This document shows positions 1 through 64,000 of a stretch of DNA of 64,000 bases, piece by piece. The position numbers and the translations under genes are program-made. The DNA is taken from positions 14,960 through 78,959 of the forward strand of contig JBGAKH010000011.1 in the NCBI GenBank assembly GCA_044224515.1, written 5' to 3'. The stretch comes from Chlorobiota bacterium (GTDB taxonomy: Bacteria; Bacteroidota; Ignavibacteria; Kapaibacteriales; NICIL-2). Each line of letters begins with the position of its first letter. Within the stretch, counting starts at the first letter, position 1. Below the pieces are notes generated by a model, which ran no database searches, was not told the DNA's origin, and saw only the letters and a program-made list of their open reading frames with translations.

Positions 1-574
1 AAGAAGTAGATGTTCCAACCATATCGTTGAATCATCGAGGCGTCGATGCTAATCTGCTTCCGATAACTGATACGTCCGTTGTACGTTTCACTGGTCGGTA
101 GATAACATTGTGTCCACTCCGAGCCTTCCACAGAGCGTTCCCACGTTCCGGCTAAGGAGCTGACAAAGCGGGTGCTAGAAGGAATGAGTTGTTTCCATTG
201 CTCTTGCGTGAATGAGGCGTAGTCTGCGGCCTGCAGACATACCGATGTATTGAGCAGGAGCAAAAGAACAATGAGGGAAGGACGTACTCTCATGGGCGCA
301 GCATTAGTCCGCAAATCATGGAATTAGAAGCGCAAAAATAGTCCGTAGACGCCTTTTGTGCGACTTTTTTGGCGCAGGTCTTTCGACGGTCGACGCCGAA
401 TCCTTGACCCGAGCCGGCTGCAACTCGTCCAGGAGATGTCTGAGTTCCGGCTTGCACAAAATCCGGAGGTTGCGTAATTAGCCGACACAGAGTGCCGCTG
501 CAGTGAATTATGGATCATTCAAGCCTGTGTGACCAAAGCGGAACTCAGATGATACCCGGGGGAGGATACCATTT

Positions 575-3472
575 ATGAAGAAGTTTTTCAAGTGCTTAGA
601 CTTACGAAAGCTGTTGCAAAACGGTGCGGCACCGCTCCTTCTATGGACAGCGCTCTGCGTTCCGCTCTTGGCTCAAGAGAGTTCGATGGAGCTGCTCATG
701 GAAGCCTCGCGTCCTCGTTTCGGTGTACCCTACTTGCTCAGCGCCGGGAGTGGATTTCCTGAAGAAGTACTCGTAAACAATCTCACAAGCGACTTCGAGA
801 ATGTCAATTTGATCGAAGAAGAGACAGATGGGTCGCCAATGCAGAATGAGTCCGCGATTGCTGCCAATCCACTGAATCCACAGTATCTCATTGCGTCGGC
901 AGTCGATTATCGCAGCGCGCAATCGGCTTGGGTCTATGTTTCGAGTGATGGCGGACACCACTGGCGAAACATCAATTTGGGTAAACCAACCAATCTCGCT
1001 TTTGTGGCTGGGAACGATCCAAGCGTCGCTTGGGATTACGAAGGCCGAGCCTTCTATGTGTATGGCGGTTTCGATGCCAAAAGAACCAGTGGCGAAAACG
1101 GAGTGTTTATCTCCATCAGCTCAGATAACGGTACAACCTGGAACAAGCATGTCCCGGTGATTGTGCACGCGGGCACGATGACCAAAGACTCTGCCTTCGA
1201 AGACAAGTATTACATCTCGGTCGACAACGCCGGTTCATCTCCTTACCGCGGACATCTGTATATGCCGTGGAAGCGGGTCATCGATCGCGACTCGTCTACG
1301 CAAATCGTGGTGACAAAATCCAAAGACCACGGTTTAACGTGGTCGACCCCCATACGCGTCAGTGATATCCTTAGTGGTAAGTCACTCGATACAACCTTCG
1401 GTCAGAGCTTTCCGATTTTGAATACCGGCCCGAATGGTGAAGTCTATGTGGCTTGGAATTATGGTCCGCTGCATTCCATTGGTTTCAACAAAAGCACGGA
1501 TGGGGGAGCTACCTGGGGCACACCCAGACTCATACAGAACTATGAGTGGCTCGGTGTTACCATGTTTACGGGATCACAGTATAATCACACGTTAAAGGGC
1601 GGTACGCGTGTTGAATCCTATCCATCCTTGGTGGTTGATACAACACATTCGTCGCGTCGCGGCTGGTTGTACCTGAGTTGGGCTGCAGACAAAACACCCA
1701 ACGTCTACTTTTCTCGTTCGACTGACGGTGGAAGCACGTGGTCCACACCAAAGGTTGTTCACAGCGAAACGGCGAATGATCAGTATTGGCAGTGGATGGC
1801 GCTCGATGGCACCAATGGAGATCTGGCAGTGATGTATTTGGACAGTCGTGATGATCCCGCGAATCGATTGTCACGCTGCTACGTGAGCATCTCACGAGAT
1901 GGAGGAGATACTTGGATCGACCGACCCGCCGACAATACAAGTTTTGATATCCGACGCAATCCCTTTGGCAGCGGTAGTGTCAGCGGAGTTTTTGCCGGTG
2001 ATTACAGTGGCTGCGCTTTCATTGGAGGGAAGGTGTTTCCGTCGCACGTCGACATGCGTAACACCTATCCGAACACTGCCGACAATGATGTGTACACTTC
2101 TGTCATCAATATCAATGCTCCAATGCCGGTTGAGAATTTCAAAGCGGCGACTATCGTTACCGAGCCCACAACCATCTCACTGAGTTGGACTCCGCCAACA
2201 CGTCGTGTGTTCGGTGAGCTCATGGCAAACACCGAGTTTCGACACCGCTTGTATCGTGACAACAGTTTGATTCAAGTTCTCGACGCTAACCGAAATTCGT
2301 TCGTAGACAGTGGATTGAGTCCCTACACCAAACATGACTATCGTATGGTTGTAGTTGCCATTGCGACACCCGATTCATCGGTGGAACGCACCGCAGTTGG
2401 GTATGCCGGCGGTGCAGCTAAACCCATGGCTGCATCACTCCTTCTTGTGCGAGACGACACAAACTCTGCGCGACTTACAGTGCGCTTACCTTCGTTTCGA
2501 GCCGACTCGGTCAATGCCTTGGTGAACTTGCACACGCTCAGAGTTTATCGTGATTCCCTAAAGGTTGAAGACATCCTGCTCAAGAGTAGCGATACTTCTT
2601 TAACTCTAGACTTTAGTCATTTGGTACCCGAGCGAGGATACTATGCCTTCGCAGTCTCCGTTCTCGATGCACAAGGAAACGAAAGCGATCGTAGCCCGGA
2701 GAAGACTATGTACATCGGTCCTGTGGATCAGCAACTGATCGACACCTTTGATGACGCTCCACTGGCGCGATATCTACGTCGTGGCAGCTGGGCGATAAGC
2801 GACGAAAGCTCGCACTCGGCTCCCAACTGTGTGACCGAATCTGTTCGCTCTCAGTATAGAGCAAATGCTCGCGATACTCTCACCTTGTTCCCGTTAAAGG
2901 TTGTAGGTACCAATACCTTGTTGGTGTCGCTCTATCATGCGGCAATCTGCGACAAAGGTGACAGCGGCTATGTGGAAGCCGTGTATATGAATTCGGCACT
3001 GGAAGATTCTGCGATCGTTGTACTGGGTGCTTACAATCGAGCGCAGTACACACCGTGGACAGATAATAGTCTGAACGTAGACGACTGGAAAGGCGAGTTG
3101 TTTACAGTACCGTGCAGAGAAGGACAACGAGTTGCTCTGCGCCTTCGCTTTAAATCCAATATTGTAACGAGCGCAGACGGCTGGTTTGTCGATGATATAA
3201 AGGTGATCGCAGGACCGGTAGGCGTGGAAGGCAACGAGTCTGCTACGACACTCATCTATCCAAATCCTGCTGAGTCATTTGTTACTGTGCGAGCTTCGCA
3301 CGCACAGCGACTGAAAATCGTATCGCTCCTTGGTGAAACGTTGCGCGAAGTCTCCATTCCGGCTTTTGAAGATCTGCGACTCGACCTGCGAGATGTTGCC
3401 TCAGGAAGTTACCTCCTCGTCGAAGAAGGGGCGACGACGCAACGAGCCACACTCCTTCGAGTTGTTCACTAG
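575..3472 (+). CDS. Secreted BNR/Asp-box repeat protein (sialidase-like beta-propeller) with Fn3-like region and T9SS C-terminal sorting domain
   Basis: N-terminal signal peptide (LLLWTALCVPLLAQE). At least six S-x-D-x-G-x-T-W BNR motifs (SSDGGHHW, SDNGTTW, SKDHGLTW, STDGGATW, STDGGSTW, SRDGGDTW). C-terminus LIYPNPAESFVTV...GSYLL matches the T9SS CTD pattern. Confidence 0.7.
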   Translation: MKKFFKCLDLRKLLQNGAAPLLLWTALCVPLLAQESSMELLMEASRPRFGVPYLLSAGSGFPEEVLVNNLTSDFENVNLIEEETDGSPMQNESAIAANPLNPQYLIASAVDYRSAQSAWVYVSSDGGHHWRNINLGKPTNLAFVAGNDPSVAWDYEGRAFYVYGGFDAKRTSGENGVFISISSDNGTTWNKHVPVIVHAGTMTKDSAFEDKYYISVDNAGSSPYRGHLYMPWKRVIDRDSSTQIVVTKSKDHGLTWSTPIRVSDILSGKSLDTTFGQSFPILNTGPNGEVYVAWNYGPLHSIGFNKSTDGGATWGTPRLIQNYEWLGVTMFTGSQYNHTLKGGTRVESYPSLVVDTTHSSRRGWLYLSWAADKTPNVYFSRSTDGGSTWSTPKVVHSETANDQYWQWMALDGTNGDLAVMYLDSRDDPANRLSRCYVSISRDGGDTWIDRPADNTSFDIRRNPFGSGSVSGVFAGDYSGCAFIGGKVFPSHVDMRNTYPNTADNDVYTSVININAPMPVENFKAATIVTEPTTISLSWTPPTRRVFGELMANTEFRHRLYRDNSLIQVLDANRNSFVDSGLSPYTKHDYRMVVVAIATPDSSVERTAVGYAGGAAKPMAASLLLVRDDTNSARLTVRLPSFRADSVNALVNLHTLRVYRDSLKVEDILLKSSDTSLTLDFSHLVPERGYYAFAVSVLDAQGNESDRSPEKTMYIGPVDQQLIDTFDDAPLARYLRRGSWAISDESSHSAPNCVTESVRSQYRANARDTLTLFPLKVVGTNTLLVSLYHAAICDKGDSGYVEAVYMNSALEDSAIVVLGAYNRAQYTPWTDNSLNVDDWKGELFTVPCREGQRVALRLRFKSNIVTSADGWFVDDIKVIAGPVGVEGNESATTLIYPNPAESFVTVRASHAQRLKIVSLLGETLREVSIPAFEDLRLDLRDVASGSYLLVEEGATTQRATLLRVVH

Positions 3473-3572
3473 GAGTCTCGTCCAGAGCTCGGACAGTGCA
3501 CGAACACAGCACGATCAGCAGCTATCCACCCTTTGGCATGAGCGTCCGAATTCCTCTAATGTCACGAACGAC

Positions 3573-3607
3573 AAAGGGCCTTGCACAATGACTGTACAAG
3601 GCCCTTT
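3573..3607. terminator. Bidirectional hairpin terminator between convergent genes
   Basis: Inverted repeat AAAGGGCCTTG...CAAGGCCCTTT, between the + gene ending at 3472 and the - gene ending at 3638. Confidence 0.45.
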
Positions 3608-3637
3608 GCAATTCTCCATCTTTGAGAACTTCGGATT

Positions 3638-4399
3638 CTAGCCGAATGACGATTGAGACATGTCGCCGGAGGAGACTGAGCTTCGACCGCGTCTATTGCG
3701 GACCACCACGTAGATGACGAAAACTACCACCGCGCCCATGAGAAGTACAAAGATCAACGTACCCCAACGGAACGTAGGGGGGTAATACTCTACTGCACCG
3801 TCGGGGCGCATGTAGTATGACGGACTTCCATAGTAAAAGGCCGGGTGGAAAGGAGTGTACCACCACCAACTGGTGCGTCCCATCGCGTAACCCGTCATCA
3901 AGCCATCTGCATATCCACCGTAGTGATTAAAGACATAGTTTCTTGAGACGCCGTCATTGCCGGTATAAGGCGCGGACTCTTGTCGGCGCGGAACGCCATA
4001 GGAACGAGTGTACTCCTGCGCCGAGCCTATCTGCGCTCCTCGAGCAACAGCGGAGTTGCGCGAGCCGCCAAAAGAAGGAGAAGCACCCGAGTTCGAATAA
4101 CCCGGAGTGGAGTTCCGATAGCTCTGGTTCGATCCTGAACCGCGTGATCCTCCGAAACTTGATCCACCTCGGCTTCCACCAAACGATGAGCCACCGCGGG
4201 AACTAAATCCTGACGATCCGCTGCTGCGTGAACCTCCAAACGACGATCCACCACCACGTGATCCGCCAAATGAACTCCGACCACCACTGCGTGCATCAAG
4301 ATGCACAGACAGCAGGAAGCTGGCCAGAAACATGGAACAGACGATGATACAGGCATGCGCGAAGCGCATGCGTAAAAAAGAACTCATATTAGAACACAT
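3638..4399 (-). CDS. Gly/Ser/Arg-rich repeat protein with signal peptide and C-terminal TM anchor
   Basis: N-terminal hydrophobic signal. About ten tandem SFGGSRGG/SSRGGS repeats. Tyr/Trp-rich segment (WWWYTPFHPAFYYGSPSYY). C-terminal TM helix LIFVLLMGAVVVFVIYVVV. Overlaps the upstream gene by 11 nt, suggesting an operon. Confidence 0.55.
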   Translation of the reverse strand: MCSNMSSFLRMRFAHACIIVCSMFLASFLLSVHLDARSGGRSSFGGSRGGGSSFGGSRSSGSSGFSSRGGSSFGGSRGGSSFGGSRGSGSNQSYRNSTPGYSNSGASPSFGGSRNSAVARGAQIGSAQEYTRSYGVPRRQESAPYTGNDGVSRNYVFNHYGGYADGLMTGYAMGRTSWWWYTPFHPAFYYGSPSYYMRPDGAVEYYPPTFRWGTLIFVLLMGAVVVFVIYVVVRNRRGRSSVSSGDMSQSSFG

Positions 4400-4868
4400 T
4401 TTCTGTGCTTAGTGAACCATCTTCATTGCGAAAAGTTACTTCAGCTTTGAAATCCGAATACTCAGGAATTTTCTTAGTACTGAAGAGGGATTTGAGACCA
4501 CCGCTCTCCGTTTTCTCGGGAGCTTTGATATGGACGATCAACGAAGTGATTCCGTCTAAGGGCTGGTCGTTAATCGTGACATAACTGTTTTCGATATCTC
4601 CTCCGCTCTCTACGGATAGCAGTTGAAGTTGTTGCGCTTCATCTTCAGTAAATGACGCCTCCATCGTTTTTACAGCATCCAAATGATCAGTAAAAACCTG
4701 TTTGGCATGCAGAACTTCATCGCTTCCCATATACTGGATAACGGCATCGAAGGTCCCGTCTTCACCCATGTTCAGAAATACTTCGCGAACACCGGCAAGT
4801 TGTTCGCCATTGTAGTAGATAGCTGTTTTTTCAAGGCGACCATTACTTTCAATCGCAAATTTTGGCAT
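4389..4868 (-). CDS. Hypothetical protein
   Basis: 159-aa ORF immediately upstream of, and overlapping, the Gly-rich gene. No recognisable motif. Confidence 0.4.
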   Translation of the reverse strand: MPKFAIESNGRLEKTAIYYNGEQLAGVREVFLNMGEDGTFDAVIQYMGSDEVLHAKQVFTDHLDAVKTMEASFTEDEAQQLQLLSVESGGDIENSYVTINDQPLDGITSLIVHIKAPEKTESGGLKSLFSTKKIPEYSDFKAEVTFRNEDGSLSTENVF

Positions 4869-4898
4869 AAATCCTCCGTTATGGAACCGATGCTACTC

Positions 4899-7800
4899 TT
4901 AGTGGCTAATGTGCAGCATGCAGCGCTGAATACCGCGAGCGCTGAATGCTTCACAAACATACATTCCGGAAGCGAGCTCTTCAGCAGACAAAGAAATTTG
5001 CATGGAATTTGATGGCACAACACCGTCATAAAGGAGCTTGACAACAGTTCCACGAAGATCCACCAATCGGATCTGCACTTGCTCCGATTGCATGTTCTGC
5101 AATTCAAGAACACTTAGTACCGTGCTCGGATTTGGGTACACGTGCAGCAAAGATTCTGTCGTTTGACTATCCTCAACGGCGTTGTCGATATCACGTCCGA
5201 CCCCAATGAGGTTCACCGTCTTGGTAGAAACTGAGCTGTTGATGGTAAGGGTTGCGGTTTTGCGACCAACAGTTCCGGGTGCAAACTTGACAAAAAGAGT
5301 TCCGGATTCGCCGGCATTGAGCAAGGACACGGAACCACTTAAAACAAAATCCGTAGCCGCTGTTCCACCGGTAGGTGTGACATTGTAGGTGCTCACGCTT
5401 AAGGCTGCAGTGCCGGAGTTCTGAACTTGAACACTTTTGGTTTGCGAGTTGCCGACTACCAGCGTATCGAACTGAATAGTGGTCGGAACTGTCAGCACAC
5501 CCGACCCTGATCCATTCAACAGCGGGAATTTGAGCACGCCAATGGTTTTGCCACAGACGTACAGTGTAACCGTCGAAGATGTACTGATACCGTAGCCTGC
5601 TGTTGCGGTCAAGCCATTCTCGCTGACAATTGGACGGAAATGTTTTGCTGTATCTGTCGTGACCACTACTTCGGAACCGGAGGCAACGATCACGCACTGG
5701 GTAGAATTCGGTGGAGCATAGGCATACACCGGATGAATACCGGAAGCAGGGAAGCTGTAACCACTTGCTCCCCAGTTCACACCGCCATCAAGAGTCACAT
5801 AAACCGTAACCGCATCAAACAACGATGCGGTCGGTCGGCTGAACGCATACCCAAGTTTGTTGCTGGAGAAAGCCATTTGGCTTAGCACAGCAGCGCCACT
5901 AATCGAGGATGTCTGCCAGCTTTGCCCGCGATTGGTTGAATAAAAGACACGTCCGGCGCTGGTGCCAATCCAAACATTGTCACCAACCCAAACGATGGAA
6001 GAATTCTGCGCGGTTTCACCGCTCAGAGCAGATGCGATAGTCGTTGATTTTGTCCATGTGGCACCACCGTCGGTCGTAACGCCGACGTTCCATGATCCGC
6101 TCGCAGGGTTTCCAAGAAGCACGCCGTTATTGTTATCAGCCATTGAAATGTTCAATGGTCGTGGTGTGATAGAACTCACACTGGTGTTCGTCCAGCTTGA
6201 TGTGCCGTTCGTGGTTCGAAAAACACGACCCAAGGTTGTGCCGACTAACGCTGATTGCGTCGACACGGCACTTATACAACTCAGATCATCGCTAAGGCTC
6301 GAATCGATACTCGTACCATGAAGAACAACTTTACGATTGCTGCTCGTTTTGCCTATCGCCCAGAACGTAACCGGCGCTTTGGCAAAGGCTCCTGTATAAC
6401 TAACTGCCGGAGTGGTTGCATACTTGCTGTAGCTGGCTTCACTACTGAGGTTTACGACAATGGTGATGGTTTGATAGTTCGTGTAGCTGCCCGAGGTCAT
6501 AACCACATTTGCTTCAATGCTGTTCGACTTGAAGTAGGTTGGATCTGCTGCAGTCAGAGTGCATTGTAGGCCAACACTATCTTCTGCAGGGATCACGCTG
6601 ACATTGAAGCTTGTCTGCGAAAGCTTGATGGCATTATTGACAGGTGTTATGGTGATGACAGCGTTATCGGCGCGACCAAGATAGTTTCGAACATTGAACA
6701 CGGCCGGGACGCCATTGGGCGACTCAACGAAGGCCTTACCGTCGAAGCTCATGCTGCTAATCTCCAAGCCCGGCGTAGTTCCCGTCGTCAAGCTTTTATT
6801 TTCATTGAGGGCACGATAGGCATTGACTCTTCCATAGTACTGCGGACGCAAGGACTGATTCGTCGTTACAACGTTATCACACGTGCTTCGAAGTTGGTGC
6901 ATCACTTGCTTCGGACTCCACTCGGGGTGCATGGAGCGAACGAGTCCGCACAGCCCGGCAACGATTGGACACGAAAATGAAGTGCCGTCTGCCGCCGTAT
7001 ACTTGTTCGGGCTTTGTGTACTGAGAATTCCGGTGCCGGGAGCATAGACATCAACACGTTTACCATAGTTCGAGAAGTCGGCGCGCTTGTCGCTCTGATT
7101 TGTTGCCCCGACGGTTAAGACATTGTTGTAACAAGCAGGAAACTGAAGGGAATCGTCCATATTCAGACTACTGTTGCCGGCTGCCACAACAATGAGACTT
7201 CCCTTGGAAACCACATCATTAATCAAGTCCTGTTCCACCTGACTATTTCCCGGACCGCCCCAACTACAGTTGATGACTTTAGCGCCCAACTTAGCAGCAT
7301 ACGCGATGCCTTCATAGCCAAACATCACTGCTGTTCCAAACTGATCTGATCCACATTTGATAGGAAGATACTTACACTGATAGCCGGTTCCGGCGATGCC
7401 TTTGCTGTTGTTGGTAACAGCGGTCGCACAACCGGTTGTAGCCGTTCCGTGATTGAGTTGCGCGTCCATGTTGCTGTTGCGAACCTTGGGGTCGTTATCA
7501 GGTCGGGTTACTCCTGAGAAAGCCTCTTGGGCTGTGATGTTTCCGATAAAATCCCATCCTCGGTAGTCATCAATAAACCCATTTTTATCATCGTCGACAC
7601 CGTTGGTTCGTTTGTCACGACCTTGAGAATCCGTGCCAAGTTCACCCGGGTTGTTCCATAAGTGTGCTGCTAAATCCTCGTGCTCGAAATCGACACCTGA
7701 ATCAACGTCGGCAATGACCATCGATGCACTTCCCGTTCCAATATCCCACGCTTGTGAGGCTTGAATCTTCGCCAAGGCCCATTGGCTTGAATACTGCGGA

Positions 7801-8315
7801 TCGTTAGGCGTCGAGAAAGTGTAGCGTTTGAAGACCGGGCTTACATACTCGACATCAGGGTTTTGAGCCAGGGTCGCGCATACGTCGTAGGGATCGATGT
7901 CGACATCATAACGAATCTCGAAAATGCGCTGTACACCAAAAGGGTCCGCACTCTGAATGCGGGGTCCACTTGAAGCTTGATTTTGAAAAGGAGCACGGAT
8001 GGATCGCACGGACAAGGGGGAGAGACTCTGTTGCCAGGCGATGGACTGTAAACTCAGAGCCGATTTGTCCGGTGTGTAAGCACTCTTTGTCTTTACCATG
8101 ACCACATGTTCCCAGTAGCCTCCTTGAGCTACATCGGGCAGTGTATAGACACGCGCGGGGAGATGGATCTCACCGGCAGAAACTGCGGGAAGGGCAAAGT
8201 TTAGGGTCGGACGTCCTGCCGTGAGCATGGATGACAATACCAGCGGACCGAGGAGGCAAAGGAGCGTCCGTTTGACGGACAAGTTCAAAGAAATCATGGA
8301 TGTGAGTTGATTCAT
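4899..8315 (-). CDS. S8 subtilisin-family serine peptidase with BNR-like repeats and T9SS C-terminal domain
   Basis: Signal peptide. Catalytic triad motifs VIADVDSGVD (Asp), HGTATTG (His) and GTSFSCPIVAG (Ser). Downstream BNR-like TDGGATWT, STNRGQSW and TLDGGVNW. C-terminus VYPNPSTVLSVLELQN...GMYVCEAF is a T9SS CTD. Confidence 0.85.
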   Translation of the reverse strand: MNQLTSMISLNLSVKRTLLCLLGPLVLSSMLTAGRPTLNFALPAVSAGEIHLPARVYTLPDVAQGGYWEHVVMVKTKSAYTPDKSALSLQSIAWQQSLSPLSVRSIRAPFQNQASSGPRIQSADPFGVQRIFEIRYDVDIDPYDVCATLAQNPDVEYVSPVFKRYTFSTPNDPQYSSQWALAKIQASQAWDIGTGSASMVIADVDSGVDFEHEDLAAHLWNNPGELGTDSQGRDKRTNGVDDDKNGFIDDYRGWDFIGNITAQEAFSGVTRPDNDPKVRNSNMDAQLNHGTATTGCATAVTNNSKGIAGTGYQCKYLPIKCGSDQFGTAVMFGYEGIAYAAKLGAKVINCSWGGPGNSQVEQDLINDVVSKGSLIVVAAGNSSLNMDDSLQFPACYNNVLTVGATNQSDKRADFSNYGKRVDVYAPGTGILSTQSPNKYTAADGTSFSCPIVAGLCGLVRSMHPEWSPKQVMHQLRSTCDNVVTTNQSLRPQYYGRVNAYRALNENKSLTTGTTPGLEISSMSFDGKAFVESPNGVPAVFNVRNYLGRADNAVITITPVNNAIKLSQTSFNVSVIPAEDSVGLQCTLTAADPTYFKSNSIEANVVMTSGSYTNYQTITIVVNLSSEASYSKYATTPAVSYTGAFAKAPVTFWAIGKTSSNRKVVLHGTSIDSSLSDDLSCISAVSTQSALVGTTLGRVFRTTNGTSSWTNTSVSSITPRPLNISMADNNNGVLLGNPASGSWNVGVTTDGGATWTKSTTIASALSGETAQNSSIVWVGDNVWIGTSAGRVFYSTNRGQSWQTSSISGAAVLSQMAFSSNKLGYAFSRPTASLFDAVTVYVTLDGGVNWGASGYSFPASGIHPVYAYAPPNSTQCVIVASGSEVVVTTDTAKHFRPIVSENGLTATAGYGISTSSTVTLYVCGKTIGVLKFPLLNGSGSGVLTVPTTIQFDTLVVGNSQTKSVQVQNSGTAALSVSTYNVTPTGGTAATDFVLSGSVSLLNAGESGTLFVKFAPGTVGRKTATLTINSSVSTKTVNLIGVGRDIDNAVEDSQTTESLLHVYPNPSTVLSVLELQNMQSEQVQIRLVDLRGTVVKLLYDGVVPSNSMQISLSAEELASGMYVCEAFSARGIQRCMLHISH

Positions 8316-8426
8316 AGGTATAAATCTAAATTACGCAATTCAGGCCAGCAGACTTTCCTAACTTGAAGGGTCTACGCGCTCCTCCGTTCTTCCTGATTAA
8401 CAACCAAATCCTAACGGGGATACATT

Positions 8427-9740
8427 GTGAGTCTTCTTTTTATCGTGGCAATCGTGGTTAGCCTGGGCTCTCTCTACCTGGTTCTCAGAGGTTTCGACGT
8501 TCGCCTTGTACTCTTGAGTGCCGCGCTTCTCATCGCCGCTTTGGCGAATAACGTGCTGGCGGTGTTCGACGTGTTTTTTCTTCGCATGGGTGACGGACAG
8601 GTGATTGGTCCAATCTGCTCGGCAATGGGCTATTCCTTTGTTTTGAGGGCAACGGGATGCGACCGAGAGATGGTGCGTTTACTTCTCAAACCACTGCGTC
8701 GCTTCGCCTGGCTGCTCATTCCGGGTGGGGCATTGGTTGGATTTCTCACGAACATGGCCATAACGAGTCAAACTGCGGCGGCAGCTGCCGTAGGACCAAT
8801 CTTGGTGCCACTGATGCTGGCTGCCGGATTTCATCCGCTCAGCGCCGCAGCGACCCTTGTCTTGGGATGCTCCGGTGGAGGTAATCTCTTTAATCCCGGA
8901 GAACCGGACGTCGTAAACATACAGGTCAATACGCACGCCCCCACACCGCAAGTCTTGCAAACAATGATTCTGCCCGAGCTTGCCGGCTTTGTCACAGCAT
9001 TGACTCTGTTTTGGATCGCACGACAACGGGGTGGTCTTTCGCACATGAATGCCCCTCACGGTTCAACGGAAGCGGTCGCTACCGAAGAGCCCATTCATCT
9101 CCTCAAAGCTTTGATGCCTCCGCTGCCCGTGCTCTTATTGTTTGCGCTCATGCCGGGGCTGCATTTGGTGCCGACCTTCAATGCGTGGTACCCGGATGGC
9201 TTTCCGGTGGTTCACGCAATGCTGCTGTCGACAATCGTGATTGCTTTCGTTGTGCGAAAGGACCTGTCGCGTCTTACGAAGGAGTTTTTCGAAGGATTGG
9301 GTTATGGCTATGTACAGGTCATCTCACTCATAATTACGGCCAGCTGCTTCATTGAATCGCTTAAACAAGCGAAGGTGATCGACGTATTGGTTACGCAGCT
9401 TCAAGGCGGTGGGGTTTTCGCCGGATTCTCATCCGCACTAAGTACAATGGCGCTCGCCTTTGTTTCCGGCAGCGGTACTGCACCGAGTATAGCTTTCTCA
9501 AAAGGTGTGCTGCCCGGTTTACTGAAACAGGGTATGGATTTGCAACAAGCTGTGGATCTCGGATGTCTTGGTGCTATTGGCGCGACCTTCGGTCGCACCA
9601 TGTCGCCCGTGGCTGCCATCGTTCTCTTTGCTGCGACCTTGTCCGGCACGCAAGCCAAAGATATTGTCAAACACCTTGCACTGCCCTTGATTATAGGAGT
9701 GTGTGTTGCGGTCATTACAAGTTTAGTCGCACCCTGGTGA
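8427..9740 (+). CDS. Polytopic membrane transporter (DcuC/anaerobic C4-dicarboxylate carrier-like)
   Basis: 437 aa with roughly 10-12 predicted hydrophobic helices. Size and topology fit DcuC-type carriers, but the family assignment is unverified. Confidence 0.4.
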   Translation: MSLLFIVAIVVSLGSLYLVLRGFDVRLVLLSAALLIAALANNVLAVFDVFFLRMGDGQVIGPICSAMGYSFVLRATGCDREMVRLLLKPLRRFAWLLIPGGALVGFLTNMAITSQTAAAAAVGPILVPLMLAAGFHPLSAAATLVLGCSGGGNLFNPGEPDVVNIQVNTHAPTPQVLQTMILPELAGFVTALTLFWIARQRGGLSHMNAPHGSTEAVATEEPIHLLKALMPPLPVLLLFALMPGLHLVPTFNAWYPDGFPVVHAMLLSTIVIAFVVRKDLSRLTKEFFEGLGYGYVQVISLIITASCFIESLKQAKVIDVLVTQLQGGGVFAGFSSALSTMALAFVSGSGTAPSIAFSKGVLPGLLKQGMDLQQAVDLGCLGAIGATFGRTMSPVAAIVLFAATLSGTQAKDIVKHLALPLIIGVCVAVITSLVAPW

Positions 9741-9805
9741 TGATTATCCTCTGAGACGATGAAGGGGATTTCTTCATACTCGAGTCGAGATCAGTTTCCC
9801 GGACT

Positions 9806-10477
9806 TTACTGTGCAGCCAAACGCACCAGATCCTTCACTTCCAGCACGGCACGCTCAGGTGCGCGCGATAGCGCATGGATCATGGCATCACCAAGCTCCT
9901 GCATGCTGCATCCCAGCGAAGGAGCGATTCGTCGAACAATGGGGTACATCCAACTCACGAGGAAATAGTATTTCAGGACGTGAATTGAACCCGGAAGAGG
10001 GTGGATGTAACCCGGACGTATCGCCAATACTTGACGGAAGGGCAAAGCCATCAGATCATTTTCCGTTTTGCCTTTTACTCGAGCCCACATACTGCGTCCA
10101 TTCTCCGTACTATCCGTTCCTGCACCGGAAATGTAGCTGAAGCTCATGTCGGGATGAATCTCAGCCAGCAAGCGAGCCACTGTGAGGGTCGTGTCATAGG
10201 TAATGGCAGTGTACTCTGCTTCACTCTTGCCGATGCTGCTTACACCTGCGCAGAAAAACATGGCGTCATATCCTCGAAGCTCATCGAGATGCTCATGGAG
10301 TACGCTGAAGTCCGACACAAGTAACTCGCTGATTTTGGAGTGTTGTATACCGCTGGGGCGTCTGCCAATCAGGAGGATGCGCGTTACCTGTTCAGAGTCG
10401 ATGCAGCGTCGTGCAACACCTTCACCGACCATACCGCTGGCGCCACTGATGATTACTTTATAACTCATAGGAGACAA
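9806..10477 (-). CDS. NAD(P)H-binding Rossmann-fold oxidoreductase (atypical SDR/NmrA-like)
   Basis: N-terminal VIISGASGMVGEGV glycine-rich dinucleotide-binding motif; 223 aa. Confidence 0.55.
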   Translation of the reverse strand: MSPMSYKVIISGASGMVGEGVARRCIDSEQVTRILLIGRRPSGIQHSKISELLVSDFSVLHEHLDELRGYDAMFFCAGVSSIGKSEAEYTAITYDTTLTVARLLAEIHPDMSFSYISGAGTDSTENGRSMWARVKGKTENDLMALPFRQVLAIRPGYIHPLPGSIHVLKYYFLVSWMYPIVRRIAPSLGCSMQELGDAMIHALSRAPERAVLEVKDLVRLAAQ

Positions 10478-10513
10478 TACAACGATGAAACATACTATCG
10501 ATGAGGCACTGCA

Positions 10514-11893
10514 CTACAAAAGAGTTCCATGAAGCAACAAGGCTGCAATCGTAAAGTAGATCACTAGCCCGGTCACGTCGACCAATGTGGCAACGAAGGG
10601 CGCCGAGGAGGCGGCAGGATCGAGTCCGAAACGCTTCAGCACCATGGGAATCATCGAACCGCTTAAGGTACCCCACAACACGATTCCTATAAGTGAACAG
10701 AAAATTGTGAGAGCAACCAGGACGTAGTGTTCCGTGTAATCATACCAATGCAGATGTTGCCATATGATAATTCTCGTGAAGCCGATTGTGCCGAGAATGA
10801 GACCCAGCGTGAGACCCGAGAGTATTTCGCGACGCATAACGAACCACCAATCTCGCAGACCAAGTTCACGCACCGCCATGGCGCGTATAATCAAGGTGGC
10901 GGCTTGAGAACCACTGTTGCCACCGCTGGAGATAATCAAAGGCACGAACAAGGCGAGCACAACAGCCTTCGAGATTTCCTCGTCAAAGTAGGCCATTGCT
11001 GTTGCCGTCAGCATTTCTCCCACAAACAAAATGATAAGCCATCCTGCCCGCTTTTTAATGAGCGAAAAGAATGGAGTGTTCACATAAGGATAATCCAAAC
11101 TCTCCAAACCACCGAACTTCTGGATCTCTGCTGTTGATTGCTCCTCGGCTAAGTCTAGCACGTCGTCAACCGTTACCACACCAAGCAACACGTTGTCATG
11201 ATTGACAACGGGAAGAACCACGCGGTCATATTCGCGAAATGTATCGACAGCGGTCGCTCTTGTGTCGTCCGGTTTCAAGCGCACGCAAAAGCCATCAAGG
11301 ATGCTTTCAATACTGCTTTGTGGTTCGCTCAACACGAAGCGTCGCACGGGAATGTCATCAATAAGATGTCCCTCGGTATCCACCACATAAATAACATTGG
11401 CAGCCTCACTGTCCGTATGATGTCGGCGAAGGTGTTCGCAGGCTGCCGCGACAGTCATATCTGCACTGATCGTAGCCACATCGGTGTTCAACAGGTGGGC
11501 GATACTTTGCTTGGGATAGCCTAAATAGTCGGTTGTTTCTTGCAGTAGACGTTCATCAAGTAGTTCCAGGTATTCTGTGCGCTGAATTCCATTGATTTTC
11601 GAGAAGAAGAGGAGACGGTCATCGGAAGGAAGTGCGTTCAAGATCGCACGCAGTTCCTCTGCGTCAAGCAGCTTCGCGAAGCGAAGCTGCTGATCAGTAC
11701 TCAAGTACGAAAATGTGGCTATACGAGACTTCGACTGCAGAAGGAGGTAGGTCTTCCGCGCAGCGTCGTCCGGCAAGGTCATCAACAGACGTGCCGCCAC
11801 CGATGGATGGATATAAGCGGTGTCGGAATCCAGGCCAAACACAGCCCGCAAATCGCCTCGTAGTATAGCTTCCGAGAGAGATTTTAAATTCAT
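10514..11893 (-). CDS. mgtE: Magnesium transporter MgtE
   Basis: MgtE_N-like N-terminal region, a central CBS-pair region, and a C-terminal 5-TM domain with the characteristic GGNSGSQAATLIIRAMA segment; 459 aa. Confidence 0.85.
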   Translation of the reverse strand: MNLKSLSEAILRGDLRAVFGLDSDTAYIHPSVAARLLMTLPDDAARKTYLLLQSKSRIATFSYLSTDQQLRFAKLLDAEELRAILNALPSDDRLLFFSKINGIQRTEYLELLDERLLQETTDYLGYPKQSIAHLLNTDVATISADMTVAAACEHLRRHHTDSEAANVIYVVDTEGHLIDDIPVRRFVLSEPQSSIESILDGFCVRLKPDDTRATAVDTFREYDRVVLPVVNHDNVLLGVVTVDDVLDLAEEQSTAEIQKFGGLESLDYPYVNTPFFSLIKKRAGWLIILFVGEMLTATAMAYFDEEISKAVVLALFVPLIISSGGNSGSQAATLIIRAMAVRELGLRDWWFVMRREILSGLTLGLILGTIGFTRIIIWQHLHWYDYTEHYVLVALTIFCSLIGIVLWGTLSGSMIPMVLKRFGLDPAASSAPFVATLVDVTGLVIYFTIAALLLHGTLL

Positions 11894-12101
11894 AATACGG
11901 TTTCGTTGAAAGGGGAAACTGTGTCTAGGTCAAGTGCTAAGTTGTTGCCATGAAAGCACTTGAGTTTGGGTATAGCTTAGCATCCGGCATCTATGACAAA
12001 ACGTAAAAGAAACATGGGCGAACAGCCCTTTGGTGCCGCTCAATTCCCTCACAATGTTTCCGATACCTATGGAATACAGGAGTAACTAATCTTCGGACAG
12101 A

Positions 12102-12398
12102 ATGTACATCATTGTTTCTTGGGACATAGACCCAAACCTACGAGATTGGGCGACAGTATTTACAGACTTTTTAGCCTGTCTTACAAGTCATAAGTACCTG
12201 AAAGTAATGTCCAGCACCTACATTGTCAAGATCGAAGGTCTTGCAGACATCGAGAACATCGCTGTCAAAATGCAGAACGTCATTCGAGCAAATAGTTTGG
12301 ATTCGTCATTCTTGATCACTCCGGAGTTGAGCGGTGACTTGTCGGCACTGCATTTACCGAGCAGTGTTCGAAATCAGTTGAGCTACTTTACGAGCTAG
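12102..12398 (+). CDS. Hypothetical small protein
   Basis: 98-aa ORF divergent from mgtE; no motif. Confidence 0.25.
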   Translation: MYIIVSWDIDPNLRDWATVFTDFLACLTSHKYLKVMSSTYIVKIEGLADIENIAVKMQNVIRANSLDSSFLITPELSGDLSALHLPSSVRNQLSYFTS

Positions 12399-12494
12399 CC
12401 ATGTATCGAGACCCACATAAAGGTCTTCGTCTATAGGTCACAATTCTTCGGCAAGTCAACCGGTGAACCTCGCCATTGGTCTACCCGGCAATAC

Positions 12495-12531
12495 AAAGAA
12501 GGGATCGCGCACTGTGCGCGATCCCTTCTTT
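12495..12531. terminator. Strong bidirectional rho-independent terminator
   Basis: Near-perfect 17-bp stem AAAGAAGGGATCGCGCAC / GTGCGCGATCCCTTCTT with a 1-nt loop and a T-run on the + strand (A-run on the - strand). Sits between convergent genes ending at 12398 and 12648. Confidence 0.6.
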
Positions 12532-12647
12532 GTGTTCAATTCGGCGTACTCTTCTTCAACCGCGCTGCAGTGAAGCACAGAGCTGCACTCACTCCACAAG
12601 TGACACACCCTTTTGGACTCCATTGTACTCGAGTCAAGTCTTGTCGG

Positions 12648-13871
12648 CTAGTGTTGAACACAAAAACTTCGTGAGACGGAGCCGTCGTGCAGGATATACA
12701 ACCCCGATGACCACTCGCCGGTGTTGATGCTGACTGAGGCAGCGCTCAGACCTTGCCACATGAGCTGTCCAAGAGCGTTGTAAAGCTGCAACGGTCTTCC
12801 ACTGTGCGTAAAGCGGAAAGTCGCTTGCACACTGCAAGGTTGGGGATACACCCTCAGCTCGTTGAGGTTTTCCAAATCAATGTCAACTGCGCTGGTAGTT
12901 GAGTACAGCCATGGGCTTACGGTTTCGTCCTTTGTGAAGTAGTCAAACATGAGAGCGCCCATTTTTATTTCTCCGGCCTCCGAAAGGTGGAGTCCGTCTG
13001 CGCCAACATCGGTCGAGCACTGGATGGAAAATCCATCTGCGCGCTTTCGTGATCCATCTGTCCAATGATAGGAGCCCCAGGTTACGAAGAGCAGCGGGTC
13101 ACCCGGTTGTTCAAAGGCATACTGTGGGTCGCCGCTCATCTGCTTTTCAATGAGCATTTTAATACTCCAACCATTATAATAGTCTCTGGGATGGAGCAGA
13201 CCACGTCCAACGGAGGCACCGGAGTCAAGATCCACAAAACCGCTATAGGCTCGTGCGGTAACGTAACAGAGTTTGATATTGGGATAGAGTGACTTCATAG
13301 TCGCAAGGAGAGTACGAAGCTCATCACGGAAAGTCTCTGCGGCGCGTGGAAAGCTGGTATCTGCACTTTGCGTGTTGTCTGTTTCAATCCACGCAACTTG
13401 TACTTGTTTCGCACTCAGACCTGAATCTGAGAGTTGCTTCTCGGCTTGCTTCCAGTAATTGTCTGTTGCACTGTTCATTTTTTGGATGCCTTGTCCACCG
13501 ATGCAGGTGTTTATAAGTCGCACGGACGAGTTCTTTCGAGAAAGTGTATCGATCATAGCGCTGAAGCGCAAGAATTCGGTTCGCGGGTTGGATGCGCCTA
13601 CACCGATCCATACGATGCTTCCGTCGTTAGAGGGCTTTCCATTGATATCCAAAGCACGGATGGCACTGGCTTGTTGTAAGGCTTTGTTACGATGATCGGA
13701 AGGACGGTTGTTTGTTCCGTTATAGTACAGACCTCCGGTGAAGCCTCTCCATTGAGAAGCACCTAAGTCCGGCAAGGGAATCAACCCGGTCGAATCGAAA
13801 GCACAGTTGCGCTGGCTATAGCTTATCGTCACACCGAGAAAGAGCAAGCAAAGGTTGAGCAAGGTTTTCAT
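12648..13871 (-). CDS. Secreted SGNH/GDSL-like esterase with T9SS C-terminal domain
   Basis: Signal peptide. GVGASN (block-I-like Ser) and GADGLHLSEAG (block V DGxH). C-terminal LRVYPQPCS...GLYILH T9SS CTD. Confidence 0.5.
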   Translation of the reverse strand: MKTLLNLCLLFLGVTISYSQRNCAFDSTGLIPLPDLGASQWRGFTGGLYYNGTNNRPSDHRNKALQQASAIRALDINGKPSNDGSIVWIGVGASNPRTEFLRFSAMIDTLSRKNSSVRLINTCIGGQGIQKMNSATDNYWKQAEKQLSDSGLSAKQVQVAWIETDNTQSADTSFPRAAETFRDELRTLLATMKSLYPNIKLCYVTARAYSGFVDLDSGASVGRGLLHPRDYYNGWSIKMLIEKQMSGDPQYAFEQPGDPLLFVTWGSYHWTDGSRKRADGFSIQCSTDVGADGLHLSEAGEIKMGALMFDYFTKDETVSPWLYSTTSAVDIDLENLNELRVYPQPCSVQATFRFTHSGRPLQLYNALGQLMWQGLSAASVSINTGEWSSGLYILHDGSVSRSFCVQH

Positions 13872-14064
13872 AGTTTGTTCTCAGAAGATAGTAGTAGTGT
13901 AGGTAACAGTTTGTATCAAGCACGTACACGGATGGCCAGCCATGAGCGCTGCGCGTCATATTCCTATGAATGAACAAGACGTGTTAAGGTTTAATCTACT
14001 GAGAAATATGATAGTTCGAACGTTTAGGGGCTGAGAAGCTGGATACGAGCGTAGCAGGATACCC

Positions 14065-14226
14065 GTCCGCCTAGCCAACTAGCCAGCCAATCTGTTGCCA
14101 AAGTGGAAAAAAACGGAGAAATTAGTCACTCGGGGTCGAAGTAAATTAGCCACTTGCAGCGGAGAAAACTAGCCAGTCTGCGCCGGTCCATACTAGCCAG
14201 CCCGCGGCGGACCCAATTAGCCATCC
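14065..14226. repeat. Array of ~7 direct copies of the (A/C)TAGCCA(G) / AATTAGCCA motif at ~24-bp spacing
   Basis: Copies at ~14072, 14079, 14122 (variant TTAGTCA), 14146, 14170, 14193 and 14218. Inverted copies (GCTAATTGGCAG, GGTGGCTAAC) lie at 14544-14575. Confidence 0.5.
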
Positions 14227-14565
14227 AATCGCTACCAACCTGTTCATGTTTTGGCAGAACCAATTCTGAGTATGTTCTAGATTTTACAATGGAAACTCCG
14301 GCTAGTGCGACACACTCGTGTTTATCCCAAACGTGCGAATTTATATCAAGGCCAGTACTTTTGTGCGGTGAAGGTGCGTGATCAGTGTCGACGCATGCTC
14401 TTTACGAGTTACACGGGTTGGAACTACTCGGAAAGTCGTTGCGAAAACAGGCAAAGAAGACACACGATCTTGCGGGCAACTAATCTATTTGTGTTCAACC
14501 TTCTGGCAGATTATTAACACGTACTTTGGCAGCAGATTGCGGGGGCTAATTGGCAGCGCCGTAGG

Positions 14566-14931
14566 GTGGCTAACTTACCCGTCTTTTCCAATGACGACAA
14601 TAATTGCCTTGATAGTTGTGTGAAAGATGCATATTTCCAGGCATTTATCACAAATTGTATGGTGACGGATTGGGCTGATAAGGGATATTGTCTGCCGGAA
14701 AAAGTTGAAGATTGCCCAAGCACTAAGACGCATGTTTCGGTAACGAAGGGATTGTGTTGGACAATAACAAACACCGTAAAACCCGGAGGACATTTTGTAC
14801 GATCACTACAATGTTGTCCTGACGCAAATTGCGAAACACTTTATACAATTTGTATAGATCGGACCGTATTCCCGGCCATTGTGCAGTACAATTTCGTGAA
14901 TAAAAATCCCGTGGGATCGCCTACTTGTTAA
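14566..14931 (+). CDS. Hypothetical Cys-rich small protein
   Basis: 121-aa ORF with 10+ Cys and no clear signal peptide. Coding status uncertain. Confidence 0.25.
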   Translation: MANLPVFSNDDNNCLDSCVKDAYFQAFITNCMVTDWADKGYCLPEKVEDCPSTKTHVSVTKGLCWTITNTVKPGGHFVRSLQCCPDANCETLYTICIDRTVFPAIVQYNFVNKNPVGSPTC

Positions 14932-15123
14932 ACGATGTTTCCAATACTTGGCTCCAATAGTTCTAATTGGACGACGCCTTGTTTCCAAATAGATTGTTAC
15001 TAGCGTTGTGGGTAGATCTGTTTAGTGCGGGTCTACCATTTATAGTAAGTACGACTGGAAGAATATTTCAAAATAAAGACGGACTTATTATCTTTCTTCT
15101 ATTCTAAATCACGGATAGCTTCT

Positions 15124-17442
15124 ATGATTCACAGACAGATATCGGCCATATTCTTATGCATCTTCCTGTCAATATCTGCTTCCGCGCATTGCTTCGGGAT
15201 GCAGGGAGCATTTTACTCAGTAGGTACTGACTACGTAAAGGCAGTGTCTGCGGATTCGTGTACATATCTATATGGCTCAAATGGTTTTATAATTGGAACA
15301 AAGGATTTCGGTGATACCTGGAAGAACTGTACGATTCCTGGAGCATATCTGAATATTAAAGGTGTCGCTTGGTCGCACGGAGTACTGTATTCCGTGGACG
15401 AACTCGATGGTGCTTTTCGGATGGACCCTAAGAGTGGGACTTGGAGCAAGTTAAGTGCGGTAAGTGCCATGCTTTCCGGAGACAGTGTGATATCAATGTT
15501 CAGTGATAATGTACATGGCAACGTAGTCATTGTGGCTCGGCACAAAATAGTTTACTATGGCTCGTCAATGATTCCGCAGATGGCACCTGTGCCAGCTATT
15601 ACATCGATCAAAGCAGCAGTTGCAATAGGCTCTTTGTTTTTAGTTAGTGATAGCTTGAAAACCTACAGATTGGATCCTTCCGCTCAATACAGTTTAGTAC
15701 AATGGACCAATCCTGAGTACCTTAAATGCAAGTCGTGCTTGCTGCCTCGAGCAGTGTTTGATTCAGGAGATAGCCTTCTTGTTAATTACGGATATGTATG
15801 GTACCGTGTTTCTGCTGACATGAGTAGTGGTAAGATTATAGACTACACTCGCGGTGTTATTGGAGAACGAAACGGCGTATATCGAGTGTTGGAAGGTGAG
15901 TATAGTTCGGCGGCCGATCACTCTGTATTCCAGTCACGTGCTGTGCGAGAAGCCAATGACTCGTTTCAATATGTGGATACTGTTGCTCAAGACGATGAGT
16001 ATTTCATCGGCGACACTCAACTCAATGATATACGATGGTTGTCGGATTCTGTCGTTATTGTTGCTGGCTCGAAGAGCACGATATTCATTAGTCGTGATGG
16101 TGGCTGGACCTGGCAGCTAAGGTCTTACAATCCGTACGGAGTGGTTCAGAAAATGCGTGACTCTTTATTTGGTATCTCAAATGAACGAATTCGAGTTACG
16201 AGAACATGTGACGGGAATGTCACGTGGTTACCTCAGAAAATGACGAGTGACTTGAGTGACTATAACTGGTATACAGGAGGCGATGTTTTGTATTTAGGGA
16301 CAGATGTGGTAGTTATGGTAGACAATACCGGAACTACTGCCACATCCCACAACTACCGATATTCTTTTGATAGCGGAGCTACAATTAGCTATGGAAATGT
16401 AAAAAATTGGAGAAGCATGTATGCACTGAACAGTATGAGCTTAGAAAAAGATAGCGGGCGCTGGTGTATTTATCGAAGTGGGGAGGGGTATAGTAGTCCC
16501 CCATTCGAGTATTGGTATACTGTTCGCGTGTCTTTCGATTCTTTGATGCAGCCCGTAGGCTATATCCTTTTCGACTCGTTGAAGTATCGGAATATTGTAA
16601 GAATTGACGGCGCTCTTGTGACAGTCGCGACATCGTTTAAAAAGGATACATATGATCAAATCCGGATCATGCGTTCCTCTGATAACGGCAGAACATGGCA
16701 GACTGTTTCGGATACGCTATCACACCAGTATAGCTATCCAAGTGCGATAGCAGCATCTTCAAATCACTTATTTGTGCCAACATTTACGTATGATACGGAC
16801 TCGGTGTCTGTAAGTCTCATATCTTGGTATGACACATCGAATTGGATGAAAAGCGGTACGTGTATCAAGCTAAAACCAGCGGCAGATCCGATAATTGTTG
16901 AATGGCAACGATCGCTATATTTTGGTGGAAGACGCCGTATGTTGGCACATAAGGTAGGTAGTACTGATCCAATGGAATGGGATACCGTGTCACCTTTAGG
17001 CCCTTTATTCTACGGATGTCTTTCGGTTCAGGGGTCTAGCATGATACTATATGTTGCTAAGTTAGATTCGAACAATCGCACCTACAGTCGACGGTACGGG
17101 GTAATGAGACTTGAAGAGCAGAGTGTTGGCGTTGATAACTTGCACATCGAAAACAAAACCAGTATGCTAGTTGGAGATCCGTATCCGACTCCCTGCAGGT
17201 CAATCTGTAGAGTCTATTATTCTCACGACGACCAAGAGGAAGTAACCAATACAAATATCTCCGTATACGATGTCAATGGTTATCTGGTGGATCCGTCGCT
17301 TTATAATCTTAGCGTTGCGAACCAAAGCATGTCAAAGGCAGAGTTGACTTTTGAGATATCAAACTTCACGAAGGGAGTCTATATTTTGAGAGTGCAGAGC
17401 AGAAGTGGTACGCAATGTACAAAACTGCTCAAGTGCGAGTAA
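15124..17442 (+). CDS. Secreted BNR-like repeat protein with T9SS CTD (paralog family A)
   Basis: Signal peptide; SRDGGWTWQ and SDNGRTWQ Asp-box motifs. C-terminus ISVYDVNGYLV...GVYILRV is a T9SS CTD. Clear paralog of 20607..22961 (shared blocks FGDTWKNCTIPG/QGSNWTRFTIPG, VSRDGGRTWHF). Confidence 0.65.
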   Translation: MIHRQISAIFLCIFLSISASAHCFGMQGAFYSVGTDYVKAVSADSCTYLYGSNGFIIGTKDFGDTWKNCTIPGAYLNIKGVAWSHGVLYSVDELDGAFRMDPKSGTWSKLSAVSAMLSGDSVISMFSDNVHGNVVIVARHKIVYYGSSMIPQMAPVPAITSIKAAVAIGSLFLVSDSLKTYRLDPSAQYSLVQWTNPEYLKCKSCLLPRAVFDSGDSLLVNYGYVWYRVSADMSSGKIIDYTRGVIGERNGVYRVLEGEYSSAADHSVFQSRAVREANDSFQYVDTVAQDDEYFIGDTQLNDIRWLSDSVVIVAGSKSTIFISRDGGWTWQLRSYNPYGVVQKMRDSLFGISNERIRVTRTCDGNVTWLPQKMTSDLSDYNWYTGGDVLYLGTDVVVMVDNTGTTATSHNYRYSFDSGATISYGNVKNWRSMYALNSMSLEKDSGRWCIYRSGEGYSSPPFEYWYTVRVSFDSLMQPVGYILFDSLKYRNIVRIDGALVTVATSFKKDTYDQIRIMRSSDNGRTWQTVSDTLSHQYSYPSAIAASSNHLFVPTFTYDTDSVSVSLISWYDTSNWMKSGTCIKLKPAADPIIVEWQRSLYFGGRRRMLAHKVGSTDPMEWDTVSPLGPLFYGCLSVQGSSMILYVAKLDSNNRTYSRRYGVMRLEEQSVGVDNLHIENKTSMLVGDPYPTPCRSICRVYYSHDDQEEVTNTNISVYDVNGYLVDPSLYNLSVANQSMSKAELTFEISNFTKGVYILRVQSRSGTQCTKLLKCE

Positions 17443-17457
17443 ATTGGAAGTATGGTT

Positions 17458-17670
17458 TCAGATGGTGTTTGAATTGGCTCTTGAAATCTCCTCAGCAATG
17501 TCTATCAAATCCTGCCCCTGAATAACGAGATAAGGAGACGCTGTAATCGTCATGGTCTGCGTCTCCTTTTTCGTAAGTTCCAGCCCCTTGTACATCTCGA
17601 GTCCTGTCGTATACCACATTATCCGGAAGTATTTCTGTGACTTTCGCGTGACACGCATGGTATTCGTCAC
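17458..17670 (-). pseudogene. 3' fragment of a phage virion-morphogenesis (Mu G-like) gene
   Basis: 70-aa ORF matches the C-terminal 70 aa of the 51979..52692 product (RKSQKYFRIMWY / RSRKYFWMMYY; ASPYLVIQGQDLIDIAEEISR) but lacks the N-terminal two-thirds. Confidence 0.6.
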
Positions 17671-18025
17671 TCCGAACCGTTAAGCAGTAGCATAGCTTGA
17701 AAAACCGCAGCTGATAAGCCGCTTCTCAATGAAAGTTAGGTCGTGGAATTCGTATTGCCTATGTTTACTGATCCGCGTTATAACATGCAGTAATTGATAC
17801 ACTTCGTGAAGTGCACTAGGGGTATGTAGCATCAAGGTGCTAGATTAATCGGCAGAGGAATGTGTGGGGCTTTAGGGTGGATTGTCCACTTTGTCCGCTG
17901 CAGTTAAGGGGTGTAACTAACACTGTTTATATTGTGTTGAACCAAAGATTATCGTGCGGAACGGCAACTCAACAGTAGACCAATTGTGCTGATCCTAGTG
18001 GTTGCGAGTTGGAGTGTAAGCCACA

Positions 18026-19570
18026 GTGTCCATGATAGAAGTTGCTAATAAGAGGAATAATGATATGCGTACTTACATTGTGCTGATTCTTACAATGGCT
18101 CTCTTTTGTACAAGAATTGATGCTAGATCCGAGTTGCATCATTGGGTCACGAAAACTATTAAAGTCCCTGACTTTAAAATCACCTCCAAGTATTCGGTCG
18201 TTACAATCCAGGACATGATGAAAGTAGGCACCCAGACGTATTTAGTCCTCGGCTCAGCCGAATCTAGCCTTGGTTTGCCGGGTTTCAACAAATTGTATAA
18301 AACCTCTGATACTGGAGTAACACTGCAGGCAGTTACTAGTCAAATGTTTAGTGATTCACTGGGTCAAAATCGCTTTTTTGTACATGAGGATGGCCGCGGT
18401 TGCATTGTCGGCTTTCAACAACGCTACCTGACAAGTGATATCGGGTCTACCTGGAGCAGAATACAGGATCAACAAATGGAGTATTACCGAGGTTCTGATT
18501 CGTATGCTAACGTGATAGTAACAAATTCCCAGCGAGCCAGCATTTCGATCAGTGAAGATTTCGGTCAGTCGTGGCGTAAAATACCAATGCCGGACTCTTC
18601 TACGAATAGAACCAACATGATCAACTATCTTGTACTGGCTGACAGTGCATCTATGTATTTGCTTCGTCAAGATGTTAACTACAACACAGGCAGTGGACAA
18701 CTTCGTTTATTTTCGAGTAGAAATTTAGGAAAGGATTGGATGACATTGCGATGTCCGATTGAAGGGTTCGAGAACGATACTGCCGGAAATTGTAATGTAC
18801 AGGCAATCAAGTTTGTTAATCGTGGAAGTATTGGCTTGGCGTGCATTTCGTATCGAGATTCACTGAATACATTGGTTTACTCGATTGTGCGATCAACAGA
18901 CACCGGAATGCATTGGACGAAGATAGAGACATCACCGTTCGACCAAATGATTAATATGCCGAACCGCTTCTATTCTTATAGCCGAGATACCATTTTCATG
19001 ATCTATAGAAGTGGATGCATTAAAGTATCAACAGATGCTGGTCTATCATGGAGTTGGTTTGTAAAAGAAGTCCCTTGGTTTAAAGATGTAGGCAATACAC
19101 CTAACTATGTATCTTCTATGGGACCGATACTATTTGAGAGCACTAAGACAGCGGTCGCAGCGTTCGCAGGAAGACAAGACGGAGTGTTCAATATTATGTA
19201 CCTGGCAGACGGAGAACATGCCACTAGTGTTGAAGACGATACACTACCGGTGAGGAGTTTGTTGCTGAATTCAACGGTATATGTTGGTGAGTGCTATCCG
19301 ATGCCAGCTACTCGGGATCTTCAAATAGTAACAAACTTCACTCGTGGTTATGATCTTCAAGCTGTTTCCGTTGAAGTCTATGATTTGCAGGGCCAGCGGG
19401 TAGCGACAATGAGAAGTCCGGATGTTGTCTTTACTCCTCATATATGGGGTTCAGGTTGGTATACGCTTGGCATACCATTGGCAAATTTAGAGGTCGGAAC
19501 GTATATCGTTAATGTTTGTGATGGAAGAGGCAGTTGCCGGAGTGTCACGGTGTGTCACACACCTTACTAG
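18026..19570 (+). CDS. Secreted BNR-like repeat protein with T9SS CTD (paralog family B)
   Basis: Signal peptide; SEDFGQSW, STDTGMHWTK and STDAGLSWSW motifs; C-terminal CTD (VEVYDLQGQRV, GTYIVNV). Paralog of 50416..51918. Confidence 0.65.
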   Translation: MSMIEVANKRNNDMRTYIVLILTMALFCTRIDARSELHHWVTKTIKVPDFKITSKYSVVTIQDMMKVGTQTYLVLGSAESSLGLPGFNKLYKTSDTGVTLQAVTSQMFSDSLGQNRFFVHEDGRGCIVGFQQRYLTSDIGSTWSRIQDQQMEYYRGSDSYANVIVTNSQRASISISEDFGQSWRKIPMPDSSTNRTNMINYLVLADSASMYLLRQDVNYNTGSGQLRLFSSRNLGKDWMTLRCPIEGFENDTAGNCNVQAIKFVNRGSIGLACISYRDSLNTLVYSIVRSTDTGMHWTKIETSPFDQMINMPNRFYSYSRDTIFMIYRSGCIKVSTDAGLSWSWFVKEVPWFKDVGNTPNYVSSMGPILFESTKTAVAAFAGRQDGVFNIMYLADGEHATSVEDDTLPVRSLLLNSTVYVGECYPMPATRDLQIVTNFTRGYDLQAVSVEVYDLQGQRVATMRSPDVVFTPHIWGSGWYTLGIPLANLEVGTYIVNVCDGRGSCRSVTVCHTPY

Positions 19571-19583
19571 CATAATCTTTTTG

Positions 19584-20417
19584 CTACCACAGCTGTGAGC
19601 GGCTCCGAGTTTTAGCAATCTCCTCCGCAATATCAATCAAATCCTGTCTTTGAATGACGATGAAAGGAGATGCCGGAATAGTTATTTCCAGCGTCTCCTT
19701 TTTCGTTAGTGCCAGACCTTTGTACAAGGCCGCTGCTTCACTCAGGCGCACGATTGATTTTGAATGTGTTGTCGTATCCTCGCCCTTCTTCTCAGCTCTC
19801 TTCCTTCTCTTCTCAGCTTTGCTCAAGGTGTCTGTGAGCTTCTTGCGCCGGGACTTATCACCGGTGCCAGTGAGCGCGTAGTACATCATCCAGAAGTACT
19901 TGCGTGAGCGTGGGGTAATGCGAACCGTATGAGTGGATCCGAACTGCTGCGCTCGAGCCTGAGCTTTGTTTGAGCTAATGCTTACTTGGTTCGTACCGGA
20001 AACGCTCACCTCAATACTGGCAGCAAGTCCTCCACCGGTTCGTGCGAGTGTTCGCTCGGTGCTTTTTCCCACTGCTGCTTAAGCAACGCGAGTGCTGGCA
20101 GCCAGTGGCTTCCACCTGTCGCTTCCACCCGAGAACGGCGTGATACCAGCATCGCTTGAGTTGTAGCGTCCGCGCTCTTTAAAGTTCTGCTCGAACGATG
20201 CTCGCAGCACCTCGGCAATTTGGCGCATAGCCTCTGGCGGTATCTGTGCAGTCTCAGTTCGGTAATGACATTCGCGACGGAAACGATGTGTCGACCGTCG
20301 TGGAAATGGGGGGGCACTGGGAGTGGATACTCCATAGATGGCAAGAATCGAGCTGTCGACAATGTGTTTATAGAACGATAGTGGAGGTCGTTGAAGTACG
20401 AATTGGTGTATCCTCAT
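19584..20417 (-). pseudogene. Phage virion-morphogenesis (Mu G-like) gene copy inactivated by an in-frame stop
   Basis: Two same-frame ORFs (19584..20072 and 20079..20417) together align at ~90% aa identity with the 237-aa product of 51979..52692. Where the intact copy has Tyr (RVA-Y-AAVGKS), this copy has TAA. The N-terminal ~35 codons are replaced by unrelated sequence. Confidence 0.7.
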
Positions 20418-20419
20418 CC

Positions 20420-20530
20420 GGCATCAACAGGACAAAAAATGTATGGCGGCTTAACCACATACGTTCGGTACTACAATGAGGGACGATTACACAGTAGTCT
20501 GAAGCACCAAACACCGGTTGCAGTTTATCA
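20420..20530 (+). mobile_element. Remnant 3' end of an IS3-family (rve/DDE integrase) transposase gene
   Basis: Translates to ...YGGLTTYVRYYNEGRLHSSLKHQTPVAVYHQKK*, the conserved C-terminal tail of IS3-family OrfB transposases. No upstream catalytic domain is present. Confidence 0.55.
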
Positions 20531-20606
20531 CCAGAAGAAGTAGTTTAGACGTTGCATCCGGGACAGAAAAAGATTTACGCAGAAATCCTAAGATTTTGTC
20601 CGAAGA

Positions 20607-22961
20607 ATGGGGGGGCTCAACCGAAGCAAAAGAACTTACATTGATATATTTATGAAAAGAAGTCGTTTCTGGCATATCCTTTTACTGATGTTCACAGTTC
20701 ATCTTACAACGATTGCCGATGCAGGAATTCCAGTTTTTACCAGTTTAGGTACAGACTACACCGGGTCAGTTGTAGTTGATAATACGATATTTATATACGG
20801 TGAGAATGGCGTTATGATGCGTTCAACCGATCAAGGGTCTAATTGGACAAGATTTACTATTCCGGGACCGTTTCGTAAGATCAAAGGTGTCGTGGCTATT
20901 GGGCATTCAATTTATGCCGCAGATCAGCTCGCCGAGATCTACACTACTGACATAGTAACTTGCAATTGGCAGCCTCTACATGCTGTGTCAGATATGCTTG
21001 AGAATGACTCTGTGGTTGGGATGTTCCGGGAGAAAAACGCCGGTAATATTGTGATAGTGTCTCACAATAGTGTCACATATTTTGATTCCACGTTTCAAGT
21101 GAAGAGAACACTACTGGATAGTTCTCTTAACATTCAGTATGCAAGTATAGTTGGAAACACTATTATGGTCGCTAACAACGTGAAAACTTACATACTTGAT
21201 CGTAACAACGGTTACAAACCTGTGGTTTGGAAGAAGCCCGCTTATTTACAGTGTTCAAACTGCCTCCTCCCAAGCAATGTATGCGATGCTGGAGATAGCT
21301 TATTGGTCAAATACGGAATAGTATGGTATATAGTATCTCCTGATATGCAACAAGGTCGAGTAGTGGAACACAGCGATGGACTTGTTGCGGAGTACCGTGA
21401 CAGATTCACTGTCTTAGAGAATAGTTATGATGCTCCAACTGACCATTCGACGCTTCGATCACGATGTTTCAGAGAAACCAGCGGCCAAACCATTCGCTTC
21501 GACACGTTGATTCAGGAAGATGAGTACTATGTTGGCAGGGTTTACTTAAGCCGCATGAGAACGGTTGGTGATTCGACAATAGTTGCATTTGGAAAGAATA
21601 ATACAATCGTTGTTAGTCGAGACGGTGGACGGACATGGCATTTTAAATCTTATAATGCATATGGTCCTGTGCTTAAAATGCGCGACTCACTGTATGGAAT
21701 CACCAACGATCGCATTAGAGTCATTACGACAAAGGATGGCAATTGTACGTGGCTGCCGCAAAAAATGACTTGTGATACTACCGACCATGGCTGGTTTTCC
21801 GGAGGAGACGTATTCTACCTGGACAGTGTAGCGCTGATGGTTTGTAATAATGCCAACGGATGGACTAAAACGAACTACCGATTCATTTCCGAAAAGGATG
21901 GCGATGTGGTATATGGTAACATACCAGAGTGGAGAAGTGTATATTCAGTAAATAGTATGAGCGTTCTCAAAATTGACGATAGGTGGTCAATTTATCGTAG
22001 TGGACAAGGAGTAAGCTCCATGACTCAGGATTACTGGTACACCACTTTATCTATTCTCGATTCGAATTATAAACCGTTAAGTGTTAAGCTTTATGATTCA
22101 CTTCGAATCAGGAATGTCATAGACTTAGGATTAAAGAAACTCACCATATTTACGTCATATAGGGTCGATGACTATAACACCTCGAATTTATATGAATCAA
22201 CAGACGGAGGAGAATCTTGGACAAAATATACTACGAAAATATCTGCTGGTAATAACTATGATGGTCAGATAGTTAGCAGTGGTGACTTTCTGTTTGTGCC
22301 TAGTAACTATAAAGATTCTATTGGGTCTCGACACAATAGAATGGAGTGGATTGAAGCAAATAAGTATGAGAGTCATGGGGTCTGTTTTGAAGACACGGTG
22401 ACCGATATTACCTCGGTTGTAAACTGGAAAGGCAAAATATATTACGGGCAATTTGGTAGCTTAGTATTGCACTACGCCAAAAGTAGTGACCCTTTAGATT
22501 GGCTCAAGATCGCCCCATTTGGATATCTGTCGTATCACTGTTTTGGAACCCAGGGAGATTGTATGCTTGTTTCTCTTGCAAAAATAAGCTCAGGTAGTAT
22601 TTCCTCGGCAAGACAGTACGGATTATTGACATATTCCGGCGAATTGAGTTCTGTCAGTGAGGCCCATGTAGAAAATGATGCTAGTTTGTATCTACATTCG
22701 ACATATCCAAATCCGTGCAAAACTGTATGCAAATCTCACTATTCACATGATGACCAAGACGAGATTGGTGCGGCAAATATTAGTCTATATGACATTAACG
22801 GATTCGTTATTGATACTCAGGGATACAGTGTTGACGTTGCAAACACAACACTGCTAGAATGCGATATCACTCTTGACCTTACAAAAATACCGAGTGGAAT
22901 ATATGTACTTAGGGTTCGAAGTGGTACTGGTGCTAAATCTGTAAAAATATTGAAACTATAG
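20607..22961 (+). CDS. Secreted BNR-like repeat protein with T9SS CTD (paralog family A)
   Basis: 784 aa, signal peptide, STDQGSNWTR / SRDGGRTWHF / STDGGESWTK motifs. C-terminal ISLYDINGFVID...GIYVLRV CTD. Paralog of 15124..17442. Confidence 0.65.
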   Translation: MGGLNRSKRTYIDIFMKRSRFWHILLLMFTVHLTTIADAGIPVFTSLGTDYTGSVVVDNTIFIYGENGVMMRSTDQGSNWTRFTIPGPFRKIKGVVAIGHSIYAADQLAEIYTTDIVTCNWQPLHAVSDMLENDSVVGMFREKNAGNIVIVSHNSVTYFDSTFQVKRTLLDSSLNIQYASIVGNTIMVANNVKTYILDRNNGYKPVVWKKPAYLQCSNCLLPSNVCDAGDSLLVKYGIVWYIVSPDMQQGRVVEHSDGLVAEYRDRFTVLENSYDAPTDHSTLRSRCFRETSGQTIRFDTLIQEDEYYVGRVYLSRMRTVGDSTIVAFGKNNTIVVSRDGGRTWHFKSYNAYGPVLKMRDSLYGITNDRIRVITTKDGNCTWLPQKMTCDTTDHGWFSGGDVFYLDSVALMVCNNANGWTKTNYRFISEKDGDVVYGNIPEWRSVYSVNSMSVLKIDDRWSIYRSGQGVSSMTQDYWYTTLSILDSNYKPLSVKLYDSLRIRNVIDLGLKKLTIFTSYRVDDYNTSNLYESTDGGESWTKYTTKISAGNNYDGQIVSSGDFLFVPSNYKDSIGSRHNRMEWIEANKYESHGVCFEDTVTDITSVVNWKGKIYYGQFGSLVLHYAKSSDPLDWLKIAPFGYLSYHCFGTQGDCMLVSLAKISSGSISSARQYGLLTYSGELSSVSEAHVENDASLYLHSTYPNPCKTVCKSHYSHDDQDEIGAANISLYDINGFVIDTQGYSVDVANTTLLECDITLDLTKIPSGIYVLRVRSGTGAKSVKILKL

Positions 22962-23188
22962 CCTTGTTTGGACAACCCACCTCTCCTGCTTGCCTAGTCC
23001 GCCGCGGATAGCCCTAGCGCATTCGCATCAAACTTTACGGACTATGGACCTCGAAGAGCTTCTTCTGCTTAGAATTACAAAGTCGAAGCGTAAAGAGATA
23101 CTAAACAGAAACGATTAACCCACATTCGTGAAAACGGTTGGAACTTCAAACTTCCTAGTCCAGTTATACACTCTAAAAAGGACTCGTT

Positions 23189-24493
23189 GTGAAAAATGTC
23201 ATGATATGTAGTGTATTGGCTTTGTCATTGTGGTTGTTTAGTGCAGTTGAAGCAGAAGCTCAACTCAGCTCGGCGTTTTTTGCCGTTCGACCTGAGCAGA
23301 TGCGTTATTTAAGGTACGACCGCATTGTAAACGAATTTGATTCGGCGGTTGTTTCGATAACAGTCGGTGAGTTTAAAGTAAGTAGTGAAACTAACACCTT
23401 ATTGTTACCACTGTTTGTAGTCCCGACTGACTCTGTGGTCAACGGAATTGGTAGTGTGGTTCGGGATAATTCGATTGCTGCGAGAATGAGAACCGAACCC
23501 TTTGCAATTCCCACTAGTACCTTCAACGTAACATTCTTTCGCGAACTATTAGGTACCAACAATTTATGTGCTTTGCCCGGCAATAGCGGTTCTACTGGAA
23601 TTGATAAACACTGGACACTCGGGTCCAACAAAGTAGCTGAGCGCACCGAGTTCATTATTGAAATGGTTCGTCAAAGCGACGGTGCCGTTATCTGCACGGT
23701 GGACTCGGTTGGAGTTTTACCAAATCCTACAACTAGTATTATTCAGCGCTATGGTACATTTCCGGACCACATGAATCATTCTCGTACATTGAGTGGAGTA
23801 TCTTACTCAGATAGCGCTTACTTCAGGATAGTTCCCGCACGAGACACTTTAACACCATTTGGCTTTCGTGCTAGTCAAATGTCTATGTATGTAAATCTGT
23901 CTGCTATTAGAGAGTACTCAGATTCTGCATTAACTAAACTAAATTCGGTCGATTCGGATTCGTTACAGCACCTTTATTATTTAGACTTAAAACAATATTA
24001 TGATAGTACGATAGCTGCAACAGGAAGTTTGCCTTATCGAGCTCCAAATGTTTTACCTGTTGGCTATGAAAGTCAATTTTTAAACTCATATTATGTGAAC
24101 GCAACTCCCTGGAAGACCGACACTATTTTGTGGAAGAATAATCCTGGAGCATACTCAAAAATAGGTTTTACTCCAGGTCGTGACTCGTCGATTCGACTCG
24201 CTGATTTGAAGGATGCTCTATGCACTGTAGAGATGTGGACAGTTAATAGTGGCAGCAGTAATAAAATAGATTTGATAATAAAAACGAGGTTTTACTTTAC
24301 AAATAGCAAAGTTGTCTTGTTTGATATGATGGGGAGAACAGTTGCACAATCTCAAATCCCATTTATTTATACTAAGAACAACAAAATTCAAGTAGATGTG
24401 GATCAAGAACTGGCATCTGGCAGCTATGTTGTGGTACTTTTCAGTAGTGACAATCAATTATTGAGTTGGACAAAAATTGTGTATGAGAAGTAG
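23189..24493 (+). CDS. Secreted hypothetical protein with T9SS CTD
   Basis: Signal peptide (LWLFSAVEAEAQ). C-terminal VVLFDMMGRTVAQ...GSYVVVLF CTD pattern. Confidence 0.5.
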   Translation: MKNVMICSVLALSLWLFSAVEAEAQLSSAFFAVRPEQMRYLRYDRIVNEFDSAVVSITVGEFKVSSETNTLLLPLFVVPTDSVVNGIGSVVRDNSIAARMRTEPFAIPTSTFNVTFFRELLGTNNLCALPGNSGSTGIDKHWTLGSNKVAERTEFIIEMVRQSDGAVICTVDSVGVLPNPTTSIIQRYGTFPDHMNHSRTLSGVSYSDSAYFRIVPARDTLTPFGFRASQMSMYVNLSAIREYSDSALTKLNSVDSDSLQHLYYLDLKQYYDSTIAATGSLPYRAPNVLPVGYESQFLNSYYVNATPWKTDTILWKNNPGAYSKIGFTPGRDSSIRLADLKDALCTVEMWTVNSGSSNKIDLIIKTRFYFTNSKVVLFDMMGRTVAQSQIPFIYTKNNKIQVDVDQELASGSYVVVLFSSDNQLLSWTKIVYEK

Positions 24494-25043
24494 CCGCACG
24501 ACATCGATTTACGTTCTTCTGTGTAAGAAGAAATGAGTGCATTTATATCTAAATGGTTGTTGCATCAACAACGTCTTGCTGCCAAGAATCGGTAAAAAAG
24601 TCCACGGTTGTATGTATTTCTAGTAGTGAGTAAACATTAACTGGCTCTCATTCTGAGTTGGATATTTTGCGTTGGAGGACGGCTTTCAACGCTACAGCTT
24701 TCAACGACGGGTTGTCATACTAACATCTTACAGTCTAGTTGGACAATCCGACCACTTCACCCCAGCAAATCCATATCGAGTTGATCAAGCATCTTCCCGT
24801 CAGACCTTCCAACTCCTAGCTCTCGAAGTTACACTTGTGCTGAAACATACATTGCGGATCAGTAAAGACATCAGAGACGGAAACGATGAGTCGACTGTTG
24901 TGGAAATGGTGGGTCATTAGGTGTGGATTCTCCAGACCTGCCGACAAACTCAAACTAGAGTGAATAGTAGCTTCCGAGAAGATGTTCCAAATGTGCTTGG
25001 CTTTACAAGGCGGGGTGCAACGCAATTGCGGAAAGAAAAAATA

Positions 25044-25073
25044 AAGCCCTTGTCTAATAATAGTCCAAGGGCT
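25044..25073. terminator. Hairpin (AAGCCCTTG...CAAGGGCT) upstream of the integrase
   Basis: 9-bp stem with a 13-nt loop in the intergenic region; preceded by the palindrome CGCAATTGCG. Confidence 0.3.
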
Positions 25074-25295
25074 GAAGAAGAATTGTCGTAAGAGACAGGG
25101 TATGGTTCTTACGAAATTGGATACGTGGGACCTGAGGGACGCTCTGCGGTGTTTTTACATTGCTAGAGTTGTCCGCCTGTTGAAAACAAACACCCGAAAA
25201 TAGGCTTGATTCTGCGTTTCGCGCTCGCGAGTTGTGCGCTGCTTGGTAGTTTTGATTAGTTCAAGAAAGTTCAAAACTGCCCAAAAGCTGCCCAA

Positions 25296-26495
25296 GTGCC
25301 CAAGGTAAATTTCTACATCGAGTCCTACAAAAACCAGCTCGGAGAGTCGCAGCTTCGAGCTCAGATGACCTATGGCAACAAGCGCCTTCGCGTGCCTACA
25401 CTTTTGAGTGTCAAACCAGAGGACTGGGATCCAGTCAAACAGCAGGTTCGAAAGTCTGCGAAGGGGAGCGCCAAACAAAATCACATCCTATCAACCATCA
25501 AGGCACGATTGCTCGACATCTTTCAAGACTTCCAGCTCGCGGGACAGTTCTCGCCCACGGTGGAGCAGATCACAGGTGAGTTCAATAGAAGTACGAACCA
25601 GAAGACCGAGACTATAGAGACGCTCTTTGATGCGTTCATAGCAGAGAAGAGCCCGCTCGTGACAGCAAACCTCATCAAGCACTACGTTATAGCCTTCAAT
25701 CACCTAAAGGCATTCTCAAAGGCAGCACGTGCGCCACTGGTGCTGCAGAACATGGATGAAGGATACTACACTCGCCTGCGCGGGTACCTGGTGGAGCAGG
25801 GCATGCTCAACAACACGATCGGCAATCAGATCAAGTATCTCAAAGCGTTCCTTGCATGGTGCGACCGGCAGGGCTACGCAGTGCACCCTGGTTATAAGCT
25901 ATGGAAGAAGCTTAAAGAGAAGGTGAGTATTGTGACGCTGACCGAAGACGAGCTTGTAGCGATCGAGGCGCTTGATCTTTCGGCCACTCCAGGACTGGCG
26001 CGCACCCGGACACTGTTCTTGCTTGAATGCTACTCCGGTCTCAGATGGTCAGACGCCTCCCGAATAACGAAAGCTTCGCTCCACTCGGACTACTTGCTAG
26101 TGAACGTTCGTAAAACACAAGAGCCCTTGCGTATTCCGCTCACAAGACAGCTCAAGTTGGTAGTGGAGACACTGCTATCCGGCGAGATGCCAAAGGTCTC
26201 AGCACAGAAGTTCAACGATCAGATTAAAGAGGTCTGCCGGCGTGCTGGGATTGACGCCGAGGTGCAGCACGTCAGACATAGTGGGGCTGAGAGACGAGAG
26301 GCGCATTTCGCTAAGTGGCAGCTTGTTACATCGCACACCGGACGTCGGACGTTTGTAACCTTATCACTGCAGAAAGGAATGCGGCCGGAGGTCCTGATGC
26401 AGATCACCGGCCACAAAGACATTGGGACTATGATGCGCTACGTCAATATCTTGGGGGAGACCACTGCGAAGGAGATGAGGAAGGCATGGAGCTAA
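25296..26495 (+). CDS. Tyrosine-type site-specific recombinase (phage integrase)
   Basis: C-terminal catalytic region with HTGRRTF (Arg), GHKDIGTMMRY (His...Tyr). N-terminal arm/SAM-like domain typical of Bacteroidota integrases. GTG start. Confidence 0.8.
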   Translation: MPKVNFYIESYKNQLGESQLRAQMTYGNKRLRVPTLLSVKPEDWDPVKQQVRKSAKGSAKQNHILSTIKARLLDIFQDFQLAGQFSPTVEQITGEFNRSTNQKTETIETLFDAFIAEKSPLVTANLIKHYVIAFNHLKAFSKAARAPLVLQNMDEGYYTRLRGYLVEQGMLNNTIGNQIKYLKAFLAWCDRQGYAVHPGYKLWKKLKEKVSIVTLTEDELVAIEALDLSATPGLARTRTLFLLECYSGLRWSDASRITKASLHSDYLLVNVRKTQEPLRIPLTRQLKLVVETLLSGEMPKVSAQKFNDQIKEVCRRAGIDAEVQHVRHSGAERREAHFAKWQLVTSHTGRRTFVTLSLQKGMRPEVLMQITGHKDIGTMMRYVNILGETTAKEMRKAWS

Positions 26496-26511
26496 GGGCA
26501 AATCTACTCTT

Positions 26512-27267
26512 CTATACGATACGTAACACCGGGCCTGCTGACACATTGGGGGTCTCATTCCATTCTTTGCCGAGTAATTCCCGTCCGTTTGCTTTCTTGC
26601 TTCGTCTCAGACCGTCTGCACCCCAAGTACCCCACTGCTTGAAGAAGAAAGCAGTATTCTGTCTCTCACATTGCAACTTAATATTGAGAGCCCACTCTTC
26701 CTTCATCGGCCGAGCATTTGCACCACTTTCACCACCAACGATCACCCAATGAATTCCCTTAAGATTCAACTTGCCAACGTCCTCTAAAAGAGGCTCAATC
26801 GAGAGAAATCGAATCTTTGCTTTGATTTTTCTCAAGACGTCAATGCGGTTCTTCTTAAGAGAATTCTCCACCGTCACCCCTAACCAAACATTCTCAGGAC
26901 ATTGCCTGCTTCTGAAATATCTTTCAAGTCTATCTTCTCTCTTTGTGAGAATCTGGTATGTGTGCCAAGGGGTTTCAACAATTGTATCGAATACTCTATC
27001 TAAGAAATCATCAGGCATCTTTTCATGAAACAAATCACTCATTGAGTTGACGAAGTACTTTGTCGGTTTCTTGACAGATTTCGGTGCGTCAAGTCGTTCA
27101 GGCAGAAGGTTGAATTTGAACCCTTTTTCATACCCAGGTGTTCCCATCGCTTTCAATCTGCGCGCCATAACTTCAGCATAACAGAATTTGCATCCTGCCG
27201 ATACCTTGGTACAACCAACACTAGGGTTCCAAGTTGCCTCGGTCCACTCAATCTTACTTTGACTCAT
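26512..27267 (-). CDS. Phage Gp37/Gp68-family (three-Cys-motif, DUF5131-like) protein
   Basis: N-terminal KIEWTEATWNPSVGCTKVSAGCKFCYA, i.e. the IEWT...WNP...GC...GC.FCYA signature of the Gp37/Gp68 family. Overlaps the upstream partner gene by 14 nt. Confidence 0.6.
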   Translation of the reverse strand: MSQSKIEWTEATWNPSVGCTKVSAGCKFCYAEVMARRLKAMGTPGYEKGFKFNLLPERLDAPKSVKKPTKYFVNSMSDLFHEKMPDDFLDRVFDTIVETPWHTYQILTKREDRLERYFRSRQCPENVWLGVTVENSLKKNRIDVLRKIKAKIRFLSIEPLLEDVGKLNLKGIHWVIVGGESGANARPMKEEWALNIKLQCERQNTAFFFKQWGTWGADGLRRSKKANGRELLGKEWNETPNVSAGPVLRIV

Positions 27268-28435
27268 GACCCCTTGATGCTAGTGAGAAAACGGCTAAAA
27301 CTTCATTCTTACTGTAGTGCTCGTATGCAATATAGAAACTGTTCGCTTTACGAACTTCGCCAGAATTGTAAGTTACTATTACCACCCTGCGTTTTACGAG
27401 ATCAGCCAGGACTTTTCGAGCATGTTTTGGAAGGTACGAGTTTGTAACCGTTATCTCGTACAATTGAACATTGGTCCTTGACTCGCTTACTGCTTGAAGT
27501 ATTAGACCACGTAGCTTGACAAGGTTTCGTTCAGACTCTTCCAACAACTCCTCATCCGCAAAGAGAGATTCTGTTCCGGATGGCTGTTCCCAAGTCTTAC
27601 CATATCTTGGGTCGATTAAGAACAGGGCTTCCAGTGCCTTCTCCAAACCATATATGTGTGGCGTTACGAAAAAAAGCGCAAAAATTTGACCCTTAACATC
27701 ACTTGTAATACGGAGTGATTTAGCGTAGTATTTGTCGCCGTACTTCAGCGCCTCAGTAAGATACTCAATGAGCTCAAACCTGCTTGGTAACTTGGACCAT
27801 ATGTTGTGCTTTGAATCGAAAAAGCTGCGTAGTAGCTCTTGTAGTGGCTTAAAAAATACCTCTTCTGAGTCTTTGGCAGGACCTATAAAACGCTGTATAT
27901 GGCTAATAGGTGAAAACAAAAATATTTCTGTACGGCCATTAGACAACAATTTATCGAGCAGTACTTTTGTTAGGCCCTTGTAGCCCCAAGGATCTATTAA
28001 AATCAAATTCTTAACAGTTGAATTCTGTCTAACGATGGCAGAATGAACCTTTTCTAAAAACTCCAGCCCGTCGTCGTGACTAGTTTCAATGTTGAATTTG
28101 ACTGTTGTAAGGTCATACTTTGACAAAGCACTTTGAAGCTCCAAGATCCGTTTTTTTTTGTCGTTAAAATGAAGATTTAGACGGCGACTTGCGCTATCAT
28201 CAAATTTCTCCGTCAACTCAATCGCTGTATCGACAGTCCTGATGGGACTACCTTTTCCATCGCCGTTATAGAGACCGGGTCCACAGTAAGCATCATATAT
28301 ATTAATACACGAAATGTAATCAATGTTGAGCATTACAGATAGATACCGAGTCAAGTAAAGTTGCCAAAAATCAAGTTTGGCCTCTGAATGTTTCTTTAGT
28401 GTTTGAGTATGTCTAGTCGGAGCTTTGTTAGTCAT
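27254..28435 (-). CDS. Partner protein of the three-Cys-motif enzyme (TcmP-like?), Rossmann/MTase-like motifs
   Basis: 393 aa, translationally coupled to the Gp37/Gp68 gene. IYDAYCGPGLY (motif-I-like GxG) followed ~100 aa later by LILIDPWGY (motif-IV-like D-P-x-aromatic). Confidence 0.4.
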   Translation of the reverse strand: MTNKAPTRHTQTLKKHSEAKLDFWQLYLTRYLSVMLNIDYISCINIYDAYCGPGLYNGDGKGSPIRTVDTAIELTEKFDDSASRRLNLHFNDKKKRILELQSALSKYDLTTVKFNIETSHDDGLEFLEKVHSAIVRQNSTVKNLILIDPWGYKGLTKVLLDKLLSNGRTEIFLFSPISHIQRFIGPAKDSEEVFFKPLQELLRSFFDSKHNIWSKLPSRFELIEYLTEALKYGDKYYAKSLRITSDVKGQIFALFFVTPHIYGLEKALEALFLIDPRYGKTWEQPSGTESLFADEELLEESERNLVKLRGLILQAVSESRTNVQLYEITVTNSYLPKHARKVLADLVKRRVVIVTYNSGEVRKANSFYIAYEHYSKNEVLAVFSLASRGHESK

Positions 28436-28710
28436 TGTAGCCTCGGAGATCTGTCTGCCGAAATAATAGGATGCATAATTATGGATGTTTTCAGTATTTC
28501 ACCAACCTTAAGTTTTTACATGCAGTTAAGCGAGTGAAATAAAAAGTGTGCTTGCGAATCAGTATCTATGCGACTCTCAATCTTCTCTAATACGCTCGAA
28601 TGCACGAATATTTAAAAAAGAGACTCGAAAAAGAATGATGTAGTATCTTTAATCTAATTGCAACGCACTGCGTGTCAATCGAAATATTGATACCTAGTAC
28701 AAACAGTGTG

Positions 28711-29547
28711 CTATACACGTCTCGATTTTAGAAAATTCGAAAACGCCGAACACGCGACTAAAAAGAACTTTGCTTCATCAAAGTCGACTTCATGGTCATC
28801 TTCGATAAGTGCATGGCGTATGCCTCCTGCGTCACTTGTGTATCCGTACAGTGACGAGAAAGCTTTTCGAATCGCACCGTGTAACTGTCCTCTTTCTTGG
28901 AGAAATTTTAGAGCGTCCTCAATGCGAGCATTAGCGTCGCCTGTAACTAAAACGCTCGCGGACTCTATGGAAGATATTGACTCTTTTACCGAATTGCGGT
29001 AGTCCGGAGTTTCTCGGTGTGTTAAGTGACGAAGTGCCGTAGTCAAGTGAGTAGAAACGCTCTCCCATTGATCTTCAAATGTTATGGCCGACTCAATTGA
29101 CGAAATTTCAATAGTATCAGTTATAGGTGTTATGATGCCGTTTATTATCCGGTATCCACATAGCTCCTTCTCAAACTCGGCATTGAGTAAATTGGATGCA
29201 GTAGCTACTCTGTTCCGGGCCATAACGCTCCAAATATACTCAATGAGATCATAGACTTTATACCAAGGGGTAGCTCTCCCAAAAAACCAACTCTCTAATT
29301 CCTGTCTGAAACTTAAATATGATAAGGTGCCGTTGATGTCTCGTGGAAAGTTGTTCAATTTATAGATAAAAAACTCGCACCAGATGAGCTTGCAAATCCT
29401 CGTTGTGTTCGGCTTTTCATCATGCGGAATTCTTTCCAAGACATTAGTTGTAACACAATTCCAAATACGAACTCTAAGGTTATAATCTATGTCGTTTAGT
29501 TGTAAGTCCACTCTCGGTGGTAAATATCCATTTCTAGTAGAGAACAA
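28711..29547 (-). CDS. Hypothetical protein, possible abortive-infection (AbiJ/HEPN-like) protein
   Basis: 278-aa cytoplasmic singleton in a defense island. R/H-rich C-terminal segments (ALRHLTHRETPDYRN, DAGGIRHALIEDDH). Assignment is tentative. Confidence 0.25.
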   Translation of the reverse strand: MFSTRNGYLPPRVDLQLNDIDYNLRVRIWNCVTTNVLERIPHDEKPNTTRICKLIWCEFFIYKLNNFPRDINGTLSYLSFRQELESWFFGRATPWYKVYDLIEYIWSVMARNRVATASNLLNAEFEKELCGYRIINGIITPITDTIEISSIESAITFEDQWESVSTHLTTALRHLTHRETPDYRNSVKESISSIESASVLVTGDANARIEDALKFLQERGQLHGAIRKAFSSLYGYTSDAGGIRHALIEDDHEVDFDEAKFFLVACSAFSNFLKSRRV

Positions 29548-29595
29548 GGATGCTCCTTATTGAATGTAACGGTACCTAGTGAGACACAATAACAG

Positions 29596-30567
29596 TTAAA
29601 ACGAAAACGTATGGCTGGCATTTAACTGCACACTCGTGACAAAGTAGTCTTGATCAAGCTTGAAGGCTCCACCTTGCTTGCCGGTGATGAAGATACACTC
29701 AGATTTGATCGAGATTTTTGTGTCAGATGACGTAGTAACATTCACACAGATGCCGGCATAGGCATTCGTAAACTCATGGTTGCCGTGAAAGATTCCGGGG
29801 AGATTGCCACTTGCAAGACCCATATATCGGACGCCACCGTATAGGGCTCCAGTCTCACCATAGCCGATTTGACCTGAAAGATCAAAAGTTCCGACGCCGG
29901 TCTGAATGGACTTGCGAACCTTAGAGTTTGTGTCCGTTGGATTGCTCAACTCAGAGTACCCAATTTGAACGCTTCCCATAGTGAAGGTCCCGACGAACCC
30001 AGCAGAGAATCTTTTGCTGGGATCTTCTTGTTTTGAAAGGTTAAAAGCCTGAATGAGGTCTACCTGGAGTGACAATCCCAGTTCGATAGTGTGCAAAGGC
30101 TGTTGGAGTATGCGTTTTAGGTTGGCCAATGTTGATATCTCTCCCGTTGTGTCACCGACCGGCAGTCCAGATCTCAGATAGCCACCTGCAGCAAAGCCAT
30201 TTGAAAGTGATGTGACTGGAGCTTTCAAATTGATGGTAGGTTGTACTGAGAGCGAAGACAGAGGGGTGAAGAATCCTGTTAAGGCATCTAGCTTACTTGT
30301 GGTGTCGGTAGCGTCTTTTTTCATACTAGCGGCATGCGTCGAGATAGAAGAAGGAAGAGCATCTAGTGCAGCGTTAATTTTTGTAGCGTCAACAGCTTTA
30401 TCTTTTAATAAGTCACCGAGTACTATTCGCGTGATGTTCAACGAATCGATAACCGGTGCTGCCTTTACTTTTGCTTTGCCTCGCACAGTATTTGTTATAT
30501 CGAACTGCGAGTATGAGCTTACGCTGACGAAGGCAAGTGTCGTCAGAACCGCCACGATGAACTTCAT
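29596..30567 (-). CDS. Outer-membrane beta-barrel-like secreted protein
   Basis: Probable start at MKFIVAVLTTLAFVSVSSYSQ (signal peptide). Alternating amphipathic beta-strand pattern. C-terminal ...ASHTFSF ends in an aromatic residue, as in OMPs. Confidence 0.45.
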   Translation of the reverse strand: MKFIVAVLTTLAFVSVSSYSQFDITNTVRGKAKVKAAPVIDSLNITRIVLGDLLKDKAVDATKINAALDALPSSISTHAASMKKDATDTTSKLDALTGFFTPLSSLSVQPTINLKAPVTSLSNGFAAGGYLRSGLPVGDTTGEISTLANLKRILQQPLHTIELGLSLQVDLIQAFNLSKQEDPSKRFSAGFVGTFTMGSVQIGYSELSNPTDTNSKVRKSIQTGVGTFDLSGQIGYGETGALYGGVRYMGLASGNLPGIFHGNHEFTNAYAGICVNVTTSSDTKISIKSECIFITGKQGGAFKLDQDYFVTSVQLNASHTFSF

Positions 30568-31011
30568 TGTCGATCCCCGATTAGTTGGAAATAGGGCACC
30601 GATGTGCACATCAGTGTCCGCTTGATGACTTTGGGTAGTACCTATTTACTCGTGGGAGCTAAAACGACATAACAATGTCCATACATGAGTTGACATGCAG
30701 GAATCTGTCTGCCGATAACGTGCGGTGTGGATCGCACACCTCCAAGTGTGGATGGGAGGTTGGCCCTAATATAACATGGTTTTAGATTAATGCAAGTACT
30801 GTCGTGCATCAATATCGAGTTAAAACAACTTCTCTGAAGTTTTGAGGACTTGTTTGTTGATTACGGGGCCGGGGTGTTAAATAGTAAAGTAGTTGCTTAC
30901 ACCATCAGTTCTACGCACTAGGCCAGGAAGCATGATGAACAGCTTACCACGGGAGGCGTAGACTGTGCCGGGGATGGAGAGGCTAGTTTTGGCCATTATG
31001 AATCTCTTCTG

Positions 31012-31467
31012 TCATGGCCTCTTAAGCCACAAAAAACATGTTGGCTGGGGAAAGTGTATTGCAGTAGTTTGAACTAGATACTCCTTACCGTCGACTACTC
31101 GAATGACAGCATGCCAGCCTGCATCTGATGGACCTTGTGTATAGTTGTATTGACCTGATGCAAACTCAAGCGCTATTGGATCAAATCGAAGTGATCCTTT
31201 CCAAGTTCTTGTAGTACCCTGCCCCAAATTATCAATGCCACTTACTTCAAACATGCCTGCGTTTTTAATGCTTGTTTCTAAACGCACCTTACATTCTGGC
31301 TGAGTAGTTAGTGGTTTGCGTGTGACCGGATTGCAAACAATGTAGTCTCCAGCAATTTTTTTTGATCTGAGATAAAGTAACAATGGACGAACTATGAATT
31401 CGTAACCAACTAAGAAAATCACTGACGCGACGAGATTCAGAAGAATGTTATCTAACACATCACACAT
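31012..31467 (-). CDS. Small membrane-anchored protein (1 N-terminal TM)
   Basis: 151 aa with N-terminal TM helix ILLNLVASVIFLVGYEFIV. Lies 25 nt downstream of the MTase::Mrr gene on the same strand. Confidence 0.4.
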   Translation of the reverse strand: MCDVLDNILLNLVASVIFLVGYEFIVRPLLLYLRSKKIAGDYIVCNPVTRKPLTTQPECKVRLETSIKNAGMFEVSGIDNLGQGTTRTWKGSLRFDPIALEFASGQYNYTQGPSDAGWHAVIRVVDGKEYLVQTTAIHFPQPTCFLWLKRP

Positions 31468-31492
31468 ATGAGCTCCTAATTCATGGTTGCTA

Positions 31493-33151
31493 CTACAGCC
31501 CTAACTGGTCCTGTTGGCCACGTCGTTCTATTTGTGCTTTCTTGAAGTTGAGTGCACCAACACCCAAGTCTGGATATTCAGCCCTCTTCGTTTTGTTCAG
31601 TAATTGCTCGATTGTGAGGATCTGCACCTTGGGATACTGCCGTCCGATCGCGGAGTCATAATATCCGGCAGTTATAGCCTCAGTCTCCATTGGCTTGGTG
31701 GGTGCTGCCAACGTAACGAAGAGCCCAATGGATGCCTTCTCGCGGTCCACGACGTGCGCAAGGTCGCGCACCATGGCAACATTTACATTGTCACCACCTT
31801 TGACCGACACGACGATCTTCTTTGCAGCACCGGCGTCATCTTGGAAGTAGATGAGTCCATCGATGCCACCATCAGCGCCTTTCTTTTTGCCTTGAAAAGG
31901 CTGAGCGTTGACTAGTGAGCATGCCCACCATTGGAATTGATACTTGTCGCGCAGGGCAAGGTCCTTTGCGCTGTCGAGATCTTTCGGAGTTCCCTCGACG
32001 TCAAACTTGATACCTGGAAAGGCATCACGTAGTCTTTTCTCGATCAGAGAAATTGCAAGGTGCGTGATGTCTATGCCGATCCATTGCCGGCCGAGTTTCT
32101 GTGCTGCATGGACGGCTGTGCCGCAACCGCAGAAGGGATCCAACACAACACCTGAATCTTCTGTGGATGACCGAATGATCCTTTCTAAAAGCGCGATGGG
32201 TTTCTGAGTTGGATAACCAAGACGCTCTAAGGCTTGAGGATTTACTGGTGGGATATCTACCCATATATTCTGCAGGGGAACACCTGGCATTTCGTCAGCG
32301 TACTGAAGAAGAGTTGGCGTGCCAGTCCTAGTGTAACGCAATAGACCTTGGGATTCGTACTCCTCCATTTTTTCACGTTTAATGGCCCAGGTTCTGGTCG
32401 AAGCAGGCAACCTACCCTTCCATTCGTAAAGTAGCGACGCCGATCCCGAACTGTGTCGCGGAGCATCCAGTGGAACGGTCCGATAGTATCTCCCGTTTTC
32501 GTCCTTCTTAAAATGCGTATTGTAATATTCCTCTCGATACGCGGTGTGCTGTGTGTGCCAAAAAGATTTGCTGCTTTTCGTGTAATATAGAATAGTGTCG
32601 GAAACACGACCAAACGCCTTTGGATCATTATGGGCGTTCGCTCGTTTCCAAATTATTTCATTTTTGAACATTGCGTTCCCAAACACACCATCTAACAAAA
32701 TCTTGAGATAATGACTTGCAGTGGAGTCGCAATGAAGAAAGAGCGACCCCGTGGACCTTAGTACTCGGTGCAATTCAAGTAGCCGGTTTGCCATCATCAC
32801 TAGATACGCCATCATGTCATTCTCACCAAGGAACGAACGCAGCGCTCGAATCATCTCCGCGACATCAGTATTGCGCTGATGCAGGATCTCATTGAACTCA
32901 CGCTCAGCCTGTTCTCCCCAGTGCCATGAATCCTCAAAGGCCGTGATCTGTGCTTCGGACTGGTGACCTTTGGGGGACTTGAACAGGAGGTTATAGTCCC
33001 GCTTCGAGTTGAACGGCGGATCCAAGTAGATCAGGTCGACAGACTCGGACGCGATGTGGTCGCGCAGGATGTTGAGGTTGTCGCCGAAGAAGAGTTTGTT
33101 CATATCATTTCCAGTCCCTTTTGAGTCAAAAAGATAGGGTAGGTCCGCCAA
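31493..33151 (-). CDS. N6-adenine/N4-cytosine DNA methyltransferase fused to a C-terminal Mrr-type PD-(D/E)XK nuclease domain
   Basis: Motif IV IYLDPPFNS precedes motif I VLDPFCGCGTAVHAA (beta-class amino-MTase order). The C-terminal ~130 aa carry GADGGIDGLIY...KKIVVSVKGG, the DGGIDG/(V/I)xxK signature of Mrr_cat restriction-endonuclease folds. Confidence 0.7.
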   Translation of the reverse strand: MADLPYLFDSKGTGNDMNKLFFGDNLNILRDHIASESVDLIYLDPPFNSKRDYNLLFKSPKGHQSEAQITAFEDSWHWGEQAEREFNEILHQRNTDVAEMIRALRSFLGENDMMAYLVMMANRLLELHRVLRSTGSLFLHCDSTASHYLKILLDGVFGNAMFKNEIIWKRANAHNDPKAFGRVSDTILYYTKSSKSFWHTQHTAYREEYYNTHFKKDENGRYYRTVPLDAPRHSSGSASLLYEWKGRLPASTRTWAIKREKMEEYESQGLLRYTRTGTPTLLQYADEMPGVPLQNIWVDIPPVNPQALERLGYPTQKPIALLERIIRSSTEDSGVVLDPFCGCGTAVHAAQKLGRQWIGIDITHLAISLIEKRLRDAFPGIKFDVEGTPKDLDSAKDLALRDKYQFQWWACSLVNAQPFQGKKKGADGGIDGLIYFQDDAGAAKKIVVSVKGGDNVNVAMVRDLAHVVDREKASIGLFVTLAAPTKPMETEAITAGYYDSAIGRQYPKVQILTIEQLLNKTKRAEYPDLGVGALNFKKAQIERRGQQDQLGL

Positions 33152-33153
33152 CG

Positions 33154-33699
33154 TTACTTCTTTAATCGCTTATCTTCAGTTTGAATTATGTCCTCCATCC
33201 ATTCGTCGATTATTACTTTAACGACATACCAAACAGCTAGTATGACGCTAATTGTTGTTGCTGATAGTGCTAAGCATAATGCTGCCGTCCAATCTCGTAA
33301 GACCAGCCCAAAACTAATTTGTGCTGTTGATGTTAGATATGATAAGAGTACGCTATATAAAAGTAACTTACTAAGATTCTCCATTGGGGTGAACTTGTTC
33401 TCGATGTTTGGATTTTTCGTTCGAGCATCGGCGTATTTCTTCTCATAATTATCATTTTCAAACACTTCTTTAGCCTTTGCCAATATGAATGTCTTCATAG
33501 ATAGTAGAAAGCTTCCAGCTGTGATAAAGCCTGTAAACATGGCAGGTCTTATCTTTTCGAAAGTTTCCAAGAATTTTGCATCACAATTGACAATGTGATA
33601 GACAATCGCACCTACGCCTACAAATACGATAGATGAAGTTAGTAAAATACCTCTTGGTGTGGGTGAGAATATATTCAATGTGTGGATGGTCGAATTCAT
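33154..33699 (-). CDS. Small 4-TM membrane protein
   Basis: 181 aa with four hydrophobic helices. Overlaps the upstream gene by 4 nt (ATGA), and its stop abuts the MTase start. Confidence 0.45.
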   Translation of the reverse strand: MNSTIHTLNIFSPTPRGILLTSSIVFVGVGAIVYHIVNCDAKFLETFEKIRPAMFTGFITAGSFLLSMKTFILAKAKEVFENDNYEKKYADARTKNPNIENKFTPMENLSKLLLYSVLLSYLTSTAQISFGLVLRDWTAALCLALSATTISVILAVWYVVKVIIDEWMEDIIQTEDKRLKK

Positions 33700-34655
33700 G
33701 AATTTATCACATCGCGTGCTTCAGTGTTGGCCAAATCAATTAAATGGCTAACCAATCTAGATGAGCTTAGATCCGCAGCCAATGTCTCGGCAGTGTAGTG
33801 TATGTTAGCAAAAATGTCATTGAAATTGACACGTTCCACAATCATCTTGTCCGATGTTGCTAGAGAATCGAAATGTCGATAGTTGTCATCGGAATCCAAT
33901 CCAGTTATTTTGTATTGAATCTCATTGTTGCTGCTGACGAAACTACGTAAAAACTGCTTCAACTGTCCAGCCATTCTCGATTCACGACGAACAACAAATT
34001 TCTCAGTCCTGCGCTCAACGAACTCTCTTAAACGCGCGTATCCTCGAGGTAGCTGGCGGAGTTGTGCATGCTCTACAGAAAACTCAAAGCCTGAGACTGA
34101 CTGAATGGCATTAAGAAAATCATCCAAGTTATTAGTATTCATAATCAAGATAGGATTTACAAGCGACTCTTGCCATTGCTTCTTGATGCGTGCTTTTTCT
34201 ATAGGGGTCAAATCGTTGTCTGGAGATTCGTAGTGGGAATTTTCTAACACTCCATATTTTCTCCGGATAAAAGTAAAAAATTCGGAAATGGATGTAGACC
34301 CCGAATAGTGCTGATATAGACCGTGCAGTAGTTTTGGATTATGACTATCAATACGCAGTAAAAAGTGATTGAACTCGGCCATCTTTTCATTGTCGTCGAA
34401 TCTCTGAGGGTCTACAGTAAAAGCTTGAGTCGTGCCCGTTATTTTGATAAAAGCATCCATGTTCTTGATGCGCAGCAATACGCCACACCAATATGGATAA
34501 TCGGCATCGGTTATATTAGCGAAGGGAAGCATTCCATAAATGATGTTGCCTCTATACACTTCTACAGCGGTGCTTGTATTAATATCATTAACAAGCTCAT
34601 CTGCTGTAGTGACACCAGTTAATAGTATGCTAAAAGCGTATGTAAAAACTTCCAT
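33696..34655 (-). CDS. Hypothetical cytoplasmic protein (first gene of the MTase::Mrr operon)
   Basis: 319 aa, no recognisable motif. Translationally coupled to the 4-TM gene. Confidence 0.4.
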   Translation of the reverse strand: MEVFTYAFSILLTGVTTADELVNDINTSTAVEVYRGNIIYGMLPFANITDADYPYWCGVLLRIKNMDAFIKITGTTQAFTVDPQRFDDNEKMAEFNHFLLRIDSHNPKLLHGLYQHYSGSTSISEFFTFIRRKYGVLENSHYESPDNDLTPIEKARIKKQWQESLVNPILIMNTNNLDDFLNAIQSVSGFEFSVEHAQLRQLPRGYARLREFVERRTEKFVVRRESRMAGQLKQFLRSFVSSNNEIQYKITGLDSDDNYRHFDSLATSDKMIVERVNFNDIFANIHYTAETLAADLSSSRLVSHLIDLANTEARDVINS

Positions 34656-34973
34656 TTGTCGCGAACAGAAATGATTGCTATTCCAGATACAGTAGTGTCG
34701 AGCTCAAGTATAGTATTATTTCTTAAATGCAGACTACACAAAAACTACACAGTTGCTAAGAATTAATAACTTCCACATCCCACTCCCAGGCCCAGCAATC
34801 ACTGCCGTTGTCCAAGTAGACATTGTAGCAGGTCTTCACACCGCCCTCATGCCTATCGATCGTGTGTTTTCGCTCTACGCCAAGCTGCTGGTACATCTCC
34901 GAAAACACCCTCGCGCCAATTGAGAGAACGTAGCCTCTGAAGGTGTTGGTGGAGAGGACGAGCCAATATGACC

Positions 34974-35951
34974 TTACAACCCACCCCGAATACCAAAACC
35001 AACACTCAACCCTCGATCCGCGTCGTAATGAATCGTGGCACTACCTTGCTCTCCTAGACCTAGTCGAAGTCCGCCGCAGGGTTGCCAATCCGTACCTGAA
35101 CCGGTATAGACCTGTTGATTCGAGTAAATAGAATACTCACCTGTATAGTATGCTGCTCCAAGGTCAATTGACGTGTTCTTCGTTATCGGAATACTGATCC
35201 CAAATGAGATACCGCTCATGCTCAGCTCTCCCATCGGGAATACATCTTTTGATGGCTGCAGGAAGGATGTATACTCAGCCCACACATAAGAAACCCTGGC
35301 AATCACACCAGCACCACCGATTGTAGTTGACGCCCGGCTTGACGCAAGGGACAATGAAAACCCCAAGTCAAGGCTATTGCGAAATGCCGCAAGATAATCG
35401 TCGTCACTGTTAGTTATGTCGCAAGTGGATGCGCAATACTCTAGCTTTGTTAGATAAGCGTTCGACCCATTGTGTTTTTGCTCTATGCTCAGAACTGCAT
35501 CCATTTCGTTGGGCATTCCACAGCGCGCCGACCATCTATATAGAAGCTCATTCTCATTCGGCTGGCTGAATGAACCTGATCCGTAATCACTTGCAAGCGA
35601 ATCCTTGGCCTGCTTGAATGCTGCTAGTACGCTTGAATTTAAACTAAGTACTGATTGCCTGAACGTAACGACCGACTGCCCACTGAAGTAAACGATAACA
35701 ACCTGTTCGGTTGTTAGGGCGGAACTCGTTTTGACGTACTTCCTGTACTCGGCAACATCTACAGATGGCTTGTAGCCAAGGGCTAAAATGGCTTTCTGAA
35801 AACCAAGTGTATCTGTTGGGATCTTGACGACCATTTGCTCATCAAGGATATATATTCTCGGGCACAATGTAGGGGAGCTCCATAGGCACGTCACGTCAAA
35901 CGCAATGGCAGAAATGAGTATTAAAAATCTTCGCATCAAGCAGAATGCCAC
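34974..35951 (-). CDS. Secreted/lipoprotein beta-rich protein co-transcribed with the prophage repressor
   Basis: Signal peptide (RRFLILISAIAFDVTC). Gly/Ser/Tyr-rich beta-strand-like C-terminal half. Start codon lies 4 nt downstream of the repressor stop. Confidence 0.45.
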   Translation of the reverse strand: MAFCLMRRFLILISAIAFDVTCLWSSPTLCPRIYILDEQMVVKIPTDTLGFQKAILALGYKPSVDVAEYRKYVKTSSALTTEQVVIVYFSGQSVVTFRQSVLSLNSSVLAAFKQAKDSLASDYGSGSFSQPNENELLYRWSARCGMPNEMDAVLSIEQKHNGSNAYLTKLEYCASTCDITNSDDDYLAAFRNSLDLGFSLSLASSRASTTIGGAGVIARVSYVWAEYTSFLQPSKDVFPMGELSMSGISFGISIPITKNTSIDLGAAYYTGEYSIYSNQQVYTGSGTDWQPCGGLRLGLGEQGSATIHYDADRGLSVGFGIRGGL

Positions 35952-35954
35952 AGC

Positions 35955-36647
35955 TTAAAGCTTAGGCTTGTAGTTTTTAATGTCAGTGTGAACAGACAGT
36001 ACAACACCTTGAAGTACAGCAGGTGCATCTTCGGTTAAAGGAATGTCTTTGTATCGTTTCGGGCTTTCGCTGCGCAGCCTCAACGTTCCTTCCTCTTCAA
36101 CCAGCCGCTTGACTAAAGTAACACCATTCCTGTTCGCGACGACAATCTGACCAATCAGATCGCGCCAATCCTTGCGAACCCTTGTACACACAAGGAAGCT
36201 CCCATCAAGTATCCCCGCGTAAACCATCGAGTCGCCGGAAGCGAACATGCAAAACCCATCTTCTGGTTTGTCTATTAGCGATGCATCCACTTCACGCTCA
36301 AATGGCGTCGGAGCATCGAGAGGGACTCCAAGCCCAGCGTTAGCATTCTGCGGATAGAACTTGATCTTAACAGTTGTTGCTGTAAAGCTGACGGAATTCT
36401 TAACAAACTGTGCATTAGATTTTGGAGCCTGGTGCGATGAAGCCAAATCGCCTGAAAATAGCATTTCAGCTGGCACCTCAAGTTTGGAAAGCACCAAATC
36501 ACGATCAATTGTGCCTCTGCGCTTCCAATTAGATATCGTAGCAGCTGTCACACCCAAGGCATCGGCCAGCTCTTTATCAGACCTAAAGCCCTGTGAATGT
36601 TTAATGTTGAAAATAATATTTTCAATCTGTAAAGATTTTGCTTGCAT
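35955..36647 (-). CDS. CI/LexA-like prophage repressor (XRE HTH + S24 peptidase domain)
   Basis: N-terminal HTH (ELADALGVTAATISNWKRRG). C-terminal S24 autopeptidase motifs FASGDSMV (Ser) and VTLVKRL (Lys). Confidence 0.8.
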   Translation of the reverse strand: MQAKSLQIENIIFNIKHSQGFRSDKELADALGVTAATISNWKRRGTIDRDLVLSKLEVPAEMLFSGDLASSHQAPKSNAQFVKNSVSFTATTVKIKFYPQNANAGLGVPLDAPTPFEREVDASLIDKPEDGFCMFASGDSMVYAGILDGSFLVCTRVRKDWRDLIGQIVVANRNGVTLVKRLVEEEGTLRLRSESPKRYKDIPLTEDAPAVLQGVVLSVHTDIKNYKPKL

Positions 36648-36708
36648 GATGTAAACAAACTGTTTAGTTTCGCGTCACAGAAAAACACAACGCGACACAA
36701 TTTAGCAC

Positions 36709-36906
36709 ATGGCTACAAATACAAAAGCAGTAGAAACACGTAGTGGCCCGAAACGCAGAACGTTAAGCGTGAACGAGAAAACGGTCGAGTTGATTGAACG
36801 GATAGCTGAGTCTCACGTGCCACGGTTGACGTATTCGCAGGTGATCGAGCTGGCAGTTGTAGGACTCGCAAAGGTGACGAAGCTAAAGCCAAGGAGAAAG
36901 AAATGA
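36709..36906 (+). CDS. Cro-like small DNA-binding protein
   Basis: 65-aa ORF divergent from the repressor across a 60-bp operator region. Confidence 0.4.
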   Translation: MATNTKAVETRSGPKRRTLSVNEKTVELIERIAESHVPRLTYSQVIELAVVGLAKVTKLKPRRKK

Positions 36907-37082
36907 GCACCACACTCGACAAAGTCCGCACGCGATCCAGCCGCGAAAGGCTAGCTCCCGATCTGGCATTCAAGCCAACAGAGGCGCAAAGCCGCTGGAT
37001 CATAAAAGAGGCAAAGCGCCTCAAGATCAAACGCACAGAGTTTCTTAGGCGAATTGTTCAGGTAGTGATGGAGGAGGCTTAA
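36903..37082 (+). CDS. Ribbon-helix-helix (CopG/Arc-like) small protein
   Basis: 59-aa ORF not in the supplied track: MSTTLDKVRTRSSRERLAPDLAFKPTEAQSRWIIKEAKRLKIKRTEFLRRIVQVVMEEA. ATGA overlap with the preceding gene; the KRTEFLRRIV pattern is typical of RHH proteins. Confidence 0.35.
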   Translation: MSTTLDKVRTRSSRERLAPDLAFKPTEAQSRWIIKEAKRLKIKRTEFLRRIVQVVMEEA

Positions 37083-37442
37083 ATGTTCATCGAAGAGAAA
37101 CTAACCGTGCTGCAAAACAGCCTCTGTGACATTCTCACAGCACTGACTAACCAGCAAGACAAGCTCGAGCGTATCGCGGCTGTTGTTGAGAAGATGCTGC
37201 CGGACACCATGTCCACACAAGAGATTGCAGCCACACTAGGCTGTCATAAGGTAACTGTTCAAAAGATGTTTCGCACTGGCGTGCTCACGAATGTTGGCAA
37301 GAGTAAGAGTATGCGTGCAACCAGAGATCAAGTAGCAGCAGTTCTTAAAGGTGAATCGACGCTGCCAGAGGACAAACCGGTGCAGCGGAAAGTGAATCGC
37401 GGAACAGCGCTGTATGCAAGCGCTCCAAAGAGATTGAAATAA
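37083..37442 (+). CDS. HTH DNA-binding protein (excisionase/early regulator-like)
   Basis: MSTQEIAATLGCHKVTVQKMFRTGVL helix-turn-helix; 119 aa. Confidence 0.45.
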   Translation: MFIEEKLTVLQNSLCDILTALTNQQDKLERIAAVVEKMLPDTMSTQEIAATLGCHKVTVQKMFRTGVLTNVGKSKSMRATRDQVAAVLKGESTLPEDKPVQRKVNRGTALYASAPKRLK

Positions 37443-37810
37443 AAACGCCCCGATCTGATTTAGCGAGAAGATCGAGGCGCACAGTTCACGTGTGGAACCA
37501 TTCACAACCAAATATAAGGAAAGGCTTAGTATGACAGCCACAATTTACATCTGCTCGGTGCTGCTAGCCGTAGTGCTTACCACAGTGGCAGTCCGCAAGT
37601 CGGATGAGAAGCGTCTGCGCTACTGGAAGCGCCGGTGCGCCTCTTTTGAATCGGTCCTCAACCAGGACCGTTGCGTAAGGAGGATCTCATGAAGACACTC
37701 ATCACTGCGCTTTTAGTGCTCTCAGCCGTGCTCTACGCTTGCCAGAGCGATAATGCCTGCAAGGGTAACGCCTGCAAAGCAGAACGCGACTTCTATGAAG
37801 GGGTGTTGCT

Positions 37811-38785
37811 ATGACGGACTCTCTCGACATCGTTGAAGCATCACCGGCGTTCATCTCAGAGCTTGTAAAGAAGCGTAGACCAAATCTGTGGCGCATGGAC
37901 GGTCAAGGTTTCCGCTTCTACTATGAGCTCGGCGGTCCTCGGATCATCTTCCGCGCGAGCTGGACCTCAGCTATCGGTGATCAACTAGGTTTCCCCATAG
38001 GCTTGCTCGACTGGTACCTCAAACATGGCAAAAAGGAAGCCGAACGTTTGCGTGACGAACGCGCACACTACGGCTCTTGTCTTCACCTGGTACTTGCATA
38101 CTTCGCCGAAACTCGGCGGATCAAACCTTCAGGCATCGAGAACATCATCTTGAGCTATGCTGCCAAAAAGGGGCTTGCAGAGGCAGCTACGCTTGCAGAC
38201 TGGCGCCATGATATGATGAGCGATACGCTCGCATTCGCGCAGTTCATTAACGACAAGAACGTTGTCCCGATCGCAATCGAAATCCCGCTCGTGTCCGAGC
38301 ACTACAACTTGGCAGGCACCATTGACATGATCTGCGAAATGGACTTCAACAAGAAGCGCGTTATCGCCGTGGTCGACATCAAGAGCGGGCGCAAAGGCTT
38401 CTACGAATCTCACGCCATCCAGCTTGCTGCGTATCAAGCAATGTGGAATGAGAACTTCCCGGAGCTGCAAGCGACCATGTGTTTTAACTGGTCGCCAAAA
38501 GAGTGGACCAAGACTCCTACGTACAACCTTGTAAACCAAACTGAGAACGGTAGCGCTTTAAAGCTTGACTCGCTGGTGCGAATGTTCTTCATCGATCATC
38601 CATGCCCGGAGCCAAAGCCAGTTAGACAGTTCACAGGTGATATCACATTTGGCATGGACCTCACTGGAATCTACCGCGACGTTGACATCCAGGAATACCT
38701 GCAGGCAAAGCACTCCGACTACTACTCATCGCTCGAAGCCGATGCTGCCAGCAACAAGCAACAGTTACTCTCCGCAGACTTCTAG
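37811..38785 (+). CDS. PD-(D/E)XK-family nuclease (YqaJ/RecB-like phage recombination exonuclease)
   Basis: GTIDMICEMD...VVDIKSGRK gives a D...E.K / D-I-K catalytic arrangement; 324 aa in the phage early region. Confidence 0.45.
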   Translation: MTDSLDIVEASPAFISELVKKRRPNLWRMDGQGFRFYYELGGPRIIFRASWTSAIGDQLGFPIGLLDWYLKHGKKEAERLRDERAHYGSCLHLVLAYFAETRRIKPSGIENIILSYAAKKGLAEAATLADWRHDMMSDTLAFAQFINDKNVVPIAIEIPLVSEHYNLAGTIDMICEMDFNKKRVIAVVDIKSGRKGFYESHAIQLAAYQAMWNENFPELQATMCFNWSPKEWTKTPTYNLVNQTENGSALKLDSLVRMFFIDHPCPEPKPVRQFTGDITFGMDLTGIYRDVDIQEYLQAKHSDYYSSLEADAASNKQQLLSADF

Positions 38786-38811
38786 AATCTTGAAACCAAC
38801 TCTTTACAACA

Positions 38812-40275
38812 ATGAAAATCGCAAAAATCAAAATCCAAAACATCGTCGGTATCGACGAGTTCGAAGTAGAGCCGGGACGCCTGACACTGATCGAAGGCAA
38901 GAACGGAAAAGGCAAGTCATCAGTGCTTAAAGGTATTGAGACCGCACTCGGCGGTGGGGATTACGCAGAGCTTCTTCGCAAGGGCATGGGAGTAGCCGAG
39001 ACCGTACTTGTGCTCGATGACAACACCGAGATCCGCCGCAAGATCACAATGAATGGTGAAGGGGAAGTAAGCGGCAAGGTCACGGTCACCAATGGTGACG
39101 GTATGAAGGCTGCCAAGCCTCAGACTTGGATCGATGCACTCTACAATCCTCTTCAGACAAATCCGCTGGCGCTTCTTGCCACCGACAAGAAGTCACGCGA
39201 TGAGCGTCTTCAAGTGCTCCTGGAAGCTGTGCCGATGAAGCTCACGCGCGCCGAGATGGAGCAGAAGTTCCCAGCGCTAAAGAGCACGTGCGGGCAGCTT
39301 GACTATTCGCGTCATGCACTTGAAGTCTATGACAAGCTCTACGACATCGTATTCAAATCTCGCACCGAGATCAACCGCGATGCAAAGAAGCTCACCGGAA
39401 CAATCGCGCAGCTCACTGACGCTCTAGGGGGACGCACAGTCAATGAGAACATCGATCAAGAGCTCCTAGATCTCACAGATGTGCGCATAAAGCTTGAGGG
39501 CTTGCGTGATAAGTATATCAATGAGTTCGCACTCGAGCGCCGATCGGCAGACCAAGCAGCCAACGACAAGCATGCAGCAACGCTAGAGCTCCTTGCAAAG
39601 GAGAAAGAGGAAGCACAGGCAAAGGTCATGCAGACCTATAACGAACGCCTGCAGGAGCTCAACCAATGGAAGCAGCAGCAAACCGAGTACAACTCCTCGG
39701 TTTATATGAGCGGCAAGGACAACTGCGACACCATCAAAACAAACGAGCTCGCTGCTTCAACCGAAGCACACGACAAGAATCTCGGTGAAAAGATGGAGCT
39801 TTTCAAAGCCAAGTACGATCCTGTCACTACCCGCATCGCTGAGCTGAGTAAGGACAAGGAGGATGAGAAGGCGATCCGGATCCAGACGGAAATGAGGGAC
39901 AAGGCAGTTAAGGAGTTCGAAGAACTCGATGTGAAGTCCAAGTCCATGACAGAAAGCCTGGATGCCATCAAAGCTGCGAAAGAATCGATGCTGAAAAACA
40001 TCCCGATCCCGGGTCTTGAGATTAAGGACGCAGACATCTACTACAACGGCATCAGCTTCGATATGCTCAACATGGCTAAGCGCATTGACCTCTCGGTCGA
40101 GATCGCAAAGCTCAGCGCCGGTAAGCTTGGCATCATCTGCGTAGACGGTCTGGAGAACTTCGACAGCGAGACACTCGCGGCGTTTGAAGCCAAGTGCAAA
40201 GACTCTGACCTTCAAGTCATAGCTACGCGAGTGAGCGATGACGCAGAGCTCACGGTCCACACCATCGGCAACTAA
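38812..40275 (+). CDS. SMC/RecF/SbcC-like P-loop ATPase with long coiled coil
   Basis: N-terminal Walker A LIEGKNGKGKSS. Central coiled-coil region. C-terminal LGIICVDGLENFD (Walker B/D-loop). Confidence 0.6.
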   Translation: MKIAKIKIQNIVGIDEFEVEPGRLTLIEGKNGKGKSSVLKGIETALGGGDYAELLRKGMGVAETVLVLDDNTEIRRKITMNGEGEVSGKVTVTNGDGMKAAKPQTWIDALYNPLQTNPLALLATDKKSRDERLQVLLEAVPMKLTRAEMEQKFPALKSTCGQLDYSRHALEVYDKLYDIVFKSRTEINRDAKKLTGTIAQLTDALGGRTVNENIDQELLDLTDVRIKLEGLRDKYINEFALERRSADQAANDKHAATLELLAKEKEEAQAKVMQTYNERLQELNQWKQQQTEYNSSVYMSGKDNCDTIKTNELAASTEAHDKNLGEKMELFKAKYDPVTTRIAELSKDKEDEKAIRIQTEMRDKAVKEFEELDVKSKSMTESLDAIKAAKESMLKNIPIPGLEIKDADIYYNGISFDMLNMAKRIDLSVEIAKLSAGKLGIICVDGLENFDSETLAAFEAKCKDSDLQVIATRVSDDAELTVHTIGN

Positions 40276-40305
40276 TCCACTTTTATTCATTGGAGGAATC
40301 ACTAT

Positions 40306-40779
40306 ATGCCAATCATCACGATTGAACACAAGCTGACAGATGAGGAGATCAACGAGCGCGCTAAAGAACTCGCAGAACAAGTCATCGAACGCGCTTCGTT
40401 GCTAGCATCAAAAGCAGACGCGGTGCGCGAGTACAACAACGACATTAAGGTCGTTGACAAAGCAATCAACCATCTTTCACGCGCGATCGAGTCCGGGCAT
40501 GAGGACAAGAACGTTGACTGCATTATCGAGAAGGATTTCGAGACAAAGGAGATCCGCTATCTCGATTCGATAACGAATGAAGTTGTAAAGGTTGTGCCTC
40601 TATCGCCGGCTGACCAGCAACTCTCGATGCAGGAAGACATTGAGAACGCTGAGAATCCAGAAGCAGACATCGACGAAATGGAGGCAGGTGCTGATGAAGA
40701 CGCAAGCGAGAGTGATGACGACCTCGCGGCAGAGCCCAGCGACGAATTCAGTGCTGCTACTGCTGCTGTTGGCCTTTAA
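40306..40779 (+). CDS. Highly acidic phage protein
   Basis: 157 aa. The C-terminal 45 aa are >50% Asp/Glu (ENAENPEADIDEMEAGADEDASESDDDLAAEPSDEF). Confidence 0.4.
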   Translation: MPIITIEHKLTDEEINERAKELAEQVIERASLLASKADAVREYNNDIKVVDKAINHLSRAIESGHEDKNVDCIIEKDFETKEIRYLDSITNEVVKVVPLSPADQQLSMQEDIENAENPEADIDEMEAGADEDASESDDDLAAEPSDEFSAATAAVGL

Positions 40780-40819
40780 TCTCTTCCTCATGCATCAAAA
40801 GGTCAGCAGCACACCAAAA

Positions 40820-40858
40820 GGGCCGGCAATCCCCCCGGAACAATCCGGCCCTGTTTTA
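40820..40858 (+). terminator. Rho-independent terminator
   Basis: GGGCCGG...CCGGCCC stem followed by TGTTTT. Confidence 0.5.
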
Positions 40859-41161
40859 ATCACGAACAAATTCTGAAAATGGAATACACTGAATCAAACA
40901 TCCTTCGGCACCTCTCGCGCTTCGGCATTCATGCAAGCGGTAGGTTGATCGAGGTGAAGAAAGGAACAGTGGGTAACGGGCTGCTTGGTAAGCTGGACTA
41001 TCTGGCAAGCAAGCACGGCTATCATATCCACTTCGTTTAAGCTTTAAGGGTTCCACACATGACCACACGTGCGTGTTGCGAGCCGGCGTATGTAAAGAGT
41101 CGTCGTAAAGAGATAGCACGCACACATTGAAGCCAGACGCTCGCTGTGAGGCTTCACAAAG

Positions 41162-41247
41162 TGCCACATAGCTCAAATACACACACAGGAAGAGCAGCAC
41201 AATCCTACATATGCATGGATGCAGGTTCGAATCCTGCTGTGGCACCA
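41162..41247 (+). other. tRNA-like element (perfect T-arm + 7-bp acceptor stem + CA), non-canonical D/anticodon region
   Basis: GCAGG-TTCGAAT-CCTGC T-arm, then TGTGGCA pairing perfectly with TGCCACA 76 nt upstream, then C-CA. The internal region does not fold into canonical D or anticodon arms. Confidence 0.3.
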
Positions 41248-41648
41248 ACACAATTAATGATACCAGTATGAACACAGTGAACATGGACGTAATGGAGAAG
41301 GAGTCGAGAGCCTTCCTTCTTGAGCGAGAGCGAGACGTGCTCTGGCTGCTAGTGAACTTCGGCGAGCGAGTCACCACACCACTGCTCGAGGAGATCAGCG
41401 CGCTGAATGAGAAGCTCAAGGCTCAGAAGGAAATCGAAAGCGCCATGATACTAACGATGTGCGAGCTCGAGGAGCGCAAAATGGAACTTGAGCTTGAGAA
41501 TGCAGCGCTCAAGGAGCATGCACAAAACGGCAAAAGCTGGCTCGATGCATGGAGAGAAGCTGAAGGAAGAGCGGAAGTGTTCAAGCGGTTCTACGAGGCA
41601 CCAGTAACAACTTTTGGAGAGATACATGAGACCCATGAAAAAGTATAA
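41211..41648 (+). CDS. Hypothetical coiled-coil protein
   Basis: 145-aa ORF with a heptad-like EL/KL-rich segment. The true start is probably downstream of the tRNA-like element. Confidence 0.3.
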   Translation: MHGCRFESCCGTNTINDTSMNTVNMDVMEKESRAFLLERERDVLWLLVNFGERVTTPLLEEISALNEKLKAQKEIESAMILTMCELEERKMELELENAALKEHAQNGKSWLDAWREAEGRAEVFKRFYEAPVTTFGEIHETHEKV

Positions 41649-41762
41649 GATAAGCCTTCGCAACGTTGATGGCAACCTGTTCGTGATCTATCGTTACTTC
41701 ACGAGCGAAGCTGAGGCAAGCAAACTGTTTACAGATGCAATCGAGATTGAGGAGGTTCTGGG

Positions 41763-42008
41763 ATGAAAACCATTTTTCTAATCCTGCTTGTGATGCTTAT
41801 CGGTTGCAATGAGACAGGCAATGAAGGCGCTAAAGCTGTTGACTATGGTAACCAGCACGACGAGCACATGTTCGTTCAAACGCTCGACAGCTGCGAATAT
41901 GTGACGTGGAGGGAGTCGGGTGCTCGCGAAGTAGGTGTATCGATCTGCCACAAAGGCAACTGCCGCTACTGCGCCTCTCGCGCAAAGAAAGTGGTGGTGG
42001 TCAAATGA
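41763..42008 (+). CDS. Small lipoprotein
   Basis: MKTIFLILLVMLIGCNE is a lipoprotein signal with lipobox LIGC; 81 aa. Confidence 0.4.
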   Translation: MKTIFLILLVMLIGCNETGNEGAKAVDYGNQHDEHMFVQTLDSCEYVTWRESGAREVGVSICHKGNCRYCASRAKKVVVVK

Positions 42009-42259
42009 AATCAATACCATTTGAATTGCCCACAGAAGTCCTCTCCAAAGGAAGCTTCGTTCGCTGGGAGACCAAGCGAGTGCTGGCCGCCAGAGAAACG
42101 AAGTATGGCAGGTTTGAACACTTTGTGAATCATCCGCTTACGTGGACCGGACCAACAATGGTGATGGTTCACGTAGCCGGCAGAACACGTCTTCTCAAAA
42201 TTGAAGCATCACGTTTAGAAATTATCACAAAACAGGAGTATGAATATGGCATCGCATGA
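42006..42259 (+). CDS. Hypothetical small protein
   Basis: MKSIPFELPTE...; ATGA-coupled to the preceding gene; 84 aa. Confidence 0.3.
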
Positions 42260-42977
42260 CATGGTCATCTTTGACTTAGAGACAACAGGCACCGACACGA
42301 ACAACGACCGCATCATCTCATTTGCAGCGCGCAAGTGGGTGAGTGACGAGAAATTTGAGTTGGAGTTTAAATGCAATCCCGGTATCCCGATCCCGGAAGG
42401 GGCAACGGCAGTGCACGGTATATCAAACGAAGATGTAGCAGGCCTGCCATCATTCATGCACTACAGCGCGCTCGTGATGGACTTCATTGAAGGTCTGCCA
42501 CTTGCCGGTTACAACATCGCATCGTTCGACGTGCCTATGCTTGACGCTGAACTGCGCCGCTGCGGGCTACCTGGACTGCCAACGAATGTCAAGATCATCG
42601 ACGCATTGCTTCTCTGGCGCGCAAAAGAGACGCGCACACTCTCTGATGCCTTCCGTCACTTCTGCGATCTAGAGCACGCGGAGGCACATGATGCAATGGC
42701 TGACGTTGAGGTGTGTGATGCGATCCTTGAGAAGATGTGTTTGAAGTACGGTATCACTGAGGCTGAAGTCCCGTCGATCACCGGAACAGACCAGCGCCTT
42801 GACTTCAGCGGATCGTTTGTGACGAATGATGCAGGAGAGGTCGTATTTAGCTTCGGCAAGCACAAAGGCAAGGTTGCATCATCGGAGCACGGTTATCTCA
42901 AATGGATGCTCTCAAGCGATTTCAGCGCCAGCACTAAGCAGGTTGCAACGATGATCTTGAATGGGGAGCTGCAGTAA
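42240..42977 (+). CDS. DnaQ-like 3'-5' exonuclease (DEDDh family)
   Basis: Exo I VIFDLETTG, Exo II YNIASFDVPML, Exo III HDAMADVEV. Confidence 0.8.
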   Translation: MNMASHDMVIFDLETTGTDTNNDRIISFAARKWVSDEKFELEFKCNPGIPIPEGATAVHGISNEDVAGLPSFMHYSALVMDFIEGLPLAGYNIASFDVPMLDAELRRCGLPGLPTNVKIIDALLLWRAKETRTLSDAFRHFCDLEHAEAHDAMADVEVCDAILEKMCLKYGITEAEVPSITGTDQRLDFSGSFVTNDAGEVVFSFGKHKGKVASSEHGYLKWMLSSDFSASTKQVATMILNGELQ

Positions 42978-43195
42978 TGACACACATTGAACTCATAATT
43001 GAAAAACTACTGGACGGCGCTTACGCCACTGGCCCGGGAAGTGTTCGCGAGACTGCCAAGCGTGTTGCGCTTGAAGCGTGTGCTAAGCAGCGCGATCTCT
43101 GTGCTGAGGCATTTAAAACACGGGATATCATGGATCATGTCGTCGACGAGGTGCGCTTTGCTGGATTAGAGATCGTAGAGAAGGCTGGATCATGA
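42977..43195 (+). CDS. Hypothetical small phage protein
   Basis: 72-aa ORF, start overlapping the previous stop. Confidence 0.3.
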   Translation: MTHIELIIEKLLDGAYATGPGSVRETAKRVALEACAKQRDLCAEAFKTRDIMDHVVDEVRFAGLEIVEKAGS

Positions 43196-43395
43196 GCAAG
43201 ACACCTGATGAACTCATTAAATGCGCGGAGCGTGAGATCGCAATGCGCAAACGAGTATACGCGCTGCATGTCGGATCCGGACGGATGAAGCAGGAAACAG
43301 CAGATCATGAGATCGAGTGCATGCAGGAGATTCTGCAAATAGTTATCGGGCATAAGGACAGGCTGGTCCCTATGCTTTTTGAATCAGCAAGCTAG
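43192..43395 (+). CDS. Hypothetical small phage protein
   Basis: 67-aa ORF, ATGA-coupled. Confidence 0.3.
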   Translation: MSKTPDELIKCAEREIAMRKRVYALHVGSGRMKQETADHEIECMQEILQIVIGHKDRLVPMLFESAS

Positions 43396-43441
43396 AGGGG
43401 CACTACAGGCCCACATTATTCATTCATTTAAAGGAGTAGTT

Positions 43442-44119
43442 ATGTCAGAAGGTTTTTCAACCGAAACTGGTGGGAATTATGTGCGCGTCACGCGTGGCTT
43501 GTTCTTGCTCAAGGATCAGCATGGAGACTTTGAGCTCATCGCAGACGATGGCACTAAGACCATGTTCAAATCCAATAATACATTCCGTGGCTCGCTGGTT
43601 GGTATCGATACCAAAGAAGGCAAGCACGGATGGCAGTGGATCTTCAAGCTCCGCGCCGGCATGTCTGTTTATCTCTTTGCTTTCACCAAAGGCTCGCTCA
43701 CCGCTCAAGGCTTCTTGAACGCACTGGCAAACCTTGGAGATTATCAGAACCTGACGCTGAAGTCTTGGTCCAAGGATGGGGCCAAAACCTCCATGACGTC
43801 GATCTATGTCTACAAAGGCAACGAGCAGGCAGAGTGGAAGTGGAAGATAGACGAGCTGCCACCGGTGCCGGACTTGATCGATAGTAAAGGACGTCCGGTT
43901 ATGGGTAAACACGGCAAACCTCAGAAGGATGATGAGGAACGCGTGAAGTTCTTTGATATCGTCATCGCTCAAATCAACAAGCGCCTCGGCTATACGCCGG
44001 GTGTCAATGAGGACACGGGTGAGATTTCCGATGAAGGATTTGTCCAGGAGCTCGAGTCGGCAGGTGCTGAGCAGTCAGAGGCAAAGGTCGCTAAGGCGAC
44101 AGCTGACGTCAACTTCTAA
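43442..44119 (+). CDS. Putative ssDNA-binding/annealing protein
   Basis: RBS AAAGGAG precedes ATG 43442. Acidic C-terminal tail ending ...ATADVNF resembles SSB tails. Sits directly upstream of the primase gene. Confidence 0.3.
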   Translation: MSEGFSTETGGNYVRVTRGLFLLKDQHGDFELIADDGTKTMFKSNNTFRGSLVGIDTKEGKHGWQWIFKLRAGMSVYLFAFTKGSLTAQGFLNALANLGDYQNLTLKSWSKDGAKTSMTSIYVYKGNEQAEWKWKIDELPPVPDLIDSKGRPVMGKHGKPQKDDEERVKFFDIVIAQINKRLGYTPGVNEDTGEISDEGFVQELESAGAEQSEAKVAKATADVNF

Positions 44120-44260
44120 AATGGAAGGCCAAGCAGAGGATCGAATGTCAGAGCCCAAGAAACTCAAAACGGCATTCGGCCTCTGCCCTTGGTGATCTTC
44201 CTGTACTCTGGATAGCCCAACTATGAAACTGAACTACGAATACATGTCAAAAGTAACACT

Positions 44261-46759
44261 ATGCAGCCAAGCAATCCACTTACCGAGCAGGCACTGAGGC
44301 TTCGAAGTCTGGGCTTGTCGGTGATCGCAACAACCAGCGAGAAGCGTGCGCTTCGGCCATGGAAGAAATATCAGTCAGAGATTATCTCAGAGGAAGAGTT
44401 GCGCGCGCAGCTTGAGGATCCAAACGCAGCTTCAATTGCTATTGTCGCTGGCGCAGTCAGTGGGAACCTCGAGTTTATCGATATCGATGAAAAGTATAAC
44501 GCAAGCGAGGCATCGCTCATAGAGCGCTGGCGTGACCTTGTAAAGTCAGAAGCACCTGAAGTCCTATCAAAACTTCTAGTCCAAAGTACGCCTTCCGGTG
44601 GATTTCATATTATCTACAGAAGTCTGCTCCCAGTCTCATCCAATAAGAAGCTCGCGCGCCGGTCTGCAACAGAAGAAGAAACAGCCTCTAACGGCTCTAA
44701 AGTAATGGTACTCATTGAGACAAGAGGCGAAGGCGGATACGCTCTCGTTGAGCCGAGTGATGGTTATTCGTTGCGCCTTGGCGCGTGGGACCGTCTGTCA
44801 GTGCTGAGTCAAGAGGAGCGAAGTGTACTTATAAAGTGCGCAGCAGCACTCAACGAGTATGAGGACGACACGGTCGTTCGAGGAGAAACTAGCTCTTCAA
44901 AAGCGATCGAGTCCATGGGCATCAAGCCAGGCGAAGATTTCAATCAGCACGGAGACCACTCATCGGTGCTGCGTGACCTTGGATGGAAGTTCCACCGAAA
45001 TGGCGGAGAGTTGGAGTTTTGGACACGACCCGGCAAAGACAAAGGTGTAAGTGCATCATGGAACAAACGCACTAGGCACTTCGCCGTCTTCTCGAGTTCG
45101 ACAGAGTTCGAGTCTGTGCTTGACAACCGAACAACCTACTCGCTATTTGGTATCCTGGCACGAGCAAAATTCAACAACGACTTTCAAGCATGTGCTAAAG
45201 ATCTCTACCGGCAAGGCTACGGCAAGAAGTCCGAGCGACTCTCACGCCGCTCTGTGAACGTCGATGGGGAAGTTGTCACCGAGGACTTCCCGAAGTTCTG
45301 GGTTGAGGACGCAGACAAACGAACAGGTGAAATTGAGCTTAAGATCAGCCGTTTTCATCTCATGTGCTTTCTCGAGTCAAACGGCTTCGGCAAGTTCTGG
45401 GCAGGGAAGTCCTACCAGCTGATTCGCGTTCTCGACAACGTTGTAAGCGAAGTGACGGCAGTCTCGATAAAGGATTATTGCCGTGACTACATCAACCAGA
45501 TCCCAGATGAGCTTGTCAGCGCCGTGACTAAAGAATTGCTGCTTGCTAAACTCTACGCCGGTGCATCTCAGTTCTTTGGAGAGGCGTTCCTGGACTTCAT
45601 CAAGGCACCTGAGCTCTGCTTCCTGCGTGATACAGCAGACGCCGGATACTTCTTCTACAAGAACTGCTATGTGAAAGTCACTGCCGGCGGACACGAAGTG
45701 CTGGCATACGATAAGATGGCTGGAGTCATTTGGGAGAAGCAGCGCATCTCAAGATCCTACGTAGACCCGACCGACGATGAAACGCCGGAAATCGAAACGT
45801 TTACGCATAGGATCTGTTCCACAGCACCACCAGGAGAGGATGGAGCGGATGTAGAAGTAAATGAAGAGAAACTCGCATCCCTCTACTCAGCGATCGGATA
45901 CCTGCTCCACCGCTTTAAGGATCGCACACTTACCAAAGCCATTGTCCTTTGTGATGAGAAGATCAGCGATAAGCCATCCGGCCGAACCGGCAAAGGAATG
46001 ATTTGCACTGTTCTGAACTACTTCCGCAATACCCTGCGCATCGATGCGCGCAACTTCAACTTCGATAAAAGCTTCATGTTCCAGTCCGTTTCATTCGACA
46101 CCGACATCGTCGAATTCAACGACTGCGTACGCGAGTTCCCATTCGAACGCTTGTTCGGCATCCTCACTGAGGATATGACAATTGAGAAAAAGAACCGCGA
46201 TGAGTTCGTGCTAACCTTTGCCGAATCGCCAAAGTTCGTTCTCTCGACCAATTACACGATCCTAGGAGACGGCCCATCGTTTCGCGGCCGCGTCCTCGAG
46301 ATTGAGCTCTCGGACTTCTACAGTGACAGCTTCACACCAATTCAAGACTTCGGGCACCGACTTTTTGATGATTGGGACCAGGACGAATGGTCCCGATTCG
46401 ATCGGTGGGCTATGCGCTGCCTGCAGCTCTTCCTTCGCCACAAGCTGATCGAGTACGTTCCCAAAAACCTCTACAAGAAGAAGATCATCCAGGCCACTTG
46501 CCTGGACTTTGTCACCTTCGCCGACGAGTCCTGGAAGACAGGAGAGGAGTATGACAAGAAGGTAGAGTTCGAGAAGTACTGCGATCTGTTTAACGACAAG
46601 AAGCTGGGGCAGAGGACTTTTACCAAGTGGATAAGGGAGTATACCACGTTTATAAAGACGTCGCTATACGAGCGCAGATCACATGGGAAATCGCTCTTTC
46701 AATTCGTAGGCGCAGGTAATGATCCGGTCGTCGATGACGTTGAAGAAAAGTTGTTTTGA
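44261..46759 (+). CDS. Phage/plasmid DNA primase: N-terminal bifunctional Prim-Pol domain plus P4/D5-type C-terminal NTPase domain
   Basis: LEFIDIDEK (DxD) and SGGFHIIYRS (catalytic His) in the N-terminal 200 aa. Walker-A-like DKPSGRTGKGM near residue 560. 832 aa. Confidence 0.65.
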   Translation: MQPSNPLTEQALRLRSLGLSVIATTSEKRALRPWKKYQSEIISEEELRAQLEDPNAASIAIVAGAVSGNLEFIDIDEKYNASEASLIERWRDLVKSEAPEVLSKLLVQSTPSGGFHIIYRSLLPVSSNKKLARRSATEEETASNGSKVMVLIETRGEGGYALVEPSDGYSLRLGAWDRLSVLSQEERSVLIKCAAALNEYEDDTVVRGETSSSKAIESMGIKPGEDFNQHGDHSSVLRDLGWKFHRNGGELEFWTRPGKDKGVSASWNKRTRHFAVFSSSTEFESVLDNRTTYSLFGILARAKFNNDFQACAKDLYRQGYGKKSERLSRRSVNVDGEVVTEDFPKFWVEDADKRTGEIELKISRFHLMCFLESNGFGKFWAGKSYQLIRVLDNVVSEVTAVSIKDYCRDYINQIPDELVSAVTKELLLAKLYAGASQFFGEAFLDFIKAPELCFLRDTADAGYFFYKNCYVKVTAGGHEVLAYDKMAGVIWEKQRISRSYVDPTDDETPEIETFTHRICSTAPPGEDGADVEVNEEKLASLYSAIGYLLHRFKDRTLTKAIVLCDEKISDKPSGRTGKGMICTVLNYFRNTLRIDARNFNFDKSFMFQSVSFDTDIVEFNDCVREFPFERLFGILTEDMTIEKKNRDEFVLTFAESPKFVLSTNYTILGDGPSFRGRVLEIELSDFYSDSFTPIQDFGHRLFDDWDQDEWSRFDRWAMRCLQLFLRHKLIEYVPKNLYKKKIIQATCLDFVTFADESWKTGEEYDKKVEFEKYCDLFNDKKLGQRTFTKWIREYTTFIKTSLYERRSHGKSLFQFVGAGNDPVVDDVEEKLF

Positions 46760-47108
46760 CGGTGCATAGAGTGGTGCATAGGGCTTTCACTTATGCCCCC
46801 ATTCATCACCTTATGTACCGTAGCAGCTAATAAAGCGACACTACTAACGGGAAATGATAAACTTTATGCACTTCTGCACCGTACGCGGTGCACATTAAAA
46901 AACACTATGCACCGGCAATGCACCGCTTTACGCACCCTGTTTTCCCTCTAATTCTTCTTTATTCTCCTTTTGGTACATAAGTACATAATAATAAGTAATG
47001 AAGAGGAGTAGTAAGAAAGTAGGGATAAAGGGGGCAGAGACAGTAGAGATATAGTAGAAATACACACTACAGGAGCACATAGGGAATTTTTACGCACCTA
47101 GTGCACCA
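46760..47108. repeat. Candidate phage replication origin: >=9 GGTGCAT/ATGCACC iterons flanking an AT-rich unwinding element
   Basis: ggtgcatagagtggtgcatag, ttatgcacttctgcaccg, cggtgcacatt, ctatgcaccggcaatgcaccgc, ttacgcaccc, ttttacgcacctagtgcaccaatg. An AT-rich 80-bp stretch lies at 46950-47030. The region is non-coding, between primase and helicase. Confidence 0.5.
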
Positions 47109-47483
47109 ATGACGAAAATGACTACTCTCAATGATCTGGGTTTTAAAGCCCCTAAAAAATCAACACCGAGACAAGAGCCGATGGCTGCAGTGTCAACGCC
47201 AAGTGATGCGCAGCCCGCTGCGGAGACTCGAAAGTCGAATTCGGTTTCCACCGAGCGGGTCGCAAAAGCAACCACACCTGAGCTGGCAGCACCACGTTTT
47301 TTGTCAAGCGATGAGAAGCTTCGCTTCGCAAAGACTCGGCACTGCCCGCCTCATGTGGCAGCCCAGCCGGACGAATGGGAAGTGCTCTGGGAAGGTGGCT
47401 CGACATTCCTTTTCGCGCGCTCATGGGAAAGCCATGACGCAATTATCAACAGACTGAATTTGATGGGGCACGCGGATGCTTAG
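47109..47483 (+). CDS. Hypothetical phage protein
   Basis: 124-aa ORF; overlaps the helicase start by 8 nt. Confidence 0.35.
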   Translation: MTKMTTLNDLGFKAPKKSTPRQEPMAAVSTPSDAQPAAETRKSNSVSTERVAKATTPELAAPRFLSSDEKLRFAKTRHCPPHVAAQPDEWEVLWEGGSTFLFARSWESHDAIINRLNLMGHADA

Positions 47484-48792
47484 AGACTATCAACAAAGAT
47501 TAGCGGAGCAAGGTGCGGTTGTCTTGATGGAGCATGGGCTCGTGTACTACTCCATTGAGATGCGGGTTGGCAAGACGCTCATAGCACTTGCGACCGCTGA
47601 ACTGGCAGGAGCTGCAAGGGTGCTGTTCGTGACAAAGAAGAAGGCTATCGAATCGGTTGAGTTGGACTTTCAGCGCGAGCCGTTCACCTTCACACTGGAT
47701 GTCACTAACTACGAGCAAGTGTCCAAGTTCGGTGGTAAGCAGCACTATGACGTTATTATCGTCGATGAAGCACATGGGCTCGGCGCGTTTCCGAAACCGT
47801 CACTTCGCACCGAGCAGCTCAAGGAACTAGCAAAGCGCTCTCAGATCATTTATCTCTCCGGCACGCCGACACCTGAGACCTACTCACAGATATTCCACCA
47901 GCTGTGGATAAGCCCGTTCTCTCCGTTCGAGCACAAGAACTTTTACAAATGGGCTAAAGAGTACGTTGATATCAGAGAGCGTGTCATCAACGGTTACAAG
48001 ATGAACGACTACACCAAGGCGCGAAAGGACCTCATTGATGAGAAGACCAAACACCTGTTCGTCAGCTATACGCAATCCGAGGCTGGATTCACTGCTGGTG
48101 AGGTTCAGGAGTCGATCCTGCTGGTCCCGATGGATGAGCGGATCTACAAACTCTCCAAGCTGCTTGTCGCCAACAAGTATCACAAGTTCCTCGACGGGTC
48201 AGAGTTAGTGTGCGACTCAGCAGTGAAGCTGCAGAACAAGCTCCATCAGATCTTTTCCGGTACGATCATAACCGAAACCGGAGAGCCAAAGATCCTCGAT
48301 CGCTCAAAGGCGAAGTTCATCAAGCGGTTCTTCGAAGGCAAGAAGATCGCCGTCTTTTACCAATTCCAAGCCGAAGGCACAATGCTCCGAGAGGAACTTG
48401 AGAACATCACCGACTCACCATCTGAGTTCAACGTCTCAACCGATAAGACTTTTCTCTGCCAGATCCAGTCAGGGTCGATGGGTATCAACCTTGCCACAGC
48501 AGACGCACTGGTCTTCATGAATATCAACTTCAGCTTCGTGCAGTACTGGCAAGCTCGCGCAAGAGCTCAAGCACTCGAGCGTGAGGATTCGGCAAAGGTA
48601 TACTGGATCTTCTCCGAGAACGGCATTGAGCAGAAGATCCTTGAGGCAGTCACAAAGAAGAAAAACTACACACTCTCATATTTCAATCGGGACTATGGAA
48701 TCGGGCATTCAAGCACAAATCCTAGACTGGCTCAAAGAGCAGGGCATCTACGCAGAGAAGATGGTCATCGGCAACCGCTCCGGTCTGCCTGA
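47476..48792 (+). CDS. SNF2/DEAH-box superfamily II helicase
   Basis: LRDYQ, Walker A MRVGKTL, IVDEAHGL (DEAH); 438 aa. Confidence 0.7.
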   Translation: MLRDYQQRLAEQGAVVLMEHGLVYYSIEMRVGKTLIALATAELAGAARVLFVTKKKAIESVELDFQREPFTFTLDVTNYEQVSKFGGKQHYDVIIVDEAHGLGAFPKPSLRTEQLKELAKRSQIIYLSGTPTPETYSQIFHQLWISPFSPFEHKNFYKWAKEYVDIRERVINGYKMNDYTKARKDLIDEKTKHLFVSYTQSEAGFTAGEVQESILLVPMDERIYKLSKLLVANKYHKFLDGSELVCDSAVKLQNKLHQIFSGTIITETGEPKILDRSKAKFIKRFFEGKKIAVFYQFQAEGTMLREELENITDSPSEFNVSTDKTFLCQIQSGSMGINLATADALVFMNINFSFVQYWQARARAQALEREDSAKVYWIFSENGIEQKILEAVTKKKNYTLSYFNRDYGIGHSSTNPRLAQRAGHLRREDGHRQPLRSA

Positions 48793-48988
48793 CGTTCGTT
48801 GCTGCGTCGCTGGCCTGTATGTCGCTTTCGAGGTCAAAGTACCTGGTGAACGACCGCGACCACTTCAAGCCTACAACCTGAAGAAAATCCGCGAAAGCGG
48901 GGGGATTGCGGTAACGGTGACATCACTCGAAGAAGCCAAGGTCATCGTTAAATCAGCCCGAATGAAAGCGTCGACAAATAAGCGTTAA
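48692..48988 (+). CDS. VRR-NUC domain nuclease
   Basis: MESGIQAQILDWLKEQG...PDVRCCVAGLYVAFEVKV carries the D...EVK PD-(D/E)XK signature. Overlaps the helicase 3' end by ~100 nt in another frame. Confidence 0.55.
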   Translation, partial: TMESGIQAQILDWLKEQGIYAEKMVIGNRSGLPDVRCCVAGLYVAFEVKVPGERPRPLQAYNLKKIRESGGIAVTVTSLEEAKVIVKSARMKASTNKR

Positions 48989-49064
48989 ATATCTTTTATT
49001 CACTACTACATCACGTAGGCTCCACAAGCCGCCAAGGATTGCCTCACTATTCACGCGAGACGAA

Positions 49065-49352
49065 ATGAACCAGCTACTTGACCTATTAGAACCAGACGAC
49101 CTTCTGCACACGGACCTGGAGACGGTTGTTAACGCCTGCGGGGTGGAGGTTGCAAAGGACCTACTCGAGCATTGTGCCGGCGGTGCGATCTACGTTCCAA
49201 AGCCTGTGAGTATTGACCTCTTGGTGGAGCGCTTCATTCAGGCAAGGATGAATGTTGGGGTGGTCAGTGTGAAGGTGCTTGCCCGGCAGCTTGGATGCTC
49301 TGAGCGGCACGTGCGCCTCTTGCAAACCAGAATACGAGACAGAAGACGGTAG
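49065..49352 (+). CDS. Mor/C-family late transcription activator
   Basis: 95 aa with GGAIYVPKP (the G..IYIP signature of Mu Mor family) and C-terminal HTH LARQLGCSERHVRLL. Confidence 0.5.
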   Translation: MNQLLDLLEPDDLLHTDLETVVNACGVEVAKDLLEHCAGGAIYVPKPVSIDLLVERFIQARMNVGVVSVKVLARQLGCSERHVRLLQTRIRDRRR

Positions 49353-49730
49353 AATCAACTAATTAATCACTTAAAAAAAAGAGAGTCTAGACAAGTAAAA
49401 AATAAACTTGCATTTGAATCAAACTTGTGTATTTTATCTCGGGCTCCACACACCCAAAGAGGACCAGACAAGTAGGAACTAGCATGTCTGGCACTCACTC
49501 GACCCCACGAGTCGAGCTTCTATCTAGTTGAGTAATCTTGGCCGCTGGATAATGCGGTCGTGTTCAACCTATGTGTGGAGGAAGCATGTATAGAGCCTTT
49601 ATCCCACCGTAATAGTACTTATCGATACCTTGTATTAGTTGACTTGCTCTTTTTCTTCTGGGTTAGATGACAAAAGTGTGCTCGATCTTGTGCCAAATGT
49701 AATGCTTCTCACATTAAACAAATAAAAATC

Positions 49731-50411
49731 ATGAATACTGTAAAGCTACTCGTAGTAGCTGCGTTGCTGCTAACTACGTCACCTATATATACGTACAGTC
49801 AGTGTCCTATCGGGTGGAAGTACATAGTAGTAAACTCAGCGGCAGGAGCCTGCCCTTGGAAGATAGAGTTGTGTGCGTTCTACGACAATACTGTTACTCC
49901 GAATGTTCTGCACATGAATGTTTTGAGTGCCAAGACTATAGCGGGTTGTCCATGCGTAACCAAAGCCGGTCTAGTGAATCAGTTTAACGCGAATATATTT
50001 CCTAGTGTGGTGCTTCAACTAGCTGCGCAGGGAATAAATATAAGTATACCAGTCTGTCCGAATCCTATCCCGTCGCCACCCGATCCAGCTGACTATGGAC
50101 TGATTCTCAAATATTCATGGAGCAACTGCGCGACAGATTGCCTTAACAGACTAGAGACAGAGACTTTTTCTGACGGTCAAGAACACGAAGTATTTTCAAG
50201 CTCTGACTGCAATACTTCTACATCATGTTTTCATACGTATGGTGTATGTTGTCCAGCTAGTCCAACACTAGGCTGCCCTCCTATTGCATATCACTTTGCC
50301 GATTTTGGAGTAGAAACCGGCGGAATTACTCCTGAGTGTGGGGTGCAAGTTGTTATTACCAAAGAATACCCGTTAGGACATACTTATCAATGCTATCCAC
50401 AATGCCCATAG
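49731..50411 (+). CDS. Secreted Cys-rich protein (cargo)
   Basis: Signal peptide MNTVKLLVVAALLLTTSPIYTYSQ. About 24 Cys in 226 aa, with CPxxC/CC pairs. Confidence 0.5.
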   Translation: MNTVKLLVVAALLLTTSPIYTYSQCPIGWKYIVVNSAAGACPWKIELCAFYDNTVTPNVLHMNVLSAKTIAGCPCVTKAGLVNQFNANIFPSVVLQLAAQGINISIPVCPNPIPSPPDPADYGLILKYSWSNCATDCLNRLETETFSDGQEHEVFSSSDCNTSTSCFHTYGVCCPASPTLGCPPIAYHFADFGVETGGITPECGVQVVITKEYPLGHTYQCYPQCP

Positions 50412-50415
50412 TGAA

Positions 50416-51918
50416 ATGCTAGATTTGAGAAAACACCTCTACTTTGTTGCCGTTCTGCTTCACATTTCATTGGTTTGCTGGTCGCAAGACACATTCAGAT
50501 GGAGTGCTAAAGCAGTGTACTGCGATGGTCGTAGTAAAATTGGGTTTCAAGATTTCGTCTCAACTAATTGCATCTTTGACATTGAATCCGGGAAACTTCT
50601 TTGGGTTGCGACGGCTTCAAGTGACATTTCTACGCCTTACAAGCTGAAGTACCAGCTTAATAGCTTCAATGACTCATCTTGTGCAGTTAAGAACAATATT
50701 CTGATTGAGCTTGATTCGTTTACGAATGCGATTGGCATACAGCTTAATAGAACGTCATGCATGATCTTGTCCCAAAGAGAGTGCATTTCAACAAACGATG
50801 GATTTCGCTCATGGAGTACGTCAACAAACGATTCCTTGTACGGGTTTTACTGGGGATATGATGTGCGAGATTCAACAATACTCGTTAGCCTTAACTATTC
50901 GAATGCATACCTCTGTAGCACTAATTCAGGAAAAGAATGGCACAGATTGACAACACCTAGGATGGGGTCAACAGCCCACGTTGTGCTGAATCGATTCCGC
51001 ATCGTTGAACCGAACGTATACTTTTGCGTTTCTTCCCATTCAGACCGTGAAGCTGGAACAAAGTTGTATAAGTCTCAGGATGGAGGTGGTTCGTGGACAG
51101 AGATGGTTGATTGCTTTCCAACGTCGAACAATGATTCAACAGATCTCTATAACGTAAATGCCATTACTTTCACTTCGGCTGGGATTGGCATAATGGAAGT
51201 AAGCCACACTGTAAATGGCATATCTTTCCATGAGATACTTCGGTCAACGGATAAGGGCAAGACTTGGCTGTTGATTCGATCCAGTGAGTATAACGTCGGT
51301 GATGTACGTTCTCCAGGCATACATTTGAAGTGCGTTAGTGCCGATACGCTGTTGCTGTTTTGCATTAAGGGGCAGGTAATGATAAGCAAGGATGCAGGTC
51401 TGAGTTGGTCATGGTTGGTTCGAGAAGATCTAAGTAAGTATGATGACGGCAGGCCATTACCAATACAGGTAGTTAGCAACCCATTGGTAATTTCAAGTAC
51501 AGAGGTGTACGCGTCATTCGATTGGAGACAAGATGATAGTTTGAATATTATGAAACTTGTTCCGGAAACAGTTAACGAAGTCGAGGATAAAATTGACACC
51601 GAGACGAACAGAATTGAGTACAATGACATGTGGTTTGGAGAAGCCATACCTAGCCCAGCCTACGAGGAGTTGCGTTTAGGAGTGTCGCTACTAAAATCTG
51701 TTCCATTTGAGTCAACCAGATACGCACTCTACGATTTCTATGGGACTAGGATTCAAAGTGGCACTCTTGGTCAGTTGGAAGTTCGCGGCCATAGGTACGG
51801 TATGTCATGGAGTACGTATGTGCTCAATCTGAGTCAGTATCCGGAAGGCATTTATTTCGTGCAAGTTGGCGATCAAACGTATACCGATTGCAAGGCAATA
51901 ATGCATCTCAGACGTTGA
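50416..51918 (+). CDS. Secreted BNR-like repeat protein with T9SS CTD (paralog family B)
   Basis: STDKGKTWLL, SQDGGGSWTEM, SKDAGLSWSW. C-terminal CTD (RYALYDFYGTRI..GIYFVQV). Paralog of 18026..19570. Confidence 0.65.
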   Translation: MLDLRKHLYFVAVLLHISLVCWSQDTFRWSAKAVYCDGRSKIGFQDFVSTNCIFDIESGKLLWVATASSDISTPYKLKYQLNSFNDSSCAVKNNILIELDSFTNAIGIQLNRTSCMILSQRECISTNDGFRSWSTSTNDSLYGFYWGYDVRDSTILVSLNYSNAYLCSTNSGKEWHRLTTPRMGSTAHVVLNRFRIVEPNVYFCVSSHSDREAGTKLYKSQDGGGSWTEMVDCFPTSNNDSTDLYNVNAITFTSAGIGIMEVSHTVNGISFHEILRSTDKGKTWLLIRSSEYNVGDVRSPGIHLKCVSADTLLLFCIKGQVMISKDAGLSWSWLVREDLSKYDDGRPLPIQVVSNPLVISSTEVYASFDWRQDDSLNIMKLVPETVNEVEDKIDTETNRIEYNDMWFGEAIPSPAYEELRLGVSLLKSVPFESTRYALYDFYGTRIQSGTLGQLEVRGHRYGMSWSTYVLNLSQYPEGIYFVQVGDQTYTDCKAIMHLRR

Positions 51919-51978
51919 CAATTTGATGAAGTACACAGTCCTCGACAACTGCTCGTTACGTGACTATAGTTTCTACAA

Positions 51979-52692
51979 TTAGCGTTTTCGAGTGCGAGAT
52001 ATCTCCTCAGCAATTTCAATCAAATCCTGCCTTTGAATAACGATATAAGGAGATGCCGGAATAATTATTTCCAGCGTCTCCTTTTTCGTTAGTGCCAGAC
52101 CTTTGTACAAGGCAGCAGCTTCACTCAGGCGCACGATAGCTTTTGAGTGTGTGGCTGTATCCTCACCCTTCTTCTCGTCACGCTTCCTTCTCTTCTCAGC
52201 TTTGCTCAAAGTGTCTTTGAGCTTCTTGCGCCGGGACTTATCACCTGTGCCCGTGAGCGCATAGTACATCATCCAGAAGTACTTGCGTGAGCGTGGGGTA
52301 ATGCGAACCGTATGAGTGGATCCGAACTGCTGCGCTCTGGCCTGTGCTTTATTCGAGCTGATGCTCACCTGGTTCGTACCGGAAACGCTCACCTCAATAC
52401 TGGCAGCAAGTCCTCCACCGGTTCGTGCGAGTGTTCGCTCGGTGCTTTTTCCCACTGCTGCGTATGCAACGCGAGTGCTTGCAGCCAGTGGCTTCCATCT
52501 GTCGCTTCCTCCAGAGAACGGCGTGATCCCGGCATCGCTTGAGTTGTAGCGTCCGCGCTCTTTGAAGTTCTGTTCAAACGATGCTCGCAGCACCTCGGCA
52601 ATTTGGCGCATTGCCTCAGGGGGGATCCGTGCTGTCTCGGCAGCAAGCCGTGAGACAAGCTCGTTTATTGTTTGTGGGTCCGCAGCAATCAT
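51979..52692 (-). CDS. Phage virion morphogenesis protein (Mu G/P2 S-like) with Lys/Arg-rich insertion
   Basis: AQQFGSTHTVRITPRSRKYF resembles the YAxIHQFGG block of the tail_comp_S family. Lies downstream of F-like in Mu order. Contains a KR-rich insert (SRRKKLKDTLSKAEKRRKRDEKKGED) that is absent from the 17458 fragment. Confidence 0.55.
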   Translation of the reverse strand: MIAADPQTINELVSRLAAETARIPPEAMRQIAEVLRASFEQNFKERGRYNSSDAGITPFSGGSDRWKPLAASTRVAYAAVGKSTERTLARTGGGLAASIEVSVSGTNQVSISSNKAQARAQQFGSTHTVRITPRSRKYFWMMYYALTGTGDKSRRKKLKDTLSKAEKRRKRDEKKGEDTATHSKAIVRLSEAAALYKGLALTKKETLEIIIPASPYIVIQRQDLIEIAEEISRTRKR

Positions 52693-53549
52693 TACTTAAC
52701 CTTTAGAGTGCTTTGAAGGATCTTGGCGATGTCTGAATCGTACTTGCTAAGGTCTGGAGTCCAGGGGACACCAGGAGGTGAGTTGAAGCCCGGCGCTGGT
52801 GGATACTGCGCGTATATCTCCGGACCTGACTTGGAGAGGCCGAAGCGGTTCATCTCGCGCTCGCCAAGGCTGCGTGTGCGTGTTCTGCACATGTAGTGAA
52901 GGGGAGGATTGCGCACTTCTGATCCAAGCAAGTCAACAACTACTCCGTCGAGACCTGCACACGTTGACGTCGTGCGCTCATCGACCACGGCAATGTACTG
53001 CATGTACGGACGCCTATCTGCTGCCTGCTTCATCTGATCGTAGCGCGAGTTCATGTAAGCGGACTGCATGTTGGTGTCGTAGATGTTGCGCAGACGTGAT
53101 CCTGCCGACAGATCCACTGTACTTGTCTTGCCGGTAGCTGGGTCGACAACGTCATTTGGTCCGTACCATCCTCTGCTTTTGAGCTGCTCAGTTACAGTTT
53201 CCTTCCAGGCTTCAAAGGTCTGCCCTTCCTCTTGCGCGGTGTCTATCGAGTCGCGTAGCATCTGCAGCACGTCTGCACTTACGACCTTAGCCGATGTGAA
53301 TGCTTGGTCGTGTGCTGTTTTCTCCAGGTCGTTCCAGTTCCACGTCGCAACGATGTCCTTTGCTTTGAACATGTCGATTGTCTTCTGTGGTGGCTGGCTG
53401 AATACCTTGCCAAAGAAGTCCGCTTGATCTTGCGTAGCGGGGTCGCCGCCAAATGATAGTCCATCATCACTTGGAGTTCGTCCATTTGCGGCTAAGTAGC
53501 GAGCGCTGAGCTCAGCGTACCTGAGTGCGTTAGTTACTTGCATTGGCAT
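52692..53549 (-). CDS. Phage head morphogenesis protein (Mu F/SPP1 gp7-like)
   Basis: LRNIYDTNMQSAYMNSRYDQM...VVDERTTSTCAGLDG resembles the Phage_Mu_F domain. Start probably at MPMQ; the supplied ORF extends to 53627. Confidence 0.55.
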   Translation of the reverse strand: MPMQVTNALRYAELSARYLAANGRTPSDDGLSFGGDPATQDQADFFGKVFSQPPQKTIDMFKAKDIVATWNWNDLEKTAHDQAFTSAKVVSADVLQMLRDSIDTAQEEGQTFEAWKETVTEQLKSRGWYGPNDVVDPATGKTSTVDLSAGSRLRNIYDTNMQSAYMNSRYDQMKQAADRRPYMQYIAVVDERTTSTCAGLDGVVVDLLGSEVRNPPLHYMCRTRTRSLGEREMNRFGLSKSGPEIYAQYPPAPGFNSPPGVPWTPDLSKYDSDIAKILQSTLKVK

Positions 53550-55182
53550 CCTCCATCTGCGCAGATGCATGACCAATGACCTTCGAGCCGAATATTGCGT
53601 TGAAGAGTATCGCACGGAGGTTATCATCCGGCAACTCGCTCATAAGAGAGGTAAGTCTGCGGTTAGCTTCACCGAAACTCTTCGAGTCATGTATCACTTT
53701 GATCATGGGTGCCAGCATCTCGGCGACTGCCGACTGCGACTCTTTTGACAGCTTAGCGATGGCGGTGTCGATTGCCATTTGATCGGCTGTTGTGAGTTTG
53801 TCTGCGAAGCTCTCAATAGGCTCAGCCGGGGTCTCAACGGCTGGTGTCGTCTCTGCAGCTTGCGTTGCCGATGCCGGTGCTGCTGAACTTACAAGCTCAA
53901 TGTGCTCAGGCTTAAAGCCGTACACGTCTTGGTAGTACTCGCTTGTGAAAGCAAGCCGAGGGTTCTTAAGCAAGTATGAGTCACGAAGTGCGCGGTCGGT
54001 GTCGATCGACTCCTGAGCATAGAACTTAGCCGTAGGGTAGTGGCTCGGAGACCAGAAGTTTGCGTCGATCACCCAACGAAACAAGGTGTTAAGCGTTTGG
54101 CAGACGAGCCCCTGATCGGCGAGTGCAATGTCCTTGCTAACCTCCAGCGCTGTTGTATCGCTTCCAAGCTTTCCGGGTGTGCCTGCAACAGCTCCTTCGT
54201 GCCCAAGCTCAAGCTCGATGATATCGGCGCGCATGTCCTCACGCAGACCTCGCCAAAGTTCGGCTGATGCTTTGCCACTTGCATCAATGATGTTGATGTC
54301 CTGATCATCCGGCGTGACGACAACACCATCTTGCTGCAACTGCTCGAGATAGTCAAAGAGTTCGTCGAAGTCTTCCGTGTCGGAGCCTCTACGAACCTTG
54401 CCATGCAGGTAAGGCATGCCGTATTTCTGCAGGAACTTCATGTACAGCTTCTGCCCACCCTTCATAAAGTGCACGCTCCAGAAGCAACTAGCAAGTATAG
54501 GCTCTCCATAAGGGCGCTCGAACTGATCGGCCTCGTGCTTAGTTACCAGGAACTTACGTGCCGGCACTACCTCACCATTGATCGGCTGCTCGCGTGTCTT
54601 GAACCGTAGCTGCTCTTGCGCATCAAATCCGAACCAGTCGTTTGGCTTTGCCTTCACTTCAGTAGGCAGCATCATGCCACCGCGCTCGTTCCAGTAGACC
54701 TCTTGAATCCGGTAACCGAACTGCGGTGCATCGAGGATATCATTGATGATGCGGTTCAAGTTGAGCTTTGCGATCACCTGCTCTTTAATGAACTTGGCCT
54801 CAGGGGTCTCACCAAAGTCGCGGTCAACGTCGAGCGTGTCTTTTAGAACACCGTACTTGCGCCGGGCGATGCTGGTTTTCACGATAGGGAATTGCCTAAG
54901 CTCTGAGTAGGTCATCTGATCCAGTCCACGTCGCTTGAGCATCTCATCCGGGTTGGGCAAGATCTTGATGAACTTGGTTGAGTAGCGCATGTCATAAGCA
55001 GCGTCGGCTGTTGCCCAGACGTCTGGTGGCGCCATCTGCCGATCGAAGGTCGAGCGGCGTCCTGAGCGTTCAGCTTTGTCGGCGACCTTTTGATTTTGTG
55101 GCACAGTCGCAGCTGGTAGCAATGGCGCTGCCTCTTGAATTCGTTGTGCGGCAAACTGCCAGAGTCTATCTGTGATTCCCAT
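53530..55182 (-). CDS. Portal protein (Mu gp29/DUF935-like)
   Basis: 550 aa, lying between terminase large subunit and F-like, as in Mu-like head modules. Confidence 0.5.
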   Translation of the reverse strand: MGITDRLWQFAAQRIQEAAPLLPAATVPQNQKVADKAERSGRRSTFDRQMAPPDVWATADAAYDMRYSTKFIKILPNPDEMLKRRGLDQMTYSELRQFPIVKTSIARRKYGVLKDTLDVDRDFGETPEAKFIKEQVIAKLNLNRIINDILDAPQFGYRIQEVYWNERGGMMLPTEVKAKPNDWFGFDAQEQLRFKTREQPINGEVVPARKFLVTKHEADQFERPYGEPILASCFWSVHFMKGGQKLYMKFLQKYGMPYLHGKVRRGSDTEDFDELFDYLEQLQQDGVVVTPDDQDINIIDASGKASAELWRGLREDMRADIIELELGHEGAVAGTPGKLGSDTTALEVSKDIALADQGLVCQTLNTLFRWVIDANFWSPSHYPTAKFYAQESIDTDRALRDSYLLKNPRLAFTSEYYQDVYGFKPEHIELVSSAAPASATQAAETTPAVETPAEPIESFADKLTTADQMAIDTAIAKLSKESQSAVAEMLAPMIKVIHDSKSFGEANRRLTSLMSELPDDNLRAILFNAIFGSKVIGHASAQMEDANASN

Positions 55183-55202
55183 GGTATAACCTCAAGTGTT
55201 AG

Positions 55203-56516
55203 TTAGTATCCTGCGTAATCGTCAGCACTCGATCGTGAGCGCCTCTCGTGTGTTCGTTTGGAGATGCCGATGGTTCGTGGTCTTGAGTTGTCAAATGCGC
55301 GCCATCCGTAGTTCAAGAAGTGGGAGTACATGCCATAGCGCAGCGCATCAACTGCGTGATCGTGGAACTTGATAGGCTCATCTAAGATGCGTCCTGCCTT
55401 GTCCGACTTCCATGAGTACTTCTTCTTTTCATCGAGCAGGTCGGTAGAGTCAGCGGTCACGTGAATCTTGAAGCGCTTGACAAACTCAATACCATTCATA
55501 ACCTCTTTGACTGCCGGCATCACGTTGAAGCCAGCGTTGTAGATCTCCTCAACGGCGCGCTTGTCTTCGGGGTCGGCATAGATGAAAGACTTCTTCGAAG
55601 CGGTGCCAAGGATGCGAGTGAGACGCTTGATGAGTTCACCTGTTCCGAGTCCGCGCTCGTAGATCTCTTGTTTGACGTACGGCACACCGTCAACGACTCG
55701 AATGCGCACGAGTGCGGTCTCGTTGTTGAAACCGAAGTCCAAACCAAAGAACTCTTCGCCACCGCCGGCAGGGATTGACGGGACGACGTCCCAATTGTCA
55801 TAGATGATCTTGCGCGACTTCGAATACTGACCGAGTCCATAGATGGTCCAGTATGCCGGGTCATCGATCTTTAGGCGCTCGATCTCCTCACGGTATTCTT
55901 TCGACAAGAATGGATTGTCTAGGTACGTGCTCTCAATCAGCTCGACGTCATCACGGCCTAGGAGCTGAATATTAATGAAGTCGTTTTCGTCCGAAGGGTT
56001 AAGCGCAAGGAATATTTGATTCGGTTCATCAGGAGAGGTAGGCGCAGACATGCGGAGCTTGATCGACATGAAGTCCTCGTAGGAGAACTCATCTGCTTCC
56101 TCGAACAGTACTTTGTTCCACTCTGATGACTTCATCTTCTGGTGGTCATCTATCGAAGTAAAAGTGATCTGATTGTTCCGGTACGAGTACGTGCGCTCAG
56201 ACATGTGGTGCGCGCGAGGGTCGTACAGGTTGTGGCTCTTGAGCATATTGATGAAGACCTTGTAGGTCGTCATGCGTAGTGCGGGCAAGGTCTTACGAGT
56301 AATCAGAAGGTTCTTGCCGGAGCCTGTGAACAGATAGGTCATGAAGAGCTGGCAGAGCGAGTATGACTTACTGCTCCGAGCTCCACCTTTATTGACGACA
56401 ATTGGTTTCTTGGCTGCCATGTTCCGATCGAACACGTTGCTTACATTGCCAAGATCAAGGGTTGTCATTTGCCGGTGGGTCATCCACCGTTTCGACCGTT
56501 TCGGTTCGGACAACAT
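55203..56516 (-). CDS. Terminase large subunit
   Basis: Walker-A-like VVNKGGARSSKSYSL, Walker B LFEEADEF, C-terminal acidic nuclease region. 437 aa. Confidence 0.65.
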   Translation of the reverse strand: MLSEPKRSKRWMTHRQMTTLDLGNVSNVFDRNMAAKKPIVVNKGGARSSKSYSLCQLFMTYLFTGSGKNLLITRKTLPALRMTTYKVFINMLKSHNLYDPRAHHMSERTYSYRNNQITFTSIDDHQKMKSSEWNKVLFEEADEFSYEDFMSIKLRMSAPTSPDEPNQIFLALNPSDENDFINIQLLGRDDVELIESTYLDNPFLSKEYREEIERLKIDDPAYWTIYGLGQYSKSRKIIYDNWDVVPSIPAGGGEEFFGLDFGFNNETALVRIRVVDGVPYVKQEIYERGLGTGELIKRLTRILGTASKKSFIYADPEDKRAVEEIYNAGFNVMPAVKEVMNGIEFVKRFKIHVTADSTDLLDEKKKYSWKSDKAGRILDEPIKFHDHAVDALRYGMYSHFLNYGWRAFDNSRPRTIGISKRTHERRSRSSADDYAGY

Positions 56517-57123
56517 TATACTTTACTTCGGTAATGTTAACGTTTGCTTCAAGTCGGACGTCGTTTTGTTTAATCTCATCTGCCTCGCCCTTTGCAGTGC
56601 GCTCGAGTTTGGCGATGTTCGGATAGGCGTGTGCAACCTTGACGATGATGTTGAAAAGGTCCTCCATCGTCATGTTTTCAAAAGCAGCCACGCCGCCTTG
56701 CTTGATCTTATTCGAGAGGATGCCAGCCGGCAGCATGAGCATAGACTGAAGGTTGGCAGAGTTGCGAGCATGACGCTCGTTCATCTCTTTGATCACATCG
56801 AGCTGAGTCTCACGCGCAATTCGGTCGCACTCATCATCCCAAGCGGACGCACGCTTTACCCAGTTGTAGCGCTGAGACTTGACGTGCAGATTCTTGTAGT
56901 TGAGATTCATCTTCACGCTCACTGCCTTGATCGAGCGCGACTCACAATTCATGTCACGGTAGACAGTGAACAGATAGAAGTCCCAATCATTCTCATCGTG
57001 CGCACGTTCGTAGAGCGGCCGCTCTTCCTGCTCGAGGTCGTCCTCGTCATCGGGGCGCGCCGGTATCTCGACCACGTACACCTGTTTGTTGTCTTTGTAG
57101 GCTGGGATAAAGGATCCGTTCAT
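56455..57123 (-). CDS. Putative terminase small subunit
   Basis: 222 aa, located upstream of and overlapping TerL. Acidic segment DDEDDLEQEE; the assignment rests on position only. Confidence 0.3.
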   Translation of the reverse strand: MNGSFIPAYKDNKQVYVVEIPARPDDEDDLEQEERPLYERAHDENDWDFYLFTVYRDMNCESRSIKAVSVKMNLNYKNLHVKSQRYNWVKRASAWDDECDRIARETQLDVIKEMNERHARNSANLQSMLMLPAGILSNKIKQGGVAAFENMTMEDLFNIIVKVAHAYPNIAKLERTAKGEADEIKQNDVRLEANVNITEVKYNVVRTETVETVDDPPANDNP

Positions 57124-58568
57124 CGTTGCTCCTGCGATGCATAGTGCAGGTCAAAGTCTGAAAGTGTGATTGGCACTCCGTTTCGCAGCACTCGGCGTGC
57201 TATGTTATTCTCATCGCAGTAGCGCATGTAGCGGCGAACGATGCCATCGACAAAGGCTGGTTCCATCTCCATAAGCCGTGCGCGTCGCTGCAATTGTTCG
57301 GCCGCCATGAGTGTTGAACCGGATCCTCCGAAGAGATCAAGTACCGTTTCATGCGGTGCTGAGCTGTTGCGCATTGCGCGTGCAGCGAGCGCGACGGGCT
57401 TTTGAGTTGGATGGATATATGTGCTGCTGGACTCTAGCGCGATGTCCCAGACGTTTGTTTCGTTGTCGGGTCCAAACCAGCGAGCTCCTTCACCGGCACC
57501 ATTGACTGCACCTTTGCCGGCGTAGATACACGGCTCGTACTTGCATTTGTAACGTCGCCATGAGATCGGCGCACGATTCTTCACCCAGATAATCGGGACC
57601 TTATCAAAGCGAAACTCCAGCGCCATGAGGGTAGCGCACAGCTCTGCGTGATAAAGTGATGCGTACCAGATGTAGAAGTGCGCCATCTCACGCGAGTATT
57701 TCTTCGCAAGCGCTAAGAACTTTTCTAAGAAGCTGCGATAGTCTTCATCCGACATAGAGTCGGTCCATTCGGTTCCGGTCTCAGAGCCCCAGTCTTTGCC
57801 ACCCTCGCGAGCTGAATTATACTCGTTGTAGTTGACATTGTAGGGCGGGTCAGTATGCACGAGGGAGGCAAGCTCGCCGGCCATGAGTGTTGCAACGTCA
57901 TCCTCTGATGTCGAGTCACCACACAAGAGCCTGTGATCGCCGAGTTCGTACAGATCACCTAAGCAAGAGAGTGGGTGTTTGGGAGGTTCTTCCAAGCATT
58001 CATCTTCAACGATGTCGACGTTGCTCTCTGTTGTTATGCCTGCATCCGTTAGCATCTGCTCGAGCTCGCGCGAGTCAAACGGGATCATCTCTCGCATATC
58101 ATCTATGCTGAACTGCTCGCTGATGTCCTGAAGCATTTCAGAAAGCTTTTCCTCAATGATGGGGAAGCGAGTTTCATTCGTTACGATCGCAGCCATTTTA
58201 GCCTCAGCCAGGCTGATCCTGCCGTGGTTCATCACGACGGCATAGCTGCGGCCAGTCTCTAAGTAGTCATCAAGCCTGTGGTTGCCGTCAACTACTTCAA
58301 AGTATCCGGTCTCAAGCTCGCGAACTTGAAGGTTTACGATTTGGCCGAATGTCTTGGATGAGTTGGAGAGCTTCTTAGCGGTTGCCTCGTCCCCATCCTT
58401 GTAGTTCCACACCGCCTTAACAAGCAATGCGATAGGTGCGAGTTGGTATTTGGCGAAGTTCTTTGCTTCGCTGGGTGGTACTCCTAAGGCTAGGAGATCT
58501 TCCTCGGAGCTGAACATTGGGCGCACTAAAGCCCGCAGCTCGTCTACAGTGGTGGTGACGTCAGTCAT
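57120..58568 (-). CDS. ParB-like nuclease domain fused to N6A/N4C DNA methyltransferase
   Basis: N-terminal ParB/Srx motif VVDGNHRLDDYLETG. C-terminal MTase motif IV LVHTDPPYNVNYNEY. 482 aa. Confidence 0.75.
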   Translation of the reverse strand: MTDVTTTVDELRALVRPMFSSEEDLLALGVPPSEAKNFAKYQLAPIALLVKAVWNYKDGDEATAKKLSNSSKTFGQIVNLQVRELETGYFEVVDGNHRLDDYLETGRSYAVVMNHGRISLAEAKMAAIVTNETRFPIIEEKLSEMLQDISEQFSIDDMREMIPFDSRELEQMLTDAGITTESNVDIVEDECLEEPPKHPLSCLGDLYELGDHRLLCGDSTSEDDVATLMAGELASLVHTDPPYNVNYNEYNSAREGGKDWGSETGTEWTDSMSDEDYRSFLEKFLALAKKYSREMAHFYIWYASLYHAELCATLMALEFRFDKVPIIWVKNRAPISWRRYKCKYEPCIYAGKGAVNGAGEGARWFGPDNETNVWDIALESSSTYIHPTQKPVALAARAMRNSSAPHETVLDLFGGSGSTLMAAEQLQRRARLMEMEPAFVDGIVRRYMRYCDENNIARRVLRNGVPITLSDFDLHYASQEQR

Positions 58569-58639
58569 ATTCCCTCATGAAATGTTCTGAATCGCGAATT
58601 GTCGCGTGCGTCAGAAACATAGTCACGGGGGTGTGTCAT

Positions 58640-58712
58640 TTTACTTTGCAAGATGCAATGCACTATGCACTGCAAGATGCATTGCAGGAAAAAGTGCATT
58701 CTGCAATGTAAA
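58640..58712. promoter_or_regulatory. Divergent late-promoter/operator region with TGCAAGATGCA(A/T)TGCA repeats
   Basis: 17-nt direct repeat at 58647-58663 and 58671-58687. Their cores, TGCAATGCA and TGCATTGCA, are reverse complements of each other. A third partial copy GTGCATTCTGCAATG lies at 58694-58708. The region sits between divergent packaging and head operons. Confidence 0.45.
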
Positions 58713-58735
58713 ACGACACAACGCCTAGTAGAAGT

Positions 58736-60688
58736 TTGCGCCACGAGGTCAGTACTGAAACCACCGTAGGGCGCATCGTGGAAATCGCAATCTTTAAATC
58801 AGGCACGCACACCGACTCATCGGGAACAACTGCCGAATTCACGCCAGAACAGATCGTTGCTATGGCTGAGAAAAACACTGCGCGCTACAACCAGAACCAA
58901 TACAAGGTCCCCGCGATAATCTCAGAAGAGGGGCACACCAACAAGAATCTCCCTGCTTACGGCTGGTTTACGACTTTCACGACGCGTGAAGAAGACGGCG
59001 CGACAGTACTCTACGCTGAGCTCGAGGAACCAATGCTCGAAGCGTTCAGCAATGTGATTGCCAACCAGACGTACAAAAACAGGTCAGTGTCGTTCAACAA
59101 CGAAGGTATGATCACGCACGTGGCATTCCTTGGCGCTATGCCTCCTGCGATCAAGGACCTGCCTGAAATCAACATGGCATTATCTGAATGCCGAAGCTTC
59201 AGCGAAGTAAACACCAAGTATGACGAAGCTCAAAACGCGCGCGCAACTCAGTACGCCATCAGCATTAAGTCTCCTGGTGCAAAGCCCGCAGAGAGCTACA
59301 CCGATGAGCAGTATGCCGACCCGGTGAACTACAAGTTCCCTGTAGCATCAAAAGAAATCTGCTCCGCCACACTCGCGTCATGGAGCAAGGACTCATCACA
59401 GGCTGGATACACCGATGCTGAGAAGCAGGTCGTAGCAGCACGCATGGTCAAGGCTGCACTTGCCTACGGCATCACGCTTACGCCGTACTCATGGGCTTAC
59501 ACGGTGCCCGAATCCGGTGTAACAGAGCAGCAAGCTGCTTCAGCCAAGTTCGGTATTGCCATCAAGATGGTTAACTCAGCAAGCTTACCTGAGAATACCC
59601 AGCAAGCCTATCAGAAACCAGCCGCACTCGCTTCACTTACCGACGATCAATTCGGTGATCCGGTGAACTACAGGTTCCCGATCCACAGCAAAGCATACGT
59701 GCTCTCATCGATTAAAGAGTTCGGTTCTTGGGAAAACCGCGACATGTATTCAGAGCAGGAACGACAGTTCATCTTCGCCCGGTTGTTTGAAGCCGCAGAG
59801 GCACTCGGTGTCGACGTTGATAAGATCGGCTTGTCATACTACGCATCCATGACAAAAGGCACCAAGTCTATCACTGCCAAATTCTCAAGCGGCCAGCACA
59901 TCACCGTGCCGGCCGACTCACTTTCAAAGAAACAACTCCTCGACGTTGTATCAAAGCTCTCAGGCACCCCTGGTGCATCTGGTGCTGCAACAAGTCAACA
60001 TGCAAGTAACCCCTCAACTAATCAAGGAACCAGTATGAACGAAGAGCAAATAAAAGCGCTGTTCGAGGAGCTGCTTCAGTGGGCATCCGACACTTTGGGC
60101 GAAGAAGTTGCAACGCAACTCTCGGCAAAGAAGGACGAGCTTCTGACTCAGTATCTCCAACAAGCTGCTGCAGCTGGCACCGATCCCGGTAGCCAAGCAA
60201 GCGCTCAAGGCGGTACCGCTGCTACCGATCCGAAGTATTCGGAAATGCAAGCTGAGATCGACGCGCTCAAAAAGACTAACCGCACAGCGGAGTTTCGCGA
60301 GTTCGCTAAGGATCTGATCTCCAAGGGTCACATTACTCCTGCTCAAGAGCAGATCGTGATGAACCTCATGGAGGCAATGCACGCAGACAAGTCAAGCTTC
60401 TCCTTCACCGAAGGTGGCAAGACCAAGACTGCAAGCCCACTGGATGCTCTCAAGAGCTTCATGTCATCAATCAAGCAAGTCGCAGTAGGCGAGCATGCAA
60501 GTGCAGGTTCTGCATTTGCCGGCTCAAGCAAAGGCAATAACGAATTCTCTGAATTCGGCCAGGTCGACGATGAGCGATTGGAACTCCACAACGCCGCTAT
60601 GAAGCTTGTTGAATCAACAGCTACAAGCGCCAACCCCATTAGTTACGCCCAAGCAATTGTTAAAGTCAGCCAAGGAGTACAAGCGTAA
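58736..60688 (+). CDS. Capsid scaffolding/prohead-protease-like protein with internal duplication and C-terminal coiled coil
   Basis: 650-aa ORF with a TTG start; the true start is uncertain. Two ~60-aa repeats (YTDEQYADPVNYKFPVASK... and LTDDQFGDPVNYRFPIHSK...). Ala/Gln-rich coiled-coil C-terminus. Sits immediately upstream of the capsid gene. Confidence 0.4.
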   Translation: MRHEVSTETTVGRIVEIAIFKSGTHTDSSGTTAEFTPEQIVAMAEKNTARYNQNQYKVPAIISEEGHTNKNLPAYGWFTTFTTREEDGATVLYAELEEPMLEAFSNVIANQTYKNRSVSFNNEGMITHVAFLGAMPPAIKDLPEINMALSECRSFSEVNTKYDEAQNARATQYAISIKSPGAKPAESYTDEQYADPVNYKFPVASKEICSATLASWSKDSSQAGYTDAEKQVVAARMVKAALAYGITLTPYSWAYTVPESGVTEQQAASAKFGIAIKMVNSASLPENTQQAYQKPAALASLTDDQFGDPVNYRFPIHSKAYVLSSIKEFGSWENRDMYSEQERQFIFARLFEAAEALGVDVDKIGLSYYASMTKGTKSITAKFSSGQHITVPADSLSKKQLLDVVSKLSGTPGASGAATSQHASNPSTNQGTSMNEEQIKALFEELLQWASDTLGEEVATQLSAKKDELLTQYLQQAAAAGTDPGSQASAQGGTAATDPKYSEMQAEIDALKKTNRTAEFREFAKDLISKGHITPAQEQIVMNLMEAMHADKSSFSFTEGGKTKTASPLDALKSFMSSIKQVAVGEHASAGSAFAGSSKGNNEFSEFGQVDDERLELHNAAMKLVESTATSANPISYAQAIVKVSQGVQA

Positions 60689-61656
60689 TGAGTAAGATCA
60701 CTCAAAATCGGATCGTAGATCCAGTACTCACGACACTTGCGCGTGGGTACAAAAACTCTGCCTTTGTTGGCGAGAACCTTTTCCCAACCGTTATGGTTGA
60801 TAAGGAAACGGGTCGCATCCCGCTCTTCGGCAAAGACGCATTCAAGGTGTACAACACCAAGCGTGCTCCAACAGCGGCGTCCAACGTGCGCACGATTGAC
60901 GGCGTGCACAACATCCGCTTTGTGCTCGATGAGCATGACCTTGTGACTCCGGTTGATTACCGAGAAGAAAAGGAAGCGGCGTACAGTTTGGAAGCTCGAG
61001 CAACTGCTGTGAATCAAGCATCCATCGAACTCGAGATGGAAGTTCATGCAGCCAACTATGCGCAGGACATCGCTGCATACCATACCAATAACAAACTTCA
61101 GATGACATCCGGTGACTACTTCGATGAGTCCGGCGGTGATCCTGAAGCAGTTATCAGCGACTCGATTGAGACGCTGCGCTCCATTATCGGCGTTCGTCCG
61201 AACGTGTGTGTTATCGGCGGCAAGGTGTTCAAGGGTCTCAAGAAGAGTCCGAAGCTCAAGACCGCGTTGCAATACGCAACAGGTGGAGTGATTGGACTTG
61301 CACAGCTCAAGCAGCAATTCCAACTCGACAACATCGTAGTTGGTGAAGCTGTCTACGCCAACGCTTCAGATGGCGCCTTCGGTGACGTCTGGGGTAACAA
61401 CATCATTCTTGCTTATGTCGCTCCGCAGGCAGCAGACACTCGCAATCCGAACGAGCCAAGCTTTGGTTATCGTTTGCGCGTGAAGGGTCAGCCGGTCGTA
61501 GACAAGATCGAGATGAACCCTGGCAAGGTGTACGGCGTTCGTAACACGGACATCACAAACGTCTTCCGCACCGGCGTTGTAAACACTGGCACCGAGTCAA
61601 GCCCAACATGGGTAATCGAGTCAGCGTACATCATCTACGACTGCGTTACTCCCTAA
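60688..61656 (+). CDS. Major capsid protein (lambda E/Mu T-like)
   Basis: 322 aa, directly follows the scaffold gene with an ATGA overlap. Size and position, with no strong motif. Confidence 0.5.
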   Translation: MSKITQNRIVDPVLTTLARGYKNSAFVGENLFPTVMVDKETGRIPLFGKDAFKVYNTKRAPTAASNVRTIDGVHNIRFVLDEHDLVTPVDYREEKEAAYSLEARATAVNQASIELEMEVHAANYAQDIAAYHTNNKLQMTSGDYFDESGGDPEAVISDSIETLRSIIGVRPNVCVIGGKVFKGLKKSPKLKTALQYATGGVIGLAQLKQQFQLDNIVVGEAVYANASDGAFGDVWGNNIILAYVAPQAADTRNPNEPSFGYRLRVKGQPVVDKIEMNPGKVYGVRNTDITNVFRTGVVNTGTESSPTWVIESAYIIYDCVTP

Positions 61657-61758
61657 CGCCACCACGTTATAAACTGACGAATCACGAGGCTTAGCTCACA
61701 ACGACTAGCCTCGTGGTTTTGCAGGAACTAGTTAGTACCACAACTCCTCTAAACGACG

Positions 61759-62061
61759 ATGAAATTCAAAGTCCAAGGTCAGTGCTTCTATGCGAACCGT
61801 ACGGTTCACATGCCAGGTGCAGTAATCGAACTCGACGAAAAGTATGCTGGTCATCCTGCTCTTTTGCTACTTGATTCGGTTGTTGAACCGGATGCGCCAC
61901 TCATGGCCGGTGCAGAAAGCAGCGATGCTGTTAGTACGACTTCTGAGCCAGTAGAAGAGGTACCTGCAGATGAGGCTGAAACAACAGCCTCAGAGCCTGA
62001 GCCTAGCGCCTTTGATGACATCATTTCTGTAGTTCCAAAATCCAAAACGAAGAAAGGTTAA
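61759..62061 (+). CDS. Hypothetical head-associated protein
   Basis: 100 aa with an acidic/Ser-Thr-rich C-terminal half. Confidence 0.3.
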   Translation: MKFKVQGQCFYANRTVHMPGAVIELDEKYAGHPALLLLDSVVEPDAPLMAGAESSDAVSTTSEPVEEVPADEAETTASEPEPSAFDDIISVVPKSKTKKG

Positions 62062-62063
62062 TC

Positions 62064-62411
62064 ATGCCTGTTACAGTTCAAGACACATTTAAGCCTGGTT
62101 TAAGCCACAGCATCCCTGCAACAGCAGACATCACAGAAGGATGCTTTGTCAGTTTCTCCGGTGGCCTGTGTGGTAATCATGCTCAGGCGCTTGGCGTATG
62201 TAGCCAAGATGTAGACTCCGGTGATGAAATGCCGGTAGTGCTGGACGGTATTGTTTCGGTTGAACTTGCCGGAACGGTTGCGGTAGGTGACGCACTCACT
62301 TCCAACGCAAGCGGCAAAGCGATCAAGTCAACAGACTCCACGTGGGCTGTCAATGGCTGGGCGCTGAAGGCTGGCGTAAGTGGCGAGTTTATCCCGGTTA
62401 AGCTTCAGTAA
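62064..62411 (+). CDS. DUF2190-like head decoration/cement protein
   Basis: 115 aa, Gly/Val-rich beta protein that immediately follows the capsid module. Confidence 0.35.
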   Translation: MPVTVQDTFKPGLSHSIPATADITEGCFVSFSGGLCGNHAQALGVCSQDVDSGDEMPVVLDGIVSVELAGTVAVGDALTSNASGKAIKSTDSTWAVNGWALKAGVSGEFIPVKLQ

Positions 62412-62478
62412 TCAAGAGGGGGGCGCAGGCTGTATTCCGTGCCATGCGTCCCCAGCTTTTATCTAGAGAGAGCATGCG

Positions 62479-62892
62479 ATGTACTGCACGGTTGACGACA
62501 TAGAGCAGGAACTCGGAGCAACAACGCTCGCGGAGTTGTCAAGCGAAAATGGGGACACCATCGACGCAACTGTCGTTGAAGCTTACATTGCTGAAGAGAG
62601 CGGAGTCATTGACTCCTATCTGCGTCTTCGCTATGTAACTCCCGTCTCGCCGGCTCCCATCCCGATCAAGAAGTACACACGACGACTTGTTGTGCTGGAC
62701 CTCTACCGCAAACGTAATCGCTCGCTCACGCAAGATGAATCCTCGGAGTTCGACTCCATTATGGAGTGGCTTACTCAAGTCCGCAAAGGGCTTGTTAGCA
62801 TAGACGCCGAGGTATTAGAATCTACGTCTGGGCGAAGCGCACACTCAAGAGCAAACTACCGCACGCCAGTAATCTCCACGGAGGGTTACTAA
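62479..62892 (+). CDS. Mu gp36-like (DUF1320) head-tail connector/completion protein
   Basis: 137 aa. DIEQELGATTLAELS...IDSYLRLRYVTPV resembles the DUF1320 RY..P signature. Confidence 0.45.
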   Translation: MYCTVDDIEQELGATTLAELSSENGDTIDATVVEAYIAEESGVIDSYLRLRYVTPVSPAPIPIKKYTRRLVVLDLYRKRNRSLTQDESSEFDSIMEWLTQVRKGLVSIDAEVLESTSGRSAHSRANYRTPVISTEGY

Positions 62893-63344
62893 TGCGTGCG
62901 ACGACAATTGAGCAAACGATCGTTGACAAGTTGACAGCTGAGTTTGAGCGGGTGATAGGGGTCGAGAGATACCCAAACAACCCCACCTCTTATAAGCTCA
63001 CTCATCCTAAAGGTGTTGTGCTGGTCCGATACAACGGCACCAACTTCGCCAACCCGGTAGGCGCGTCTGCAAACACAGGTCTTCAGACCGGACTAATGGA
63101 GTGGGAGTTTGTGATCATCATGCGCAATCTGCGTTTTGATCGTAATCAGGAGGGAGTGTACGAATTGCTTGAACGCGTGCGTGCTGCGATATGCGCTCTG
63201 TATATCAAGGGTCACGGATTCTTCTACCAGACGAATGAAGACTTCTTGGCAGAATCAGAGGGGATATGGCAGTATGGAATGCACTTCATGCTTCCGCGCA
63301 TTTACCGCAGAGGTGTTGAAGAAGTTGATCCGGAGGAGAACTAG
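62892..63344 (+). CDS. Hypothetical phage neck/tail protein
   Basis: 150 aa, ATGA-coupled to gp36-like. Confidence 0.35.
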   Translation: MRATTIEQTIVDKLTAEFERVIGVERYPNNPTSYKLTHPKGVVLVRYNGTNFANPVGASANTGLQTGLMEWEFVIIMRNLRFDRNQEGVYELLERVRAAICALYIKGHGFFYQTNEDFLAESEGIWQYGMHFMLPRIYRRGVEEVDPEEN

Positions 63345-63724
63345 TGGCAAACGTACTCGAAATAACTGCCGGCAACGATGAAGACTTCGAGATCGTAGTC
63401 ACAGAGGTTGATCCTGACACGGAAATAGAAACCGCAGTCGACATCACCGGCTACACCTTCTTCTTCACAGCCAAAGAGCAGAACGTAATCTCGACGGATG
63501 CTGATGATAACGACGCTCTTGTGAAAGTCACATGGACGGATCACTCCGTGCCACTTGAAGGCAAGACCGTGCTACTGATTCCAAACGCATCGACACGGGA
63601 CTTAAAGCCTGGTGACTTGTGGTTTGGTATCAAGTACAAGACAGCCGGTGGCATTATCAAAAACTTAGAGCTTGGAACGGACACACTTCGCGTTCGTCGC
63701 CAGGTAACAAACCGGATATCATGA
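63344..63724 (+). CDS. Hypothetical phage structural protein
   Basis: 126 aa, ATGA-coupled. Confidence 0.35.
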   Translation: MANVLEITAGNDEDFEIVVTEVDPDTEIETAVDITGYTFFFTAKEQNVISTDADDNDALVKVTWTDHSVPLEGKTVLLIPNASTRDLKPGDLWFGIKYKTAGGIIKNLELGTDTLRVRRQVTNRIS

Positions 63725-64000
63725 GTGGCATCATCAAAGCACGCATATCGCGACCTCGGATACTGGCAACGATCAAGCGTGGCGCTACGATCGCAGCTCA
63801 CATCAGCGGATCGCGCACTGTCGTTCATACTGGTGCAACAACGGTTATTAACGAGACTCCATCGGGTGCCGTTGATGGATCAAATGCAACGTTTAGTGTA
63901 AGTCTCGATTTCGTGCCTGAATCCGTCGAGGTCATACTGAATGGATTATCTCTGAGACCGATCGACGACTTTGTTACATCCGGAGTTCGCAGTGTTCACC
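63721..64000 (+). CDS. Phage structural protein (partial, runs off window)
   Basis: Starts MSGIIKARISRPRILATIKRG with an ATGA overlap; truncated by the window end. Confidence 0.3.
   Translation, partial: MSGIIKARISRPRILATIKRGATIAAHISGSRTVVHTGATTVINETPSGAVDGSNATFSVSLDFVPESVEVILNGLSLRPIDDFVTSGVRSVH

Follow-up and report, generated by a model that had tools for sequence, protein, structure and literature searches.

A mosaic of probable independent cargo genes, including an apparent RexAB-like pair and a solitary methyltransferase-Mrr fusion gene, on an integrated element of a Chlorobiota bacterium

Results

Organization of the locus

The locus is located in a 64,000-nucleotide stretch (hereafter the window) of contig JBGAKH010000011.1 in the Chlorobiota bacterium assembly GCA_044224515.1. 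The four open reading frames that an earlier note had reported from the letters of the sequence, here named genes A, B, C and D, were all found on the minus strand (Table 1). The intergenic distances are -4 nt between A and B (an ATGA overlap), 50 nt between B and C, and 25 nt between C and D. The four genes had been described as tightly packed and translationally coupled. The common strand and the short gaps agree with tight packing, but the overlap is confined to A and B, and translational coupling therefore holds only for that pair. In the identical contig L001, the start of gene C was likewise called at ATG 33103. Promoter and terminator scans found sites no more numerous than in shuffled sequence.

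Table 1. Features of the locus, in positions of the window.
Feature	Position	Strand	Description
Gene A	33696..34655	-	319 aa; soluble protein of 36.8 kDa; in a two-gene exclusion module, proposed as the RexA-like sensor or activator
Gene B	33154..33699	-	181 aa, four hydrophobic helices; 4-nt overlap with A; proposed RexB-like inner-membrane effector
Gene C, open reading frame	31493..33151	-	552-aa reading; likeliest start ATG at 33103, giving 31493..33103, 536 aa
N6_N4_Mtase domain of C	32039..33040	-	Pfam match, residues 38-371 of the 552-aa reading
Mrr_cat / NA-iREase1-like domain of C	31598..31942	-	Pfam match; D411, D415, S433-V-K435 (536-aa numbering)
Gene D	31012..31467	-	151 aa; N-terminal anchor helix, then beta-rich region; orphan
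CI-like repressor (HTH + Peptidase_S24)	35955..36647	-	Peptidase_S24 2e-15, Phage_CI_repr 3e-7, phrog_4 4e-23
320-aa protein with signal peptide	34974..35936	-	Between repressor and gene A; not conserved with A-B

The genes are carried by an integrated element (~25.3-49 kb) that contains an integrase, the CI-like repressor, and replication and recombination genes. The region had been viewed earlier as a prophage moron island. However, no virion genes of the element were found within the window, so the label "prophage" is approximate.

Genes A and B form a conserved and widespread pair

Genes A, B and D had no match in Pfam, NCBIfam or PADLOC. Gene A did match phrog_2802 (2e-10). For the A family, word-index searches retrieved no protein other than A, and three with the family profile as query; a full HMMER scan was needed to uncover the family. 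That scan brought up 118 further cluster representatives (clusters at 50% identity), proteins of about 300 aa. Gene A had been reported to have no recognisable domain, which still holds for the three databases named above, but the protein is not without relatives. A tblastn search of gene A against phages gave nothing. Loci were scanned with a narrower alignment of the A family (A2), as the first one (A1) was too divergent for this purpose.

A homolog of B was found directly downstream of the A homolog in all 21 distinct loci, which comprised MAGs from seven lineages, nine IMG/VR contigs, a Kapaibacterium/Bacteroidota chromosome and the E. coli phage mEp460_4F5. Gene B has four hydrophobic segments in the hydropathy profile, confirming its earlier description as a 4-TM protein, and the B-type partners, compared in alignment A3, are four-helix membrane proteins of 156-193 aa that are tightly coupled to A. 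The hosts of the family include Bacteroidota/Kapaibacterium-type, Desulfobacterales, Geobacter, Desulfocurvus, Verrucomicrobiales, Planctomycetota, Phycisphaerales and Enterobacterales genomes, as well as phages. Of 5426 complete E. coli genomes, 219 (~4%) carry one lineage of the pair, which occupies the moron slot between Q and the lysis genes; an E. coli homolog pair is located, for instance, at positions 3856416-3857905 of the strain Combat2C1 record. The locus of the window itself was not found in complete E. coli genomes. The A-B genes are annotated "hypothetical protein", and they are recognised neither by Pfam and the PADLOC Rex models nor by PGAP.

The neighbours of the pair vary: Type III R-M and GmrSD-SLFN were found at other loci, and in E. 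coli prophages the pair sits in the Q-to-lysis slot. A CI-like repressor lies upstream of A-B in the window, on the same strand with one gene between, and one is also found upstream in locus L020. The repressor-adjacent position is not universal, with L025 and L032 among the exceptions; the neighbour is LpxB in L025, and in E. coli the pair lies in the Q-to-lysis region. A methyltransferase of another family than C was found within ~3 kb of A-B in three other loci; a loose association of the pair with methylation is thus conceivable.

The A-B pair resembles the Rex systems

Gene A has a RexA-like fold, in a partial match that covers 146 of its 319 residues. The Foldseek TM-scores in the fold search were low, the top BFVD matches did not include lambda RexA, and uncharacterised siphovirus proteins were all that BFVD returned. 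In the window, the A-B pair follows the cI-rexA-rexB gene order of lambda, downstream of the repressor and on the same strand, and lambda RexB is a small four-helix membrane protein with the same predicted topology as B (PMC11077077).

There are also differences from lambda RexA and RexB (PDB ID 8TWQ). A and B have no detectable sequence similarity to them and belong to other PHROG families, A and B are 40 and 37 aa longer than their lambda counterparts, and the repressor is separated from A by an additional gene. The hhalign comparisons gave probabilities of 0.2% for the A-family profile against lambda RexA and 0.15% for the B-family profile against lambda RexB. HMM attempts with the same two pairings likewise gave no sequence link, and the A and B profiles found nothing among PDB sequences. 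The RexA homologs in the phage collection were too few and too close to yield a useful profile. While gene A falls into phrog_2802, lambda RexA falls into phrog_12654 and the other lambda Rex PHROG is 14878; gene B had no PHROG or PADLOC RexB match. The PADLOC RexA model matches lambda RexA at 9e-110 and the RexB model likewise matches lambda, and neither matched A or B of the window or any of eight family members that were examined from other A-B loci.

Similar divergence has been described elsewhere. Prophage P1 of P. putida encodes RexABpp (PP_5643/PP_5644), in which HHpred ties PP_5643 to RexA at 98% probability, and the experimentally validated RexBpp is likewise without a sequence-family link to RexB (PMC12894663). 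In contrast to PP_5643, gene A gave no hit in a comparison of its profile with the single RexA sequence. Seven published mutated residues, which alone represented RexBpp, had no match in 18 B homologs when membership of RexBpp in the B family was examined. Rex-like pairs of actinobacteriophages (Sbash gp30/31, CarolAnn gp44/43 and Butters gp30/31) also consist of a soluble and a membrane protein, are carried by temperate phages and exclude other phages, and some of them adjoin the immunity repressor (PMC11077077, PMC12894663). By their descriptions, they differ from A-B in having other hosts, in a gene order that is sometimes inverted and, for Butters, in swapped effector and regulator roles. 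Kiwa, which pairs the four-helix membrane protein KwaA with KwaB (DUF4868), was rejected as a candidate for A-B because no DUF4868 or KwaB match was found.

Taken together, A and B look like a divergent, unannotated relative of the lambda RexA/RexB abortive-infection pair. We consider the chances to be even that they represent a large family of RexAB-like abortive-infection modules, one that spans phyla and escapes current tools. Alternatively, the partial fold match may reflect a generic two-domain alpha/beta similarity, and the conserved pair may not be anti-phage at all: it could be an element-stabilising combination of a membrane toxin and a cytosolic antitoxin or regulator, or an accessory of lysis or transport. 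This reading appears unlikely.

Gene C is a probable solitary methyltransferase with an Mrr-like domain

Gene C was matched by the Pfam models N6_N4_Mtase (E 1e-42), Mrr_cat (2e-8, 34.7 bits; gathering cut-off 21) and NA-iREase1 (5.6e-9, 36.4 bits; cut-off 27), and by PADLOC MTase_II at 2e-66. The HMMER check thus supported its description as a beta-class methyltransferase with a C-terminal Mrr_cat domain, and the motifs DPPF, DPFCGCG, DGGIDG and VSVK were all found. DPPF (motif IV) is close to the N-terminus and DPFCGCGT (motif I) spans residues 322-329; both are invariant in 42 homologs (alignment A4). The less conserved middle of the methyltransferase domain is presumably the target-recognition region. 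Because of the DPPF motif, the modification is probably m6A.

At least 8000 database proteins belong to the C family at E <= 1e-10. The best 120 of these share 60-78% identity with C, and nearly all of them have its length and domains. The fusion is therefore not the unusual enzyme that it had been taken for. The family was solitary in nine loci with unrelated neighbours, on phages, plasmids and chromosomes, and neither a conserved adjacent restriction endonuclease gene nor any other conserved partner gene was found at these nine loci. The hosts include Streptomyces phages, rhizobial and actinobacterial plasmids, and chromosomes, and the gene is annotated "DNA methyltransferase" or a lone "DNA methylase". 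We read C as a self-sufficient solitary DNA methyltransferase that travels alone on phages, plasmids and chromosomes. It resembles the solitary methyltransferases of phages and plasmids in standing alone among variable neighbours, but it carries an additional, strongly conserved Mrr-like domain.

The C-terminal domain aligned with E. coli Mrr in hhalign (E 9.5e-5), with GADGGIDG of C opposite TGDGGIDG of Mrr and the lysine of the xK motif kept. At the position of the catalytic glutamine of Mrr, however, C has S433, and the same SVK motif is present in 108 of the 120 close homologs. The domain had been proposed to be a PD-(D/E)XK nuclease with a VSVK motif; the aspartate and the lysine are indeed there, but the serine departs from the Mrr site. 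Whereas E. coli Mrr and the MspJI-family nucleases have a D...QxK site, glutamine is replaced by serine in C, whose domain is fused to a methyltransferase and not to a modification reader. A profile of the domain found nothing among PDB sequences, and our literature search found no characterisation of a methyltransferase-Mrr_cat fusion.

Type IIG enzymes are about 1000 aa long and have a gamma-class methyltransferase. Like the Type IIG/IIC enzymes BpuSI and MmeI, C combines a methyltransferase and a PD-(D/E)XK-superfamily domain on one polypeptide. It is unlike Type IIG enzymes in its 536 aa, its beta-class motif order (DPPF before FxGxG), the C-terminal location of the nuclease-like domain and the non-canonical site. 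In Type IIG enzymes the nuclease comes first in the chain and its PD...ExK site is intact, as was shown for BpuSI (PMC3185434).

Judging from its sequence, the Mrr-like domain is most likely a DNA-binding or regulatory module, and C most likely shields the DNA of the element from restriction. We also considered that C is a self-contained, compact single-chain R-M enzyme with a C-terminal nuclease, in which a relocated acidic residue such as E455 completes the SxK site, as a relocated acidic residue does in Cfr10I-type enzymes. Across the 42 homologs D411, D415, S433 and K435 do not vary and E455 reaches at least 90% conservation, nearly all of the 120 closest homologs have kept the nuclease-like domain, and the highly conserved, mobile family has no separate restriction-enzyme partner, all of which would suit such an enzyme. 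Against it are the serine opposite the catalytic glutamine, the marginally better E-value of NA-iREase1, an "inactive REase" model, than of Mrr_cat, the occurrence of the gene as a lone "DNA methylase" in Streptomyces phages and plasmids, and a literature search that found nothing on such an activity. On balance, a single-chain R-M activity of C seems improbable.

Gene D is an orphan

Gene D has one N-terminal hydrophobic helix, as expected for the 1-TM protein reported earlier. It forms a singleton cluster; no relatives were found in phages (tblastn) or IMG/VR, and it is absent from all A-B and C loci. Its single-sequence AF2 model was poor (pLDDT 48). We regard D as a membrane-anchored orphan, for which no relationship to a partner could be detected.

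The four genes do not travel together

No C-family gene and no D homolog was present in any of the 21 distinct A-B loci, and conversely none of the nine C-family loci contained A, B or D. The GC3 of C (0.55) also differs from that of A (0.40), B (0.36) and D (0.32). The earlier note had proposed that the four genes form one undescribed modification/restriction-plus-membrane-effector system, and had itself named a lack of conservation between the methyltransferase and its flanking genes as evidence against this; such a lack is what we found. Its suggestion that the membrane partners point to abortive infection fits the A-B pair.

The A-B adjacency in 21 of 21 loci, the solitary occurrence of C in nine loci, the GC3 contrast and the serine in place of glutamine lead us to regard the region, on its integrase-bounded element, as somewhat more probably than otherwise a mosaic of cargo genes that are independent of one another, consisting of the RexAB-type pair A-B, the solitary methyltransferase C and the orphan D. 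A single new system, in which C would act on self DNA as a methyltransferase and on foreign DNA as a restriction enzyme while B and D are abortive-infection effectors controlled by A, could draw on the common strand, the short gaps, the lack of a convincing terminator between the four genes and locus L010, where the other-family methyltransferase directly follows B on the same strand, but it is very improbable. It is largely refuted by the neighbourhood analysis, and the GC3 of C and the singleton D, for which no relatives were found, also speak against it.

Discussion

What is new here is the unrecognised A-B family, and this is where the interest of the locus lies. We propose that A and B would together work as a two-gene exclusion module of the RexAB type, which acts by abortive infection. 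If the analogy to RexAB of lambda and RexABpp of P. putida holds, the cytoplasmic A may detect the incoming phage, either by a DNA-protein intermediate or by one of the proteins of the phage, and would then activate B. B, in turn, would permeabilise or depolarise the inner membrane, so that growth would stop and the infection would be aborted.

For the remaining genes, the locus carries a caution, as cargo genes that are packed tightly beside an integrase and a repressor need not form one system. Fusions of the methyltransferase-Mrr type are common and stand alone, and their conserved SxK domain merits a biochemical study of its own.

How RexA senses infection and how it gates RexB have been questions ever since the rII experiments of Benzer some 70 years ago. 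If our reading of A-B is true, a family that is distinct in sequence but structurally RexA-like would offer comparative and structural studies a wealth of natural variants. The family spans several phyla, and a tractable member is available in ~4% of complete E. coli genomes. Five RexAB-like systems were counted as described in a 2026 study on P. putida (PMC12894663). If A-B is indeed of this type, defence-finding tools under-count Rex-type systems, and Rex-type exclusion would be far commoner than those five suggest.

Gene composition of the candidate defence region

Four adjacent minus-strand genes, A to D, had been described in an earlier note as a single new defence system. ORF calling confirmed the four genes, but gene-neighbourhood conservation does not support the one-system reading: homologs of A and B occur in loci without C or D, and nine loci carry a C-family gene in the absence of A, B and D. 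The region is instead a mosaic of cargo genes. The translational coupling ascribed to all four applies only to A and B, whose 4-nt overlap is the only one among them; B and C are separated by 50 nt and C and D by 25 nt. The GC3 of C (0.55) is unlike that of A (0.40), B (0.36) and D (0.32), which fits separate acquisition.

For C, the likely start (ATG at 33103) agrees with the call in the identical Logan contig L001. Pfam searches bore out the predicted methyltransferase-Mrr_cat fusion in C, with matches to N6_N4_Mtase (1e-42), Mrr_cat (2e-8, exceeding the gathering score) and NA-iREase1 (5.6e-9). A simple hydropathy scan agreed with the predicted membrane topologies: B has four hydrophobic segments, and D a single helix at its N-terminus. 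No Pfam match was obtained for A, B or D, the methyltransferase was the only PADLOC match among the four genes, and an NCBIfam search revealed nothing further for them. Each of the four proteins was a singleton at 90% identity clustering, and the window locus was not found in complete E. coli genomes.

Features of the integrated element and its flanks in the window, and of the A-B pair in phage mEp460_4F5
Feature	Coordinates	Strand	Description
BNR/sortilin-repeat host genes	15124-22961 and 50416-51918		Low GC; flank the element on both sides
Integrated element	25300-49000		PDDEXK_1, AAA_23/SMC-like ATPase, RNase_T, Prim-Pol, SNF2-type helicase, integrase, CI-like repressor
Tyrosine integrase	25296-26495		Four-gene cluster lies between integrase and repressor
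DUF5131 + TcmP pair	26512-28435	-	DUF5131 1.7e-104; "three-Cys-motif partner" TIGR04474 1e-32
AbiJ_NTD4 gene	28711-29547	-	278 aa; Pfam 2.6e-31; PADLOC candidate PDC-S32 2.8e-90
Signal-peptide proteins	29596-30609 and 34974-35936	-	About 320-337 aa; N-terminal signal peptides
Gene D	31012-31467	-	ORF, 151 aa
Gene C	31493-33151	-	ORF; likely start ATG at 33103, giving 536 aa
Gene B	33154-33699	-	ORF, 181 aa
Gene A	33696-34655	-	ORF, 319 aa
CI-like HTH/S24 repressor	35955-36647	-	On the strand of A-D
Two small ORFs	36709-37082	+	65 and 59 aa; divergent from the repressor gene
A-B pair in L032 (mEp460_4F5, LR595868)	3501-4962		Between Q and lysis genes

The element had been called a prophage island. 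It has an integrase, a CI-like repressor and replication/recombination genes, but no virion genes were recognisable for it within the window, and it could be a satellite or a cryptic element instead of a full prophage. The flanking host genes place the insertion within a paralog cluster of BNR/sortilin-repeat genes, and the three left-flank proteins have Por_Secre_tail (type IX secretion) sorting domains. These domains, together with the Kapaibacterium/Bacteroidota origin of the closest A homolog, point to a host of the Bacteroidota type and not to an enteric one. The layout of the small plus-strand ORFs and the repressor gene resembles the lambdoid cI/cro switch. The DUF5131 gene overlaps the TcmP gene, a recurrent pairing found here directly beside the integrase, and the AbiJ_NTD4/PDC-S32 gene is another candidate defence gene of the same island. 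The two signal-peptide proteins bracket A-D; they have no family match and are not paralogs (BLASTP E 1.1).

Genes C and D

C matched at least 8000 database proteins at E ≤ 1e-10. The best 120 of these matches share 60-78% identity, and nearly all have the length and three Pfam domains of C; the few with a named source are from Planctomycetia, Kapabacteria, Anaerolineae, Betaproteobacteria, Pyrinomonadaceae (Acidobacteriota) and a Contendobacter MAG. In the nine loci lacking A, B and D, the C-family gene stands alone amid unrelated neighbours; they include the end of a prophage from activated sludge, a Planctomycetia island, a 1.9-Mb contig where the gene lies among housekeeping genes, gp49 of Streptomyces phage Triste next to the phage's serine integrase, and Mesorhizobium, Rhizobium and Microbacterium plasmids. 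C is thus independent, a common and solitary methyltransferase fusion. We found no literature characterising a methyltransferase-Mrr_cat fusion.

The C-terminal domain of C aligns with E. coli Mrr (hhalign E 9.5e-5), pairing GADGGIDG with TGDGGIDG and VVSVKGG with VYVQAKRW. Mrr has a PD-QxK site (PMC12707154), and the second pairing therefore places S433 at the Gln position of the Mrr D...QxK site. Ser replaces Gln in 108 of 120 close homologs; among 42 aligned homologs, D411, D415, S433 and K435 are invariant and E455 nearly so. VSVK had been taken as a PD-(D/E)XK element; its Ser is the residue at the Mrr Gln position. The domain is therefore strongly constrained yet not a canonical nuclease. 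One possibility is a role in DNA binding or regulation, in keeping with the marginally better E-value that the Pfam "inactive REase" model, NA-iREase1, gave over Mrr_cat; alternatively, the domain may hold a rearranged active site.

D has a beta-rich remainder after its N-terminal helix, and its single-sequence model was poor (pLDDT 48). No relatives of D were found in cluster, phage and IMG/VR searches or in the A-B and C loci.

A and B form a conserved pair

A had been described as lacking any recognisable domain. This holds for Pfam, but HMMER run in full against 1.84 billion cluster representatives revealed 118 other related proteins of about 300 aa, with the common motif DFNFF...GRGLYQxYHxS. 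The closest homolog (P0122) is from a Kapaibacterium/Bacteroidota genome. Loci were drawn from sources including seven MAGs (Desulfobacterales, Verrucomicrobiales, Geobacter, Planctomycetota, Phycisphaerales, Desulfocurvus and Enterobacterales), nine IMG/VR viral contigs, the P0122 locus and E. coli phage mEp460_4F5. In all 21 distinct loci, the A homolog was followed by a B homolog of 156-193 aa (phmmer E 1e-14 to 1e-33). This B homolog has three or four membrane segments and overlaps the A homolog or begins within about 20 nt of it. None of the 21 contained a C-family gene, a D homolog or one of the two signal-peptide proteins that bracket the cluster. No Pfam or PADLOC model was matched in common by 51 A-family members.

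Among complete E. coli genomes, 219 of 5426 carry a pair of the mEp460 type, in the slot between the Q antiterminator and lysis genes, with both genes labelled "hypothetical protein". In the mEp460_4F5 record, the A homolog is labelled hypothetical and the B homolog (4414-4962; hmmsearch 7e-38) is unannotated. In a Desulfobacterales MAG (L007, 3746-11775), A-B is flanked by a GmrSD_N-SLFN/AlbA_2 protein and a Type III R-M system (Res + Mod), a typical defence island. In a Planctomycetota MAG (L010, 6939-8896), a ParB_N-N6_N4_Mtase fusion gene lies about 80 nt after A-B on the same strand, a second case of a methyltransferase directly after A-B, although of a different family from C. A loose link of A-B with methyltransferases, prompted by this locus, is a residual uncertainty.

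Comparison of A-B with Rex systems

The AlphaFold2 model of A, built from the family alignment, was confident (pLDDT 86, pTM 0.78), and a Foldseek search against the PDB ranked phage lambda RexA (8twq_A) second. The lambda genes rexA (279 aa) and rexB (144 aa; product with four membrane helices) follow cI immediately and share its strand (PMC11077077). In the window one gene separates CI from A and B; a viral locus (L020) also has a CI-like repressor, 2 kb upstream of A-B. In the Pseudomonas putida prophage pair RexABpp (PP_5643/PP_5644; products of about 37 kDa and of 181 aa or more), two genes lie between CI and the pair, and the four-helix partner has no RexB homology (PMC12894663). RexABpp was first classed as a Rex-type pair on evidence equivalent to that for A-B, and experimental validation came afterwards (PMC12894663).

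The sequence comparisons argue against membership of A and B in the RexA and RexB sequence families: hhalign gave a probability of 0.2% or less for each comparison, the lambda Rex proteins and A-B belong to distinct PHROGs, and the PADLOC RexA/RexB models gave strong scores for lambda and no match to any of the eight proteins of the A-B family that were tested. No PADLOC model matched A or B of the window. Because architecture and modelled fold are alike in the absence of a sequence-level link, we call A-B a RexAB-type module outside the RexA/RexB sequence families. By analogy, A would sense infection and then activate B, which would compromise the membrane and arrest growth, so that infection is aborted. 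The A-B family, probably a widespread and unannotated RexAB-like exclusion module, is the interesting part of the region.
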